Counted from the first letter of the stretch, positions 1-64,000 are shown. The stretch: 64,000 nucleotides of DNA from an uncultured Phycisphaerales bacterium (GCA_963755915.1 CAVWLP010000002.1:832001-896000), one strand, 5' to 3'. The notes: generated by a model not told the origin, from the sequence alone. Program-made: numbers and translations.

Positions 1-111
1 GCCGGCCTGGCGAACGGCGTGGGCGATGGCGCGGATTCGGTCGGGGCGCTCGGGATGGTATTCGCCGGTGATGTGCTGGACGAACGTGGGGCTGGAGCAG
101 AAGGCGAGCAT
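1..111 (-). CDS. Histone deacetylase-family protein, N-terminal part (runs off window)
   Basis: Manual translation MLAFCSSPTFVQHITGEYHPERPDRIRAIAHAVRQAG; HPE-x-P-x-R is the typical HDAC/AcuC-family N-terminal motif. Confidence 0.7.
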   Translation of the reverse strand, partial: MLAFCSSPTFVQHITGEYHPERPDRIRAIAHAVRQAG

Positions 112-168
112 TGTTGGGGTTTTGAAATTCCCCACGGCAGCGCCGTGGGCGTTCCGGGAATATGCGGT

Positions 169-895
169 TTAGCGGTTAGCGTACATCAAATTACGCATTC
201 CGATCCAGTTATGTGTTGAACAAGTAACCGGCGCTGAGGATGACTTCGCCGCAGAGGATGTAGAGGTAGGTGACGCCGGTGGTGGTTTGGAGGGGGTGGT
301 AGAGCAAGTAGGCGTAAGTGGTGCAGGTGCAGAAGCCGAGGAGGGCGACGGGAAGGAGGTGGGCGGAGTGGTAATAGAGGGCGCGGGAGACGACGGGGAG
401 GGGGAGGCGATAGCCGCGATAGGCGGCTTCCCAGGCGGTGAGGCGGGCGGCGATGCGGATGGTGAGGGATATCGAGACAAATACCAAGATGGGGAGGCCG
501 ATGAGGAGCACCGGGCTTAGCCAGACGGGGTGGAGGACGGAATAGTCGAAGGCATGCCAATGGGCAAAAGCAGCGAAGCCGAGGAGCAATGCTGCGATGG
601 CCCAGTGGATTTGTGCAAATCTATGTGCTGAAACGACTTGCCCACGGGAGGTTGTCCCTCGGAAGAAGCGGGTGGGGGTAAAGATGATTTGGGCGGTGGT
701 GAGCAAAAAACGATGCCAAGCGGGGCGGGGATCGCCGATAACTTCCCATAGCGGTGGTCGGCGGATGAGATCTGAAACGCTTAGGTCGATTGCGCTGCCG
801 CATTCCGGGCAATTTCCGGATGGGGGCAGGCCGTTGAGCATGTATCCGCAATTTTCGCAGAGGATGTCAGTTTCTTCTGGAGCGCGGGTGGCCAT
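169..895 (-). CDS. Zn-ribbon (CxxCGY...CPECG) multi-pass membrane protein, apparent 1-nt insertion near 3' end
   Basis: MATRAPEETDILCENCGYMLNGLPPSGNCPECG followed by hydrophobic segments; removing one base at ~210 gives ...FNTYWIGMRNLMYANR* ending at 169. Confidence 0.7.
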
Positions 896-933
896 CTTAT
901 ATGTGGTATAATAGGCGGGCGGAGAATCAGGCG

Positions 934-1530
934 ATGCATTTTTTGCGATTGAGGGCCATCTTTGTATTGAGCATGGCGGGGTTGCTGGGGTGCGCGAAGG
1001 CCCAGAGCGATTCGGGGCAGGCGCAAAATGTGCCGACGACCCAGCCGGCGGCGGTGGCGACGGCGGCAACGCCCCAGGCGCCGACGGGTTCGATGCTGAA
1101 GATCGGGGAGACGCAGCAGTGGTTTCCGCCGGCGCGGCTGCATCTGGAAACTTCCAAAGGCATCGTGGTCGCACGGCTTTATAGCGACGATCCGAAGGAC
1201 ACGCTTACGGGGAAAGAAGTCGTCAACTCCTACGATATGCGGATGGAGCTGCCGAGCATTTCGGATCCGTCGCAAATCACGCAGACGGTTTGGATCAATC
1301 ATTCGGATAGCATGGATCGGCAGGATAGTCCGTATGGGATTTTTCTGAACACGCAGGGGGAAGTGCTTCAGCCGATGGATGTGACGGCTTATTTCCAGCA
1401 GGTGGATGGGACGACAATTCGAGTGACGTTGAAGGGGACGTTTGCTGAGTTCAAGGCTGGGGACCAGATGCCGCACCCGGTGGCGCCGACGGTGATCGTG
1501 GCGGGGTTTTTGGATGCGACGGTGAATTGA
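934..1530 (+). CDS. Hypothetical lipoprotein
   Basis: Signal peptide with lipobox MHFLRLRAIFVLSMAGLLG-C, Ala/Pro/Thr linker, then a globular region. Confidence 0.75.
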   Translation: MHFLRLRAIFVLSMAGLLGCAKAQSDSGQAQNVPTTQPAAVATAATPQAPTGSMLKIGETQQWFPPARLHLETSKGIVVARLYSDDPKDTLTGKEVVNSYDMRMELPSISDPSQITQTVWINHSDSMDRQDSPYGIFLNTQGEVLQPMDVTAYFQQVDGTTIRVTLKGTFAEFKAGDQMPHPVAPTVIVAGFLDATVN

Positions 1531-3097
1531 GGGGGAAGAACGGCCCGGGGACGGGCCGGCTCATTTTCGGGGCGAGCGTCTGTGGTGGGGTTAGGGGTTT
1601 TTAATTCTGCGATTGAACCGGCGTTGATGAAACCGCGGCTGAAGGTGGATCTCCAGCCGGGGAGATATTTTGTGGTGTCTTCCTGGACGCTGGGGCCTAT
1701 CAACCAAATCGTGTGGAATTTTTCGAGCTGGCGCTGGGCGGATTCGTCGGCGGGATTCTCCAGGAACATCACGGGTCGCTGCGAGCTCGGCGCGTAGTGG
1801 GCGATGTCGAGGTAGTAGATGGCGGCGGGACCCCAGAAGGAGCTGGGGTAGAAGACGAGGGGGTCGTGGGGGCCGGCCATGTGGTCGAGGGTTTGGGCCA
1901 TGCCGCGCCAGTCGCCGTTGTCTTCGGGGGGGCTGGCCTCGAGGCGCTCGATGCCGGCGACGGCGACGCTGATGAGAATCATGCAGGGGAGGGTCCATCG
2001 CCACCACTTGGCTGTTGGCAAGGGCGTGGCGCAGAGGGCAAAGACGCCGACGGAGGCGAGGGAGGTGTATTTGTCGAAGGCGAGGAGGCGGGCGTGATTG
2101 AATAAATCGTAGATGGCGAGCTGGCCGATCAGGGCGACGACCCAGAGCCACCAAAAGAGGAGGGTTTTTGAGCGGCGGATGAGCAGGAGAGGGAGAAGGT
2201 AGACGATGACGCAGGGGGCGAGCCATTCCAATTGGTTGGTCGTGGGGCCGAAGAGATCATCTGCCGGACGGGCGGCGGCGCGAATGAAGGGCGTGAGTGG
2301 AGAGCCGGCGGGTTCGAGAGACCAGTCCTGCTGGCGGAAGAATTCGCGGTGCTGCTGCCAGAGGAAGGGGGTCCAGCAAATTAGAAAGAGGGCGGTGCAG
2401 ATTGCGAAAACGGCGATGACGCGGTTGCGGACATCTGCGCCAGGCGGATCATCGCGTAAGCGAAGATGGCGACCAGGGCGCCGAGGGAGAAATAGTGGGT
2501 GAGGGCGGTGGCGAGGACGCCGACGCCGAGGGCGGTTAATCGGGCGGGGGATGTGCCGCGGCGCTCGATGCGGAGGAGCGCATCGGCGGCGAGCAGGGCG
2601 ACGAGGGACAGGAATGTGTAGGGGCGGGATTGCTGGGCCAGGTCGATCTGCATGGGGGAGAGGGCCATTATCGCCGCGGCGATGAACGCCGTGGAGAAGC
2701 CGGCGGTGAAGCGGAGGATGTCGAAGAGGACGAGGATGGCGGCGAGGGAGGCGAAGACGGAAAACGATCGCGTGGAGAAATCAGCCGGGCCGAAGAAGTC
2801 CATCCACCAGCGGAGGAAGATGAGGTAGAGAGGCGGGTGGACGATACTGCGGAGGCCGGTCCAGATGTGGGGCCAGGAGGGTGCGCCTTCGAGGAGGGTT
2901 TGGGGCGGGGGATCAAATAACACGCCGTGGGGGAGATCGAAAATCGCGGTGCCGCGGCCGGTGGCGAGATGGACCGAGGACCAGTATTCGTCCGGCCAGA
3001 GGCCGACTTTTGTCAGATCGTAAAAGCGCACGGCGCCGGCCACGGCGAGGAGGATCAGCAGCAGGAGTAGCTGGAGAATGTTTTTGCGGGAGATCAC
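1389..3097 (-). CDS. GT39/ArnT(PMT)-like integral membrane glycosyltransferase, frameshifted (3' end uncertain, may lie nearer 1530-1600)
   Basis: LWPDEYWS, VHPPLY, QSRPY, THYF motifs; GTG start overlaps the upstream TGA; continues across frames 2381..3097 and 1389..2231; paralog of the next gene. Confidence 0.75.
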
Positions 3098-4695
3098 TTT
3101 GTTTGCGTGGAGGATGGGGGTTTGACGAGCCAGATGAAGTTTCTTTCGCCCACGCCGCGCACGACAGCGATGTGCCAGCCGGGGAGGAGGCGATGGGTTT
3201 CGAACGTGGCGGAGTGGCCGATCATCCAGACATTGGGAACGGCGGCGAGTTGGGATTTGATTTGATTGCCGGGCGGTCCGATGAGAAAAATCACCGGGCG
3301 TTTCCACGGGCCGATGTAGTGGGAGATGACAAAATAATCGAAGGCGGGCTCGTTGGGGTAGTAGCCGATGATGGCGACGAGGTCGCGGGGGCCGGCCATC
3401 TGGTCGAGATCCTGGGCGACAGTTTTCCAGGGCTCGGCGGGGTCGGGTCCGGATTGCATTCGCGAGAAGCCATAGACGGCGGAGCAGAGGAGGAGCACGG
3501 CGGCGGTGATGACGCCTAGGCGCGAGGGGAGGGCGGTGGCGAGGATCGCGTAGACGGCTGGTGAGGCGAGGTAAACATAGCGGAGGACGCCGACCATCGT
3601 TGTGCGATGGATGAGATCGACGGCGACGACGACGCCGATGGTGCAGATGGTCCAGAGCCACCAGAGGAGGAGCTGGGGAAGGCGATCGCCTGGTTTGGGG
3701 TCGGGCAGAGAAGACCCCCACCCTCCCCCGGAGTACCAGGGGAGGGGAATTAGCGGAAAGAAATAAACCAGCAGCGCGAGGGGAGCGGCGGTGAACCAGG
3801 GCCAGGGGGTGGACGGGTCGAGAAGGAAGCGGATGGGGATGCGGATGAGGGCGCGGAGGGTAAGGGTGAAGCCGGCACCGGTTTCGCGCCAGAAGTTTTC
3901 GTAGGCGCCGTAGAGATGGCGGGTGGACCAGAAGACGGGACCCCAGGTGATAGCGACGAAAAGGATGGCGCCGAGCATTGCGGCAAGGGTGCGGCGGCGC
4001 GCTCGGCCGCGCGTGCGAATAGCGATGTAGATGCCGGCAGAGACGATCGCGCCGGCAGTGTAGTAGTGCGTGAGGGCCAGCGCGGCGGTTGAGAGGGCAA
4101 GCAGCGTCAATCGTGGGATCGTTACGCCGGTGAGGTCGATCGCGATGACGCAATCGAGCAGCACGCAGCCAAGGAAGACCAGCATCGTGTAGGGGCGGGT
4201 GGATTGGGAGAATTCGATTCCGGCAGGAGCGAGGGCCGAGATGGCGGCGGCGATGAGGGCGCGCCACGGACCGGCACAGCGGCGGACGGCGTCGAAGAGG
4301 ATGGGGACGGCCGCGAGGCCGAAGCACCAGGAGAGGCAGCGCGTGGAGAAATCTGATTCGCCGAAGAGATCGACCCAGGCGCGAAGGACGAGGTGATAGA
4401 GAGGCGGATGGGTGGTGCTGTCGAGGCCCGTCCAGATGTGCCACCAGGGGGGTGCGTTTTCGTAACCGACATTTGGGGGCGAGAAGATGATCTGCCCGTA
4501 GGGAAGGTCGAAGGCCAGGTCGCCGCGGCCGGTGGCGAGGTAGAGGGCCCAGTATTCGTCGAGGGTGAGGCTTTCGCGGTCGATGCGGTCGAGGCGGAAC
4601 CAGCCGCTGAGGGCCAGAAGAGCGCCGAGGAGTGCAATATGAAACCGGCGCAACCGTGGTACACCCGCGTGATTTGCGGGGAGCGAAGTCATCAT
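3094..4695 (-). CDS. GT39/ArnT(PMT)-like integral membrane glycosyltransferase
   Basis: LTLDEYW, THPPLY, STRPY, THYY motifs, many TM segments; ATGA overlap with the sdhA stop. Confidence 0.8.
   Translation of the reverse strand: MMTSLPANHAGVPRLRRFHIALLGALLALSGWFRLDRIDRESLTLDEYWALYLATGRGDLAFDLPYGQIIFSPPNVGYENAPPWWHIWTGLDSTTHPPLYHLVLRAWVDLFGESDFSTRCLSWCFGLAAVPILFDAVRRCAGPWRALIAAAISALAPAGIEFSQSTRPYTMLVFLGCVLLDCVIAIDLTGVTIPRLTLLALSTAALALTHYYTAGAIVSAGIYIAIRTRGRARRRTLAAMLGAILFVAITWGPVFWSTRHLYGAYENFWRETGAGFTLTLRALIRIPIRFLLDPSTPWPWFTAAPLALLVYFFPLIPLPWYSGGGWGSSLPDPKPGDRLPQLLLWWLWTICTIGVVVAVDLIHRTTMVGVLRYVYLASPAVYAILATALPSRLGVITAAVLLLCSAVYGFSRMQSGPDPAEPWKTVAQDLDQMAGPRDLVAIIGYYPNEPAFDYFVISHYIGPWKRPVIFLIGPPGNQIKSQLAAVPNVWMIGHSATFETHRLLPGWHIAVVRGVGERNFIWLVKPPSSTQTK
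3721..3746. repeat. REP-like hairpin inside coding sequence
   Basis: CCCTCCCCCGG-AGTA-CCAGGGGAGGG, same design as the intergenic hairpin at 39397-39422. Confidence 0.6.
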
Positions 4696-6591
4696 GCCAT
4701 GGCTTTTTCGGTCCGCACGGCGGCCGGTGGCGGGGGATCGGATTTTTTGCCGTATTCGCGGGCGCGCGGGGGGATGAGGCTGATGTCGATCGGGGCGTAG
4801 CTGATGCACGGCGTGCCCGTGGTGGGGTCGAAGCGGGCGATCGTCGCCTTGAGGAAATCCTCGTCGTTGCGGTGGGGATAGGCGGGCTTAAAGTGGGCGC
4901 CGCGCGATTCGTTGCGCTGGAGGGCGCCCTGGAGGATGGCCTCGGCGAGGATGATCATGTCGCCGGTGGCGCGGGCGAAGCTGAGATTCTGGTTGGTCCA
5001 CATGCCGGTGTCGGAGAGCTTGACTTTCCTGATAGCGGTCTTTCCACTCGCTGGCATTGTTCCAGGGTCTGCTGGAGGCGTTCGTTGTGGCGGATGACGG
5101 TGCAGTTGTCGGTCATCCAGCGGCCCATTTCCTGCCAGAGGAGATAGGGATTCTCGTCGCCGCGGTTGTTCACGAGCCAGTTTTGGCGGTCGGTTTCCTG
5201 TTTGACGGCGGCGTTGAAGACGGATTGCGGCAGCGTCGCCGCGGCGGGCGATGTCGCGTGCAATAGTTTTTGACGCATGCGCCCGCCGAAGAGGCCGTCG
5301 AAGATGCAGCTTAGAAGCGAATTGGCGCCGAGGCGATTGGCGCCGTGATAGGCGAAGTTGACTTCGCCCATGGCGTAGAGGCCGGGGAGGTTGGTCATCA
5401 TGTTGGCGGGGTCGCCGAACTTGAGGCCGCCGGTTTTTTCGTCTTTCTTGAAGCCGGTCCAGAGTCCGCCCATGGAATAGTGGACGGCGGGGAAGATTTT
5501 CATCGGCTCATCGAGGGGATCGGTGCCGACGAATTTTTCGTAGATTTCGAGAATGCCTTCGAGTTTTTCGAGGACGCGCCTGGCGGCCGATTTTTTTGAC
5601 GGTGTCGGCCAAATCCAGATAGACCATGTTTTCGCCACCGATGCCGAGCTTCAATTCGGTGCAGACCTGGAAGATTTCGCGGGTGGCGATGTCGCGGGGG
5701 ACGAGGTTGCCGTATTTGGGGTAGCGTTCTTCGAGGAAATAGAACCGTTCTGATTCGGGGATGGAATTGGGCGGGCGGGTGTCGCCGGGGCGTTTGGGGA
5801 CCCAGACGCGGCCACCTTCGCCGCGGGCGGATTCGCTGATGAGGCGGCACTTGTCTTCGCCGGGGATGGCGGTGGGATGGACCTGGATGAACTCGGGGTT
5901 GCCGTAGTTCGCGCCGGCCTGGTAGCAGCGTGAAGCGGCGCCGCCGGTGCAGATGACGGACATGGTCGATCTTGCCGAAGATCAGCCCGCAGCCGCCGGT
6001 GGCCATGACGACGGCATCGGCGCGGAAGGCGTGGATCTGCATCGTGCGCATGTCCTGGGCGACGATGCCGACGCATTGCCCGTCGTGGACGATGGGCGAC
6101 AGGAACTCCCAGAACTCAAATTTATGTACCAGCCCGTCGGCTTCGTATCGGCGGGTTTGTTCGTCGAGGGCGTAGAGCAACTGCTGGCCGGTGGTGGCGC
6201 CGGCGAAGAAGGTTCGCTTGATGAGCGAGCCGCCGAAGAGGCGGAGCTCGCGCTGGCCTTCGGGGGTGCGGTTGAAGGGGACGCCCATGCGGTCGAGCAG
6301 GTCGATGATGCGCGGGGCCCAGTTGCACATTTCCAGGACGGGCGGCTGATCGGCGAGGAAATCGCCGCCCAGAACGGTTTCATCGAAGTGAATCCACTCG
6401 CTGTAGCCCTGCTGGCGGGCGATGTCGTTGCAGGCGTTGATTCCGCCCTGGGCGCAGACGCTGTGGCTGCGCTTGACGGGAACCATGGAGAAGAGATCGA
6501 CGTTGAACCCGTCCTCGGCGAGCTTGACGGTGCACGCGAGGCACGCGAGGCCGCCGCCGATCACGATCACTCTTTTCGCCGCCGCGGGCAT
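4692..6591 (-). CDS. sdhA: Succinate dehydrogenase flavoprotein subunit (several frameshifts)
   Basis: VIVIGGGLA, RSHSVCAQGGIN, EFIQVHPT, LISESARGEGG, PAVHYSMGG, YHGANRLGANSLL, RNESRGAH spread over 4 ORF pieces. Confidence 0.95.
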
Positions 6592-6595
6592 GTGA

Positions 6596-7081
6596 TCATT
6601 CCTTCCAGAGTTTACCGAGCTTGTCGCGTTTTCTGCGGATAAAGCCGACGTGATGGTCGACGTGCTCGACCATCCATTGAAGGCTCTGGCCGAGCGTGAT
6701 GGGTCCGCGCTCGCTGTGCTGGCCAGTTCGCGAGAAGGCTGACTCCGGCAGCTTTCGCAGGGCGCGGGTGAACTGGCGGCGGTTGAGATCGAAAAGCTGG
6801 AGAGCGCTTTGGGCATCGCGCTCGTCGTTGAGCAATCGCTGGGCAAACTTGCCTTCGTCGTAGCCGAGGATTCTGGGATTTTCCTCGGCGATGATCGATT
6901 TCATGCGGGCGCACCAGATGAGATCGGAATCGAGCATGTGCATGACGATCTGCTGGATCGACCAGAGGCCGAGGGTGGGGTCCGTCGGTTTCCAGATCAT
7001 ATCCTCGCGCGAAAGGCCGGAGACGGCTCCCTTGAGCTTCTCGCCACCGGCTTCGTAATGGTCGATTACCGCGGAAAACAT
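6596..7081 (-). CDS. DinB/YfiT-family protein
   Basis: WSIQQIVMHMLD, RTGQHSERG, EHVDHH metal-binding His pattern. Confidence 0.85.
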   Translation of the reverse strand: MFSAVIDHYEAGGEKLKGAVSGLSREDMIWKPTDPTLGLWSIQQIVMHMLDSDLIWCARMKSIIAEENPRILGYDEGKFAQRLLNDERDAQSALQLFDLNRRQFTRALRKLPESAFSRTGQHSERGPITLGQSLQWMVEHVDHHVGFIRRKRDKLGKLWKE

Positions 7082-7088
7082 TGGCTCC

Positions 7089-7604
7089 TCAACTGGCAGA
7101 TTTCTCCCCAGATTTCTCCATTGCCATCGGCATGCCGAGCCGGTCGCGCTTCATGGAGATGTAGAGAATATGGTGGTCCAGGTGCTCGTTGGTCCAGACG
7201 ATGCTTTGGCCGAGGTTGATCAGGCCCAGGTCGTTGTGGCGGCCGGTCCGGGCGAAGGCTTCCTCCGGAAGCTTGCGAAACAACGGGGCGAGGTGCCGAC
7301 GATTCAGATCCAGAATCTGGGCGGCGAGCTGCGGGTCCTGCTGATCGTAAAAGAGTTTGGTGGCGAATTTGCTTTCGTCGAAGCCGACGATTTCGGGATT
7401 ATCCTCAGCCAGCATCAGCTTCATGCGCGAGGACCAGATCAGCTCGTCATCCATCAGATGCAGGACGACCTGCTGGATCGACCATCGCCCGATGCCCGCA
7501 CCCGGGGCGGGAACCCAGAGGAATTCCTTGGGGGTAAGGCTGCGAATAGCCGCCTTGAGCTTTTCGCCACCGGTTTCGAAATCGTCGATGACCTTGCGAT
7601 CCAT
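7089..7604 (-). CDS. DinB/YfiT-family protein (tandem paralog)
   Basis: WSIQQVVLHLMD, RTGRHNDLG, EHLDHH. Confidence 0.85.
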   Translation of the reverse strand: MDRKVIDDFETGGEKLKAAIRSLTPKEFLWVPAPGAGIGRWSIQQVVLHLMDDELIWSSRMKLMLAEDNPEIVGFDESKFATKLFYDQQDPQLAAQILDLNRRHLAPLFRKLPEEAFARTGRHNDLGLINLGQSIVWTNEHLDHHILYISMKRDRLGMPMAMEKSGEKSAS

Positions 7605-7616
7605 ACTTCTAATATA

Positions 7617-8015
7617 TTAGTGAATCAGGATGGCCTTGTCGTGAATCGCCGCCCCCAGGGCCAGAAAACCGCACAAAAGCGTGAAAAAAAACAGGCCCGT
7701 GCAGACATATCCCCAGCGGCGCTGGGAGCCGGAGCTGATGGTCAGGCCCCAGGTGATGGCGGCGGTGAAGAATCCGTTGGCCAGGTGAAAGCAGGAGGCG
7801 AGGATGCCGATCGGATAGACCAAGTAGGCGACCCAGACGCTGGAATTGATGTGGCGGACGGTGCTTCGGGTGGCATCCGCCGGGACGAATTCCAGGTTGC
7901 CGCCCCAAAGGCCTTTCATGCCCAGCACGTGAAAGGCGAGGAAGAGGACGATGATGACGGCGCTGATCCGCTGGATGAGATAGAGATAATTCTTGGCGTA
8001 GGGATAGGCAACAAT
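7617..8015 (-). pseudogene. sdhC: Succinate dehydrogenase cytochrome b558 subunit, 5'-truncated
   Basis: YPY..NYLYLIQRISA..FLAFHV and FHLANG...TWG motifs of Bacillus-type SdhC; no N-terminal helices or plausible start. Confidence 0.8.
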
Positions 8016-8021
8016 TCCATC

Positions 8022-9815
8022 ATGCAAGTTGCCGCGACGGATTTGCGTGATCATCGCGCCCGCTGCGCGAGCGACCCTGAAGGTTTCCAACTGCTGATCG
8101 ACGACACACGTGCGAAAGACGAGATTGTCGCACTGGGACTTGGACCGCTTATCGACCTGCTCGAATCTCGCCACGCGGCCCTGAAGGGCCTTGATAATGC
8201 GGCCAAGCGAATCGTTTTCCAGTCAATGGCACGTGAGGCAATCTCTAAAAGCCCAGCCCTGGCGAATTTCTCCGGCGACCGTCACGAGTCTTCGCGCAAA
8301 GAATTTCGCGAACTTGATCACAAACTCAAGCGATTGCGACAGAGCGCGATCGCGGCAACTCTAGCCAAGCGAGGTGTTGATTCTGGCTCCAACGTAGGTT
8401 CCCGTCGCCAGTGGACGGGTCTATCGCTGATCCAGAACGAGGCAATTAAGCAGAAAGGACACGTTTCCGTCCGCGACCTGATGGACCGTGCTGGTAAAGC
8501 CATTCAGCAACTGATGCCGTGTTATATGATGAGTCCACTTTCCGTTGCCCAATTTCTCAAGCCGGGAAAGCTTCAGTTTGACCTATTAGTCATTGACGAA
8601 GCATCACAGGTTCGACCAGAGGATGCCGTCGGTGCAATAGCGCGATGCAAGCAAATTGTAGTGGTTGGTGACCCGAAGCAATTACCGCCAACTAACTTCT
8701 TTAGAGAATCGAACTCGGTCACTGATGATGAAGAGACGGAATCCGCAGCAGACGAGCAGTCAATTCTGGACCAAGCGTTGGCGATCATGCGACCGGCGAG
8801 ACGACTAAAATGGCACTACCGCTCGCGACATTCATCACTCATCGCATTCTCGAACAAGGAGTTCTACGACAGCCAGCTAATTGTGTTTCCGTCACCTTAC
8901 GATGAGCACAACGATTTTGGAGTAAGTTACGAATATGTTCCTAAGGGCGTCTTACAAAACAGAATAAACGTGCCGGAAGCACAAGCCGTTGCCAGAGCGG
9001 CGATCGAATATGTCGCGCGCCACCCCGAACGAAGTCTTGGAATCGTGACGCTAAATCAGCCACAGGCGGAGTTACTCGCCCTGGAGATTGACCAACTTGC
9101 GACCGAGCACGAAGAGTTCGAGGTGTGGCGTCAAAGGCAGGAACAGACGCTCGAACGATTTTTCGTGAAGAATCTAGAAAACGTGCAAGGAGATGAGCGA
9201 GACGCGATCTTTATTTCCACCGTCTATGGACCGCACGAGGTTGGGAAACGAGAATTTCCTCAGCACTTCGGGCCGATCAACAATCCGGGGGGACACCGAA
9301 GGCTCAATGTTCTTTTCACTCGAGCCAAATACCAAACCGTAGTGTTTTCCAGCATGAATCCCGCTGATATGCGGACCGACGAGACCTCGCCTTGGGGTGT
9401 TCGCGCGTTAAAGGGCTATTTGAAATTTGCCAAGGACGGCGTTCTCGATTTGCCGTCAGAGACGGGTCGCGAACCTGACAGTGATTTCGAAGTTTCCGTG
9501 ATTAACACGCTTAAAAACGCCGGATATGAGGTTGTCCCACAAGTCGGTGTAGTGGGATATTTCATCGACTTGGCCGTGCGCCACCCGCAAAGGCGAGGCG
9601 AATTCGCACTGGGGATTGAATGCGATGGAGCGAGTTATCATTCAAGTAAGAGCGCTCGTGATCGAGACCGATTGCGTCAAGAGATTTTGGAGCGATTGAA
9701 ATGGCGGATACACCGTATCTGGTCGCTTGACTGGTATCGCAACTCAAAACGTGAGACCGAGCGCCTCATGACCGCCGTCGCCACTGCGATCGCGTCAACG
9801 GCGGAAAGAGCCTAG
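8022..9815 (+). pseudogene. SF1 (UPF1/DNA2-like) helicase with C-terminal restriction-endonuclease-like (MTES_1575/DUF559-type) domain, 5'-truncated; resembles DUF4011 helicase-nucleases
   Basis: MMSPLSVAQFL, VIDEASQ, VGDPKQLPPT, WHYRSRH, NLENVQGDERD, RRLNVLFTRAK, then IDLAV..IECDGASYH..RDRDRLRQ..HRIWSLDW; no Walker A; visibly lower GC than flanks. Confidence 0.85.
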
Positions 9816-9903
9816 ACCGCTCAAAGGGCACGGCCTAAGACGCCTCGCAATTAGTCTTACGCCAAGCCGAACTCCTCTTCACCGAAAACCAGTCCGAGCA
9901 GTT

Positions 9904-9983
9904 TTGATATCATTGATATCATTGATATTACAAAAAACCGTACCCCATCCCACCCAAACCACCCAAACCACCCAAACCACCCA
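9904..9983. repeat. Two short 9-bp tandem repeats
   Basis: TTGATATCA x~3 then CCACCCAAA x~4. Confidence 0.8.
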
Positions 9984-10138
9984 GTTTATTGCGGACTGTA
10001 ACATTTTGTACTGATACTCCCCGGGGCGCAGTTCGCTTTCACCTTCACACATTCAAACCTTCACACCCCCACTCTTGCACACCTTCGCACTTTCACACTT
10101 TTCACACCTCCGCGTTTCCGCTACAAAGCCCCCCTCTC

Positions 10139-11437
10139 ATGAATCCGCTCCAGCGCTCGATGACAGAGCGGGTGATCCTCATCGCGGCGGCTATCTACCT
10201 TCTGATCAATGGAATCCTGATGGTGCGGGAGAAATCGTTCCGGTCGGAGTGGGACCAGGTTTTTGTGCGGGCATCGCGGCAGTTGGTGAATGGGGAAGAT
10301 ATCTATGTCTCGCCGCCGTTTGATGCCAACTCTTCGCAGACGATTATTTTTCAGGTGACCCATCCATTTACGTATCCGCCGTTTCAGGCGCTGATTGCGC
10401 TGCCGATGGCCTGGCTGCCGCATTTCTTGAGCCGGCTGGCTTGGTTTGGCGTGCAGGTGGTGGCGCTGGTGGTGCTTTGGAAGTTGAGCTGGAGGGTCGC
10501 GGGAGGGAAAGAGATTGTTTCGGGGACGGAGATTGCGGTTCTGATCCTGGGGCTGCTGGTGGGGATGCGGTATGTGCAGGGGACGTTTGGGCATGAGCAA
10601 TCGGATATTGTCATCGATGCGCTGCTTGTTGCGGGCTGCTTCGCGTGGCAGAACGCGCGGGATTTTGCGGCGGCAACGGCGTGGGGCATCGCGGCGGCGT
10701 TTAAGGGACCGCCGCTGATTATGGCGGGGTATCTCGCCTGGCGGGGAAGATGGTTAGCCGCGGGGTGGATGGTGGTGCTGGCGGTGGCGCTGAACCTGGC
10801 GCCGGATGCGGTTCATCGTGCGCCGCAGGGACTGTGGCTGCAGGAGTGGTACACGCGGATCGTGAAGCCGACCAGCGGGAATATCGGGCAGTGGTATGTG
10901 GATGTGACGATCAACCAGTCGATCGCCGGGGCGGCGCACCGGTTTTTCACGACGCACTGGAACATCGCGGATGGAAAATTGAATACGACGTTTGATAAGA
11001 ACGTGGTGTCGGCAAAGACGCTGAAGCGAATGGTTTATTCGCTGGATCTTGCGCTGCTGGTGGGCGTGGCATGGACGATTGGGCGGCCGCTGCGAAGGCC
11101 GAACGATCAGCGAAGGCTGGGAGTGGAATGTGCGCTGATGTTCGTGCTGATGCTGCTGCTTTCGCCGATGTCGCATAAGACGCATTTTGGGATTTTGATG
11201 CTGCCGGGGTTTTTCGTGGCGCGAATGTGGATTCAGCAGCGCGACCGATTGGCAGCGGCGATGATGATCGTTTGCGTGATTTCAATCGGGCTGCTCGACC
11301 GGGATTTTTTTGGGGCGGCGCTGGGGGATTTGTTTTCGTGGTATGGGAACGTGATGTGGGGGGCGGTGGCGCTGGGGGTGGGGTGTTTTTGTGGGTTGGC
11401 GAGTGGCGGCGATTCAATTTCCGCGGCGCTGGACTGA
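10139..11437 (+). CDS. GT87 (DUF2029)-family membrane glycosyltransferase
   Basis: FTYPP, GHEQSD, AAFKGPP, NQSI, LSPMSHKTH motifs with many TM helices. Confidence 0.85.
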   Translation: MNPLQRSMTERVILIAAAIYLLINGILMVREKSFRSEWDQVFVRASRQLVNGEDIYVSPPFDANSSQTIIFQVTHPFTYPPFQALIALPMAWLPHFLSRLAWFGVQVVALVVLWKLSWRVAGGKEIVSGTEIAVLILGLLVGMRYVQGTFGHEQSDIVIDALLVAGCFAWQNARDFAAATAWGIAAAFKGPPLIMAGYLAWRGRWLAAGWMVVLAVALNLAPDAVHRAPQGLWLQEWYTRIVKPTSGNIGQWYVDVTINQSIAGAAHRFFTTHWNIADGKLNTTFDKNVVSAKTLKRMVYSLDLALLVGVAWTIGRPLRRPNDQRRLGVECALMFVLMLLLSPMSHKTHFGILMLPGFFVARMWIQQRDRLAAAMMIVCVISIGLLDRDFFGAALGDLFSWYGNVMWGAVALGVGCFCGLASGGDSISAALD

Positions 11438-11466
11438 AAGCGCTCCCCTTCGGGTCGCGGCTAAAC
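11438..11466. repeat. REP-like dispersed repeat (copy 1)
   Basis: AAGCGCTCCCCTTCGGGTCGCGGCTAAAC, 28/29 identical to 58416-58444. Confidence 0.8.
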
Positions 11467-11513
11467 GGGCGTGCTTTGGTTGTTGAATCGTAGTCCTTTT
11501 TATCGAGCATGCG

Positions 11514-11654
11514 TTAGCTTGGAATTTGCTTCCGCGACGAGGGGCGTTTGAGGGTGAGGCCTAGTGCGCCGAGGAACAGGAGCGGCGTTGTGGGTTCGGG
11601 GACAAAGGCGATTCCGAAGTAGTCGGTGTCGTTGCCGGTGTAAGTAGAAGGCAT
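11514..11654 (-). pseudogene. Orphan PEP-CTERM tail (remnant of a surface protein gene)
   Basis: ...DYFGIAFVPEPTTPLLFLGALGLTLKRPSSRK: VPEP + TM + basic tail, no signal peptide. Confidence 0.65.
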
Positions 11655-12231
11655 TGCGGAGGGGCATGTCCGAAAATGTCCGGAAGTGCCCGGGATTTGA
11701 CGATGGATTTTTCTTTCCCCGGGCTGAGTTTGATCTGTGTCGCAAAGAAAGGGAGAGAATATGGATCGATGATATGGTGCATTGGACGATTCCCCAATTT
11801 TCCCCAAAATTCCCCACTTTTCTGGGGGGTACCTATTTATACAGCGTGAGACTTTCGGGCTTCGAATTCCGCCGGTGAGGAGACTGTAAGGACGCCGGCG
11901 GCACGGTCATGTCCCGGAATGTCTCCTTTTGCTCCGTTTTGACGGAATTTTTCCTGCGGTGATGCGAGGAGCGAAAGCGCGGGGCGGCGAGGCCAAGTTG
12001 TGAAGGGTCTGAATCATGGCATTTTCGATTGGGAAACATCACGCCTCTATATACAGGTCCAAAAGGTGTACGTTTTGTACCTATTTTTGGGAAATCGGCG
12101 GATTTTTCTGAAAATAAATTTTTAGGGATGGAGCGGCGAAGGGGAGGGTCCTGACTCGCGCCCGGGGGGCGGGTAACAGACTTAGGATATGCGGGGGGCA
12201 GGAGATTGCGGTATGATTTGTATGCCGGTTC

Positions 12232-12304
12232 GGGCGATTAACTCAGCGGCTAGAGTGCCACCCTTACAAGGTGGAAGTCAGGGGTTCGAATCCCTTATCG
12301 CCCA
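12232..12304 (+). tRNA. tRNA-Val (anticodon TAC), no encoded CCA
   Basis: GGGCGAT/ATCGCCC acceptor stem, CCACC-CTTACAA-GGTGG anticodon arm, GGTTCGAATCC T-arm. Confidence 0.97.
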
Positions 12305-12795
12305 CTTAACGATTTGTATTTGCGATGGAGGGCGGAGCGATAGCTTTTGAGATCGCGGTCTTTGGCGTCATCCAGGTATGCCATCGCCAATAGCTTCAGG
12401 GCCTTGGTTTTTTGGCCCAGGTCGTGGTACGCCAGGGCGAGAAACAGACGTACCACTTTGTCGTTGGGGAATCGGCTCTGGGCGCGGAGAAGTTGGGCGA
12501 GGGCCGCACGTGATTTTCCCACGTCGCGAAGGGATGAGGCCAGACAAACGAATGCGTCCCGCAGGGCCAAGCCCTTCAGGCCAAGTCGAAGAGCGCGCTG
12601 ATAGAGGGGAATCGCCTGGGCTTCGCGGCCGCGACGGTCCAGGGCCAGGGCGGAGTGAAGGCAGACCATGGCATTTTCGGGGTGCAGACGACACAACTGG
12701 ACCGGTTGGTCTAGACTGGCTTGGCGGGGAATCCGCACGCGCCGGGAAGGCTGTGGTCGGCTTCTTCTGTTGATTTGCGCTAATTTTCGTGGCAT
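12295..12795 (-). CDS. Tetratricopeptide repeat protein
   Basis: ALALDRRGREAQAIPLYQRAL and LASSLRDVG..AL TPR patterns; true start may be downstream. Confidence 0.75.
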   Translation of the reverse strand: MPRKLAQINRRSRPQPSRRVRIPRQASLDQPVQLCRLHPENAMVCLHSALALDRRGREAQAIPLYQRALRLGLKGLALRDAFVCLASSLRDVGKSRAALAQLLRAQSRFPNDKVVRLFLALAYHDLGQKTKALKLLAMAYLDDAKDRDLKSYRSALHRKYKSLSGR

Positions 12796-13039
12796 GGGCG
12801 CGGTGTATCCCTCATAGCATCAAGGTTGCATCGATACAATCACTGGCAAAACCGCGGTATATCTCAATTTTTGAGCCAAATCATCGGGTTCGAGCGGCAA
12901 AATTAGCTAGGCCCGCGATGCCAGGGATGATATAGTTTCGCACTTGCAAATCTAACATAAGGGAGCAGATGCGGGTCATAATCACAAGCAGCTCTTCCGG
13001 CTGCGAATAGATCGCATCGGATCCTAAAAGGAGGCGAAA

Positions 13040-16000
13040 ATGGTCCGGCAAGAATCGCGTTCTCGTTCCAAACGAAAAGCCACCGCGCGTCTGTCGATGG
13101 CGTTGTCGGCAGCGCTAGCGATGTATGCGGTTTCCGCCCAGGGCCAGGCCGTTGGCACTGCAGGCACAAACGGGAGCAATGGCACGAGCCCCGGCGGCAA
13201 CGGGACCTCCGGCGGACCGGCCACGGAAAACAACAGTTCCTCCTCGACGAGCATCAGCGCCAGCGCCGTCGGCGGCGCGGGGGGCTCCGGCGGCAACGGA
13301 GCGAGCGGCACCGCCGGAGGCTCTGGAGGTCAGGGCGGGACCGCGTCCACCGTCGTCGCTACAACCCCGGCGGCAACTTCTTCGATCTCCGATCAAGCCA
13401 GCGCCACCGGCGGCGCCGGCGGCACTGGGGGCAACAGCGGCGGCGGAAGCGCCAACGGCGGCAGCGGCGGGGCGGGAAACACCGCCACCGCCGCGATCTC
13501 CGGCACCACCTCCAACAGCTCCGACGTTCAGCTTACCGCAATCGCCGGCGGCGGCGCGGGAGGGTCTGGCGGCACCAATGGCGGTGGAACCGGCAGCGGC
13601 GGCGCCGGCGGCAACGGGGCAGGAGCGAGCCTGGGAATAGTGACGGGTTCATCAACCGGCGGCGGCTCGGTCTCAGTCCGCGGGGAAGTATTCGGCGGCA
13701 ACGGCGGCGCTGGAATCAACGGAAGCATGGGCGGCAACGGCGCGAATGTCACCCTCTCCAGTATTCAAATCAGCGGCACCACCAGTGGAAGCTTGACGCT
13801 GGAGCAGGATGCCTATGCCGGCGACGCCGGCGGAAGCAACGGCGCACCGGGCGGCACCGCGGGCAATGCAACCTCCGATTTCTCGCTCACTCAAAACAGC
13901 GTGGGGACGATGACGGGATTCAGCATCGCCACGGGCGGCTCCGGCGGCGACAGCCAAAACGCGGTTGCCAGCAATGGTGGCACGGCCGCCGCGATAATCA
14001 CCTTGATGAACAATACCACCAGCGATCTTGCCGGGACCGCGGCGAGCAATTACTTCGGCCAGGGCAGCGGCTACAGCGACGGTGGAGATATCGCCGGGGG
14101 AACCTCGGGAACCGGAGGAACGGGCGGAAACGCGACCGCAACCGCGACCGTTTCCGGTTCAGTCGCCTCATCGGTGACGGCAACCGCCTATAGCATTGGC
14201 GGAGCGGGGGGATCCCTCGCCGGCGTAACTACCGGCAACGGCGGCGCCGGTGGAACCAGCAGCGCCGGCGCCACCGGCGAAAATGGCGGCGCCAACGGAA
14301 TAACGGTGCTCGTCCTCGCCCAAGGCGGCGGCGGCGGAGCCGGGCAGGGAAGCAGTTTCAAGGGGGGCGCCGGCGGGTCAGCGAGTTTGGGAACCGTGCT
14401 CGGTGTCTCATCCGCAAGCGGCTCGGTCTCCGTTCGCGGCGAAGTTTACGGGGGCAGCGGCGGCGCCGGCCAGGACGGAGCAACGGGAGGGAACGGAGCT
14501 GATGTTACTTTGTCCGGCGTTGAGGTGGCCGCCACCACCAGCGGAAGCGTGACCCTGGAGCAGGATGCCTACGCCGGCAACGCCGGGGGATCCAACGGCG
14601 CTAACGGTGGCTCGGCCGGCAACGCGACCTCCGACTTCAACCTGACGCAAAACGGCGTGTCCTCGCTGACCGGACTAAGCGTCGCCACCGGTGGATCGGG
14701 CGGAGCCAGCGAGAACTTCACTGCCAGCGGAGGCGGCAATGCCAGTACCATGATCAGCCTTACGAGCAACACCACCGGCGACATTACCGCCACCGCGGCG
14801 AGCAATTATTTCGGCAACGGCAGCGGCTACGGCGACGGTGGATACATCACCGGCGGAACCGGGGACAACGCCGGCGCTGGTGGCATGGGCACCGCGACCG
14901 CATCGGTAACGGGCACCCTGGCCTCCTCAGTCACGGCAACCGCCTATGGCATTAGCGGAATTGGAGGAAACATAATCAACTCCGCCACCGGCAGCGGCGG
15001 AGAGGGCGAAGTTGGAATCGCGGGCGCCACCGCCACCGACGGCGGAACCGGCACCGTGACGGTTTTGGCCGAGGCCGTCGGCGGCTCCGGTGGAGGCGGG
15101 CAGGGAAGCGGATTCTTCGGCGGCGCCGGCGCGAACGCGAGCCTGGGCACGGTGATGGGTTCTTCCAGCGGCGGTGGCGCGGTCACCGTCCGCGGGGAGG
15201 TCTTTGGCGGCAACGGCGGCTTTGGCGGAAACAGCGCCACCGGCGGCAACGGAGCGAATATCACGCTTTCCAGCGTCCAGGTCAGCGGCACCACAAGCGG
15301 CAGCCTCTCCCTCGAGCAGGATGCCTACGCCGGCGATGCCGGCGGCGCTAACGGCGCTAGTGGGGGCGTCGCGGGCAACGCAACCTCAGATTTTGTTCTC
15401 AGCGAGAATGGAATGTCTTCGCTCACTGGGTTCAGTGTGGCGACGGGTGGATCGGGCGCAAGCAGCGTCAACGCCAACGCCGTGGCCGGCGGCACGGCAA
15501 CGGCGATGATCAATCTGACCAGCACCCTCAGTACCGGAAGCATCACCGCCAACGCTGGCGCGAACTACTACGGCAACGGCAGCGGTTACAGCGACGGTGG
15601 ATACATCACGGGGGGAACGGCGGACAACGGCGCCTCTGGAGGAACCGGCTCGGCGACGGCCTCGGCGACCGGAACCGTTGCCTCATCGGTAACGGCCAAC
15701 GCCTATGGTTATGGCGGAAGCGGCGGCGACGTAATCAATACTGCCACGGGCAATGGCGGAGGGGGCACAGTGGGGACCGCGAGCTCGACGGCCATCAACG
15801 GCGGCGCCGGCAGCGTCACGGTGCTCGCCGATGCGGTCGGAGGCAGCGGCGCGGGCGGACAAGGATCAACCTTCACCGGCGGCAGCGGCGCGTCGGGAAG
15901 CCTCGGCACGGTCACAGGTTCGTCCAGCGGCAGCGGCTCGGTAACCGTCCGCGGGGAAGTATTCGGCGGCAACGGCGGCGCGGGTGGAGCTGGAGCAACC

Positions 16001-17533
16001 GGCGGCAGCGGGGGAAATGTCATTCTGACCAGTCTCGAGGTTGGCGGAACCACCACCGGAAGTCTCACGCTCGAGCAGGATGCCTACGCCGGCAACGCCG
16101 GCGGCGCCAACGGCGAGGTCGGTGGCGCGGCCGGAAACGCGATTTCCGATTTTGTTCTCAGCCAAAACGGAATGTCGTCGTTCACCGGGATTAGCGCGGC
16201 CACCGGCGGCTCCGGCGGCTACAGCCAAAACGCCACCGCGGCCGCAGGCGGTTCGGCAACCGCCATGATCGATCTCACCAGCACCACCTCGGGAACGGTC
16301 ACGGCTTCCGCTGGAGCGAACTACTTCGGCGGAGGCAGCGGCTACAGCGAGGGCGGCATCGTGGACGGTGGCACCGGCAATGGCGGACCGGGATTTCTGG
16401 GCTCCGCCACTTCCACCGCCGATGACACCGGAACCGGACAGGCGACGGCCCAGGCTTACAGCAGCGGCGGCGTCGGTGGAACCGGAGATGGCGGCGGATT
16501 TTCCGGCGGCAACGGCGGAAACGCCACCTCAAGCGCAACTGCGATCACCGTTTCGGGAGAGGCGCAGGCGGTCGCGCTGGCAACTGGCGGCAGCGCCGGC
16601 ACCGCAAATAACGGGGCCAACGCCGGCACCCTGGCTGGCACCGCGACGGCGACGGCCGTCAGCCACGGCATCACTGTCACGGATATCGTTCAACACGGCG
16701 CCAATGCCCAGACCGGCGGCGAAGCCGGGGCGTACGTCACCTGGGTCTCCGGCTCCCCTGCCACTGTCGAATTTGGTCCGGCCGGAAACAACATCGGCCA
16801 GGGAACCGTCACGGGAACGCTGGCGCTGATGGGCGTCGCCCAAGGCAGTGGGTCAATCACCGTTGGAAACGGAACCAACCCGACGACGCTCAAGCTGACG
16901 GCCACGGGCCTGTCGCAAGGCAACATTATCGTGGCGACGAACTCGACATTTGATATCGCCAACAACCATTTTTACATCGACTACGGCAGCAACAGCGATC
17001 CAATTTCGACGATCTACGGGTTTTTGAAATCGGGGTTCAATAATGGAGGCTGGAACGGCACGGGAATTATCTCGTCCAATGCACAAACCAAAACCAATGG
17101 CTTGTTCTACGGCGTGGGATGGGCCGATGGAAATGATGGCACGCATAATGTGGCTAATCTTTCCAGCGGATCAATTGAATTGAAATACACGCTGCTCGGC
17201 GACGCCAACCTGGACGGGTCGGTGAACGGCAGCGACTTCAGCATCCTGGCGGCCAACTTCGGGCTGGGCGTCACCAACTGGGACCAGGGGAATTTCCTCT
17301 TCTCCTCATCCGTGAATGGCTCCGATTTCTCGGCGCTGGCGACGAATTTCGGGCAGGGGGACAGCGGCGCGGATGTGAGCGTCTCGCCGGCGGATATTGC
17401 GGCGCTGGACGCGTTCGCGGCGGCGAATGGTTTGGCGGCACCGACGATTAGCGCGGTGCCGGAACCGGCGTGCGGGGCGATTGTGATCGTCGCGGCGGGC
17501 GGGGCGCTGGCAAGGCGGCGGCGGCGAACTTGA
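13040..17533 (+). CDS. Gly-rich repeat surface protein with dockerin-like module and PEP-CTERM anchor
   Basis: Signal peptide, four ~252-aa repeats, GDANLDGSVNGSDF duplicated Ca-loop motif, VPEP-TM-RRRRR. Confidence 0.92.
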   Translation: MVRQESRSRSKRKATARLSMALSAALAMYAVSAQGQAVGTAGTNGSNGTSPGGNGTSGGPATENNSSSSTSISASAVGGAGGSGGNGASGTAGGSGGQGGTASTVVATTPAATSSISDQASATGGAGGTGGNSGGGSANGGSGGAGNTATAAISGTTSNSSDVQLTAIAGGGAGGSGGTNGGGTGSGGAGGNGAGASLGIVTGSSTGGGSVSVRGEVFGGNGGAGINGSMGGNGANVTLSSIQISGTTSGSLTLEQDAYAGDAGGSNGAPGGTAGNATSDFSLTQNSVGTMTGFSIATGGSGGDSQNAVASNGGTAAAIITLMNNTTSDLAGTAASNYFGQGSGYSDGGDIAGGTSGTGGTGGNATATATVSGSVASSVTATAYSIGGAGGSLAGVTTGNGGAGGTSSAGATGENGGANGITVLVLAQGGGGGAGQGSSFKGGAGGSASLGTVLGVSSASGSVSVRGEVYGGSGGAGQDGATGGNGADVTLSGVEVAATTSGSVTLEQDAYAGNAGGSNGANGGSAGNATSDFNLTQNGVSSLTGLSVATGGSGGASENFTASGGGNASTMISLTSNTTGDITATAASNYFGNGSGYGDGGYITGGTGDNAGAGGMGTATASVTGTLASSVTATAYGISGIGGNIINSATGSGGEGEVGIAGATATDGGTGTVTVLAEAVGGSGGGGQGSGFFGGAGANASLGTVMGSSSGGGAVTVRGEVFGGNGGFGGNSATGGNGANITLSSVQVSGTTSGSLSLEQDAYAGDAGGANGASGGVAGNATSDFVLSENGMSSLTGFSVATGGSGASSVNANAVAGGTATAMINLTSTLSTGSITANAGANYYGNGSGYSDGGYITGGTADNGASGGTGSATASATGTVASSVTANAYGYGGSGGDVINTATGNGGGGTVGTASSTAINGGAGSVTVLADAVGGSGAGGQGSTFTGGSGASGSLGTVTGSSSGSGSVTVRGEVFGGNGGAGGAGATGGSGGNVILTSLEVGGTTTGSLTLEQDAYAGNAGGANGEVGGAAGNAISDFVLSQNGMSSFTGISAATGGSGGYSQNATAAAGGSATAMIDLTSTTSGTVTASAGANYFGGGSGYSEGGIVDGGTGNGGPGFLGSATSTADDTGTGQATAQAYSSGGVGGTGDGGGFSGGNGGNATSSATAITVSGEAQAVALATGGSAGTANNGANAGTLAGTATATAVSHGITVTDIVQHGANAQTGGEAGAYVTWVSGSPATVEFGPAGNNIGQGTVTGTLALMGVAQGSGSITVGNGTNPTTLKLTATGLSQGNIIVATNSTFDIANNHFYIDYGSNSDPISTIYGFLKSGFNNGGWNGTGIISSNAQTKTNGLFYGVGWADGNDGTHNVANLSSGSIELKYTLLGDANLDGSVNGSDFSILAANFGLGVTNWDQGNFLFSSSVNGSDFSALATNFGQGDSGADVSVSPADIAALDAFAAANGLAAPTISAVPEPACGAIVIVAAGGALARRRRRT

Positions 17534-17685
17534 GATGGCCACGGAGTTTCAAGATTTTGTTGCCATTTAGGCCGCCTCAACTTATGTTTCATCCCTCGGT
17601 TTGAACGCGTGGGTGTGGTTAGTTCGCTTCCAAGCCGAATCAATTTTTTGGGTCGAGGGGATCGGCGTTCTATGGAGAGGGAGTT

Positions 17686-20316
17686 ATGTCGAAAAATAAT
17701 GCGAAGCGACGTGCGATTGCGCGGGCGTGCGTGGTGCAATCGGCGGTGGTCGGAGCTGTGGCGCTGCGAACAAATGCTCAGGCATATTATTACCAGCAAG
17801 CCGGGGGAGGAGACTGGAACAGCACGGCCGATTCCTATTCCGCATGGTTCGACGAGAGCGATGATACCAGCGTGAAGGTCCCGCCGGATGGGACGAGCAC
17901 GAGTGCGTATATCGAATCCACTTACATTGGCGTAAGCAATGTGACCGTCACATTCAATCAGACGTATTCCACGGGGCTGGAGTATTTCGAGATCGCTTCG
18001 GGGAACACGCTGACACAATCGGGGTCCGGGACGGCGATGGTGGCCCAAAGCGAATCGCTAGGTGGTGAAGAGGCGGATGGCAACGGCACCTACATTCAAT
18101 CTGCCGGATCGAACAAGATCTCGGGTGCGTTGTATATCGGCAGTGAAGATGGGCCGGGGAATTATGTTTTGAGCGGGACCGGATCGGTTACCACCGGCAC
18201 GCTGAACATAAATGGATCTTTCAACGGTGAGTGTGAGTTCAGTCAGTCAGGCGGGTCTGTACAGGTGAACAACAGCCTTGGGGTCGGTGAATCGGAAGAG
18301 GAAAGCGATGCAGCCTTAAGCCTGTACAACCAGACGGGCGGGACGGATGCGATCACGGGTAGTCTCACGATCGGCGGGGGGAGCACCGGCCTCTACATTC
18401 TTGGCGCGACGGCAAGCCTGGGCGTCACCGGCAACGAAACCGTGGGCCAATACTCGTCGGGGGTTTTCTCGCAGACGGGCGGGACGCACACCATCAGCGG
18501 CACGCTCACCATCGGGAATGAAGAGGGGTCCGGCACGTATAACCTCAACGGCGGCACGCTCACGACGGGGTATGAGCAGATCGGCGCCGGCGGAGTCGCC
18601 CAATTCACCCAAAGCGGCGGGGCGCAAACGATCTCAAACAACCTGCTGATCAGCGGTGGGGATCTGGAAGAATCGACCGTTCCGGCGATGCTGTCGATCG
18701 ACTCCGGCGCCACGCAGGTGAATGGAAGCGCCTATGTCGGCGGAAGCGCTTCGAGCTCCGGCAATGCCGGCTACGTTTTCATCGCCGGCGGATCGCTGAC
18801 GGTGAGCGGCACGCTGGACATTTATGCGAGCGAGAACAGCAACGTGGTCTCGCTGTCATCGGGAGCGCTGACTGCGGGGTTTATCAATGTGAATCAATCG
18901 CCTGGCGACTTGTCCTGGACCGGGGGGACGTTGACGCTGACCAATCAGCAGGTCGATCTCTCTAACGGCAGCGATCCGACTTTTAACTCTATTTTGTTCG
19001 GCAACACCCTGACGCTGAATTCCGGAATGACGCTGGTTGATACGAGCAATACGGCGACCGGCGCGGAATACCTTTACGGGAGTGCCAGCCAGATTACCCA
19101 GAACACGGGGAGCAGCAACAGTTCGGTGTATCTATTATTGGGCAACGTCAGCGGCAGCGGGGCCGCGGCTCAATACGCGCTTAACGGCGGCAATTTGGGC
19201 GTCGATGAGGCCCTGGTCGGAGATATCGGAACTTATACCGGCGGCAACGGGGCGGGCGTTATCAATCAATCGGGCGGCAACGCAGCCTACGGCTATATCG
19301 AGATCGGCTATAACTCGCCGGGATCATATAATCAGACGGGCGGCACGCTTGCAGCGATCTTTGACGAATACGTTGGAGCGTATCTTGGGACGGGAACTCT
19401 GACGATCGGCCAGGGCGCCACGAACGACACAAGCACTCTGGTGGTTGGCACCTCGGGTAGCGTCACGATGAACGGGGGTTCGCTGACAAGCAGCGTGACT
19501 ACCAACAACGGCCCATTCGTGGAAAACGGTGGAACATCGCAACTCGGGGCGCTGAGCGGGATCGGAACGATCACCGTGGGCGGCGCGGGCCAGTCGGCGT
19601 CGATGTCGGTGACGCAGTTTACGCAGCAGAAAATCGCCGTCGGCAGCCAGGGGCTTTTCAGCGTTGCGCCGAATTCCGGTTCCGATAATTCGGTGGTCGT
19701 TCTGAATGTTACGGGCACGGGGCAATTCGACCTGGCGAACAATCACATGTTCATCGACTACGGCACGGGCTCTGACCCGGCGGCCACGATCGCCGGCTAT
19801 TTAAAAAGCGGTTACAACGGCGGGCACTGGAACGGGCCGGGAATTATCTCGACAGTGGCGCAGACGGCGACCAACGGCCACCTCTATGGTCTGGGCTGGG
19901 CAGACGGCAAGGACGGAGTGGTGAAGAGCCTCTCGTCGGGGGAGCTTGAGATCAAGTACACGCTGCTGGGAGATGCCAATCTCGACGGCTCGGTGAACGG
20001 CTCGGACTTCAGCATCCTCGCCGCGAATTTCGGGCTGGGGGTCACCAACTGGGACCAGGGGAATTTCCTCTTCTCCTCATCCGTGAATGGCTCCGATTTC
20101 TCGGCGCTGGCGACGAATTTCGGGCAGGGGGACAGCGGCGCGGATGTGAGCGTCTCGCCGGCGGATATTGCGGCGCTGGATGCGTTCGCGGCGGCGAATG
20201 GATTGGCCGCGCCGGTGATCGGGGCGGTGCCGGAACCGGCGAGCGTTGGTTTGGCGCTGATGGCGGGTACAGGGTTGCTGGCGCAGGCGAAGACGCCGGT
20301 AATTCGGCAATTTTAA
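17686..20316 (+). CDS. Beta-helix/passenger-like surface protein with dockerin-like module and PEP-CTERM (probable terminal indel; true stop ~20302)
   Basis: FxQxGG / YxLxGG strand repeats; shared C-terminal module; one-base shift restores ...LLARRRRR*. Confidence 0.9.
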   Translation: MSKNNAKRRAIARACVVQSAVVGAVALRTNAQAYYYQQAGGGDWNSTADSYSAWFDESDDTSVKVPPDGTSTSAYIESTYIGVSNVTVTFNQTYSTGLEYFEIASGNTLTQSGSGTAMVAQSESLGGEEADGNGTYIQSAGSNKISGALYIGSEDGPGNYVLSGTGSVTTGTLNINGSFNGECEFSQSGGSVQVNNSLGVGESEEESDAALSLYNQTGGTDAITGSLTIGGGSTGLYILGATASLGVTGNETVGQYSSGVFSQTGGTHTISGTLTIGNEEGSGTYNLNGGTLTTGYEQIGAGGVAQFTQSGGAQTISNNLLISGGDLEESTVPAMLSIDSGATQVNGSAYVGGSASSSGNAGYVFIAGGSLTVSGTLDIYASENSNVVSLSSGALTAGFINVNQSPGDLSWTGGTLTLTNQQVDLSNGSDPTFNSILFGNTLTLNSGMTLVDTSNTATGAEYLYGSASQITQNTGSSNSSVYLLLGNVSGSGAAAQYALNGGNLGVDEALVGDIGTYTGGNGAGVINQSGGNAAYGYIEIGYNSPGSYNQTGGTLAAIFDEYVGAYLGTGTLTIGQGATNDTSTLVVGTSGSVTMNGGSLTSSVTTNNGPFVENGGTSQLGALSGIGTITVGGAGQSASMSVTQFTQQKIAVGSQGLFSVAPNSGSDNSVVVLNVTGTGQFDLANNHMFIDYGTGSDPAATIAGYLKSGYNGGHWNGPGIISTVAQTATNGHLYGLGWADGKDGVVKSLSSGELEIKYTLLGDANLDGSVNGSDFSILAANFGLGVTNWDQGNFLFSSSVNGSDFSALATNFGQGDSGADVSVSPADIAALDAFAAANGLAAPVIGAVPEPASVGLALMAGTGLLAQAKTPVIRQF

Positions 20317-20407
20317 TTTTCGGTTTTTTGTGGCAAACCTCGGGGGTGAAAGATAGGTTGGCGGGTTGTTTCCAGCGGGGGGAGGCTGGAAAAAAGGGAG
20401 GCAGGTG

Positions 20408-23128
20408 ATGCGGATTCGGCCGGCGATGGTGGCTGCCTCGGCGATCGCGTTGCAGTTGGCGCAGTCGCTTTATGGCGCTACGGATTCGTGGACCGCCGAT
20501 AGCGGGGATTGGGCCACCGCTTCAAACTGGAATAGTGGTGCGGGGCCGGTGCCTGGGGCGGGCGACGCCGCCAAAATCGCCGACTCCGACGACACCGACC
20601 GCGTCATTAATTACGACTACACAGGAAGTGCAATCACGCTGGCTTCTGTGCGCGTCGACAACGACGGCGCCACGGGCATCGATACCCTTACCATGACGGG
20701 GGTCGGAACTCTGCTCCAGGTTTCCGGCAGCGAGTTCATCGGCGATTCCAACTCCACCACCAGTCTTGGGTACGGCGTCATGGTCCAGTCCGTCGGAACC
20801 AACTCGCTGACAACTTCCACCTCGGATCTTTATCTTGGAGATGACGCGGACGACCTTGGTCAGTACAGCCTCAGCGGCTCCGGCATTCTGACCTGCAAGG
20901 GGACGGAATTCATCGGCAACGCCGGCGCCGGTGAAGTCTACCAATCCGGCGGAACCAACAATGGCAATGTGATCTATCTGGGCAACGCCTCCGGCGCGAG
21001 CGGATATTATTCTCTCGGTGGAAGCGGCATGCTCTCCGCCGGCCTCGAATCGGTCGGGACCAACGACGGCGACGGAACATTCTTCCAATCGGGTGGGACC
21101 AACACCCTTAACGACGGCACGTTGTACATCGGAGCCAGCGGCGGAAGCGGCTACTATTCGCTTTCTGCCGGCACGCTGGACTGCACCGGCACATCGGGGA
21201 CCGAATATATCGGAGATGGCGGCCCGGCGACGTTCGTTCAATCGGGCGGCCTGAGCAGTTGTGCCGTCATGACCCTCATCGGCTACTACTCCCTGTCGGC
21301 GGGTACGTTGACGACAACCAATTTTGGAGAAGAAATCGGTTTCAGCGGCGACGGCACATTCGTCCAAGACGGCGGAACCAACAGTTTCACCGGAACCTAC
21401 GGGCTGCAAATGGGGTATTACTCCGACGGTAACGGCACGTACTCGCTTAGCGCCGGCACGATCACCAGCAGCGTGGAGGAAGACATCGGCTACAACGGCA
21501 CCGGTACGTTCCTTCAAACCGGGGGAACCAATACCATCGTCAGCGGAAATCTGGTCCTCGGCTACACTGCCGGGGCCACCGGAATATATTCTCTGGGCGG
21601 AGCTGACAGCACGCTCTCGGTAGCGGGCAGCGCGTATGTCGGCGGTACCTCCAGCGGCGCGGCCGGCGCCGGAACCTATACCCAATCCAACGGCTCAGCC
21701 ACCGTCGGCCAGACGTTTGAGATCTACAGCGCCTCCGCCGACAGCGCAACGCTCTCCGGCGGGTCGCTCACCGTCGGATCGCTGGACGTATACGGTAATC
21801 CCTCCAAGTTCGACTGGACCGGCGGAACGCTTACCCTCACCAACCAGATCCTGGACATCAACAGCCCCACGGATTCCAACGCCTGCTTCGGCAATTCCCT
21901 GACGCTGAATTCCGGCATGACGCTGATGGTGGACGGCACGGAATCGATGGTCGGCGCTACCGCGCTGATCTCTCAAGTCGGCGGCAACAACCAATGCGGA
22001 GCGCTGGAACTGGGCAATACCAGCGATTTCGAGGATTGGCCGATCTACTCTCTGACCAGCGGCACCCTGACCGCCGGGCAGGAGTTGATCGGCTACAACG
22101 CCACCACCAGCGGTGGTGGGTCGTTCAGCCAATCGGGCGGGGCGAATAACCCCACCGCCATCATCATCGATTACAACTCAAACGGGGCGTACAGCCTTAT
22201 CAACGGGAGCGTCAGCGCCGATCAGATTTACATCGGCTTCTTCGGCTCCGGCGGCGTGCTGTTTATGAGCGGTGGATCGCTCACCACGTCCGAAACGGTC
22301 GACAACGGCTCGATCAATCAGACCGGCGGCACCGCCGCTTACGGCGCGGTTTCGGGAACCGGCTCTCTTTCGGTCGGCACGGCGGGATCGTCCAACCCGA
22401 TTGCCTATGCCACCGTGACGTCGATTTCTCAAGGCAGCGTGACCGTCGATAACCGCGGCGATCTGACGGTCCTTCATGACACGGCCAAGACCAACAACGT
22501 CATTGACTCCCTGACCATCAGCGGCAACGGGGTGATGGACATCACCAACAACCACTTCTTCATCGACTACGGTTCCGGTTCCGATCCCGACAGCACGATC
22601 GCCGGCTACATCAAGTCCGGCTACAACGGCGGCAACTGGAACGGGCCGGGAATCATTTCCTCAACCGCGCAGACGCCCACGAACGGTTTCAAATACGGCG
22701 TCGGATGGGCGGACGGCGCGGATGGGATTGTTTCGGGAATTACGTCGGGGGAGATCGAAGTCAAATATACACTGTTGGGGGATGCGAATCTCGACGGCAG
22801 CGTCAACGGAAGTGACTTCAGCATCCTGGCCGCCAATTTTGGCCTTGGGCATACCAACTGGGACCAGGGGGATTTTCTCTTCACCTCCGCCGTCAACGGC
22901 TCCGATTTCTCCGCACTCGCGGCCAACTTCGGCCAGGGAGATTCGGGACCGGGTGTGAGCGTTACGCCTGCGGATATTGCCGCGTTGGACTCTTTCGCTA
23001 TTGCAAACGGATTACCGCTGCCCATGATTGGAGTTGTGCCGGAGCCGGCATCTTTTGGAACGGGTATTGGCCTTCTCATCGGCCTGGCCGCCCGCCGAAA
23101 GCGACGAGCCGAGTGTAGCCGTTTCTGA
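20408..23128 (+). CDS. Beta-helix/passenger-like surface protein with dockerin-like module and PEP-CTERM
   Basis: MRIRPAMV signal after GGGAGG; ExIG..G.GTFxQxGGTN repeats; shared module; VPEP-TM-RRKRR. Confidence 0.9.
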   Translation: MRIRPAMVAASAIALQLAQSLYGATDSWTADSGDWATASNWNSGAGPVPGAGDAAKIADSDDTDRVINYDYTGSAITLASVRVDNDGATGIDTLTMTGVGTLLQVSGSEFIGDSNSTTSLGYGVMVQSVGTNSLTTSTSDLYLGDDADDLGQYSLSGSGILTCKGTEFIGNAGAGEVYQSGGTNNGNVIYLGNASGASGYYSLGGSGMLSAGLESVGTNDGDGTFFQSGGTNTLNDGTLYIGASGGSGYYSLSAGTLDCTGTSGTEYIGDGGPATFVQSGGLSSCAVMTLIGYYSLSAGTLTTTNFGEEIGFSGDGTFVQDGGTNSFTGTYGLQMGYYSDGNGTYSLSAGTITSSVEEDIGYNGTGTFLQTGGTNTIVSGNLVLGYTAGATGIYSLGGADSTLSVAGSAYVGGTSSGAAGAGTYTQSNGSATVGQTFEIYSASADSATLSGGSLTVGSLDVYGNPSKFDWTGGTLTLTNQILDINSPTDSNACFGNSLTLNSGMTLMVDGTESMVGATALISQVGGNNQCGALELGNTSDFEDWPIYSLTSGTLTAGQELIGYNATTSGGGSFSQSGGANNPTAIIIDYNSNGAYSLINGSVSADQIYIGFFGSGGVLFMSGGSLTTSETVDNGSINQTGGTAAYGAVSGTGSLSVGTAGSSNPIAYATVTSISQGSVTVDNRGDLTVLHDTAKTNNVIDSLTISGNGVMDITNNHFFIDYGSGSDPDSTIAGYIKSGYNGGNWNGPGIISSTAQTPTNGFKYGVGWADGADGIVSGITSGEIEVKYTLLGDANLDGSVNGSDFSILAANFGLGHTNWDQGDFLFTSAVNGSDFSALAANFGQGDSGPGVSVTPADIAALDSFAIANGLPLPMIGVVPEPASFGTGIGLLIGLAARRKRRAECSRF

Positions 23129-23367
23129 CATTTCTGTTGTATTTGCCGGCATAGGGTACTACCGTACCGAACGTCCATCCTTTCTTGAGGGCTGGGTTTC
23201 GGCATTCCTTTTCTGGCCGAAATATTTGCAAAATGTTAGCGGATAAAAGCGTGCCCACTGTTGGGACGTAGAGGGAGAGGGCATCAGCGTTGTGAATTTT
23301 ATTCAATTGGGTACGCACGGATTTGCTCGGCTGGCAAGCAGACAGCGTCGCAAGCAAAGAGGCCAAC

Positions 23368-26076
23368 ATGACGTCGAAAAAACGAAAATTTCGAGACAGA
23401 ACAATTACGCGGCGAATAGCCTTTCTGTGGTCGGCATCAACATTCGGAATCGCCCAAGTGGCATGGGGCGCTAACACCACCTACGTCGGGCCGAACAACG
23501 GCGATTTTCTCACGCGCGGCTATTGGAGCACGGGAAATGCACCCGCCTCCGGTGATGACGTTTATGTCGGGCCGGACGAGGGCTCCGCTACTTCCATGAA
23601 CGTCAACTTCGATTACACGCCGGCGGATTACAGCAGCGGCGGGTTCAATGATCTGTTTGTTGATTCTCCATCGACCAGCCAGAACATGACCGTCACCGAA
23701 AGTCCTAGTACGGAAGCTGGTGTTGCGCTTGAGACGGCTGAACTGAATCTCGGAGTAAACTCCAACAGCACGGGCACATTCATCCAGGGCGGCACAAACA
23801 TCACTGCGAACACTATTTCCCAGGGCATTAATGTCGGAAGCACCCTGCAATACGCGGACGGACCCACTTTCACGAATTGCTCGGGCGCTTATGAGTTGAT
23901 GGACCCCTCGGGCTCCATTAACGCCGGATATATCGCCATCGGCGCACAAAGCTCCGAGTTCACACAAACCGCCGGTTCGGTCACCGCCGGCTCTCTTCAG
24001 CTCGTCGACACCGATGGTTCCGGGTCTGACGAATACAACATGTCCGGCGGTACCCTGACAACAACTGGCTATATCTCGACTGCTCTGTATTCGCTCATTC
24101 CGGGTCAACAGGGAACTTTTTCCCAAACCGGGGGAAACGTCACCATCGCCTCGCCCTCGAGCCCCAGCTCTTTGGCCATTAACACAAATAGCCAATACAG
24201 CCTTTCAACGACCAGCGGCCCGGCCAGCCTTCAGGTCTATGGAAATCTCATCTGTCAGAGCACTTCCGGCAGCGATGGATTCACCCAGACCGGCGGAAGC
24301 GCCAATATTACCGGCAACGTCGAGCTGCAAAGCGACGGAACGGCGATCAACAACAGTACTTACGCTTACTTTCCAGCTTACCTGTCGTTCGGCGGCACCG
24401 CCGATTTCTCCGTCGGCGGCACACTCTCCCTCGGCACGTACTGCACGTATACTCAAAGCGGTGGCTCGGTCACGGTCGCCGGTACATTCTCAATCAGCGC
24501 TGCCAACTTGATACAAGGCGCCGCCAGCGCGAGCCTGTCGTCCGGATCCCTCAGCGTCGGAATGCTGGACACAAATGGCGCACCATCGAACTTTACCTGG
24601 ACCGGCGGCACGCTGACTCTCACGGGCCAGCCTCTCGACTTCGACTCCCCCGCCAGCGACAGCGATGCAAGCCTCGGTAATTCCCTGACGCTCGGTTCGA
24701 GCCAAGCTCTCACCGTGGAGGCCTACGAATGGCTCAACGGCAGCGGCGCCTCGGTCTCCCAAGCCAGCGGCAGCACGAACATCTGCACGGACCTCTATCT
24801 GGGAAACAGCGATGTCAGCACCTCTTACCAGCTCAATACCGGCGCCACGCTGACCACCACCTACGCCCCCTCCGGTTATCAATACATCGGCTACGAAGGC
24901 GGCGACGGCTCGACAGATACATTCCAGCAGTTCGGCGGCTCTAACAATTCCAACGACCTGTACATCGGATATAGCGACAACGCCATCGGCACATACACCC
25001 AGACCGGAGGAACCAACGGCGTCACGGGAAACCTTTACCTGGGCTATTCCGGCGGGACGCAGGGGACGTATACGCTTAACGGCGGGAACCTCACCGCTGA
25101 GAATGCCTATGTCGGCGGCACCAACGGCAACGAAGCCGGTGGAAAGGGAACGCTAAACATTTCGGGCAGCGGACAAATGACGGTTGACAACACGCTCCTG
25201 GTCTACGGCAACGGCAACGGAAACACGGTCAACATCTCAGGCGGCACACTCGATGTGCTGGGCAGCACGATCAATGAAGCGAGCATTACGCAAACCGCCG
25301 GCGGCAGCCAACTCGGTCCGGTCAGCGGTATTACGGGCACCATCGTCCTGGGCCAATCCTCAGGCAAACCCACGGGCATGTCGGTGCAGTCCATCGTTCA
25401 ATCGAGCGTGACCATCAGCAGCACTGGAACCCTGACGATTCTGACTAACGCGGTATCCACCACCAATACCCTCAACTCCCTGAGCGTCACCGGAAACGGG
25501 ACGCTGAACATTACGAACAATCATCTGTTCATTGATTACGGAAGCGGCTCCGACCCTGTCGCCTCCATCGCCGCCTATATCAAAAGCGGCTACAACGGCG
25601 GAAACTGGAACGGTCCGGGCATTAACTCTTCCGCCGCCGCATCCAACCACGCCTATGGCGTCGGCTGGGCCGACGGAAAAGACGGTGTCGTCTCCGGGCT
25701 CTCCTCCGGCGAGATTGAAATCAAATACACCCTTCTCGGCGACGCCAACCTCGACGGCACCGTCAATGGAAGTGATTTCAGCATCCTCGCGGCCAACTTC
25801 GGCACCGGCCACACCAACTGGGACCAGGGGAATTTCCTTTACGGCAGCTCCGTGAACGGATCCGATTTCTCCGCCCTCGCCGCGAATTTCGGCCAGGGCG
25901 ACAGCGGCGCGGCTGTCGCCGTATCACAATCCGACATGGCCGCGCTGGATGCGTTCGCGGAGGCGAATGGGTTGCCGATGCCGGCGATTGGGGCCGTGCC
26001 GGAGCCGGCGAGCGCCGGGATGGTCATCCTGTCCGGACTTGGCACGCTGGCTCTGCGGCGGCGAAGGCGCGGCTGA
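23368..26076 (+). CDS. Beta-helix/passenger-like surface protein with dockerin-like module and PEP-CTERM
   Basis: MTSKKRKF.. signal; FTQTGG repeats; shared module; VPEP-TM-RRRRR. Confidence 0.9.
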   Translation: MTSKKRKFRDRTITRRIAFLWSASTFGIAQVAWGANTTYVGPNNGDFLTRGYWSTGNAPASGDDVYVGPDEGSATSMNVNFDYTPADYSSGGFNDLFVDSPSTSQNMTVTESPSTEAGVALETAELNLGVNSNSTGTFIQGGTNITANTISQGINVGSTLQYADGPTFTNCSGAYELMDPSGSINAGYIAIGAQSSEFTQTAGSVTAGSLQLVDTDGSGSDEYNMSGGTLTTTGYISTALYSLIPGQQGTFSQTGGNVTIASPSSPSSLAINTNSQYSLSTTSGPASLQVYGNLICQSTSGSDGFTQTGGSANITGNVELQSDGTAINNSTYAYFPAYLSFGGTADFSVGGTLSLGTYCTYTQSGGSVTVAGTFSISAANLIQGAASASLSSGSLSVGMLDTNGAPSNFTWTGGTLTLTGQPLDFDSPASDSDASLGNSLTLGSSQALTVEAYEWLNGSGASVSQASGSTNICTDLYLGNSDVSTSYQLNTGATLTTTYAPSGYQYIGYEGGDGSTDTFQQFGGSNNSNDLYIGYSDNAIGTYTQTGGTNGVTGNLYLGYSGGTQGTYTLNGGNLTAENAYVGGTNGNEAGGKGTLNISGSGQMTVDNTLLVYGNGNGNTVNISGGTLDVLGSTINEASITQTAGGSQLGPVSGITGTIVLGQSSGKPTGMSVQSIVQSSVTISSTGTLTILTNAVSTTNTLNSLSVTGNGTLNITNNHLFIDYGSGSDPVASIAAYIKSGYNGGNWNGPGINSSAAASNHAYGVGWADGKDGVVSGLSSGEIEIKYTLLGDANLDGTVNGSDFSILAANFGTGHTNWDQGNFLYGSSVNGSDFSALAANFGQGDSGAAVAVSQSDMAALDAFAEANGLPMPAIGAVPEPASAGMVILSGLGTLALRRRRRG

Positions 26077-26086
26077 GCGCAAAGTG

Positions 26087-26203
26087 CCGCCGGACTTCGG
26101 CGAGCTCAGTCGAGCCGTGTCTTCACCGGCGGGGATTTATGGTTCCCATCCAATCTTGCGCAGGTGAGGAGACGGCTCGACTGAGCTCGCCGAAGTCCGG
26201 CGG
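26087..26203. repeat. Inverted pair of REP-like elements (32-bp perfect IR)
   Basis: CCGCCGGACTTCGGCGAGCTCAGTCGAGCCGT (26087-26118) and its reverse complement (26172-26203); related single copy at 61438-61461. Confidence 0.9.
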
Positions 26204-26245
26204 GACTTGACCGGGATTCATGGCATTTGTGAAGCCGGGGATATT

Positions 26246-26557
26246 TCAAATCCCCAGCCCATCGATGAATTGCGAATGATTTGCGCCGCGCGCCTTCTCG
26301 CGCAGGCGCTTTTCAAGGAATTCGCCGCAGGCGTAGAGAAGCCCGCGGATTTGCGGATCGGCCTGAGGCTGGGAGCGCAGGAAATCTTCGGTGGATTCGA
26401 GCACGGCGGCGAGGGCATCGCTGGTGGCGCGGCAGTAGCCCTCATCGTAACCCTGTTCGTGGTAGATATTGACCAGGGTGGGCCAGAGGCCGTCCCCCTC
26501 GATCGACTCGGCCGGCGCGGTGGCGAAATCATGAGGATGTAGATCAATCTGTGACAT
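26246..26557 (-). CDS. Small hypothetical helical protein (GYDEGY motif)
   Basis: MSQIDLHPHD...YHEQGYDEGY...FIDGLGI; purine-rich upstream; follows the XRE gene. Confidence 0.65.
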   Translation of the reverse strand: MSQIDLHPHDFATAPAESIEGDGLWPTLVNIYHEQGYDEGYCRATSDALAAVLESTEDFLRSQPQADPQIRGLLYACGEFLEKRLREKARGANHSQFIDGLGI

Positions 26558-26594
26558 CGTTTTGGTTTTCCCCAGGGGCGAAAAAATTAAAGCT

Positions 26595-27173
26595 CTATCG
26601 CTGGGCGATTTTTTTTGCCTTTGCGGCCTCGGCGGGCGTGGGCTCTCCGGCATCGTCAGGCACGGGGGCCAGCAGATCTCCGAGGATGGCGCCGATTTCG
26701 GTTCCGGTTCCCGGCAGGATGGCGGAGAAAATCGCGGCGGCGATGGGGCTCAGCGCCGTCGCGGCGGATTCCTTGACGGCTTTGGCGCCGATGCGGGCGG
26801 CGCGAACGCGGTCCTTGAGCATTCCCGTCGAGATATATTGCCGCATGGCGGCGACGTCCCGGGGATCGACCGCGCCGCGTTTGGTTTCAGCGTGGCCGGG
26901 CAGGGCCGTCAGGGCGTGGACCTCGGCGACGCCGCACAGGAGCAGAATCGGAGGCAGCCCCAGCGCGGATCCGAGTTCGACGATGGTCGAGAGCCGCGGA
27001 TCGCTGTAGCCGGTTTCGATCTGGGCAATCGTGGCGCGGGAGATTCCCGAGGCCTCGGCGAGTTCCTGCTGGGTGACTCCCGCGGCGACGCGGGCGACGA
27101 CGAGGTTCTTGGCAAGAACCGTTTCGGCCGCCTCGCGGATCGGAGAACTGATTGTTTTATGCACCGGAACCAT
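26595..27173 (-). CDS. XRE/Cro-CI HTH transcriptional regulator
   Basis: [34 protein letters not shown]. Confidence 0.9.
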
Positions 27174-27326
27174 ACAGACCGCGTTTTTCGAAGGATGCTT
27201 TCATCACCATTCTGCAACGATCAGAGTGGACGCGGCGTACAGCGCGATCGGGCGGCGATCTCACCTGGACGCTTCATCCGTGAAGCACGGGAACGAGGAT
27301 TCTTCAGGGGGTTACGCATGATCGCA

Positions 27327-27551
27327 TCAGTTCCAATTGGGATCGAAATGCGCCGGCGACGGTACAGACGCCTCTGCAACCAGCACGGCATTGGTGTACG
27401 CCCACTGATAGATCGCTTGCGCGAACGGGAATGAGTTGGGGAGCACCAGGCAAGCGGGGCAGGAAACGAACGCGGGTTGAGGCGGCGGCAGAGGACGGTT
27501 CTTCGGCGAGCGTCCCAAGAGCAAGTTCCGCATTTGCTGTTTCGTTGTCAT
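27327..27551 (-). CDS. Small hypothetical protein with CPAC motif
   Basis: MTTKQQ...FVSCPACL...AIYQWAY...DPNWN; GAGG upstream. Confidence 0.55.
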   Translation of the reverse strand: MTTKQQMRNLLLGRSPKNRPLPPPQPAFVSCPACLVLPNSFPFAQAIYQWAYTNAVLVAEASVPSPAHFDPNWN

Positions 27552-27570
27552 CGAAGTTGCCTCGCTGTCT

Positions 27571-27594
27571 AATCCTACTAAATCGACCGGAGTT
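27571..27594 (-). promoter_or_regulatory. Candidate operator, copy A (Rrf2/CymR-like)
   Basis: Reverse complement AACTCCGGTCGATTTAGTAGGATT shares A.TC...T.G..TTAGTAGG with copy B. Confidence 0.4.
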
Positions 27595-27768
27595 ATAGAT
27601 ATCATGATAGGATATCGGTAAACAGTCAAGTAAAAAGGCACGATTTTTGCAATTCGTCTAACAAACCGGACATTGACGAGCTAATTATACGAAGTCTAAT
27701 CGATTGTACATTAACGAATTATGGCTTGAACTTGATGGCTCCGGTGCGGATACTCCCGCCAAGACATT

Positions 27769-27791
27769 ATTCATATAGGATTAGTAGGCAA
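27769..27791 (+). promoter_or_regulatory. Candidate operator, copy B, abutting the start codon; TTGAAC-17-GATACT promoter-like sequence at 27726-27754
   Basis: ATTCATATAGGATTAGTAGGCAA, first 17 nt 16/17 identical to copy C. Confidence 0.5.
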
Positions 27792-28912
27792 TGGAAAGAA
27801 ACCGCAAAGCGTTTACCCTCGTGGAACTCCTCGTCGTCATCGGAATCATCGCGGTTCTGGTTGGCATTCTGCTTCCGGCTTTGTCCAAAGCGCGCGAGCA
27901 GGCCAACACGGTCAAATGCGCTTTGAATCTGCGCGGCATCGGCCAGGCATTCCAGCAGTATCTGACGGAGAACCAGGACACGTTTCCGCCATCGAATTTT
28001 TACACAGCGCTACAGGTGAATATCGGGGCGGGGACGCAATCGCCTTTGACGCCTGGGGCCGGATACACACATTGGTCGGCGCTCATCAATGGATCGGCGA
28101 AGTGGGAACCGGCTGAGGATTACCTGACGAACTGCTACCAGACCGGCCAGACTCCGAGCCTCAGCGCTTGGCAACTTGCTCCGTTTCTCAACACGGCGGC
28201 GTGGGGTCAATACCAGTGCCCCAGCCTGGTGGATGGGGGTTTGCCACCCGCCAATACATACGCCGCCAATAACGAACTGGGAATCCAAAACGAGGCGGGT
28301 CCAACTTGGATCGACATTCAGGCGCCGCGATTGGCATACACTGCGAACGAAGCGCTTTGCCCGCGATCGTATTACATTCACGCTCCTTCGGGGTTTGCGC
28401 ATCCCGTTCTTCAACCGTACCATTTTGTGCGTTCGGGCAAGGTGGCGCACAGCGGAAGCACGATTCTGGCGGCGGAGCTTTGGGGATTTCAGTATGACGC
28501 GATCGCCAAATCGCAAATTGACGGCGCCTCGCAGGTGAGCAACACTCGCCGCCCGGTGTCGGGATTCATCGCGCCGGGCACGCTGGGTCCTGACTATCTG
28601 TATACGTCGCTGACGGGAATCTTCCAGCCTGTTTCCCCCACCGTGGACGACATGACGCCGGATCCTGAAACGTCGTTTCAGGCGACGGCGGCGGCTGGTG
28701 GTTTTCCGAACCCGACGACAACGCTGGATTTTATAGGCCGAAATCACGGGAGAAAGTCATACGGCCACGTTGCGGGGAGCATCCGCGGCGGATGGGACCT
28801 GCGAACCACGAATTTTCTCTATGTGGATGGGCATGTTGAAACCAAGCACGTAGCGGAAACGATCTATCCAAACAATCAGTGGGGCGACGAGATGTACTCG
28901 TTGCAGAATTAA
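27791..28912 (+). CDS. Prepilin-type N-methylation / DUF1559 (H-X9-DG) protein
   Basis: AFTLVELLVVIGIIAVLVGILLPALSKAREQA; C-terminal RNHG...NFLYVDGHV. Confidence 0.92.
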   Translation: MERNRKAFTLVELLVVIGIIAVLVGILLPALSKAREQANTVKCALNLRGIGQAFQQYLTENQDTFPPSNFYTALQVNIGAGTQSPLTPGAGYTHWSALINGSAKWEPAEDYLTNCYQTGQTPSLSAWQLAPFLNTAAWGQYQCPSLVDGGLPPANTYAANNELGIQNEAGPTWIDIQAPRLAYTANEALCPRSYYIHAPSGFAHPVLQPYHFVRSGKVAHSGSTILAAELWGFQYDAIAKSQIDGASQVSNTRRPVSGFIAPGTLGPDYLYTSLTGIFQPVSPTVDDMTPDPETSFQATAAAGGFPNPTTTLDFIGRNHGRKSYGHVAGSIRGGWDLRTTNFLYVDGHVETKHVAETIYPNNQWGDEMYSLQN

Positions 28913-29047
28913 CAGTCGCCTGTTCCGGAGGGAAAGAAAATGAGTCACGTCTTTCGCTGTTGCCGCAGGGGATAGCCGTTCTGCGCAGATTAGTTGTATC
29001 TTGAATAAACACAATAACTTGCATCCATATTTACTGGGAAAGAAACC

Positions 29048-32000
29048 ATGAAAATTTCACGCATTAACCGGGGACTTATTCTTGCGGGGGCCGTGGCCGC
29101 GGCCATGAACTCCATTCAGGCTTTTGCCGGAACCTCCACCAACACAAGCGGACCCGTTCAGCAGGGTCAATCGGATGGGGGGACGGGAAACCCGTCGCTG
29201 AATAACCCGGCCGTCACGATTTCATTTGCAGGCCAAACCGCCCTGCAGAATTTTGACGAATCGCCGGGCATCACCGAACTGGCGCCGGGCACGTCGATCG
29301 TGCTTCATGATGGAACCAACGGTGCGCCGGTAACGTACATCGCGCCCAACAACAACTCCGATTACGTGCAGCTGGCTAATCCGAATTTCGGCACGCCAGA
29401 TACAAGCCCTGGAACTCCAACCGATCCATCGACCTCGACGGAACAGATCGCCTCGGCCATTCGCCTGGAATGGCACTCGGAGGGTTCGATCGATGGCTTT
29501 TACGATCTGATCAATGACGAGATCGGATTCAACCAGACCTCCGGTCCCATCTCCAACGAAGCTTTGCGCACGCCGTCCAGTTCGAATCCGACGTGGATCA
29601 ACACCAACGAATTCACCGCCGGCGGGACGAGCAACGGATTTACGCTCGACAATTCCGCATCCGACGACCTGGCCAACACCTACAGCACGACCGTTTACAA
29701 CCAGGCGACGGGCGTGAATCTGCTCGGCGGTCAAAACCGCGTGCAGTTTTCGGTTGGGGAATATCCGACCGAGGCGTTTGCGGTATCCGGCACCCCCAGT
29801 CCAACCGCCACGCCAGGATCACCCGGTTACGGGCAGGGCAATCCCGCGCTGAAGACGGGGTCAGTGCTTACGAATCTAGGGACGGCCGGTGGACGGCAGC
29901 AGTTTCAATCGTCGTCGATCGCGAACGAATCGACGAGCATCGATGATCCCCAGACGGACGCCGCGTATGCGGCTGGCCCATGGAACACCGCGGGCGCAAA
30001 CAACATCACCAGCACGCCATTCGCCGTGACAGCGGTAACGTATTCCGCCAATCCCGGAACCGGCCTCGAGCGGCTCAATGAAACCGACGCGCAGTGGCTC
30101 CAGACCACCGGCCGCCTGCAAAACGGTGCCCTCTTCAACGTCGTCGCCCGCACCGTCGATACCGGGCAGCGCGTGGTTTTCGCCGCGAATACCGGCGTCG
30201 ATCCCTCATGGGCAGTGGGAAGCAACGACGACGGCAACACGACCAGTTCGGCCGCCGGAAAGGCCCAGGATTCGATCGGGGCGTCGTACCGGTACGACGG
30301 AAAGACCAGCGGTAGTCTTGCCCAGACGACTATCTCGAACGGCCGTATGGCCGTTGGCGCACTGTCCATCCCCGAGGCGCAGAAAGCGACCCAGACCACG
30401 CCGATTCGCGCCTTGGACATCGGCTTCAATTACACCAGCAGCAACGACCCGACTCTCTCCAGTTACGGCAGCGACAACAACGACAGCAACCCTGAATTCG
30501 TGCGGGCGGATTTCAACACGATCGTCAGCAGCAATTCCACCACGCGCTACCAGGCGGTGCTCATCTCGCACTACAACACGGTGAAAACGCCCAACCAAAC
30601 CGCACTCGACGCCGAGCTGACGGCAGAGGACATCGACCCCTCGAACGCGACGCCTGCCCAGCAGTCGGCTGCCTGGGCCGCGATCCCCAGCTTCGATCCC
30701 TCGACGGCGGAGACGGACGGCACACCGTCTTTCCCCGTCTCGGGGATCAAGGGGGACACCACCGGCGACGTCGCCGCCTTCCTCTCCAACATCGTCAACA
30801 GCGTCGGCACGGCCGCCGCGGGGCTCACCCCGACAACCGTCAACAATCCCGCGGACAATCTGTTCCTCAATGGCTATCTGATTCCCGGCTTGCTGGATTA
30901 CACGCGGCAGACCGATGGCGGTCCCATCACGCCGGTCACGCTGTCCCCTGCCTCCCAGACAGAACAAAACGAGGTGGAGGAAAACTATGGAAGCTTGTTC
31001 ACAACCGATGGAACCTACGCCTCCAACAATCAGACCATCGGATCGGCGCCTTACTATGGAGCGGGCAATTCGACCAACACCTTCAATGGCAACATCCCAA
31101 TTACCTCCAAGTCGGTAACCTTCACCGACGGGGTCATCACCTCGTATGCCAACGACACCACCGACGGCGACGTCACTGACGCCGGTGGCAACTATCTCTT
31201 CGGGAACTTCAACCAGAACGGCGTGCGCGATCTATCCGCCGTCGAGCAGGCCAACAACGCGGCTCTTTCGCTCACCCAGGTTGACGTCGTGGAGCATGGC
31301 GGCACCGACGGCGCCTTCACCACCAGCGGAGGCGTGTCCAACAGCACCGTCATCCCCTCCCTCGACAACACCAATGGAACGCCCGGCTGGGCCGCCACCA
31401 ATACGGATACCAAGGGCGACCTGATTGTCCTCGGCGATTACGCCGGCCAGGGGACCTTCAACGGCCAGGACCTCTACCTCCTGGACATCGGCGCATCCCT
31501 CACCAGCGCCGACAGCACCACAGGACTGAACGCGACGGCCGCCACATTCGCCGATGCCGTCCGAGACCCAACCGACATCCTGCGCAAGAATGCCGCCCTG
31601 AATTACACCGAAACCTATCTAACCACGGGTTTTGGCGGCACGAATTACCCAGCGGCTTCCGCCTATCTCCTCAAATCCGCCGCCGCCGTCCTTGAGGCAT
31701 CCAGCGTCCCATTCGGCGCTACCAGTCTCGGCACCGACCCGGTCAACGGGCTCGATGAATTCACGTATGATCCCAACGGCCAATACGCCTTCAATCCCGC
31801 CGACGTTCTCCGCGAAGGAGCCATCGACTTCAACGACGCCGTCGTTGTCGATGCAGACAACGGCGATAGCTACGAAAACCAGACCCAGTCCCTGGCTTCC
31901 ACGGCGCTAACCCCCGTTACCGGCGTGGTCGAACCCATCAATCTGGCCGTGGCTCAGCAGGTCGACGGCGAATCCGCCATCGGCTCCGCCGACGTCGCCG

Positions 32001-32917
32001 CCGTGAATACCCAGCTCACGGGCACCGGCAATACCTACTGGTTCGGCTACAACCTCCAAAAGACCGGCCCCGGCACCATCACCTGGGCCCGCACCGGTGG
32101 AACCGTCACCGTCTACTCCGGCGCGACGTTCGAAATCTCCAACGGCATCGTCCAGATCGGCGGCACCGAAGACCCCTTCTCCGACAACAACGTCAGTGGA
32201 CCCACCGCCAGCAGTCATCTGGCCATCACCGTCAACGGCGGCGCGCAGCTTCAGTTCCTCAACTCCAGCGCCAACGTCAACTACACCGTCTCCGGCCTTT
32301 CGATCGACACGACCACCAATAGCGTGGTCGATATCGCCAACCATCAGCTCTTCATCGATTACGGCGCTTCCGATCCCATCGCAACGATCCGCGGCTATCT
32401 CATCAGCGGATACAACAACGGAAGCTGGAACGGCCCGGGCATTATCTCCTCCACAGCCCAAACGCCGACCAATGGATTGCAATACGGAGTCGGCTGGGCC
32501 GACGGCAACGACGGCACCGGCAACGTCGCCGGCCTCACCAGCGGCGAAATCGAGTTGAAGTACACGCTCCTGGGCGATGCCAACCTCGACGGCACCGTCA
32601 ACGGAACCGATTTCTCCATCCTCGCCGCCAACTTCGGCCTCGGCGTCACCAACTGGGACCAGGGCAACTTCCTCTTTGGCTCCTCCGTCAACGGCTCCGA
32701 CTTCAGCGCCCTAGCCGCCAACTTCGGCCAGGGCGATAGCGGCGCCGCCAGCACGATCTCGGCCGCGGACATTTCCGCCCTCGATGCCTTCGCGGCAGCC
32801 AACGGGCTGCCAGCGCCGGTGATCGGCGCCGCCGCCGTCCCCGAACCCGCGAGCGCCGCCCTGGCAATCACCGCAGGGATTGGCGTTCTGGCCCGGCGTC
32901 GGCGTCGGCGGGCGTGA
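29048..32917 (+). CDS. Large secreted surface protein with dockerin-like module and PEP-CTERM; almost sulfur-free
   Basis: Signal peptide, non-repetitive body, shared C-terminal module, VPEP-TM-RRRRRR; 0 Cys, 3 Met by manual count. Confidence 0.92.
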   Translation: MKISRINRGLILAGAVAAAMNSIQAFAGTSTNTSGPVQQGQSDGGTGNPSLNNPAVTISFAGQTALQNFDESPGITELAPGTSIVLHDGTNGAPVTYIAPNNNSDYVQLANPNFGTPDTSPGTPTDPSTSTEQIASAIRLEWHSEGSIDGFYDLINDEIGFNQTSGPISNEALRTPSSSNPTWINTNEFTAGGTSNGFTLDNSASDDLANTYSTTVYNQATGVNLLGGQNRVQFSVGEYPTEAFAVSGTPSPTATPGSPGYGQGNPALKTGSVLTNLGTAGGRQQFQSSSIANESTSIDDPQTDAAYAAGPWNTAGANNITSTPFAVTAVTYSANPGTGLERLNETDAQWLQTTGRLQNGALFNVVARTVDTGQRVVFAANTGVDPSWAVGSNDDGNTTSSAAGKAQDSIGASYRYDGKTSGSLAQTTISNGRMAVGALSIPEAQKATQTTPIRALDIGFNYTSSNDPTLSSYGSDNNDSNPEFVRADFNTIVSSNSTTRYQAVLISHYNTVKTPNQTALDAELTAEDIDPSNATPAQQSAAWAAIPSFDPSTAETDGTPSFPVSGIKGDTTGDVAAFLSNIVNSVGTAAAGLTPTTVNNPADNLFLNGYLIPGLLDYTRQTDGGPITPVTLSPASQTEQNEVEENYGSLFTTDGTYASNNQTIGSAPYYGAGNSTNTFNGNIPITSKSVTFTDGVITSYANDTTDGDVTDAGGNYLFGNFNQNGVRDLSAVEQANNAALSLTQVDVVEHGGTDGAFTTSGGVSNSTVIPSLDNTNGTPGWAATNTDTKGDLIVLGDYAGQGTFNGQDLYLLDIGASLTSADSTTGLNATAATFADAVRDPTDILRKNAALNYTETYLTTGFGGTNYPAASAYLLKSAAAVLEASSVPFGATSLGTDPVNGLDEFTYDPNGQYAFNPADVLREGAIDFNDAVVVDADNGDSYENQTQSLASTALTPVTGVVEPINLAVAQQVDGESAIGSADVAAVNTQLTGTGNTYWFGYNLQKTGPGTITWARTGGTVTVYSGATFEISNGIVQIGGTEDPFSDNNVSGPTASSHLAITVNGGAQLQFLNSSANVNYTVSGLSIDTTTNSVVDIANHQLFIDYGASDPIATIRGYLISGYNNGSWNGPGIISSTAQTPTNGLQYGVGWADGNDGTGNVAGLTSGEIELKYTLLGDANLDGTVNGTDFSILAANFGLGVTNWDQGNFLFGSSVNGSDFSALAANFGQGDSGAASTISAADISALDAFAAANGLPAPVIGAAAVPEPASAALAITAGIGVLARRRRRRA

Positions 32918-32993
32918 TGCCCAAATCCGCTTCGCCGCCGATCGCGACTCGCTTATCTTCTGACCCTGATGCCACCCGTGGGTGGTGGCGACG

Positions 32994-33026
32994 AAATCCC
33001 CTCTGGGCTGCGCCAGGGGGGATTTT
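32994..33026 (+). terminator. Intrinsic terminator-like hairpin
   Basis: AAATCCCCTCTGG-loop-CCAGGGGGGATTTT followed by T-rich sequence. Confidence 0.6.
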
Positions 33027-33133
33027 GTTGTGGTTGGCCCGTTATTTGTCCAGATTACTGGACATCCCTTCAGCCCAGCCCAGCGTATGATGATTTGCGT
33101 CATTTACCCCGGCGGGTTGGTCGATCAATTAGC

Positions 33134-35083
33134 GTGTCAACCGTGGTTTCATGCCAAAAACAAGGCCTTCCCTGGCTTGTTGCTGAACTCGATCGGCGGC
33201 CGGGTAAGCTCGACAAGGCAACCATCTCCCGCCTTCTAACGGAAGCCAACCTGACGATCAACGACGTTGCGCCTTTTGTCGAGCAGCGAACCACTTCCTA
33301 CGCCCGGCGATGCGTCGCCCGACGAGACAACTATGAGCTGCTCGTGCTTACCTGGCTGCCATCACAGGGAAGCGTGGCGCACGATCATTCCGGATGTCTT
33401 TGCGGGCTGAAGGTCGTTCAGGGGTGTCTGACCGAGCAGCTTTTTCAGCAGGGGCCGGATGGACAGGTTCGGCGGATCAGTGATTCACAGCTTCAGGTGG
33501 GGGGAATCACGGTTGATCCCGGGGTGGTGATCCATTCGCTGACCAATGACGCGAGTTCGCCGCAGGCGCTGGTAACGGTGCATATTTACGCGCCCCCCCT
33601 GCCGGAGGTGAGACGATATGCGGTGACTTCCGAGCCGCCGGCGAAGGTGTTTGTGCGAGCCGCGGCGGCGAACGCGCAAACAGTGGCCATCGTGGGCGGG
33701 GGATTCACCGGAACGATGTGCCTCGCGAATCTTCTCCGGCTCGAGAAGGAAAGCCGGTTGCCGATGCATATCGTGCTGATCGATCGGCTGCCGGCGATTG
33801 GCGAGGGAGTTGCCTACCGAACCAACGACGGACGGCACTTGCTCAACGTCCCGGCAGGACGAATGAGCGCGTGGGCGGATCGTCCGGATGATTTCCTCCA
33901 GTTTATGCGCTCGAAGGGCCCGTCTGTAAACCCCGGCGATTTCGTTTCCCGGAAATTCTTCGGACAATACGTCCGCGAGAATCTGCTGAAGCTCGCGGAA
34001 ACAGCCGGCGAGCAGGTGAGCGTTGAAATCATTCGCGATGACGCCACTCAATTGAATCCCCAAACCGACGGGGCGTGGCGGATTGAAACAGCCGGGGGCA
34101 GAACGATCGATGCGAACCTGGCGATTCTGACGATCGGCCATCGCCCTCCTGACGATCCGTTTGGCTCGCGATGGACGGGGCTGCGGAATCGGTTCGTGGC
34201 CGATCCGTGGGCCGCGCTGGTGCTGAGCCAGATCGGGCCCAACGAGCCGGTGCTGCTGCTCGGCAGCGGATTGACGGCCGTGGATGCGATATTGACGCTG
34301 GACCGCGCCGACCGCGTCGCGCCGCTGATAACCGTCTCGCGGCGCGGGCTGATGCCGCTGCCGCATACGCGCGAGCCTCGGGCGGCGGCGGATTTGTCGG
34401 AGCTGACTGGCCAGTGGCTTGATCCATCGGCGCCGCTGACGATTCGTGAACTGGTTGACACCCTGCGGCGGCATACCGCCCTTGCGGCGCAGAATGGAAC
34501 CGATTGGCGGCAAATGATCGATGGCCTCCGCCCCGCGATTTCGCAACTGTGGGGCAGGCTTTCCTCGCCACAGCGATCGCGATTTTTGCGGCACGTCCGG
34601 CCATTTTGGGAAGTTCACCGTCATCGAATGGCGCCGGATGTCGCGGACACAATCAAAAAGCTTCGAGAGAAACGGACGCTCGAAGTCGTGGCCGGATCGG
34701 TTGTTTCCGCCCGGGCGGATGGCGAAGGCGTCGACGTCGCGGTCGCTTGCCGCGGAAATTCCTCGGTCCGCAACCTGCGCGTTTCATGGGTGGTGAACTG
34801 CACCGGGCCGGGGGCACATAACCGCCATTCCACCCATCCGCTTTTGCGACCGCTGCTGGAGCGGGGCACCGTCTGCAACGATGAGTTTGATTTGGGATTG
34901 CTGACCGATTCGGTTGGGCACGCGAGAGATGCCCAGGGGAATATGCTGCGGACGCTGCTCATCGCTGGGACCCTGCGGAAATCGACGTTGTGGGAGTCGA
35001 CGGCCGTCCCGGAATTGCGGCTGCAAGCCCAAACAGTTGCCAAAGCTGCGCTCGATAGCCTCACCAACCTCGCCACACGCTGA
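33134..35083 (+). CDS. Cysteine dioxygenase-type cupin fused to FAD/NAD(P)-binding (YdhS/NAD_binding_9-type) oxidoreductase
   Basis: YARR, LTWLPSQGSVAHDH, IHSL, VTVHIYAPP (CDO); IVGGGFTG, GVAY..HLLNVPAGRMSA, GSGLTAVD, VHRHRMAP, NCTGP, WESTAVPELR; GTG start inferred. Confidence 0.88.
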   Translation: MSTVVSCQKQGLPWLVAELDRRPGKLDKATISRLLTEANLTINDVAPFVEQRTTSYARRCVARRDNYELLVLTWLPSQGSVAHDHSGCLCGLKVVQGCLTEQLFQQGPDGQVRRISDSQLQVGGITVDPGVVIHSLTNDASSPQALVTVHIYAPPLPEVRRYAVTSEPPAKVFVRAAAANAQTVAIVGGGFTGTMCLANLLRLEKESRLPMHIVLIDRLPAIGEGVAYRTNDGRHLLNVPAGRMSAWADRPDDFLQFMRSKGPSVNPGDFVSRKFFGQYVRENLLKLAETAGEQVSVEIIRDDATQLNPQTDGAWRIETAGGRTIDANLAILTIGHRPPDDPFGSRWTGLRNRFVADPWAALVLSQIGPNEPVLLLGSGLTAVDAILTLDRADRVAPLITVSRRGLMPLPHTREPRAAADLSELTGQWLDPSAPLTIRELVDTLRRHTALAAQNGTDWRQMIDGLRPAISQLWGRLSSPQRSRFLRHVRPFWEVHRHRMAPDVADTIKKLREKRTLEVVAGSVVSARADGEGVDVAVACRGNSSVRNLRVSWVVNCTGPGAHNRHSTHPLLRPLLERGTVCNDEFDLGLLTDSVGHARDAQGNMLRTLLIAGTLRKSTLWESTAVPELRLQAQTVAKAALDSLTNLATR

Positions 35084-35231
35084 GCCCGTTCCGTTCTCTC
35101 GACAAATTGGTGATCGTCCCGCGTTTCCTCAGGGCGGAACGCGTTCGAATTTCGGTCGTTCATACCCCCGATATTTGTTGACAGCCCCGGCATTTCCATG
35201 AACATGCCTACGTCATATGGCGGGAGGAAAC

Positions 35232-35732
35232 ATGAGGATTGCCCGGCGGCTGTTGCAAACCCTCTCGGCCCTGTCACTGTTGGTGTTTGTCTCAACCCTG
35301 ACGCTCTGGGGACGTAGTTTTTTCGTCCGGGACGAATTCATTAGGCAGCATAGCGGCATTCAGCAGATGTGGGATTCTGACTGTGGGAGAATTCACTTCG
35401 GGATATTCGGCATCACGCCCGACAATGGCAATAACTGTGACTGGACCTGGGACGATAACGCGGCGCCGGGGAACACCGTTCCGCTGGCCGCATGCTCTTG
35501 GGTGCACGCGCACTTCGGAATCGGTTGGGACGTGTGCGGGTCACTCATGTGTCGAACGGCTACAGCTCGATTTCACGTCGTAGGCCGCGAGTGGTGGGTG
35601 CCATACTGGTTAGTCGCGCTGCTCGCCCTGCCGTTCGCGATGATTCTCCCGCTTCAGGTCCTTCCGTCCCTCAGACTCGCCCTGGAATGCCGGCGCAATC
35701 GAGCCGGTGGATTCCCGTTGTACCCGTTGTAA
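35232..35732 (+). CDS. Hypothetical two-TM membrane protein
   Basis: GGAGG RBS; LSLL...LWGRS N-terminal TM and VPYWLV C-terminal TM. Confidence 0.65.
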   Translation: MRIARRLLQTLSALSLLVFVSTLTLWGRSFFVRDEFIRQHSGIQQMWDSDCGRIHFGIFGITPDNGNNCDWTWDDNAAPGNTVPLAACSWVHAHFGIGWDVCGSLMCRTATARFHVVGREWWVPYWLVALLALPFAMILPLQVLPSLRLALECRRNRAGGFPLYPL

Positions 35733-35778
35733 GAACTGAAGCCCCTGAAAACTCTCTACGACCGCATCCTTCTCACGA

Positions 35779-35801
35779 ATTCCTATAGGATTAGTGTAAA
35801 T
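35779..35801 (+). promoter_or_regulatory. Candidate operator, copy C
   Basis: ATTCCTATAGGATTAGTGTAAAT, ~190 nt upstream of the Met/Cys-rich gene. Confidence 0.5.
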
Positions 35802-35992
35802 TTAAATATTTGAAAATAAAGGAGTTGCGGTGTTTCGCGGCGCATGATCGCTTAGACAAAGCGATAAAAAGGCTTGTCTCTGGAGAAGGCGCCTTGCTAC
35901 GGTGGGTCTGTCGAAAATTCGCCGCAGCGTGCGCGAGTTTTACAAGCAAAGGCCGCCGGCAATCGCGACCGGCCAAAACACGAGAGGAAGCC

Positions 35993-36271
35993 ATGAACAC
36001 AACAATGACCAGCGAGAGAATGATGAGCATGGGAATGGGAAACATGGGCGGCATGATGGGAATGCCCATGATGGGGCGCATGGGCATGAGCTCCGAAGCC
36101 GGCAGCATGCCGGGCATGATGATCCCCCGTTGCACGATGAAGATAGAGAAGTGTCCCGGCGGAATGAAAATGACCTGCATGTGCGACGACAAAACCGCCG
36201 CGATGATGATGCCCGGCATGACCTGCTGCATGATGATGAACGGAATGCCGGTCTGCTGCTGTGTGTGCTGA
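35993..36271 (+). CDS. Extremely Met/Cys-rich small protein (candidate sulfur-storage or metallothionein-like)
   Basis: GAGG RBS; 92 aa with 29 Met + 10 Cys by manual count; ends ...MPVCCCVC*. Confidence 0.8.
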   Translation: MNTTMTSERMMSMGMGNMGGMMGMPMMGRMGMSSEAGSMPGMMIPRCTMKIEKCPGGMKMTCMCDDKTAAMMMPGMTCCMMMNGMPVCCCVC

Positions 36272-36323
36272 ACCCATCAATGTAAAATCGGCTGGATAGC
36301 CTTAAGAAAAAGCTTGCCGAACG

Positions 36324-36385
36324 GGCTGCCGGTTTATTAGACTCGTCGCCCCCGAGTAACGTATGAACCGGCAGCCTTCTTTTTT
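36324..36385 (+). terminator. Intrinsic terminator-like hairpin
   Basis: GGCTGCCGGTTTAT ... ATGAACCGGCAGCC then TTCTTTTTT. Confidence 0.65.
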
Positions 36386-36409
36386 CCACTTGTTTCTGAA
36401 ATTCGCCGC

Positions 36410-36564
36410 TTCCTGGGCAGCGTGTTGTTGCTGATCCGACCTGTCCGCGCATCGCGGAGTTGAAGTTCCGTTCAGATTTAATGTCCTATTCCCCGGAGCG
36501 GCCAATTCACCTGACGGTTCCTGCTCCGCTTCCGGCGGGGGTACGCGGCACAAGCGTTCCCCCG
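36410..36564 (+). ncRNA. Structured RNA, 6S RNA-like candidate
   Basis: Ends pair (GGGCAGCGTGTTG with CGGCACAAGCGTTCCC, G-U pairs on + strand); internal hairpin CCGGAGCGG/CCGCTTCCGG. Confidence 0.4.
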
Positions 36565-36569
36565 CAAAC

Positions 36570-36641
36570 GACCATGTGGCCGAGTGGTTCAGGCCCGGGC
36601 CTGCAAAGCCCGGTACGTGGGTTCAATTCCCGCCATGGTCT
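36570..36641 (+). tRNA. tRNA-Cys (anticodon GCA), no encoded CCA
   Basis: GACCATG/CATGGTC acceptor stem, CGGGC-CTGCAAA-GCCCG anticodon arm, GGTTCAATTCC T-arm, U73 discriminator. Confidence 0.95.
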
Positions 36642-36688
36642 CTAAGATGTCCCCTTTCACACTTTTCACACGTTCACACTTTCCCCCC

Positions 36689-37683
36689 TCACTCCGCTTT
36701 GGACTCCCGCGTCATCAGCGTCGTCAGCGCCCGAATCACATCCATCCCCTCAAACAAAACCGCATGCACCGCCTCGGTGATCGGCATCTCGACCTTGTAA
36801 CGCACCGAAAGCTCGCGCACGCTGCGCGTGGTCGGCACGCCCTCGGCCACCGAGTCCATCGCACCCAGGACATCCTGCAATTTTCGCCCTTTCCCGATCT
36901 GCTCCCCCACCGTCCGGTTGCGCCCTTCGGGGCTTACGCAGGTGGTGATCAGGTCGCCGAGACCGGCGAGGCCTTGAAACGTCGACTCCGCCGCCCCCAT
37001 CGCCATCCCCAGCCGCGTGATCTCCACGAGCCCGCGCGTGACCAGCGCCGCCTTGGCGTTGTTCCCGGCGGCCAGCCCGTCGAGGATTCCCGCGGCGATG
37101 GCGATGATGTTCTTGGTCGCCCCCGCCAGCTCCGTACCGATCACGTCGGAGTTGGTGTAGACGCGGAACCACTGCGTGGAAAAGACGCTCTGGATCCGTT
37201 TGGCGAATTCGTCATCCTCCGCGGCCGCGACCGCGGTGGCGGGGAGATACCGCGCCAGCTCGGCGGCGATGTTCGGCCCCGAAAGCGCGGCCAGCTTTCG
37301 CCCCCGCCCCACCACATCGGAAATAATCTGCGTCGGCCGAAGCAGCGTCTGATTCTCAATCCCCTTCGCCACCGAAATGATCGACACCCCCGCGGGAACA
37401 AAATTCGATAGCCGCTTCCAGACGCTGCGCATGTATTGGGTGGGAACGGCCGAAAGGACCAGCGTTGCGCCGTCGAAGCATTCCGCGTCATTCGCCGTCA
37501 GGCGCACATTTTGTGGCAGCTTGACGCCCGGCAGCAGCCGCTGGTTTTCGCGGTTCTGGATCAGCCGGTTGATCGATTCCTCGAATACGCCCCAGAGCGT
37601 AACCTCATGCCCCTCCTGCGTGAGCAGCAGGCGCAAACCGTGGCCATCGCGCCGTCGCCGATGATCGTGACGCGTTCGGACAT
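36689..37683 (-). CDS. gpsA: NAD(P)H-dependent glycerol-3-phosphate dehydrogenase (frameshift near 5' end)
   Basis: MSERVTIIGDGAMAT, VAKGIE, LSGPNIA, GATKNIIAI, GLAGLGDL, GRNR, AEGV. Confidence 0.95.
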
Positions 37684-37693
37684 GGGCGGCATC

Positions 37694-39351
37694 TTATGAT
37701 TGCCTGTTGCCTATTGCCAATTTGGAAATGCTGTCCTCGAGCCCGCCAGGCCGATTGCGCCAGCCAGCAGCGGCGATGCGATTCAATCATCTCCCCCCCA
37801 TCGCCCGCGGAATGATCGCAGGCATATTCGAGCATCGCCGCGGCGTTGACGAATTCGACTTTGATCGTTGCGGCGTCGGGTACATTGAGACTGGCTTTGG
37901 AAAACCCGCGCATGGCGGATTGAATCGCCGCGCGCGCGGCTTGGAGATTCCCGGGTGTAATGCCTTCCATCGGATCTTTATGGGCGGAGCCCGGCACCAG
38001 AATATTGAACAGTGCCGAGCGATTGGGGATCAGCTTGCCGACAGATTTATAGACGTTGCCGAGATCGAGGGCGATTTGGCCGGCGACGGAGGCGGCGTCT
38101 TTGAAGGCGTAAAGATCGAGAAGGCGAGCGAGGGGAAGGTTGCGATTGGAATCGAGGCACCAACTGAGAGCCGCGCCGGCGGCGAAGCCGGGGTAGCTGA
38201 AGGGGAGATACTGGAGGTGGCCGTGGTCGCCCCAGTCGGTGTTGAGATAGCCGGCGGCGCCGTGGGCGAGGCCGGCGGTCGCGGCGGAGAGCTGATTGGC
38301 GAGCATGTTGTCCGTTCGGCCCGCGATGCTGCACCAGGAACTTGAGCCGGGACAGACGTAAAATTCCTTGCCACTTTGAGCGAGGACGCCGCACTGCTCG
38401 TCGAATGGGTGGTCGGCTTCGTACCCCCAGAGAAGGGCAATCGCGTCCTTTGGCAATTGCGGCAGCAGCGACGGTTCTTTGATGATGATGTCGCCCCAGA
38501 ACATCATCCGGCGGTTGTGGGACTGGACGAGGCGGTGGACGGAATTGAGGAAATCGAGATAGACCTGGTGGACGCCGACGCGATCGCACTGCGCGCGGCT
38601 GCGGCCCTGGCCGATGTCGAAGGTTTCGTCGCAGCCGACGTTGAAGAGCGGGCTGGAAAAATTGGGGAGGAGCTGGGCGTAGAGATCGGAAAGGAGGTCG
38701 AGCGAGCGCGGGTCGGTGGGACAGAGACTGAAGGGGCCTTTCCAGCGGAAGCCCCAGGGGGTTTCGGCGCCGCCCTGGGCTTCAGCGAGAGGGAGATAGC
38801 GCGGGTGGCGGAGCCAGCGCTCCATGTGGCCGAAACTGTTTTGATTCGGGACGAAGTCGATAAAGCGCGATTTGCAATATGTGTCAAGGACGAGGAGTTC
38901 ATCGGCGGTCAGTGGTGACGCGTTTTGCCAGACCTCTTCGTGGCCGCGGTAGGCGAAGGTGTGCTCGAGGTAGAGCTGGAGATGGTTGATTTTCCAGCTT
39001 GCCAGGAGATCGATGAGGGAGAAGAGAGTGGACATGGTGGGGACTTTGTCGCGGCTGATGTCGAGCATGACGCCGCGGACGGGGAAGTCGGGTGAGTCCT
39101 CGATTTCGAGGCAGGGAATGGCGGCGGGATAGAGGGATCGAAGCTGCGAGAGAGTCTGGCGGGCGTAGAAGATGGCGGCGGGGTCGTGGGCGATCATTTG
39201 GGAGGAATTGGGAGTAATTGAGAGGCGGTAGCCCTGGGGGGGGAGGGCGGGAGTCGAGATGTTCGACCACCGGCGCGGTGGAGGAGCCGGGGGTGCGGGT
39301 GAGTTTTCGGGGGTGGGGGAGGAGGGGAATCGGGTCCGTCTCATGGAGCAT
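37694..39351 (-). CDS. GH20 beta-N-acetylhexosaminidase-like glycoside hydrolase (frameshifts)
   Basis: RGVMLDISRDKVP, NSFGHM, NVGCDET catalytic DE, MFWGD, LNTDWGDHGH. Confidence 0.9.
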
Positions 39352-39384
39352 GAGACTGAGTGTAACCGAAGATTTTTTACACGG

Positions 39385-39424
39385 CCCTCACCCCTGCCCT
39401 CTCCCGGATTACCGGGAGAGGGGG
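39385..39424. repeat. REP-like element
   Basis: CCCTCACCCC..CCCTCTCCCGG-ATTA-CCGGGAGAGGG hairpin in intergenic space. Confidence 0.8.
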
Positions 39425-39446
39425 AAGAGAGGCGAATCTCGGCTTA

Positions 39447-41702
39447 TTAAGCTGCGCGGCCGCCGTTGTTTTGGTACTCGTAGTAGGTTCGGATGTTTCG
39501 GCCATAGTAGCCGCCGCCCTGGGCGCGGACGGCATTGAGGACGATGCCAAGATGCTCCGCTTTGACCTGGCGGAGGGTGTCGCGCATTCGGGTGAGGACG
39601 CCGCGAGTGTTGGTGCGGGCGCGGACGATGGTGATGACGCCATCGACGCGCGGGGCGAGGGCGACAGTTTCGGAGACGAAGAGGAGCGGGCCGCTGTCGA
39701 AGATGACGTGGTCGAATTCTTCGAGGGCGCGTTCGATGAAATCGACGAGGAGCTGGCTTTCGACCAGTTCGGTGGCGTTGGTGGGCTTGTGACCGCTGGG
39801 GAGAACGAAGAGGTTGGGGACCTGCGTTTCCTGTACGGCGTGCTCGAAGATATCAAGGCTGTTGAGGACGTCGGAGAATCCCTGGTCGTTGGCCAAATTG
39901 AAGACGCGATGGAGTTCGGGCCTTCGGAAGTTGGCGTCGACGAGGAGGATTCGCCGGCCGTTGAGGGCCAACCCGCTGGCGAGGTTGCAGGCGATGGTGG
40001 ATTTTCCGTCGCCGGGCGAGGGGCTGGTGACCAGAAGCGTGCGCATGGTGTCGAGGGAAGAGCTGTGCTGAAGCCGGGTGCGGACCTGGCGGAGTTGCTC
40101 TGCCATCATGGAATGAGGCGCTTCGAAGATAACGACGGGGAGGCGAGCGCCGGCGGACTGTGGATCGTCATCCTCGTGGGGAACCATACCCAGAAGGTTG
40201 AGCGAACCGACACGGGTGATGTCGCGCGGGGAACGGATCGAGGTATCGAGCAGTTCACGCAGGAAGACGACGCCCAGCGCCAAGATCAGACCGGCGGCGA
40301 TGGCGACGATCATCGTCTGATAGAGCTTGGGGAAACTGGGCATTTCCGGGAGCTCGGGGAACGATTCCCAGGAGACACCGGCGAAATCGTGCTTGGCGTT
40401 GTAATTGGCGATTTCCTCAAGCTCATCCTCGGTTTTCTCAAGCTTCTGGTTGTCGCGGTCACGTTCGGCCTGCTTGAGGAGGAGCTGCTGCTCTTTTTCG
40501 GAGAGAGTCGCCATCTGCCCGGTGATGGATTTGATGTCGGTCTGGAGGGCGTCGGCCTGGCGCTTGGCGGAGTCGAGTTTTTCACGAAGCGATTCCTCGA
40601 CTTCGCTGCGATAACGGATGCGTGCCCTTTCCTCCTGCATTTTAAGGGTGTTCTCGACGGTGAGAGTTTCCTTTTGGAGGCGTTCGAGGCCGGGGCTGTC
40701 GGCCATCATCGTGCCGCCGGAGGAAGCCGAAAGCGAAGTTTCCAGGTCATTGGCCTGCCTGCGCAAATCCTTGATCGCATCATCGTCGTTGAGCATGGTC
40801 TCAACCTGCGGCACGTTGTTGGGATCATTTTGAATATGCACTTCAAGATTCTCGAATTCTTCCTTGGCAGTCTCTTCTGCCAATTGGGCGGTCTGCTCAC
40901 TCTGGATGAGCTGTTGGAGCTGCATGTCCTTTTCGCTGATTTTGCTCATTCCTTCGGTGACACCGTCGGCGTTGAGGTCGGCGAGGAGGTCGGCGATGTC
41001 GCCGTCGTCGAGCTTGACCTTGCCTTCCTCGGTGGTTCGCTCATTTTCCAGGTCAAGGTTGAAGGTGTAGCGGAGGTCGCGGTTGCGATCCTCCTGGTCC
41101 TTGATGTACTGATCGACGACGGATTTGACGATGATCTGGGCCGACTGGGGATCGGAGTCGGTAAAGCTGATCGCGATCAGCCGCGAATCAGGTGAAGAGC
41201 CGATTTCGAGATTATCCTCAAGATCGGCCTTTGCATCCTGGATGGTGGCGTGGCGGTGGAACCAGGCGGTGCTGCGGATATCGCCGTTGGGGTCCCTGAG
41301 CACTTCGGAAATGAGGGGCTTGCTTTTGAGCAAGGTGCTGTGGAGGCGGACCTCGATGGGGACGGCGGAGATGTTGTATTCGTCGTTGTTCTTGTTGAGG
41401 GCGTCTTCGTCGCCGGTTTCGACGATCCCGCGGACGACGACGGTTCCCTCGGCGGTGAAATGGGGGTGGTATTTAAGGAGCCAGTAGTTGACCCCGTAAC
41501 CGACGCCGCCGCTGACGACGAGGATAAGGAGGATAAGCCAGAAGTTTGATCGAATGACTCTCCAGGCGTCGGCGCCGGTCATGGCGGAGCCGGTACCGGG
41601 GCCATAGGCGACGGGCCCCATGGAAAGGGAGGCAGGCGCCGGGAGGGCGGAAAAACCTGGGCGTGGCAGTCGAACTGCCGCCGTCTGAGGTAAGGTAGTC
41701 AT
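39447..41702 (-). CDS. Polysaccharide co-polymerase / BY-kinase (Wzc-like)
   Basis: Two TM + coiled coil, SPSPGDGKS Walker A, LLVDANFRRP, IFDSGP, Tyr-rich tail YYGRNIRTYYEY. Confidence 0.93.
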   Translation of the reverse strand: MTTLPQTAAVRLPRPGFSALPAPASLSMGPVAYGPGTGSAMTGADAWRVIRSNFWLILLILVVSGGVGYGVNYWLLKYHPHFTAEGTVVVRGIVETGDEDALNKNNDEYNISAVPIEVRLHSTLLKSKPLISEVLRDPNGDIRSTAWFHRHATIQDAKADLEDNLEIGSSPDSRLIAISFTDSDPQSAQIIVKSVVDQYIKDQEDRNRDLRYTFNLDLENERTTEEGKVKLDDGDIADLLADLNADGVTEGMSKISEKDMQLQQLIQSEQTAQLAEETAKEEFENLEVHIQNDPNNVPQVETMLNDDDAIKDLRRQANDLETSLSASSGGTMMADSPGLERLQKETLTVENTLKMQEERARIRYRSEVEESLREKLDSAKRQADALQTDIKSITGQMATLSEKEQQLLLKQAERDRDNQKLEKTEDELEEIANYNAKHDFAGVSWESFPELPEMPSFPKLYQTMIVAIAAGLILALGVVFLRELLDTSIRSPRDITRVGSLNLLGMVPHEDDDPQSAGARLPVVIFEAPHSMMAEQLRQVRTRLQHSSSLDTMRTLLVTSPSPGDGKSTIACNLASGLALNGRRILLVDANFRRPELHRVFNLANDQGFSDVLNSLDIFEHAVQETQVPNLFVLPSGHKPTNATELVESQLLVDFIERALEEFDHVIFDSGPLLFVSETVALAPRVDGVITIVRARTNTRGVLTRMRDTLRQVKAEHLGIVLNAVRAQGGGYYGRNIRTYYEYQNNGGRAA

Positions 41703-41884
41703 AACGATACATCTCCTGAGGAGCCGGACCGACCGATAAATTTTGCGGGGTTTAAACCGCGGTCAGACTCCAGACCAACGTGCGGGAAGACGCACCCCTG
41801 TGGATTCCCGAACTCCATAGATACTCTCATTTTAGATCGAGGCATTCAAGTAATTTCCATATTTCCGGCAATTGGCCCAAGTGC

Positions 41885-44800
41885 TTATGGGGCCTGTGCC
41901 TGCTGCTGACCGGTCCTCAATTTCTCAGATCGGTCGAGCAAATCCTGGAGCTTAGCGCGAAGTACCGGGTCTTGCGCCGCGGGGTCCTGTTTTTTGATCA
42001 TTTGGAGGCCCAGTTTTGCCTGAAGCTCGGCCTGGGCGGCGTCGGGGGTATCCATCCGGAGATAGCCTTCACCGAGGTGAAGATAGGCGTCGGGGAATGG
42101 GGCGAAATTATTGAGGACGTCGTTAAGGGTATGGACGCCGTCGGGGGCCGACCCGCTGAGAATCATGAGCCAGGCCTGGGTATCCAGGAGTCTGGGTTCG
42201 GTTCGGCCGAGGAGGGACATTTTAGCGACTGCCTGGTTGGCATATTGGAGCCCTTCCTGGGCGCGCGGGGGGTTGTAGTTGTCGGCGAGGAGGCAGGCGA
42301 GGTTGTTCAGCGCCTCCAGGTTGTCAGGTTGAAGGGTGATCCAGCGTTTGTAAGCGGCATAGGCTTTGTCAACCATGGGGGTGGGCTTTGCGATCTGGTA
42401 CATGACGGCGGCGGTGCCCAGGACGTTGACCTGGTCGGCGAGGCTGAGCTTGTCGAGGTTGCCCATGATGCCGTCCATCGTAGAGACCGCGGAGTTGGAA
42501 TCGCCGTGGGTCTGATAGAGTTGGGCGACACAGATCTGCCCGATGACGTTGTTTTGGGAGATGGCGGAGACATCGTTGACGGCCTCGTCGAAGCCGAACA
42601 GGCTGTAGATGCTTCGGGCGATGGCGTCGAGGTCGATGGAATCGCGATCGTTGGCGGCGGCCTGAAGGGCACGTTTAAAGTCGGGGAGGGCCTGGTCGCT
42701 GGAAAGATTTTTTTCCGCCAGGGCGACGTCCCACAGCGCCCAGGACGTGGGTTTGAACTTTGGATCGAGCGCCGTGTAGTGATCGACGACGGCCTGCCAG
42801 TTCTGACTATGCCTCAGGAGCTCCATGTTGGTTCGAACGATTGTTTCGTTCTGAGGAGCCAGCGAGAGGGCGATCTCGCTCTTTGCCATGGCGTCCTGAA
42901 GGTCGCCGGTTTGGTCGAAAAGGACGGCCTCGCCCTGGAAGACGTCGGGGTCTTTGTTGAAGGGGGGAACGGAATCGACGTCCTGGAAAATTCTCAGCGC
43001 CTCGGTAAGGCGGGGATGGGGCCCGGTGCTGTAGAGCCGGGCGAGGCGCATGCGGATGTCCTTGTTGTTTGGATCGATGCGCAGACCGGCTTCGAGTTCC
43101 TTCTCGGCGGCGTCCTGCTGGTTGAGAAGCGTATAGGCGTCGGCGAGATAGAACCGTACTTCGAGGCTGGTGGGAGTGGACTGGCGGACGATTTCCAGGT
43201 CCTGTAGGGCGCCGCTGGGATCGGGGGGACGGGTGCGAAGGCGCGCCCGGCCGCGACAGAACAGAGCCGTTTGATCGTTGGGGGTGATGGCCAGGGCCTT
43301 GGTTGCACGGTCGACGGCGTCGGCAAAATGATTGTGCTCATAGAGGCACAGAGCCCAGATCGTCAGGAGCGTTTCCGCGTTGGGAGGATTGTTGCTGAGA
43401 TCGGAGCGGAGCTCGGCCTGGGCGGCGTCGAAGCGGTCTGAAACCAGAAGGATCTGGATAATTTTTTCGCGCACCTGCGGCACGTCGGAGTTGACTTCGC
43501 GCAGCAGGTGGATGGCGTCGTCGTACTTCTTGTGCAGGGCGAGAAGGCTTGCCATGCGAATCTGAAGGTCGTAGCGATAGCCGGAGCGTGCCATGGCGTC
43601 GTGCATTTGTTCTTCGGCCTGGTCGGGCATTCCGACACGCTCGTAAAAGCTGGAGAGCGCGACATAGGGATCCGGCTGGATGCGCCACTGGGGACGAGCG
43701 GCCCAGTCGTTGAGGGTCTGAAGGGCGTCATTAGGTTGTTTGGCGGCGAGTTGGCAGTCGGAGAGGGCGATATAGAGCTCCTCTTCGTCGGGCCACTGAT
43801 CAATTTTTGGTTTGAGGAGAGTGACCGCGGCCTGCGCCTGCTTGGTCGCGTCGTCGGGCTGATTGTTCCTGCGGAGAATATCGCAATAGCGAAGGACGAC
43901 GTCGGCCATGGCGGCGTAAAGCTCGGGCTGATCGGGGCGCGCGGCCAGTTCCTGCTGAATATCCTTGACGGCGTCGGAAGGCTGGCCATAGGTCAACTCA
44001 TGGCTGAGGCGCATTTTGCTGAGCGTGGGTTCCTCGGGAAGGCGGCCCAGGCCGTCATTTAGCGTGTGCAGGGCGTCGTCGGGACGGTGCATGGCGTAGT
44101 AGCACTTGGCCAGACCGACGTAGGCTTCGACAAGGTTGGATTCCTTCTGAAGAGCGACGAGATACTGGGGCACGGCCTGGTCGAATTGCCCTTCGGCCTG
44201 GAGGACGTCTCCAAGCGACAGCCAGGAGCGCGCGAACTGTGCCTTGTCGAGCGTGAGCCGGCGGGCGATCGTTTCCGCGGTGGCGTTGTCCTTGCGGGCC
44301 ATGGCCAGGCCGAGGCGGTACAGATCGCCGCCGGCGTGATCGGCATCCGCAGCGGCAAGGAGGGGGATGCACGCGGCGGCATCGTCGTAGCGTTCGGTTT
44401 TCAGGTAGAGGTTGAAAAGCAAGTCCTGGACGCGGGCGGAATCCGGCGCCAGTTTTGCCGCGGCTTTCAGATGCGCCTCGGTGCCGACGTCGTCGTTGTG
44501 TTTGGCGGCCAGACCGGCAAGGATGAGCTGGCCCTGCACCTTGTCCGGATTTTCCTTGGCCATGTCCATCTGCATGCTTTCGATCACCTTGGGATCTTCG
44601 CCCTTGATGCCGGGGATCATCAGTCGCAGGCGCACATCCGTGGGATTGGCCGCCAGACCGCGCTGGGCGGCGGCGAGGCATTCATCTTTCCGGCCCAGAT
44701 GGAAGAGAATCTGGGTGAGAACGACCCAGTCGTCGGCGTCGGTCGGATTTTTATCGACGCTTTCGCGGAAAAGGCGGACCGCATCCTCGTCATCCTGAAT

Positions 44801-46529
44801 GGTCATCGCAACCCGCGCCTTCACGCTGCACTGGCGCGGCGAGTTTTCGGGGAGGACCGTATAGAGCCGCTCAATCTTCTCACGATTTTTGTCCGGCTCG
44901 CTGAGGAGCAACTGAATGCGGAAGATCGTGATTTCAGGGTCGTTGGGGGTGAGCTTGACGAGGTTTTCGATCAGAGGCGGCGCCTGGTCGGGCTGCTCGA
45001 TGATCAGCAGGCGAATCAGATGCTTGATGACCGGAACGTCGTTGGGATATTCGGCGTTGACGTCCTTGAGGATCTGGACCGCGTTGGCGGTCTGATTGGT
45101 GTCCTCATATCCCTGGGCGAGGAGGGTTTGGAAAGTGTACCAGTAGGAATCTTTTTTCGAGGGGGCGTTGTCGGCCATCAGCTTGCTGATGTTCTGGATG
45201 CCCGTCATTTCATCGTCGCCGCCAGACCCGATCTGGAAGCGGGCTTCGATTTCCTTGATCGGATAGATGACGCGGAAACCGGCCACGCTGTCGAGCTTAT
45301 CGAGCAGCGAGCGGATTTCGGTGCGCAGCTTCGTTTTCTGGTCGGAGGTCTTCATGGGGAGGTAACGGAAGACGTCGATCTTGGCCAGCTCGATCATGGC
45401 GGCAAAACGGACGCCGCCCAGGGCGATATGGTTGGGATCGTCGGAGAGGGAGGCGAGCGTGTTTCGCAGGACATCGACGGCCTGATCCTGCATCTCGGGC
45501 GACCGGCCCAGCAGGTCGGCGCTGGAGGCGAACGCGCGGGCTATCGGGCATCTCGTCGTAGATTTTCAGAGCGCCCTTCACGTCGTTGCGTGAAACGGCC
45601 ATGTCGGCGGCGAACTGGTAGATATCGAGGTATTCCGGCTGGTCCGACTTGGCGAGGGACATGGCCTTGGCGATTTCGTCCTGGGCGCGGTCCTGGTATT
45701 TCTTCTTGTTGTCGGGGCTGGATTGATCGGCGCCGGAGAGTCCTTCGAGCACGCGAGCGAAGGCGTAGTGCATCGCGGCGTTACCGGCCTGCGAACCGCC
45801 GTTGGCGCCGGTCAGGACGGATTCGAAAATGGCGACGGCATTTTGATAGTGCTGGGTAACTTCCGGGGGCTGTTCGAGCGCGCCGAACTGGGCCGCGAGC
45901 AGCTGTCCTTTTTCGGCTTCGGAAGTGGCGATGGCCAGGGCGAGGTCGGCGCTGGCCGGATTCTTCGCCCAGAGGTCCTTCATTTCCTTGATGGCGCCAT
46001 CGACTTCGGACTGGTCGGCGTCGAGGCCACCGGCCCAGGCCTGCATGACCAGCTTGTCGGCCTGGATTTCCATCGGCTGGCCGTGAGCGGGGTCCGCCTG
46101 GTAGGCGCGGCGGCTGTAGTCGATCGCATTGCGGAAGGAAGTTGCATTCGGGACCTGGGAGACTTCCTTGCGATAAACCTCGGCGAGCGACTCGAGGGCG
46201 GGTAAGTAATTGGGATTGATTTCCAGGGCCTGGCTGTAGGCGAAAATTTCGGCGGAGAAAGCGGTGGGATCGAACTGGACCAACTGATCGTATGCCTCGC
46301 CAAGGCGGATATCGGTGTCGGGGTTGTGGACATCGAGGGCGGCGGCTTTGGTGTAATTGGCGACGGCGTCCTGCCAGTTGTGGTCCTTCATGTCCTCGTC
46401 GCCGAGGGCGATGTAATGATCCGGGTGGTCGTGGATAAGGAAGTGTTCCGCGAAGAGCACCGCGGCAACAAGCCCAATGAAACAGAGGAGCAATATCGTT
46501 AAAAACCTTGTGTTGAGCCGTCTTGCCAT
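41885..46529 (-). CDS. Large membrane-anchored TPR protein of the exosortase locus (PrsT-like), frameshift at ~45500
   Basis: N-terminal TM MARRLNTRFL.., many TPRs, terminal ALNNLA..LDTQAW; two ORFs join to ~1540 aa. Confidence 0.85.
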
Positions 46530-46661
46530 TGGTTTCTCTTCGAACTCCGCCTGAAATTGACCGATAAATCGGCCCGACCGAAGGAATTGGGTATCAGGAA
46601 TTATGCTTCATGAAGCGTAAAGTTGCATGTAAAACCGCGACCCTGACGCTGTGGAAGCCTC

Positions 46662-47657
46662 CTACGCATGGGAATGCTTCAGTTTCTGCCAATCTGGGAA
46701 GCATAATTCGATTTGGGGTCTGGCGACGGTCAGGAAATCGGTCATAGCCGCGCTGGCGACATCGGTATCCTCACCGAGGGTCATTAGTTCGATTTTGGCG
46801 TAATAACCGTAGCGTTCGGCGAGGTTTTCGAGGGTTTGGCGGACGCCGAGGGGGTCGCTTTCATAGTGCCCGTTGGTGTGAAAGACGTAGGCGACGCACT
46901 TGGAAACGCGGTTGTTGCCGGTGGAGTCCTGGAAGCTGATGAATCGGACCGCCAGGGGAAGGGATTTGCCCGCCGGGTCGGGGCCAAGCTGCCAGGTCGG
47001 CTGGGTATAGGAGTTGGGTTCGTAGCCGTCGGCAATGTAGCAGCGGTCGGGAATGTGGGCGACGGTATCGACCAGCCCGGTGTAATAGGTGAGGCCCAGG
47101 TGAATGACGTCGCCGGCGTGTCCGCGCATTTCAACCGAGGTGATGATCCCCTTTCGCTCGGAGGGCGTCTTGTTCTTGAGGCAGTCGTCGATCATCTTGA
47201 TCTGCTGATCGAAGGTGGCGGCGTTGAATTTCGTTCGGGCGGCTTCGGCGTCGGCCTCGGCGGCCTGATCGCTGGTGGGGTCCTTGGTGGGGGAAGAAGT
47301 CACGTCGAGCCTGGCGGCCACGAAGGCGACCAGGTCCGCGCCGGCGCGATCCACCTGAATGTAATCGCGATACATGTAGTTTTCGGTCCCCAGAACGTCT
47401 TCCATTTCCTTATCGAGCTTGTCGTCCTGCGAGACCTGGAGCCAGTGGCCCATGAGCGGGGGAATCTGGGTGAACTCGCGGGGCTGCGGTACAGCTTCCT
47501 TTTTGAAGTGGAGCTTGAGGTTCCAGACGAAGCCGTTGAACGTGACCGCGGAAAGCAGAAGGATTCCGGCGACGACCAGGAAGGTGGTGTGAGCGATCCC
47601 GCGAGGGGATTTTATGGGGGATTTTGTTGCGAATGATTGTGTTGGAGTTGAATTCAT
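46662..47657 (-). CDS. Exosortase-associated EpsI-family protein
   Basis: N-terminal TM, YYTG..DTVAHIPDRCY..GY; directly downstream of exosortase. Confidence 0.85.
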   Translation of the reverse strand: MNSTPTQSFATKSPIKSPRGIAHTTFLVVAGILLLSAVTFNGFVWNLKLHFKKEAVPQPREFTQIPPLMGHWLQVSQDDKLDKEMEDVLGTENYMYRDYIQVDRAGADLVAFVAARLDVTSSPTKDPTSDQAAEADAEAARTKFNAATFDQQIKMIDDCLKNKTPSERKGIITSVEMRGHAGDVIHLGLTYYTGLVDTVAHIPDRCYIADGYEPNSYTQPTWQLGPDPAGKSLPLAVRFISFQDSTGNNRVSKCVAYVFHTNGHYESDPLGVRQTLENLAERYGYYAKIELMTLGEDTDVASAAMTDFLTVARPQIELCFPDWQKLKHSHA

Positions 47658-49294
47658 GGTTGGTCACCGGGTCCTGGGTTCTGATTGCCGTCGGCCGGAC
47701 GCTTGCGAGGCGTGGGAGTGCGCGGGGCAAGGCGGACTGAAGGGGGCGGCGGGACGACGGATTTCGGATCGCGCAGCGCGCCGGCGCCGGCGCGGAACTT
47801 GGCTTGGGAGGGGTTTGCGGTTTGGTTCGAAGGATTAAAATTGGAGGAGGCGTTTGCGCGGCGGGCCTGGGCGCCGGGGCGGCGCGGCGTTGCCACGGAT
47901 TTCCGCCAGGCTGCGACGCGCGGGCGGAGCTTTTGCCGGATCGGCCGCGGGCGCAGGCGATGCCGGCGCCGGCCTGGGGGCTACCGGCGGGGGCGGTGTG
48001 TCATTGCCGCGAATCTCCGCCAGCGTGCGCGGCGCCGTCGCGGGAATTGCCGCCGGTATCGGGGCCGAATTGCGGGTGATCACCTTCGGGGCGTGGGCGA
48101 CGAACCGGCGGTCGATCTGCTCGACGAATATCTGATCCAGGACCCATCCCACCAGCAATATCAGCAGGAATGCCGGGATCAACATGATCAGCCCCACGAA
48201 CTGGTGGGCGAAGTTTTCGGAAAGCGAGTGGCTGACGTAGCGATCGAGAAGCCCCTGCCCGGAGACGCGCATGACGTTACAAAAGATGGCGATGGGCACC
48301 GCGAAAAGAACGACGATAATTTTTTGCCACAGGGGCCGGTGAGAGAGGAAGGCGACTGCCGCCGCGACGGAGACGAAGGTCATGAGGGAGCGCATTCCCG
48401 CACAGGCTTCGGCGACGTTGAGGGTTCGCCAGTTGCCGTCGCCGCCGATCATCGAGATTTTGGTCCCGCCGACGTTGGCTTCGACGCCGGTGAGCTGAAG
48501 CGTCCAGACCGCGACGTTGGCGGCGAGCTGCTGGAGGGGGCCGGCGACTTTGCTGTAGACCAGGCCCGGCCAGGGGATTCCGCAGACCAGGAAGATGATG
48601 GGGAACCAGGCGATCTTCATGACTTCCCACCCCGTCAGCGCCAGAACCACGCCGAAGAGGGTGACGACCATCCCGAAATCTTTGAGGAAGTCGTTCTGTC
48701 CGGGGAAGATTGCGTATTGGAAAATGGCGATGCCGAAGAGCATGATGAACCCGCCGAACCAGCCGGCGGAATGTTCCTGGGCGCGCTTCATGAGCGAATC
48801 AGAGCGGCGGGTGAGGGTCAGGCCGAAAGTTGTCGCGATGATGAATGCGGAAAGCGCGGCGGCGGGGAAGAAGATCGGGGTGATTTCTTCGCGGATCAGA
48901 GCAAGGGGAAAAAGGGCAACGAGTGAAATCAGGACCCCAACCCGCAGCGCGGTTTGCGACCGCGAAAGCTCGGCGGGCTCTGAGGGGCTCAGCAATTTGT
49001 CGCGGTTGACATAAAGATAGTAGAGCCCGATGAAGGGGATGCAGATGGCGTGGCCCCAGTTGGCGTCGCCGTAGAAGGGGTTGGTCTTGTCCCAGAGCCG
49101 GCGAAGATTGGGCCAGAAGAGACGCCAAAGAGAAGGACGATGACCCCGATTTGAATCCAGGCGGACTGGGTAAGGCCGAGAATCAGTGGCTGTGAAGCCG
49201 GCTCAGCCCGATCCTGATGGCGATCGGGGGCGAAAGCACCACCGAAGGCAACATCGGCGGCGACCCCCACGTCGTTAATCTGCGTCTGGCTCAT
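47654..49294 (-). CDS. Exosortase (EpsH/Xrt family), frameshifted, with Pro/Ala/Arg-rich tail
   Basis: NWGH..IP, LNVAEACAGMRSL (Cys), NVMRV (Arg), FAHQFVG (His); tail ORF ends in ATGA overlap with EpsI. Confidence 0.92.
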
Positions 49295-49494
49295 GAGAGA
49301 CTACAACCAGCCGCCCTCCTGGCGATTCAAAAAAAAACAGTTCGTGTCGGACAGATACGCCGGAAACTGGCCACCGGTTCAATGACCTCGCAAAACCGGC
49401 GCGATCCAACTACTGCGGCATCGGACCTTTATCTCACAGAAATAACATTCAGATCATATTCGCCGCAAGAATGGACCGATAAAAAACCCTCGCA

Positions 49495-50957
49495 TTAGAA
49501 GAAGTTATTAGGCCCATTATAGAAGTTCTGGTCATAAACAAAGCCCGCTCCATAGGAAAATTGGAAGGAATTCCGCACCGCCGCCAAAAAGGGCGCGAAA
49601 ATGTCGGTGCCCACATAGATGAAGTCGTTGGGCTTGAGATAAAGATCGGGCTCCTGAAGATTTAGAACCTTGTCGAGGTGCACGCGGAGGCCGACCTCAC
49701 GGTTGCTGCCGACGCGACGGATGATCTCGGTTCGGAAAGGCATGGCGAGGTCATCGGCCCCGCCGGCAGCAATCCATGCCTGTTTGAGGGTCACCTTTTC
49801 GCCTGTGAGTCCGAACACACCGGGACGGACGACGTGACCACCCATATAATAGACGCCGTTGGTGGGGTCGGGGACGATGATCATATCGTCGGGACGGATC
49901 ACGATGTTGTATTTGAGATCGCCGTATTGACGCAGTTGGTCGATCGGTACGCGGATGATGCGTTCATCCGTCGGGGCTTCCAGGTCGTCGAACTTGAAGA
50001 CCTTGCCGCTGGGCGGAGGCGGAGCGGCGTCGTCAGAGGCAGAATCCGGGGCGGCGATGGAAAGCAGCTTGGGGGCATTAGAAGCCGGGTTGCGCGGCCC
50101 TGGGGTCCCGGGGCCGTGGGGGGAGGCGCCAGCAGATCGCCAGGCGCTGTCGTGGGTGTCGGCGCAGGCGTCGTCGGCTGCGGCTCGGGAGTCATGCCCG
50201 GTTGCTGAGACGGCGGAGGAGGCGTTGTCTCCGGAGACTCGGGGGCGGGGGGAATGCTTGAAGGGTTCAGCTCATCAGTGCCGGGCTGCGTCACCTTGCG
50301 GATGACGTAGGCGTAGGGAACGCCGATTGCCACCGCCGGAGCATGCGCCGTGACCATCGCGTCGAGCATGCGGAAATCAGGCTTGGTGAGCTGGTATTCG
50401 CCCGGCGAGCCGACGTTGCCCTGGATGCTGAACGTGCGGGCGCGGGCTTCTTCAACGGTGACCGAGACCCGCGCGTTGCGGATCAGCCGGGCGTCTTCGT
50501 AGGCCTTGGAGACCGCGTCTTCAAGTTGGCGCTCGGTGAGGTCGGAGGCTTTCACCGGCTGAATGAACGGGAGGCTGATCATTCCGGTTTCGGTGACGCG
50601 GGCGGTTTTCACCTGCTCGCCGGTGCCTTCGCCCAGAAGATCGAAGATCGAAATGCTCACCAGGTCGTTGGGGCCGATCTTGTAGTCGGTGATGTCGGGG
50701 ACCAGATCGGCGGGCTCGATGTCGCTGGCGCTCGCGAAAGCGGTGTTGGGTTCCTCGATTCCGCTGGCGACCGTGTCGAGGATGGGAACGACGAGGGGGT
50801 GTTGCGTGGTGTCCGGATCGACAATGCGCGGTTCGCCGGGGTTGATGAAGTCGTTGATTTCGCAGCCGCTCAGCATCGCGGTGAGGGCAACGAGAACGAC
50901 GACCTTGAATGCGCCGTTGAGACGGACGATACGCGGGGTATTTGAATACGAAATCAA
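49495..50957 (-). CDS. Polysaccharide export lipoprotein (Wza/SLBB family), copy 2, frameshifted
   Basis: AAGGAG + TTG start, LSGC lipobox, YKIGPNDLV, G.ISLPFI, YYMGGHV.RPG. Confidence 0.88.
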
Positions 50958-50967
50958 AAGCCGCTCC

Positions 50968-52457
50968 TTAGAAGACGTTGGGGCCGGTGTAGAAGTTCTG
51001 GTCGTAAAGGAACGCTGCACCATAAGAGATGCGGAACGAATTGCGTACTGCGGCAAGGAAGGGCGCGAAAATGTCGGTTCCGACGTAGATTACGTCGTTG
51101 GGCTTGAGATAAATATCGGGCTCCTGGAAATTCAGGATTTTGTCGAGGTGTACGCGGATACCGACTTCGCGGCTGGTACCAATGCGGCGGATGACCTCCG
51201 TTCGGAAGGGCATGGCGAAGTCATCGGCGCCACCGGCGGCGACCCAGGCGTCTTTAAGGGTCACCTTCTCGCCCGTGAGTCCGAACACGCCGGGGCGGGC
51301 AACGTGACCCCCCATATAATAGACGCCGTTGGTGGGGTCGGGGACGATGATCATGTCGCTGGGGCGGATCACGATGTTGTATTTGAGTTCGCCGTATTGA
51401 CGCAGTTGATCGATCGGTACGCGGATGATGCGTACATCCGTCGGGGCTTCCAGGTCGTCGAACTTGAAGACCTTGCCGCTGGATGGGGGCGGAGCGGCGG
51501 CGTCAGGCGAAGATGTTACGGCTGCGCTGGAAAGAAATTTGACTGAATTGGAACTGGGGATCGCGCGGCCCTGGGGGCCGGGAGCCGTGGGCGGAGGCGC
51601 GAGCAGATCGCCAGGCGCTGTCGCGGGAGTCGGCGTTGGAGTCGGCGTGGGGGTCGGCGCGGCGCAGGCGTCGTCGGCTGCTGCGGTTGTGGCTGTGGCT
51701 CGGGAGTCATGCCCGGTTGCTGAGACGGCGGAGGAGGCGTTGTCTCCGGAGACTCGGGGGCGGGGGGAATGCTTGAAGGGTTCAGCTCATCAGTGCCGGG
51801 CTGCGTCACCTTGCGGATGACGTAGGCGTAGGGAACGCCGATTGCCACCGCCGGAGCATGCGCCGTGACCATCGCGTCGAGCATGCGGAAATCAGGCTTG
51901 GTGAGCTGGTATTCGCCCGGCGAGCCGACGTTGCCCTGGATGCTGAACGTGCGGGCGCGGGCTTCTTCAACGGTGACCGAGACCCGCGCGTTGCGGATCA
52001 GCCGGGCGTCTTCGTAGGCCTTGGAGACCGCGTCTTCAAGTTGGCGCTCGGTGAGGTCGGAGGCTTTCACCGGCTGAATGAACGGGAGGCTGATCATTCC
52101 GGTTTCGGTGACGCGGGCGGTTTTCACCTGCTCGCCGGTGCCTTCGCCCAGAAGATCGAAGATCGAAATGCTCACCAGGTCGTTGGGGCCGATCTTGTAG
52201 TCGGTGATGTCGGGGATCAGATCGGCGGGCTCGATGTCGGTGGCGTCGGCATAGGCGGCGTCGGGTTCTTCAACGCCGCTGGCAAGCGTATCGAGGACGG
52301 GAACGACCAGAGGATGTTGCGCGGTGTCCGGATCGACGATGCGCGGCTCGCCGGGGTTGATGAAGTCATTGATTTCGCAGCCGCTGACAAGTCCCGCGAG
52401 CGCGACGCCCAAAAGGCAAGTCAGGAATTTCCGAAGCGGGTTGGAAGACGGACGCAA
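50968..52457 (-). CDS. Polysaccharide export lipoprotein (Wza/SLBB family), copy 1, frameshifted
   Basis: AAGGAG + TTG start, VSGC lipobox, same motifs as copy 2. Confidence 0.88.
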
Positions 52458-52634
52458 AAGTCGCTCCTTTCAGCGGGCCGAGAAAACAGGGTGTCCGGCA
52501 GCCAGACGTAGCCCGGAAAATCCGAATAATCGGTGGGAATCTTGCATGAAAAGAGTTCGGTTGGCAAGCGGGGTGCGATTCCAAGACACGGGAAAAGTCG
52601 GGGCCATTTTTGGATTGGCAAACGAAACCTTAAT

Positions 52635-54158
52635 TCAAGCAAGGCGTCGGACTTGTCGTTTGACGGCCGGGTGTATGTTCCTCCGGGTGACTTTCATGGC
52701 CGCGGGGGGCAAATGTTTCAGCAAAAATGGGGGGCGGTCGGAGCGGCCGCCACGCTGGTAATCTTCCCAGAGCAACTGGGCAACTTGTGCGGGATTTTGG
52801 CCCAATTCCTGTGCAAGGAAGGTGAAGAGCAGCTCGGCGAGGCGGTGCAGGGAGATGGCGTAATTTTTTCCGGTATGGGCGAAAAGCCAGTCGCTGAAGT
52901 GCAAAAATTGCGCAAAGGGCGAGGCGTTTTGCCAGATGAGGGGGGCGGAGAGGAGGAAGTTGCCGCTGTTGGCGACGAGGTCCCAGAACCGGGCGAAGCG
53001 ACGCAGGCGCTGCATGGTGGGGAAGTCGATGGCGCCGGTTTGAAGAATCTCGTAGGGAGGATTGGGGCTATAGATCATCTGGTACTCGGCGTCGTGGCGG
53101 ACGATGGGGGTGCCGCGGAGGCGTTTGAGGAGGCCGACCTGGATTTCCTGGGGACCGAGCGCGAGCAGGCGATCGAAACCGGCGGCGAAGGATTGGAGGT
53201 CTTCGCCGGGGAGGCCGGCGATGAGGTCGGCGTGGACGTGGACGCCGGTTTCGTGGCGGAGGAAATTGAGGTTGTCTTCGATGCGCTGAGGATCCTGGCG
53301 GCGGCTGATGCGCTGGCAGACGTCGGGGTTGAAGCTTTGGATGCCGACTTCGAATTGCAACGCGCCGGGGGGGAATTTGCGGATGAGATTGCGCAGGCCT
53401 TCGGGGAGGCGGTCGGGGATCATCTCGAAATGGAGGAAGAGGTCGGGCTGGTAGCGCTGCCAGAAGAATTCGAGGATGGATCGGCTGAAGGGGAGGTTGA
53501 GGTTGAAGGTTCGGTCGACGAATTTGAATCGGCGCAGGCCGCGGTCGAGGAGGCGCTGCATGGCGGGGAGAAAGTTTTCCAGCGGGACGTTGCGGACGGG
53601 GACGTCGAGCGAGGAGAGGCAGAACTCGCAGGAGAAGGGGCAGCCGCGCGAGGCTTCGACGTAGACGACGCGATGGGCGAGGTCGTGATCGGTATAGAAG
53701 TCGTAGGGGAGTTTTAGTTGCGAGAAATTGGGGAGATCGGCGGGGAAGATGCGCTGGAGCGGGGTGTAGTTGTTCAAAATCTTTTGGCAGAGATCGGGGA
53801 AGGCGAGGTCGGCTTCGCCGGTGATGGTGAAGTCGGCGAGTTGGCAGATTTCCTGGTGGTCGGTTTCGTGGCTGACTTCGGGGCCGCCGAGAATGATTTT
53901 GATGTCGGGGCGGAGGCGTTTGAGTTCGGCGACGAGGTGGGTGGTGGGGGCGACGTTCCAGATATAGACGCCGAGGCCGAGGATGCGGGGGTTTTCCGAC
54001 AAGATCGATTCGAGGACGTCGGTGGGTTTCTGGGTGATTTCGAATTCGAGGATTTTGGATTGGGGCTGGAGGGGGCCGAGGTTGGCGAAGAGATAGCGCA
54101 GGGCGAAGCTTGCGTGGGGGTATTTGGCGTTGAGGGTGGTTAAGATGATTTGGGGCAA
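52635..54158 (-). CDS. B12-binding radical SAM protein (DUF4080-type C-terminus)
   Basis: [52 protein letters not shown]. Confidence 0.92.
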
Positions 54159-54205
54159 GGGGTGGGGAGGATGCTACACATTGCTACACAATGCAACACT
54201 TTTTA

Positions 54206-55728
54206 CAATATTGTCCGGGACTTCCGCGTCTTAGAGCTGGGATTTTTCGGGTTTTCACTCGAAAGGCTGCGTTGCCTCGATGGGCAACGGCGTGGAAGGT
54301 TCAGCGCTGCTCCTGCAGCGCATGCCGCGGCGTTCACCGGCGGCCGGACAACAAAAACCCCCGGTGACTTACTTGACGATTTTTTCAGCCTTCTTCCGTG
54401 CCACACGCTGACGCTGCAGCTCGCATTCCCGTTCTCGGCGCTGCAGGATGGGAATAATCTCTTGCAACGTGGCCCCTCCCGCGGCGACCAGGCTCAGCAT
54501 CGCGTAGGCATATTTGCTCACCGGACGCTGCGTGTGCAGATAGATCAACAGCACCCCGATGACCGCGATGTAGAACCCGGTGGTGACGCCGTTTTTGCTG
54601 TGGCTGGTGAGATGGCGGAAGTGGGCGTGCACTTTCAGCCAGCGGAAAAACAGCTCGATCTTCTATCGCCAGCGGTAGAGCAGACCGATGACATGGGCGG
54701 GAATGTTAAGAAGATTGGTCAGCAGCCGCAGGGGCCTGTCGGGTTTGTCCGGGTCGAAGATCGTCACTTCCCGAAGCCATTTTCCCGCCGGAGGAGCAAA
54801 GCGTGGCCCTTCTGAGCCCAGGTATCCGATCCGGTCGCTGAGAATGCCGGCAGCGCGGTCTTCATCGCTCAGCGGCAGGGACTTGGGGGTCAAGTCATTG
54901 TTTTCGATGGGAATGAAATAGTTGTTTGACTTGAGCCGGAGCACAAAATCGCTGCAGGCATGTACGATCCGCTCCAGCAGCTCGAAACAGACGTAGCCGC
55001 GGTCCATGACGTAAATCTGTCCCGGCTCCAGGGACTGCATCAGCGCCTGCGCCTCGGAGCATCCCGCGCCGCTGATCGTCACTCCCTCGGGAACCCCCAC
55101 GCCCGCCGCCCATTGAAGATTCAGGCGAATCGTGTCCATGGGCTTTCCGTTGGGTCGACTTTGATGCAGCGCCCAGGCCACGTCGGCGGCAACGGTGAAC
55201 AGCGACCCATCCACCACCCGTACCCGCTCGGTCAACTCCGCCAGCTTCGGATCGCCGTGACGCAGGTGCGGCAGCCGCGCCCGCAACTCCTCGATGATCG
55301 GCTCCAGCAGCGTCGGATCGAACAGGGCGTTGGCATCGGAAAGCGTGGAACGCGGCAGGCGATCGACCGAAAGCTGCTCCTGCATCTGCTCGGTCTGGCT
55401 GAAATCCTCCATCGTCCGCAGGCTGCGAATCGCCGGCGTGAAAAACGCCAGCAGATAGGCAAGGGTCACATCGTCATAAAAAAGCGTGCGATTGGGGTGG
55501 GGATGCGCCGCCCGCAGGCGGGCCAGATGATCCTGCAAAATACCGACGTACTTGCCGCCGAACAAATCCTCCCCCCGCACCGCCGGCCGCGGCTTTCGTC
55601 CCGGCTTGGCGGGCAATCCAGAAGCTGGGCAAAGGTCCGCGTGCACGTGGCGGCAGTGAACCACAAAACGCTGCTTCGCGCAAGCGCAAGATTGTGTCAT
55701 TGGTGAGCCCGCGTTCCGGACACTATTG
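54206..55728 (-). mobile_element. IS4-family insertion sequence
   Basis: 16-bp terminal IRs, 14/16 match (CAATATTGTCCGGGAC / GTTCCGGACACTATTG), around a DDE transposase; no target duplication seen. Confidence 0.88.
54369..55700 (-). pseudogene. IS4-family DDE transposase with in-frame TAG
   Basis: VVDGS, VMDRGY, LLTN, YRWR*KIELFFRWLK (YREK motif); stop at 54663-54665; both ORF pieces share a frame. Confidence 0.88.
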
Positions 55729-55892
55729 GGGGATTGTTAGTGAATGCTAGTTAGTTGGTTGTGATGTAAGGCTTTGATGGGGTGGGGGTTGGGAGGGATT
55801 TGGGATTTGAGATTTCAGATTTGGGTTGAATGGGTGTCCGATTTTTAGGAATGGTGCGGCTGAGTGGTTATAACTTGCTTGGAATCAATGGC

Positions 55893-56085
55893 TTATGATT
55901 CGAGTAGTTTTTCGATTGTTCGGACAACGATGGTGCGGTTTTTGAGTTGGCATTGCCAGAGGGTCAGGACGCGCCAGCTTTGGCGGCGGAGCTGACGGAG
56001 GGCGGCGCGGTCACGGGCGCGATTTCGGGGGCGCTTTTGTTGCCAGTAGTGGGCCTTGTTGGGCAACGGAATTCGCCATTTGGGG
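55893..56085 (-). pseudogene. Vsr (very short patch repair endonuclease) C-terminal remnant
   Basis: YWQQK..RNRARD...L...WRVLTLWQCQL matches the Vsr C-terminus; N-terminus absent. Confidence 0.7.
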
Positions 56086-56206
56086 AGGACGTCGGCAGCT
56101 ATAAGCGACGAAGGAACGTGTGAGTGAATTGGACTCCCATTGCAGTATGCTTGTTCTTGGGCATCCTCTGGCTCATTGCCATCGCGCGATGGCATAGTTG
56201 CTCATC

Positions 56207-56503
56207 ATGAAGCGCATTTTCCAGCTCGAGTATCGAAGTGAACGCCCGCGATCGCCGTCGGTCGCGCTTCCACTCGTGCTATTGATTCTCGTCGGTGGGA
56301 TAATATGGGGATTGCATGAATTGGCGATCGCGCCGTACAGGCCGCCTTATGACATGAGCACATTACAGGGTGGGGGGGAGGAGGCCTTTGTCGATTTTTT
56401 AATTGTTGTGTTGGTCGTTGCATGGGTGGGCATTTTGATGTGGTGCATTGCGAGATTGCGGCGCGTGGTGAAAGCATCTGATCCGTGGGAGCCGTCCAGG
56501 TAA
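56207..56503 (+). CDS. Small two-TM hypothetical protein
   Basis: Two hydrophobic segments, short ORF. Confidence 0.55.
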   Translation: MKRIFQLEYRSERPRSPSVALPLVLLILVGGIIWGLHELAIAPYRPPYDMSTLQGGGEEAFVDFLIVVLVVAWVGILMWCIARLRRVVKASDPWEPSR

Positions 56504-57058
56504 AAAAGCGCTTCGAGTGGGGTCGCGACTAGATGAGGGACTAGAATTTGTGGACATCGAAAGACGCGCCCCGCAAGCGGGGCCGGCTACACGGGGAGAA
56601 GAATCTCATTCGCGCTGCGGGGTCGGCGGGGTGCGGGGGGAGATTTTTATCGGTTGTGGTTTGGGTGACGAGGTGGACGCGGTTACTCGAATGGAACGCG
56701 CGGTTCCGCTGCGATGGCACATGGCTGCGCCGGCGACGTTCGGGACGACGTTGGGGTGGGAGGACAGGAAAGGGGAAGGTTCGCGCGGAGGCGCTGAGGC
56801 GCGGAGAAAGGGTTTTTGGGGGATTCTCTGCGGCTCTGCGCGAAGCTGGGTTTTTAGGTTTTCTTTTTTGCGTTGCATTTGGGGCAACGGGTAGGCTTGG
56901 GGAATCGGGATTTCAGATTTGAGAATTTGAGATTGGATTGGGGGGAAGGCCCCAAGATGGCAATCGTGGGGCTTTTGCGGGGGGGGAAGTTCCGCGGGTG
57001 CAAGCACCCCGCGGCTTTGGTAACGGCGCGGTTGGGGGTGGGGATTTTTTGGGGGGGG

Positions 57059-57736
57059 TTAGTGGGGTTTGGTGAGGAGGATTTTTAGTCCAATGGGCCC
57101 CGGGGTAATCTGCGCTTCGTGGAAGGGGCTGCGGCGGGCGAAATCTTCGAACTGGGCTTGGGTGTAGGCGCGCTTGATGAGGGTGTGGCGGAAAATCAAT
57201 GTGGTTAGAAAGGCGTCGAGCCTGGAGCGGCCGCTCTGGTGGACGTAGGTTTTGATTTCGTCGAGGGAGACGTCTTTGCGGAGGTCGACGATGGTGGCGG
57301 TAGTGCCGGGGCGGAGGACGCGGTGGATTTCGCGCAGGGCCTGGAGGGGGTCGGAGAAATTTTTGAAGGCGGCGGAGCAGTAGGCGGCGTCGAAGGAGTT
57401 TGGGGGGAAGGGCATGCCGTGAACGTCGCCGAGACGGAAGTCGATGTGGACGTTGGCATCCTGGGCGTTCTGGCGGGAGATATCGAGAAGCGTTTTGCTG
57501 AGGTCGAGGGCGGTGATTTTAAAATCTCCGAGCTTGGCGAGCTCGATGGAGAAGAAGCCTGGGCCGGGGGCGATTTCGAGGACTTCGGCGGCGGGAGAAA
57601 GCGTTTGGGAGAAATCTTTGGCCTGGGTGATAAAGTCGGACATGTCACTCTTGCGGGTTTTGGCGTACCAGCGGGCGAGGAAGCCTTCCATGGTGCTGGA
57701 GCGGTGTGGGGGGTTGGGGGCGTAGGTCATCGTCAT
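57059..57736 (-). CDS. Class I SAM-dependent methyltransferase
   Basis: VLEIAPGPG, ALDLS, GDV..MPF..NSFD, HRVLRPG. Confidence 0.92.
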   Translation of the reverse strand: MTMTYAPNPPHRSSTMEGFLARWYAKTRKSDMSDFITQAKDFSQTLSPAAEVLEIAPGPGFFSIELAKLGDFKITALDLSKTLLDISRQNAQDANVHIDFRLGDVHGMPFPPNSFDAAYCSAAFKNFSDPLQALREIHRVLRPGTTATIVDLRKDVSLDEIKTYVHQSGRSRLDAFLTTLIFRHTLIKRAYTQAQFEDFARRSPFHEAQITPGPIGLKILLTKPH

Positions 57737-57824
57737 GGGAGAGTCCTTTGAAGATTTCTGAGCGGCGCAGTATTATCTTATTCGTGAAGTATCTTAATAA
57801 TGCAGGTAATTAAAGTCAAGGAAA

Positions 57825-58325
57825 ATGGGCAAAAAATCGAAGCGGGCGGAGCTGCTCGGTAAATTATGGGACCTGGGGAGAGCCATGAGCACGCAGACGG
57901 TGTTTCTGCATGAGGCGATTGCGCGCACGGCGGGACTGAGCGCGACGGATACCAAGTGCATTGACCTGATCCTGCGGGCTCCGGAGGGGGGCGTGACGGC
58001 GGGGTATCTTTCGGAGAAGTCGGGACTGACGACGGGGGCGATTACCCATATCCTGGACCGGCTGGAAAGAGGCGGGTTCGTGGAGCGGCTGAGGGATACG
58101 CAGGACCGGAGGAAAGTGTTTGTGAAGGTCAGGGAGGAGAGGCTGAAAGATCTGGGGCCGAAGTATGAGGCGATCGGGAAGGCGTTTATGAAGCTGGTGG
58201 AGAGATATACTGATGAGGAGCTGGGGGTGATTTGTGATTATATGGAGAGGGCGACGGGGGTTTCGGAGGGGGAGTTGCGGAAAATCCGAATGACGAAACC
58301 AGAATTCCGAATCAAATCCGAATGA
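57825..58325 (+). CDS. MarR-family regulator, divergent from the methyltransferase
   Basis: GLSATD, GLTTGAIT.ILDRLE..GFVER..D..DRRKV. Confidence 0.92.
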   Translation: MGKKSKRAELLGKLWDLGRAMSTQTVFLHEAIARTAGLSATDTKCIDLILRAPEGGVTAGYLSEKSGLTTGAITHILDRLERGGFVERLRDTQDRRKVFVKVREERLKDLGPKYEAIGKAFMKLVERYTDEELGVICDYMERATGVSEGELRKIRMTKPEFRIKSE

Positions 58326-58410
58326 CCGAATGACGAATGGGGGCCTATGCTTCATTCGTCATTTGGGCATTCGGGTTTGATTCGTCATTCTGGTTTCGGG
58401 TTTCGGGATT
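58285..58410. repeat. Degenerate 7-mer repeat arrays in inverted orientation
   Basis: GAATGAC/AATCCGA-type units followed by complementary ATTCGTC/TTTCGGG units. Confidence 0.75.
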
Positions 58411-58415
58411 GGAAG

Positions 58416-58444
58416 AAGCGCTTCCCTTCGGGTCGCGGCTAAAC
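58416..58444. repeat. REP-like dispersed repeat (copy 2)
   Basis: AAGCGCTTCCCTTCGGGTCGCGGCTAAAC. Confidence 0.8.
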
Positions 58445-58487
58445 AATATTCGGGGTAGGATCATTGGGTTCAATCGAGGATGCAGGG

Positions 58488-60262
58488 ATGTATCTGAAAA
58501 GACGGTGGGACATTGAAGAAGGGCGCGAGGGGGCGGAAGAGCTGGCGCGGGGGCTGAGAGTTTCGCCGATTATTGGGAGAATGCTTTTGAACCGGGGGAT
58601 AACGTCGGTGGAGGCGGCGCAGGGGTTTTTGAAGCCTTCGCTGCTGGGGCTGGAGGAGCCGGGGAAATTGCCGGGGCTTAATTGCGCGGCGGAGCGGATT
58701 GCGCGGGCGGTGAGGGATGGGGAGAAGATTGTTATCTACGGGGATTATGATGTGGATGGGATTACGGCCACCAGCATTTTGTGGCATGCGATCGTGCTGC
58801 TGGGGGGGAAAGTTTCCACGTATATTCCGCACCGGATCGATGAGGGGTATGGGCTGAACTCGGAGGCGATTGGGCAGATTTGTGCGGATGGGGCGAAGGT
58901 GATTGTGACGGTGGATTGCGGGATCACGGCGGTGGAGCCGGCGCGGGTGGCGAGGGAGCGCGGGGTGGATTTGATTATTACGGATCATCATGATTTTCAT
59001 GGGGATCCGCCGGTGTTGCCGGAGTGCTTTGGGATTGTGCATCCGAGGCTTTTGGGGGAGTGGGAGGCGTATCCGAATCCATATTTGTGCGGGGCGGGGG
59101 TGGCGCTGAAGTTGGCTTGGGGGATCGGGCAGAAGGCGGGAGGGGCGGCGAGAGTGAGTGAATCGTTTCGAGGGTTTCTCGTCGAGGCGACGGCATTGGC
59201 GGCGCTGGGGACGATTGCGGATGTGGTGCCGCTGGTGGGGGAGAATCGGCTGCTGGCGCATTTTGGGCTTAGCGGGTTGCGGCAGAGCAAGCTTTCGGGG
59301 ATTCGGGCGCTGATTGAATCGGCGTCGCTGGGGGGAAAAATCTGGATACGTATGATGTAGGGTTTTTGCTGGCGCCGCGGCTGAATGCGTGCGGGAGGCT
59401 GGGGCATGCGGCGCTGGCGGTGGAGATGATGACGACGGCGAGTGAAGCGCGAGCGAAGGAGATTGCGGTCTACCTGGAGGGGCAGAATCGGGAGAGGCAG
59501 GCCGTTGAGAAAAAGATTCTCGAGCAGGCGCTGGGGCAGATTGAGAGCAATGGGTGGGGGAAGGATGACCGGGCGCTGGTGCTGGCGGCGGAGGGGTGGC
59601 ATGCGGGAGTGATCGGGATTGTGGCGTCGCGGATCGTGGAACGGTTTTGCCGGCCTACGGTGATGGTGGCGCTGAACAATGGCGTGGGGCAGGGGAGCGG
59701 GAGGTCGATCTCCGGGTTTCATCTGGCGAAAGCACTCGAGGCTTGCGGGGGGCATTTGCTGGCGTGTGGGGGGCATGAGATGGCGGCGGGGTTGAAGATG
59801 GAGACGGCGAAACTGGAGGAATTTCGGGCGGCGTTTTGTGAGGTGGCGCGGGGGGTGGTGAGCGAGGAGATGCTGCTGCCGAGGCTGAGGATCGAGTGTG
59901 GGGCGGAGTTGACGGAGATCACGGAGGGGCTGGTGAATGATATGAAGAGACTGGGGCCGTTTGGGCATGGAAATCGGAGGCCGGTGATTTGTGTGGAGGG
60001 GATTACAGTGGCGGCGGAGCCTCGAAGAGTCGGGAAGACGGGGGAGCATTTGCAGATTCAGGTGAAGGGGGAGAAGGGGGTGATGAAGTGTATTGCGTTT
60101 GGGGCAGCAGCGATTGTGGATCGGCTCAAAGCGGGGACGGAGGTGAGGCTGGCGGCGGAGCCGGAGATCAATGAGTTTAATGGGAGGAGGAGTGTGGAGT
60201 TGAATGTGAGGGATGTGGAGATTGTTGGGAATGCCGAATGCCGAATGCCAAATGCCGAATGA
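58488..60262 (+). CDS. recJ: Single-stranded-DNA-specific exonuclease RecJ (frameshift ~59340)
   Basis: YGDYDVDG, TVDCG, ITDHH, GTIADVVPL, PRLNA.GR, GGH.MAAG, PFG.GN. Confidence 0.96.
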
Positions 60263-60314
60263 AAGACGAAATGCCGGCGTTTTATATTTCATTCGGCATT
60301 TGGCATTCGGCATT
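60237..60314. repeat. 28-bp perfect inverted repeat built of AATGCCG heptamers
   Basis: 60237-60264 versus 60287-60314. Confidence 0.9.
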
Positions 60315-60352
60315 TGTTGTTGGACAATGCGTGGACGATCATGGAGGCTGAA

Positions 60353-61429
60353 TTGAAGAAGAATATCTGGGCGGGTTTGGCAGTGGTGCTGGTGTTGGGC
60401 GCGGTTTCGTTTGTGTGCGCGGACGATGTCATCAGTCCGTTTGTGGATTCGCAGACGAATGGGGTGATTTATGTGGATTTCTCGGCGATCGACATGGATC
60501 AACTGGATGCGTGGCACGAGAAGATGGTGACGACGATTCCGGATGATGGGCAGCGGGCGCAGCAGGTGAAGGATATGAAGGAGTCGCTGGGGAAGATGAG
60601 GAAATGGGCGGGGGATTTTAAGGCGGCGGGCGGGAAGGATTTGTATGTGGTGATCTCGCTGTCGGGGATCATGTCGGGGTCGCCGGGGGGTGTGGTGGTG
60701 CCGCTGAATGGATCGGATGGGACGGCGCTGGCGAAGGTTTTTCCGCAGCCGCCTGCGGCGCCGGCGGGGATGCCAGCGGATGGGGCGGCGCAATGGGCGC
60801 GGATGCAGCCGGCGACGGCGGTGGTGGGGAATGTGATGGTGTTTTCGACGGGGGCGGGTGTGGACCGGATGAAGACGGCGTCGACGGAGCCGCGGCCGGA
60901 TTTGACCGATGCGCTGGCGGCGGGGAACGGGGGGGCGATGAGGATCGCGGTCAGTCCGTCGACGCTGAAGAACAATCCGTTTTTTGCGATGATGATGGCG
61001 CAGATGAATCGGGCGGCGAGTGCGCAGGGGTTGCCACCGGCGTCGCCGCTGAGTGATCCGGTGTGGGATGGGGTGACGTGGGTTTCGCTGTCGGTGTCGG
61101 CACCACCGAAGGAGTCGGGGAGTTTGACGATTCAGTGCAAGGATGCGGACTCGGCGGGGGCGATGTCGAGCTGGATTTCGCAGCAGGTGGCGGAGGGAAA
61201 GGCGCAGAACGCGCCCAGCCAGATGGGGGTTTCGGCTGATGATTATGATCGGCTGGCGGCGGTGATGAAGCCGGCCGTGCGGGGGACGCAGGTGGTCATA
61301 TCGGTGGATCAGGATGCGATAGATAACGTGATTGGGCCAATATTTATAAAAAGCATGGCAAGTACGATGCAGCCGGGGGTGGCGAATACCAATACGCCGG
61401 CGACAGAGCCAGTGGGAGGGGGATTGTGA
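60353..61429 (+). CDS. Secreted hypothetical protein
   Basis: GGAGG + TTG, signal peptide KKNIWAGLAVVLVLGAVSFVCA. Confidence 0.75.
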   Translation: MKKNIWAGLAVVLVLGAVSFVCADDVISPFVDSQTNGVIYVDFSAIDMDQLDAWHEKMVTTIPDDGQRAQQVKDMKESLGKMRKWAGDFKAAGGKDLYVVISLSGIMSGSPGGVVVPLNGSDGTALAKVFPQPPAAPAGMPADGAAQWARMQPATAVVGNVMVFSTGAGVDRMKTASTEPRPDLTDALAAGNGGAMRIAVSPSTLKNNPFFAMMMAQMNRAASAQGLPPASPLSDPVWDGVTWVSLSVSAPPKESGSLTIQCKDADSAGAMSSWISQQVAEGKAQNAPSQMGVSADDYDRLAAVMKPAVRGTQVVISVDQDAIDNVIGPIFIKSMASTMQPGVANTNTPATEPVGGGL

Positions 61430-61570
61430 AGATTGCGGTTCGACTGAGCTCACCGAAGTCCGATTGCCAATTGCCGAATGAAGAGAAATCGAATTGCCTA
61501 TTGCCTATTGCCGATTTCGGTCAAACAATAGGAAATCGGGATTAGGTAATTTCATTGGAAGGAGACTCTC

Positions 61571-62626
61571 ATGTCGCTGAAATCATTGATCGCTACCGGG
61601 ACGAAACTTTGGCTGGATTCGATTGAGCCTGCGCTGGTGAAGAAGAATTTTGCGCTGGGGGCTTCCGGCGCGACATCCAATCCGATCATCATTTCGGACA
61701 TCCTTAAAGGGGGGTCGCAGGATGAGGCGATGATGGAGGTCATCGAACAGGGGGGCGATGACCAGGCGGTGGCGTGGGCGATGACGGACAAGCTGGTGTC
61801 GGAGGCGCAGGGGGTTTGCGCCGGTGTGGGAGAAGAGCAAGGGAAATAATGGGTATGTGAGCTTTGAGCTGGATCCGCTGCTGGAAGATACGGTGCTGGG
61901 GCCCAAAGTGATTGCGGATCGATCCAGGAAATATATCGAGCTGGGGAAGAAGTGGGCGGCGGGGCAGAAGAACCGGATGATCAAGGTGCCGGCGACGGAA
62001 GGCGGGCTGGGCGCGCTGGAAGAGCTGGCGGCGGCGGGAGTGACGCTGAACGTGACGCTGATTTTTTCCGAGCGGCAATATGAGATTGCGCGGGAGAATG
62101 TTTGGCGCGGGCGCAGCGGAGGAAGAACGGCACATCGGCGTTTAAGAGTGTTTACAGCATTTTCGTGAGCCGGGTGGATGTGTATACGGAGAAGAATGTG
62201 CCGACGCTTTCGCCAGCGGCGCAGGGGCTGGTGGGGATCGTGAATGCAAAGAGGTTGTGGCAGCTTAATCAATCGTTCTGGAAGGATAAGAATCTGCCGC
62301 TGCAGCAGGAGATTATTTTCGCGAGCACGGGGACGAAGAAGGCAAGCGATCCGGCAGATAAGTATGTGGAAGCGCTGGCGGGGAGCGATATTCAGACGAA
62401 CCCGCCGGCGACGAACGACGCGGTGGAGAAGCTGAACAAGACGTATAAGCGGCTGGTCGATCAGATGCCGGCCAAGGCGATCCTGGATGAGATCGACGCG
62501 AAGGTGGACAAGCGGAAGATGGAAGACAAGCTGATGGAAGAGGGGACGGCAAAGTTTGCCGATCCGTTCAAGGCGCTGCTGAAGCAGATCGCGCAGAAGC
62601 GATCGGAACTCGCGGCGGCGAAGTAA
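61571..62626 (+). CDS. tal: Transaldolase-family protein (two frameshifts)
   Basis: [45 protein letters not shown]. Confidence 0.92.
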
Positions 62627-63381
62627 TGCAATCAAAAATCGGCGTGGTGGCTTCGGCGCTTAATGAGGATTTTCGCGCCGCGGTGAAGGATGCGCGCGTG
62701 TGCGGGTTTGGGGGCGTGCAGCTTGAGGCGCGGCAGGGGGAACTCGATCTATTATCGCTGTCGCAGAGCGGCAAACGCGAAGTGCGGGGGATTTTACGCG
62801 CGGGGGATATCGAGCTGGTGGGATTACGGGTGGATCTGGGGAGCAAGGGGATGACGGATGTGGATGCGGGGTTGGATTGGATTGAGAAGATGCTCGTGGC
62901 GGCGGAGGGATTGGAGTGCGGGTTGGTGTGCGTGGAGATTGGGCCGATGCCGGGGAATGAGGAGGCGTGGGTGGAGTTGGGGAGGCGGGCGGATCGGCAT
63001 GGAGTGATGGTGGCGCTGCGGAGTGAGTTGGCGGGGTTTGAGATTCTGGAGGGAGTTATCAAAAAGGGCGGGTGTCCGTGGATGGGGATTGATTTTGATC
63101 CCGTTGGAATGTTGAAGGACAACTGGAGCGAGGGGGAGATTTTTTCGCGGGTGGGGGGAATGATCCGGCATGTGAGGGGGAGGGATGCGATTCTGGGGAC
63201 GGAAAAGCGGACGAAGGCAGCGGTGATGGGGCGGGGGTCGATTCAGTGGGAGAGTTTGCTGCGGGATTTGGATCAGGCAGGGTATGGGGGCTGGGTGACG
63301 GTTGATCCTGTCGAGCTGGCGAATCGGCGAGCGGCGGCGATTGCGGGCCTAGACCAAATTCGAAATTCGAAATTCGAATGA
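62626..63381 (+). CDS. Sugar phosphate isomerase/epimerase (xylose-isomerase-like TIM barrel) family protein
   Basis: GF.GVQL, IDFDP, HVRGRD, G.G.IQW, GY.GWVTVD; TAATG overlap with tal. Confidence 0.8.
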   Translation: MQSKIGVVASALNEDFRAAVKDARVCGFGGVQLEARQGELDLLSLSQSGKREVRGILRAGDIELVGLRVDLGSKGMTDVDAGLDWIEKMLVAAEGLECGLVCVEIGPMPGNEEAWVELGRRADRHGVMVALRSELAGFEILEGVIKKGGCPWMGIDFDPVGMLKDNWSEGEIFSRVGGMIRHVRGRDAILGTEKRTKAAVMGRGSIQWESLLRDLDQAGYGGWVTVDPVELANRRAAAIAGLDQIRNSKFE

Positions 63382-63424
63382 CGAATCAAATTCGAAAATC
63401 GAAATTCGAAGTGGGAGTTGTGCG

Positions 63425-63871
63425 CTAGGGGGAACTGTGGGGCGGGGGATTTTTCAGGAGGGAGATCAGGGCGGGGTTGTGGGATTTGAGAGCGATTGAG
63501 AGGGCGGTTTTGTTGGCGAGGCTGGGGGCGTTGGGGTCGGCGCCCCATTGGAGGAGGTAACGGGCGGCGGGAAGGTTTTCGCCGCAGGCGGCGCCGCGCA
63601 GGGCGGAATTGAGATGAGAGCGGACATCGGCGATCTGCTCGGGGGTGTTCTGGTGGGAAAACCAGGTTTGCAGCAGGACGGGGATGTTTCCCCTCATCGC
63701 GGCCAATTCGAGCTGGCCGTCGAGCGGGGGGAGGTGGGAGACGTTGCGGGTGGCGGCGTTGCCGAAAAGAAAGAAGATACTGCAGATGGCGAGCAGGCCG
63801 ATCCAGAGGCGGATGGGGCGGTCTTTTTCGATGTTGGGCGATTTAAATTTTGTTTGTAGTAAAAACAACAT
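63425..63871 (-). CDS. Membrane-anchored ankyrin repeat protein (start may be 63899 with an indel)
   Basis: TM then AA..GN, YLLQWGADPNA...TAL. Confidence 0.7.
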   Translation of the reverse strand: MLFLLQTKFKSPNIEKDRPIRLWIGLLAICSIFFLFGNAATRNVSHLPPLDGQLELAAMRGNIPVLLQTWFSHQNTPEQIADVRSHLNSALRGAACGENLPAARYLLQWGADPNAPSLANKTALSIALKSHNPALISLLKNPPPHSSP

Positions 63872-63895
63872 GAGGGATACATCCTTTGGGTTGGG

Positions 63896-64000
63896 TCATT
63901 CCATCACGTGATTGGCCAGCCAATCGACGCAGTGGATGAGGAATTTTCCGTGGGTGGGGTTCTGGAGATCGTCGGGAATGGGTTCCCAGCTGGTAAACTG
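63896..64000 (-). CDS. C-terminal end of an unidentified protein (partial)
   Basis: QFTSWEPIPDDLQNPTHGKFLIHCVDWLANHVME*; ATGA overlap with the next gene. Confidence 0.5.
   Translation of the reverse strand, partial: QFTSWEPIPDDLQNPTHGKFLIHCVDWLANHVME

Follow-up and report, generated by a model that had tools for sequence, protein, structure and literature searches.

A putative three-gene module around a methionine- and cysteine-rich protein family in a possibly mosaic locus of an uncultured Phycisphaerales bacterium

Introduction

In the smtB-smtA system of Synechococcus, a Cys-rich cytoplasmic metallothionein without His or aromatic residues and with CxC and CC motifs is encoded divergently from its regulator over a shared operator region. 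Metallothioneins are classically recognized by conserved Cys together with a near lack of His and aromatic residues, and a high Met content (22%) is not among their traits. The copper storage proteins Csp1 and Csp3 are four-helix bundles with a core lined by many cysteines. Extreme Met+Cys contents are known from the plant 2S albumins and delta-zein, which are read as a sulfur reserve and are eukaryotic, secretory and devoid of a partner/regulator module; sulfur-sparing isoforms and sulfur-cheap extracellular proteins are a known phenomenon. To our knowledge, there is no bacterial example of a sulfur-amino-acid storage protein, and the part of the literature covered by our searches contained no bacterial protein reserve of this kind. 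We also know of no Met/Cys-rich protein in the regulon of CymR, an Rrf2-type regulator of Firmicutes. According to the available text of one study, the cysteine gene set of Bacillus cereus, a putative CymR regulon, comprises mccA, mccB, cymR and a cysteine dioxygenase gene (PMC3519770).

Here, we analyzed positions 27327..36641 of a window, a 64,000-nt stretch of DNA from an uncultured Phycisphaerales bacterium (GCA_963755915.1 CAVWLP010000002.1:832001-896000). A preliminary description had proposed a single sulfur-economy module at this locus, consisting of a sulfur-free PEP-CTERM surface protein, a sulfur-hoarding Met/Cys-rich protein, a cysteine dioxygenase (CDO)-flavoprotein fusion, a CPAC mini-protein, a tRNA-Cys and a shared AT-rich motif, and re-reading of the sequence recovered every one of these elements in place. 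The Met/Cys-rich protein belongs to a family that resembles smtB-smtA in its divergent layout, near-absent His and aromatic residues and CxC/CC motifs, but it lacks sequence or fold similarity, contains 22% Met, has a confidently predicted fold and an additional obligatory small partner, and is found with XRE or Rrf2 rather than ArsR/SmtB regulators and with cysteine-metabolism rather than metal neighbors. Its predicted folded core is Cys-lined as in Csp1/Csp3, although the model consists of two beta-beta-alpha-beta-beta units without a structural match. The plant sulfur-rich seed storage proteins have a similarly extreme Met+Cys content, whereas the family is bacterial and comes with partner and regulator. 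The 1289-aa PEP-CTERM protein of the locus is nearly sulfur-free, as are sulfur-sparing proteins, but the trait is common to its paralogous class and to orthologues elsewhere, and no sulfur-rich counterpart isoform was identified. As far as the available text on the CymR regulon allows a comparison, CBS/MccA, lyase/MccB, CDO and cluster-less Rrf2 genes among the family neighbors are alike (PMC3519770), whereas the window carries an XRE instead of an Rrf2 regulator.

Results

The Met/Cys-rich ORF (35993..36271, plus strand) encodes 92 aa, of which 29 are Met and 10 Cys (42.4%). It is a deletion form, reduced to one module, of a family that is conserved in Planctomycetota and, in its full-length form, comprises ~155 aa (150-160 aa) with ~40% Met+Cys (30-45%), without any match in Pfam or NCBIfam. 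Among 112 family candidates, 78 proteins were found at E≤0.01; tblastn confirmed 132 family loci in genomes, and 80 of these (830 kb) were kept for neighborhood counts. The records stem from Isosphaeraceae, Gemmataceae, Pirellulales and Planctomycetaceae, with members in the cultured Singulisphaera acidiphila DSM 18658 and Limnoglobus roseus PX52, and the family was found in 5 genomes of an even sample of 400 from the phylum. The core P-R-C..K..G..C.C.D is invariant; its fuller, conserved form P-R-C-T-x-K-x-E-K-x-x-G-G-M-K-x-x-C-x-C-D/E-D is present in the window protein, whose residues P45, R46, C47, K50, K53, G57, M58, K59, C62, C64 and D66 are invariant in alignment A1. The family-wide composition is M 21.8%, C 17.5%, L+I+V 7.8%, F+W+Y 0.8% and H 0.0%; CxC, CC and CxxC patterns occur, and conservation of at least 90% was reached by 17 of the 30 Cys-majority columns and by 8 of the 24 Met-majority columns. 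The portion of the literature that we covered held no paper joining Planctomycetes with a methionine-rich and cysteine-rich protein.

For a full-length member, AlphaFold returned a pLDDT >90 over residues 40-159, and the protein is predicted to form two beta-beta-alpha-beta-beta units preceded by a disordered Met/Gly/Pro tail. Foldseek against the PDB gave no match to this fold at E≤0.001 (E>0.1), the best Z value in VIA-align was 4.9, under the usual background, no solved fold matches, and a profile search of the PDB with the family ended at a best E of 0.72. Matches in the ESM Atlas were unnamed Planctomycetota clusters only.

The 74-aa CPAC mini-protein (27327..27551, minus strand) was identified as the small partner of this family. 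Of the 94,064 ORFs of the genome, it was the single match (E 1.1e-5) to an HMM trained on the small divergent ORFs beside family members. A jackhmmer search started from the ORF detected homologues at 57 of the 81 family loci, in 45 of them divergent and <600 nt upstream of the family gene. In the window, the two genes lie ~8.2-8.4 kb apart, compared with the family norm of <600 nt. At the family locus L045, the partner adjoins the Met/Cys-rich gene; it was recognized there by eye and went undetected by jackhmmer. Complex prediction for partner and family member scored 0.79 versus 0.00 for the best control, a mark reached by 116/157 solved complexes and 2/215 mismatched pairs; the runs had ≥93% of contacts in common, with a partner pLDDT of at least 66. 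The prediction supports binding between the ~70-aa partner and the Met/Cys-rich protein in its full-length form.

Directly downstream of the small gene and on the same strand lies a gene for a 192-aa XRE-family regulator (26595..27173, minus strand), with its HTH read by eye in the translation. A homologue occupies the same position at L045 (phmmer E 3e-13), and the protein is 94% identical in the closest relative of this genome, G001. The regulator slot is thus filled by an XRE protein in the window and at L045 and, at 11 loci, by a cluster-less Rrf2 gene that immediately follows the small gene. An XRE paralogue by this genome's CBS/lyase operon was discarded as a candidate; it matched weakly (E 1e-6) and lacked the motif described below.

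The 6.63-Mb genome has five copies of the AT-rich motif TAGGATTAG, and three of these, at 27569 (minus), 27776 (plus) and 35786 (plus), fall here, against 0.09 matches expected from shuffles of the window, so that the clustering is beyond chance. Copy 1 (27569..27577, minus strand) precedes the ATG of the small gene by 18 nt. The two plus-strand copies are identical over 12 bases, TATAGGATTAGT; copy 2 (27774..27785) ends 5 nt before the ATG of a pilin-like gene, and copy 3 (35784..35795) precedes the Met/Cys-rich ORF by ~200 nt. In a Tepidisphaeraceae relative, motif variants stand at equivalent places, the L045 counterpart of copy 1 being TAGTAGGAGTAGG and that aligned with copy 3 being CCTATAGATTTAGTATAAT. 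Copy 2 is conserved in G001, and the pilin orthologues of the congeners G010, G008 and G007 had no nearby copy within one mismatch, except for an inverted one in G008 ~170 nt upstream. A genome-wide scan did not bear out the expectation that motif copies precede sulfur genes: of the two exact copies outside this locus, one neighbors an ABC-type gene and the other falls within a regulator-like ORF. Looser versions of the pattern are common throughout the genome and partly resemble ribosome-binding sites. We considered and dropped a simple insertion that duplicated its target at TATAGGATTAGT: the right-hand copy has L045-like flanks on either side, and the copies share only the 12-mer.

The genes surrounding the family point to cysteine metabolism. 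Within the 80 loci, we counted 13 CBS-type genes, 8 cystathionine lyases, 7 CDOs, 8 NAD_binding_9 flavoproteins and 15 Rrf2 regulators (plus one false positive), compared with 4, 1, 1, 1 and 1, respectively, in the 6.63 Mb of this genome; related family loci are not independent, and the counts therefore overstate the association. About 28 of the 80 loci have a CBS, cystathionine lyase, CDO, flavoprotein or Rrf2 gene, and about 52 have none. On this genomic context, the link of the family to cysteine homeostasis appears to be real. The preliminary description had pointed to Rrf2-family CymR as a regulator of cysteine regulons, and Rrf2, CBS and cystathionine lyase genes recur by family loci in line with this idea, although the window has the XRE gene and no Rrf2, the sole match in the genome lying 2.5 Mb away at C2:3362846. 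Sulfatase (8/80 loci) and DUF1559 (20/80) genes were set aside as neighbors, both families being very abundant in the phylum, and a 'CysA' neighbor cluster was dropped because some of its members were FHA-domain proteins.

The CDO-flavoprotein fusion (32969..35083, plus strand; the true start is likely ~58 codons into the ORF) combines a CDO_I domain (Pfam, 52.6 bits versus a cut-off of 23, residues 101-218) with NAD_binding_9 (133 bits) and matches CDO chains in the PDB at an E of about 5e-8. With 1415 relatives at E≤1e-20, it probably represents a widespread, unstudied enzyme, and the matches listed in a literature search for the CDO/FAD/Rrf2 combination contained nothing relevant. Its association with the Met/Cys-rich family has a basis, since it recurs in 7-8 of the 80 loci and in several lineages. 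In the 400-genome sample of the phylum, a flavoprotein homologue was found in 17 genomes, none of them shared with the 5 that hold the family, and no Met/Cys-rich ORF lay within 1.5 kb of these 17 loci. The following 171-aa ORF (35217..35732, plus strand) has two hydrophobic stretches and no family match; a genome search returned only the self-match, and no homologue was present in the family loci.

Upstream of the fusion lie a gene for a 373-aa prepilin-type pseudopilin-like protein (27791..28912, plus strand; Pfam N_methyl and NCBIfam prepilin domain) and one for a secreted 1289-aa protein (29048..32917, plus strand) that has dockerin-like repeats and ends in a PEP-CTERM-type tail, read by eye as VPEPASAALAITAGIGVLARRRRRRA. 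Despite this tail, the latter has no Pfam or NCBIfam match at E≤0.01, and its 917-aa paralogue upstream passes TIGR02595. It contains no Cys and three Met (positions 1, 20 and 434), the first two of which lie within the apparent signal peptide as judged by eye, and has the lowest sulfur content among 846 crude ORFs of at least 500 aa. Of these ORFs, 36 are Cys-free, and the 25 sulfur-poorest all have ≤~0.76%; we estimate that any given gene would have one of these 25 no more than 9 kb away in about 7% of cases. The reported pairing of the poorest with the richest sulfur protein is present, then, but the case against chance is weaker than that for the motif clustering. Among the PEP-CTERM-like ORFs of the genome, 41 of 155 are Cys-free, and their median sulfur content is 1.5% versus 3.3% for all ORFs. 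The orthologues in G010, G008 and G007 are ~64% identical, Cys-free with 2-4 Met and still paired with the pilin gene, and neither a CDO nor a Met/Cys gene was found in these three genomes. Judged from these comparisons, the pilin and PEP-CTERM genes form a unit of their own and drop out of the proposed module.

Downstream of the Met/Cys-rich ORF, a strong intrinsic terminator (36323..36385, plus strand) consists of a 14-pair stem followed by UUCUUUUUU; its fold of -39.7 kcal/mol (z -3.57) was equaled by 0 of 200 shuffles. It separates the ORF from tRNA-Cys(GCA) (36570..36642, plus strand), a separate transcription unit and one of 4 tRNA-Cys genes that ARAGORN found in this genome. None of 82 other family loci contained a tRNA-Cys or tRNA-Met, and the tRNA looks like an unrelated neighbor. 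An Rfam search of positions 27000-37000 (E≤1) returned the tRNA and two matches at chance level only; the ~200-nt leader showed no riboswitch, and its fold did not surpass shuffles (z -0.88).

Discussion

Kernel, motif, proteins and function are jointly best explained if the 9-kb stretch is read as a mosaic, with only part of its genes forming a unit; we give this reading slightly less than even chances. Its kernel would consist of three genes, for the XRE regulator, the ~70-aa protein and the divergent cytoplasmic Met/Cys-core protein, an arrangement that appears to recur in other Planctomycetota. The module would be split in this genome and in G001, its two sides lying 8.2 kb apart with the unrelated pilin/PEP-CTERM pair, the CDO-flavoprotein gene and one orphan ORF in between, and the local Met/Cys gene has lost 67 residues from its middle. 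TAGGATTAG would mark where the small gene and the Met/Cys gene are controlled, with an extra copy before the pilin gene, and we infer that it is a putative operator of the adjacent XRE regulator; through its extra copy, the pilin/PEP-CTERM operon may be co-regulated. Of the single module in the preliminary description, the connection between Met/Cys-rich protein, CPAC mini-protein and motif is retained, and the sulfur poverty of the PEP-CTERM protein and the tRNA-Cys are coincidental neighbors of the kernel. Synteny followed the same line: the partner pairing recurs in other Planctomycetota, but the module is not conserved within the genus.

The far-reaching original model, in which a single regulator uses the shared motif to have the sulfur-free surface protein made in starvation and the sulfur-hoarding one in excess, with CDO and tRNA-Cys under the same control, we regard as improbable. 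It would account for the identical TATAGGATTAGT before the pilin/PEP-CTERM operon and the Met/Cys gene, for the retention of the pilin copy in G001 and for the location of the genome's lowest-sulfur large ORF only 3 kb from its highest-sulfur ORF, but the orthologues are equally sulfur-free in genomes without a detected CDO or Met/Cys gene, the PEP-CTERM-like class is sulfur-poor in general, and the terminator, the 82 loci without tRNA-Cys or tRNA-Met and the total of 4 tRNA-Cys genes in this genome argue against a part for tRNA-Cys. Less probable still is a ribosome-stalling sensor, i.e. a very long leader peptide reporting the supply of charged Met- and Cys-tRNA: a terminator does follow the ORF, but no alternative terminator pairing was seen and no biosynthetic operon lies downstream, only the terminator and then a tRNA gene, and the family of ~155 aa (the local ORF has 92) has a confidently predicted fold and conserves residues other than Met and Cys. 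Some weight, well short of even, goes to the possibility that the local module is a relic, with the 92-aa ORF a non-functional deletion product parted from its partner by rearrangement among functionally unrelated neighbors. The closest full-length relative exceeds the ORF by 67 residues, the gap spans helix 1 to helix 2, and what is left is a one-module form without the two-module ~150-160 aa layout typical of the family. Helix 1 is part of the predicted partner interface, and because it is absent and the local model is poor (mean pLDDT 51.5, from just 14 aligned sequences), the copy may be a decaying remnant; the family was also found in 0/12 other genomes of the genus, the contig of G001 ending 52 nt past the CDO gene. 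Decay is at odds, on the other hand, with the intact reading frame, confirmed by a short-read contig with 0 differences, with the retained promoter-side motif and terminator, and with a pN/pS of 0.44 for the partner gene versus G001, a value from 18 differences only (a 2-codon indel being allowed for).

Returning to the mosaic with a functional kernel, the Met/Cys-rich protein may tentatively be seen as a cysteine/methionine sink or buffer within a cysteine-homeostasis regulon, built in times of plenty and drawn on in shortage, with the small protein as chaperone or regulator link; we hold this to be somewhat less than an even bet. The wider claim, that Planctomycetes possess a dedicated sulfur-amino-acid protein reserve with an unseen fold and a Met/Cys core replacing Leu/Ile/Val, held by a ~70-aa partner and controlled by a cysteine-responsive regulator that also governs reverse transsulfuration and CDO genes, is more doubtful. 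Soft-metal binding is an equal rival to the putative sulfur storage. The protein would then be a folded, thiolate-lined cytoplasmic store or detoxifier of Cu(I), Cd, Zn or Hg and the small protein a metallochaperone or metal-sensing adaptor, with cysteine genes nearby since its synthesis needs much cysteine; taken as a complete account, this too seems rather unlikely. CxC, CC and CxxC motifs and 17 strongly conserved Cys columns, more than a pure reserve needs, fit such a function, as do the 0.0% His and 0.8% aromatic residues, the disordered N-terminal MxM/MGM repeat tail, which recalls the 'Mets motifs' for Cu(I), the divergent regulator/store layout as in smtB-smtA and a confident fold without metal, as in Csp proteins. 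However, none of 145 neighbor ORFs (27 loci, Pfam) encoded a heavy-metal ATPase, HMA, MerR, ArsR or CsoR protein, and an RND pump was seen in one locus; the regulators next to the small gene are of the XRE or the cluster-less Rrf2 type, no solved metal protein matches by sequence or fold, and 22% Met is atypical of a metallothionein. The matches listed for metallothionein and Planctomycetes in the literature held nothing relevant.

If the reserve is real, it would be the sulfur counterpart of cyanophycin, the nitrogen store, and a buffer function could be tested in cultured Singulisphaera or Limnoglobus via the regulator, the partner and the metabolic genes. If the protein is a metal store, thiolate-based metal handling would gain a new fold. 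In both cases, a confidently modeled domain with ~40% Met+Cys that has neither a family name nor a solved relative merits structural and biochemical study. For annotation, the 'CPAC' mini-ORF is to be treated as a real gene, and sulfur-free PEP-CTERM proteins are to be read as a class property rather than as a starvation signal.

Inventory of the locus and a family of Met/Cys-rich proteins

All items that the preliminary description had united in a single "sulfur-economy" module are present at 832001-896000 on contig C2 of G000, a 6.63-Mb genome of 59% G+C in three contigs: a 1289-aa PEP-CTERM-like protein that contains no Cys and has Met at positions 1, 20 and 434 only, a fusion ORF (32969-35083) with the domains CDO_I and NAD_binding_9, a 92-aa ORF (35993-36271, plus strand) with 29 Met and 10 Cys, a 74-aa ORF with the sequence CPAC (27327-27551, minus strand), a tRNA-Cys(GCA) and three copies of an AT-rich motif. 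Part of the proposed module held up: the 74-aa mini-protein is the partner of the family to which the 92-aa ORF belongs, whereas the pilin/PEP-CTERM pair and the tRNA-Cys are not members, and the locus is mosaic in origin.

The 92-aa ORF is a member of a genuine, undescribed family. Of 112 candidates from a protein search, 78 qualified as relatives at E ≤ 0.01, with lengths of 145-161 aa and a metagenomic source in nearly every case; a hypothetical protein of Frigoriglobus tundricola is the single one with a source name. When each species was represented by one genome, 179 pattern matches led to 132 tblastn-confirmed matches and 80 kept loci, distributed over Gemmataceae, Isosphaeraceae (Singulisphaera), Pirellulales, Planctomycetaceae and one Tepidisphaeraceae record, and the Met/Cys-rich ORF was recovered by script in 77 of these. 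No Pfam or NCBIfam model matches the ORF, the protein falls only in unnamed Planctomycetota clusters of the ESM Atlas, and no publication on the family appeared in the portion of the literature that our search retrieved. A conserved body follows a variable, Met/Gly/Pro-rich head, and the composition of 50 members is extreme (M 21.8%, C 17.5%, V 4.0%, L 2.3%, I 1.5%, F 0.5%, W 0.2%, Y 0.1% and H 0.0%), with 17 Cys columns conserved at ≥90%, His and aromatic residues nearly missing, and Met occupying hydrophobic positions at which L, V and T are the substitutes.

The fold was modelled with AlphaFold2 for the 159-aa protein of the Tepidisphaeraceae locus L045, the closest full-length relative, from a 50-row alignment. 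Residues 40-159 were predicted at pLDDT above 90 as two beta-hairpin/helix/beta-hairpin units behind a disordered head (residues 1-39). A PDB profile search for a solved relative gave a best E of only 0.72, Foldseek against PDB gave no match at E ≤ 0.001, and the best VIA-align Z of 4.9 lay below the usual background of models without a true match; empty structure searches of this kind do not prove that the predicted fold is new. The window copy aligns with the head and with the first and last hairpins and lacks ~67 intervening residues, and judged from this alignment it is a deletion form of the family. A 382-nt short-read contig from a soil metagenome run (possibly the window's own source) spans 35916-36297 with 0 differences, so the short form is not an assembly collapse. 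It was modelled poorly (mean pLDDT 51.5, 14-row alignment) and may be a relic.

A small partner protein is encoded next to the family

The mini-protein was connected with the family from both sides. In an initial clustering of neighbours, 29 of 77 loci had a small divergent ORF on the upstream side of the Met/Cys gene, and an HMM built from these ORFs had a single match among 94,064 ORFs of G000, which was the mini-ORF (E 1.1e-5). Conversely, jackhmmer started from the window protein found homologues in 57 of 81 family loci. The homologue is divergent from the Met/Cys gene and <600 nt upstream in 45 of them, past a CBS/lyase pair in five and directly downstream in two. Among 45 aligned members, an Ala and the C-terminal Asn are invariant and a Tyr is near-invariant. 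In this alignment (A3), the Asn is the last residue of the ~70-aa protein in 45/45 members, and it may have a chemical role.

Complex prediction with custom alignments gave the Limnoglobus roseus pair scores of 0.79, 0.78 and 0.80 in three runs, against 0.00 in each of three controls. The pair's level was attained by 116 of 157 solved complexes and by 2 of 215 mismatched pairs. Contacts agreed between the runs to at least 93% and the partner pLDDT was at least 66. In the model, the partner's conserved Tyr and Ala contact helix 1 of the Met/Cys protein, which is missing from the window's short copy. These predictions support binding between the two proteins, which, like the fold, is predicted only. 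Relative to G001, the closest relative, the mini-gene differs by 7.5 synonymous and 10.5 non-synonymous changes, and the resulting pN/pS of 0.44 is in weak agreement with continued use of the gene.

We also observed that a DDE_5 transposase-like gene adjoins the partner gene in 14 Gemmataceae loci (L030, L032, L044, L046, L065 and others), in the order PSCyt/PSD1 gene, small ORF, DUF1559, DDE_5, partner and Met/Cys gene; such fixed synteny is unusual for a transposase-like gene.

A regulator gene and a lineage-specific motif

A regulator gene in a recurrent slot completes the module. The window has an XRE-type gene (26595-27173, minus strand) after the mini-gene, and L045, identical in sequence to a locus from a genome of the same taxonomic family (G016), has the same order of regulator, mini-gene and divergent Met/Cys gene, with ~300 nt between the divergent starts. 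A cluster-less Rrf2 gene occupies this slot, after the small gene, in 11 loci of other lineages; six other Rrf2 neighbours have 3-4 Cys.

The motif TAGGATTAG, proposed as a shared operator, occurs three times in the window against 0.09 copies expected and five times in total across the 6.63-Mb genome, which is clearly non-random. Copy 1 (27569, minus strand) lies 18 nt 5' of the mini-gene, copy 2 (27776, plus strand) ends 5 nt 5' of the pilin gene and is retained in G001, and copy 3 (35786, plus strand) is located about 200 nt 5' of the Met/Cys gene; both plus-strand copies have 12 bases in common. L045 carries TAGTAGGAGTAGG and CCTATAGATTTAGTATAAT at positions equivalent to copies 1 and 3, plus two inverted near-copies. 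The motif is rare and conserved inside the lineage, and it is lineage-specific, since a scan of the 400 nt 5' of the Met/Cys gene, with one mismatch allowed, found it in only 3 of 77 family loci (L045 alone has three copies). Such restriction would be expected of the operator of a lineage-specific regulator, a role for which the motif is a candidate. The pilin orthologues of the congeners G010, G008 and G007 have loosely similar TATAGGA-like strings only. In a control-region alignment, both halves of the ancestral intergenic region remained with their own genes, and a simple insertion with target duplication was not supported.

Neighbouring genes of cysteine metabolism and possible function

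Every ORF of 80 family loci (830 kb), representing at least four families as judged by record titles, was searched with Pfam-verified seeds (phmmer, E ≤ 1e-8). We found a CBS-type PLP enzyme in 13 loci (4 matches in all 6.63 Mb of G000), a cystathionine lyase type in 8 (1 match), CDO in 7 (1), a NAD_binding_9 flavoprotein in 8 (1), Rrf2 in 16 (1) and a CysN/C fusion in 1 (3). The Rrf2 match of locus L083 was a false positive, leaving 15; at least one such neighbour type was present in 29 of the 80 loci, or 28 without L083. The family's neighbourhood is enriched in these genes, and the enrichment is large because the G000 rates scaled to 830 kb give well under one match per type, G000 being a rough proxy only for other genomes and related loci being non-independent. 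The neighbours parallel the cysteine-metabolism genes given for Bacillus cereus as its putative CymR regulon, namely mccA, mccB, cymR and a cysteine dioxygenase (PMC3519770). This link is weakened by an even sample of 400 genomes of the phylum: 5 contain the family, 17 a flavoprotein homologue and 0 both, with no Met/Cys-rich ORF within 1.5 kb at any of the 17 flavoprotein loci.

We tentatively favour, at somewhat less than even chances, a cysteine/methionine sink tied to a cysteine regulon, on the grounds of the neighbouring and regulatory genes, the disordered Met-rich head and the Met residues at substitutable hydrophobic positions. A soft-metal store would explain the protein's own features nearly as well, given the conserved Cys columns and the scarcity of His and aromatic residues, and we give it only slightly lower odds; a Pfam scan of 145 neighbour ORFs from 27 loci contained 0 heavy-metal domains. 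A leader peptide is at odds with a 155-aa folded protein.

Genes outside the module

The CDO-flavoprotein fusion is one of a large family of ~650-aa proteins that combine these two domains; of 8000 scored candidates, 1415 reached E ≤ 1e-20. It is 65% identical over 636 ungapped residues to a protein from a Methylacidiphilales MAG, an alignment that places the true start ~58 codons inside the ORF, and it shares 56-70% identity with proteins ascribed to Acidobacteriota and Verrucomicrobiota. Among 12 congeners it was found in G001 only, and this distribution suggests horizontal acquisition. The closest solved relative of its flavin domain is an aspartate N-hydroxylase (PMC10404684).

The pilin/PEP-CTERM pair recurs in G010, G008 and G007, where the proteins are about 60% and 64% identical, and neither the CDO fusion (4 of 41 relatives matched, full length in G000 and G001 only) nor the Met/Cys family (3 of 61 matched) was found in these three genomes. 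Their PEP-CTERM orthologues likewise have 0 Cys and 2-4 Met. Among 155 PEP-CTERM-like ORFs of G000, defined by a crude pattern, 41 are Cys-free and the median share of sulfur residues is 1.5%, versus 3.3% in all ORFs; by this count, sulfur poverty is a trait of the class in this genome. The nearest Atlas clusters of the 1289-aa protein are Planctomycetota proteins, about half with dockerin repeats. Two further large PEP-CTERM paralogues lie in tandem upstream of the locus (20366-26076), the 917-aa ORF at 23323-26076 passing TIGR02595, and both have a C-terminal dockerin-like and anchor region in common with the 1289-aa protein; the DNA of this region matches dozens of sites across G000 and G001, with 75-85% identity. 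In the G001 locus L089 (contig C1, about 5240-5250), the 1289-aa orthologue is represented by a 274-aa and a 1025-aa ORF that overlap, which could be due to a frameshift or an assembly error.

A strong terminator separates the Met/Cys ORF from the tRNA-Cys. ARAGORN calls four tRNA-Cys genes in G000, this one among them, and 82 family loci contain five tRNAs in all, with 0 for Cys and 0 for Met. A GH20 beta-hexosaminidase-type gene (37605-39344, minus strand) lies 3' of the tRNA and bears no relation to the finding. The ggccgccaggTATAGGAATccttcatccgtcgg repeat has at least 9 copies in G000, mainly within ORFs (for example at 343438, 712496, 1629235 and 1676873 of contig C2), and is probably a multi-copy gene or an insertion sequence.
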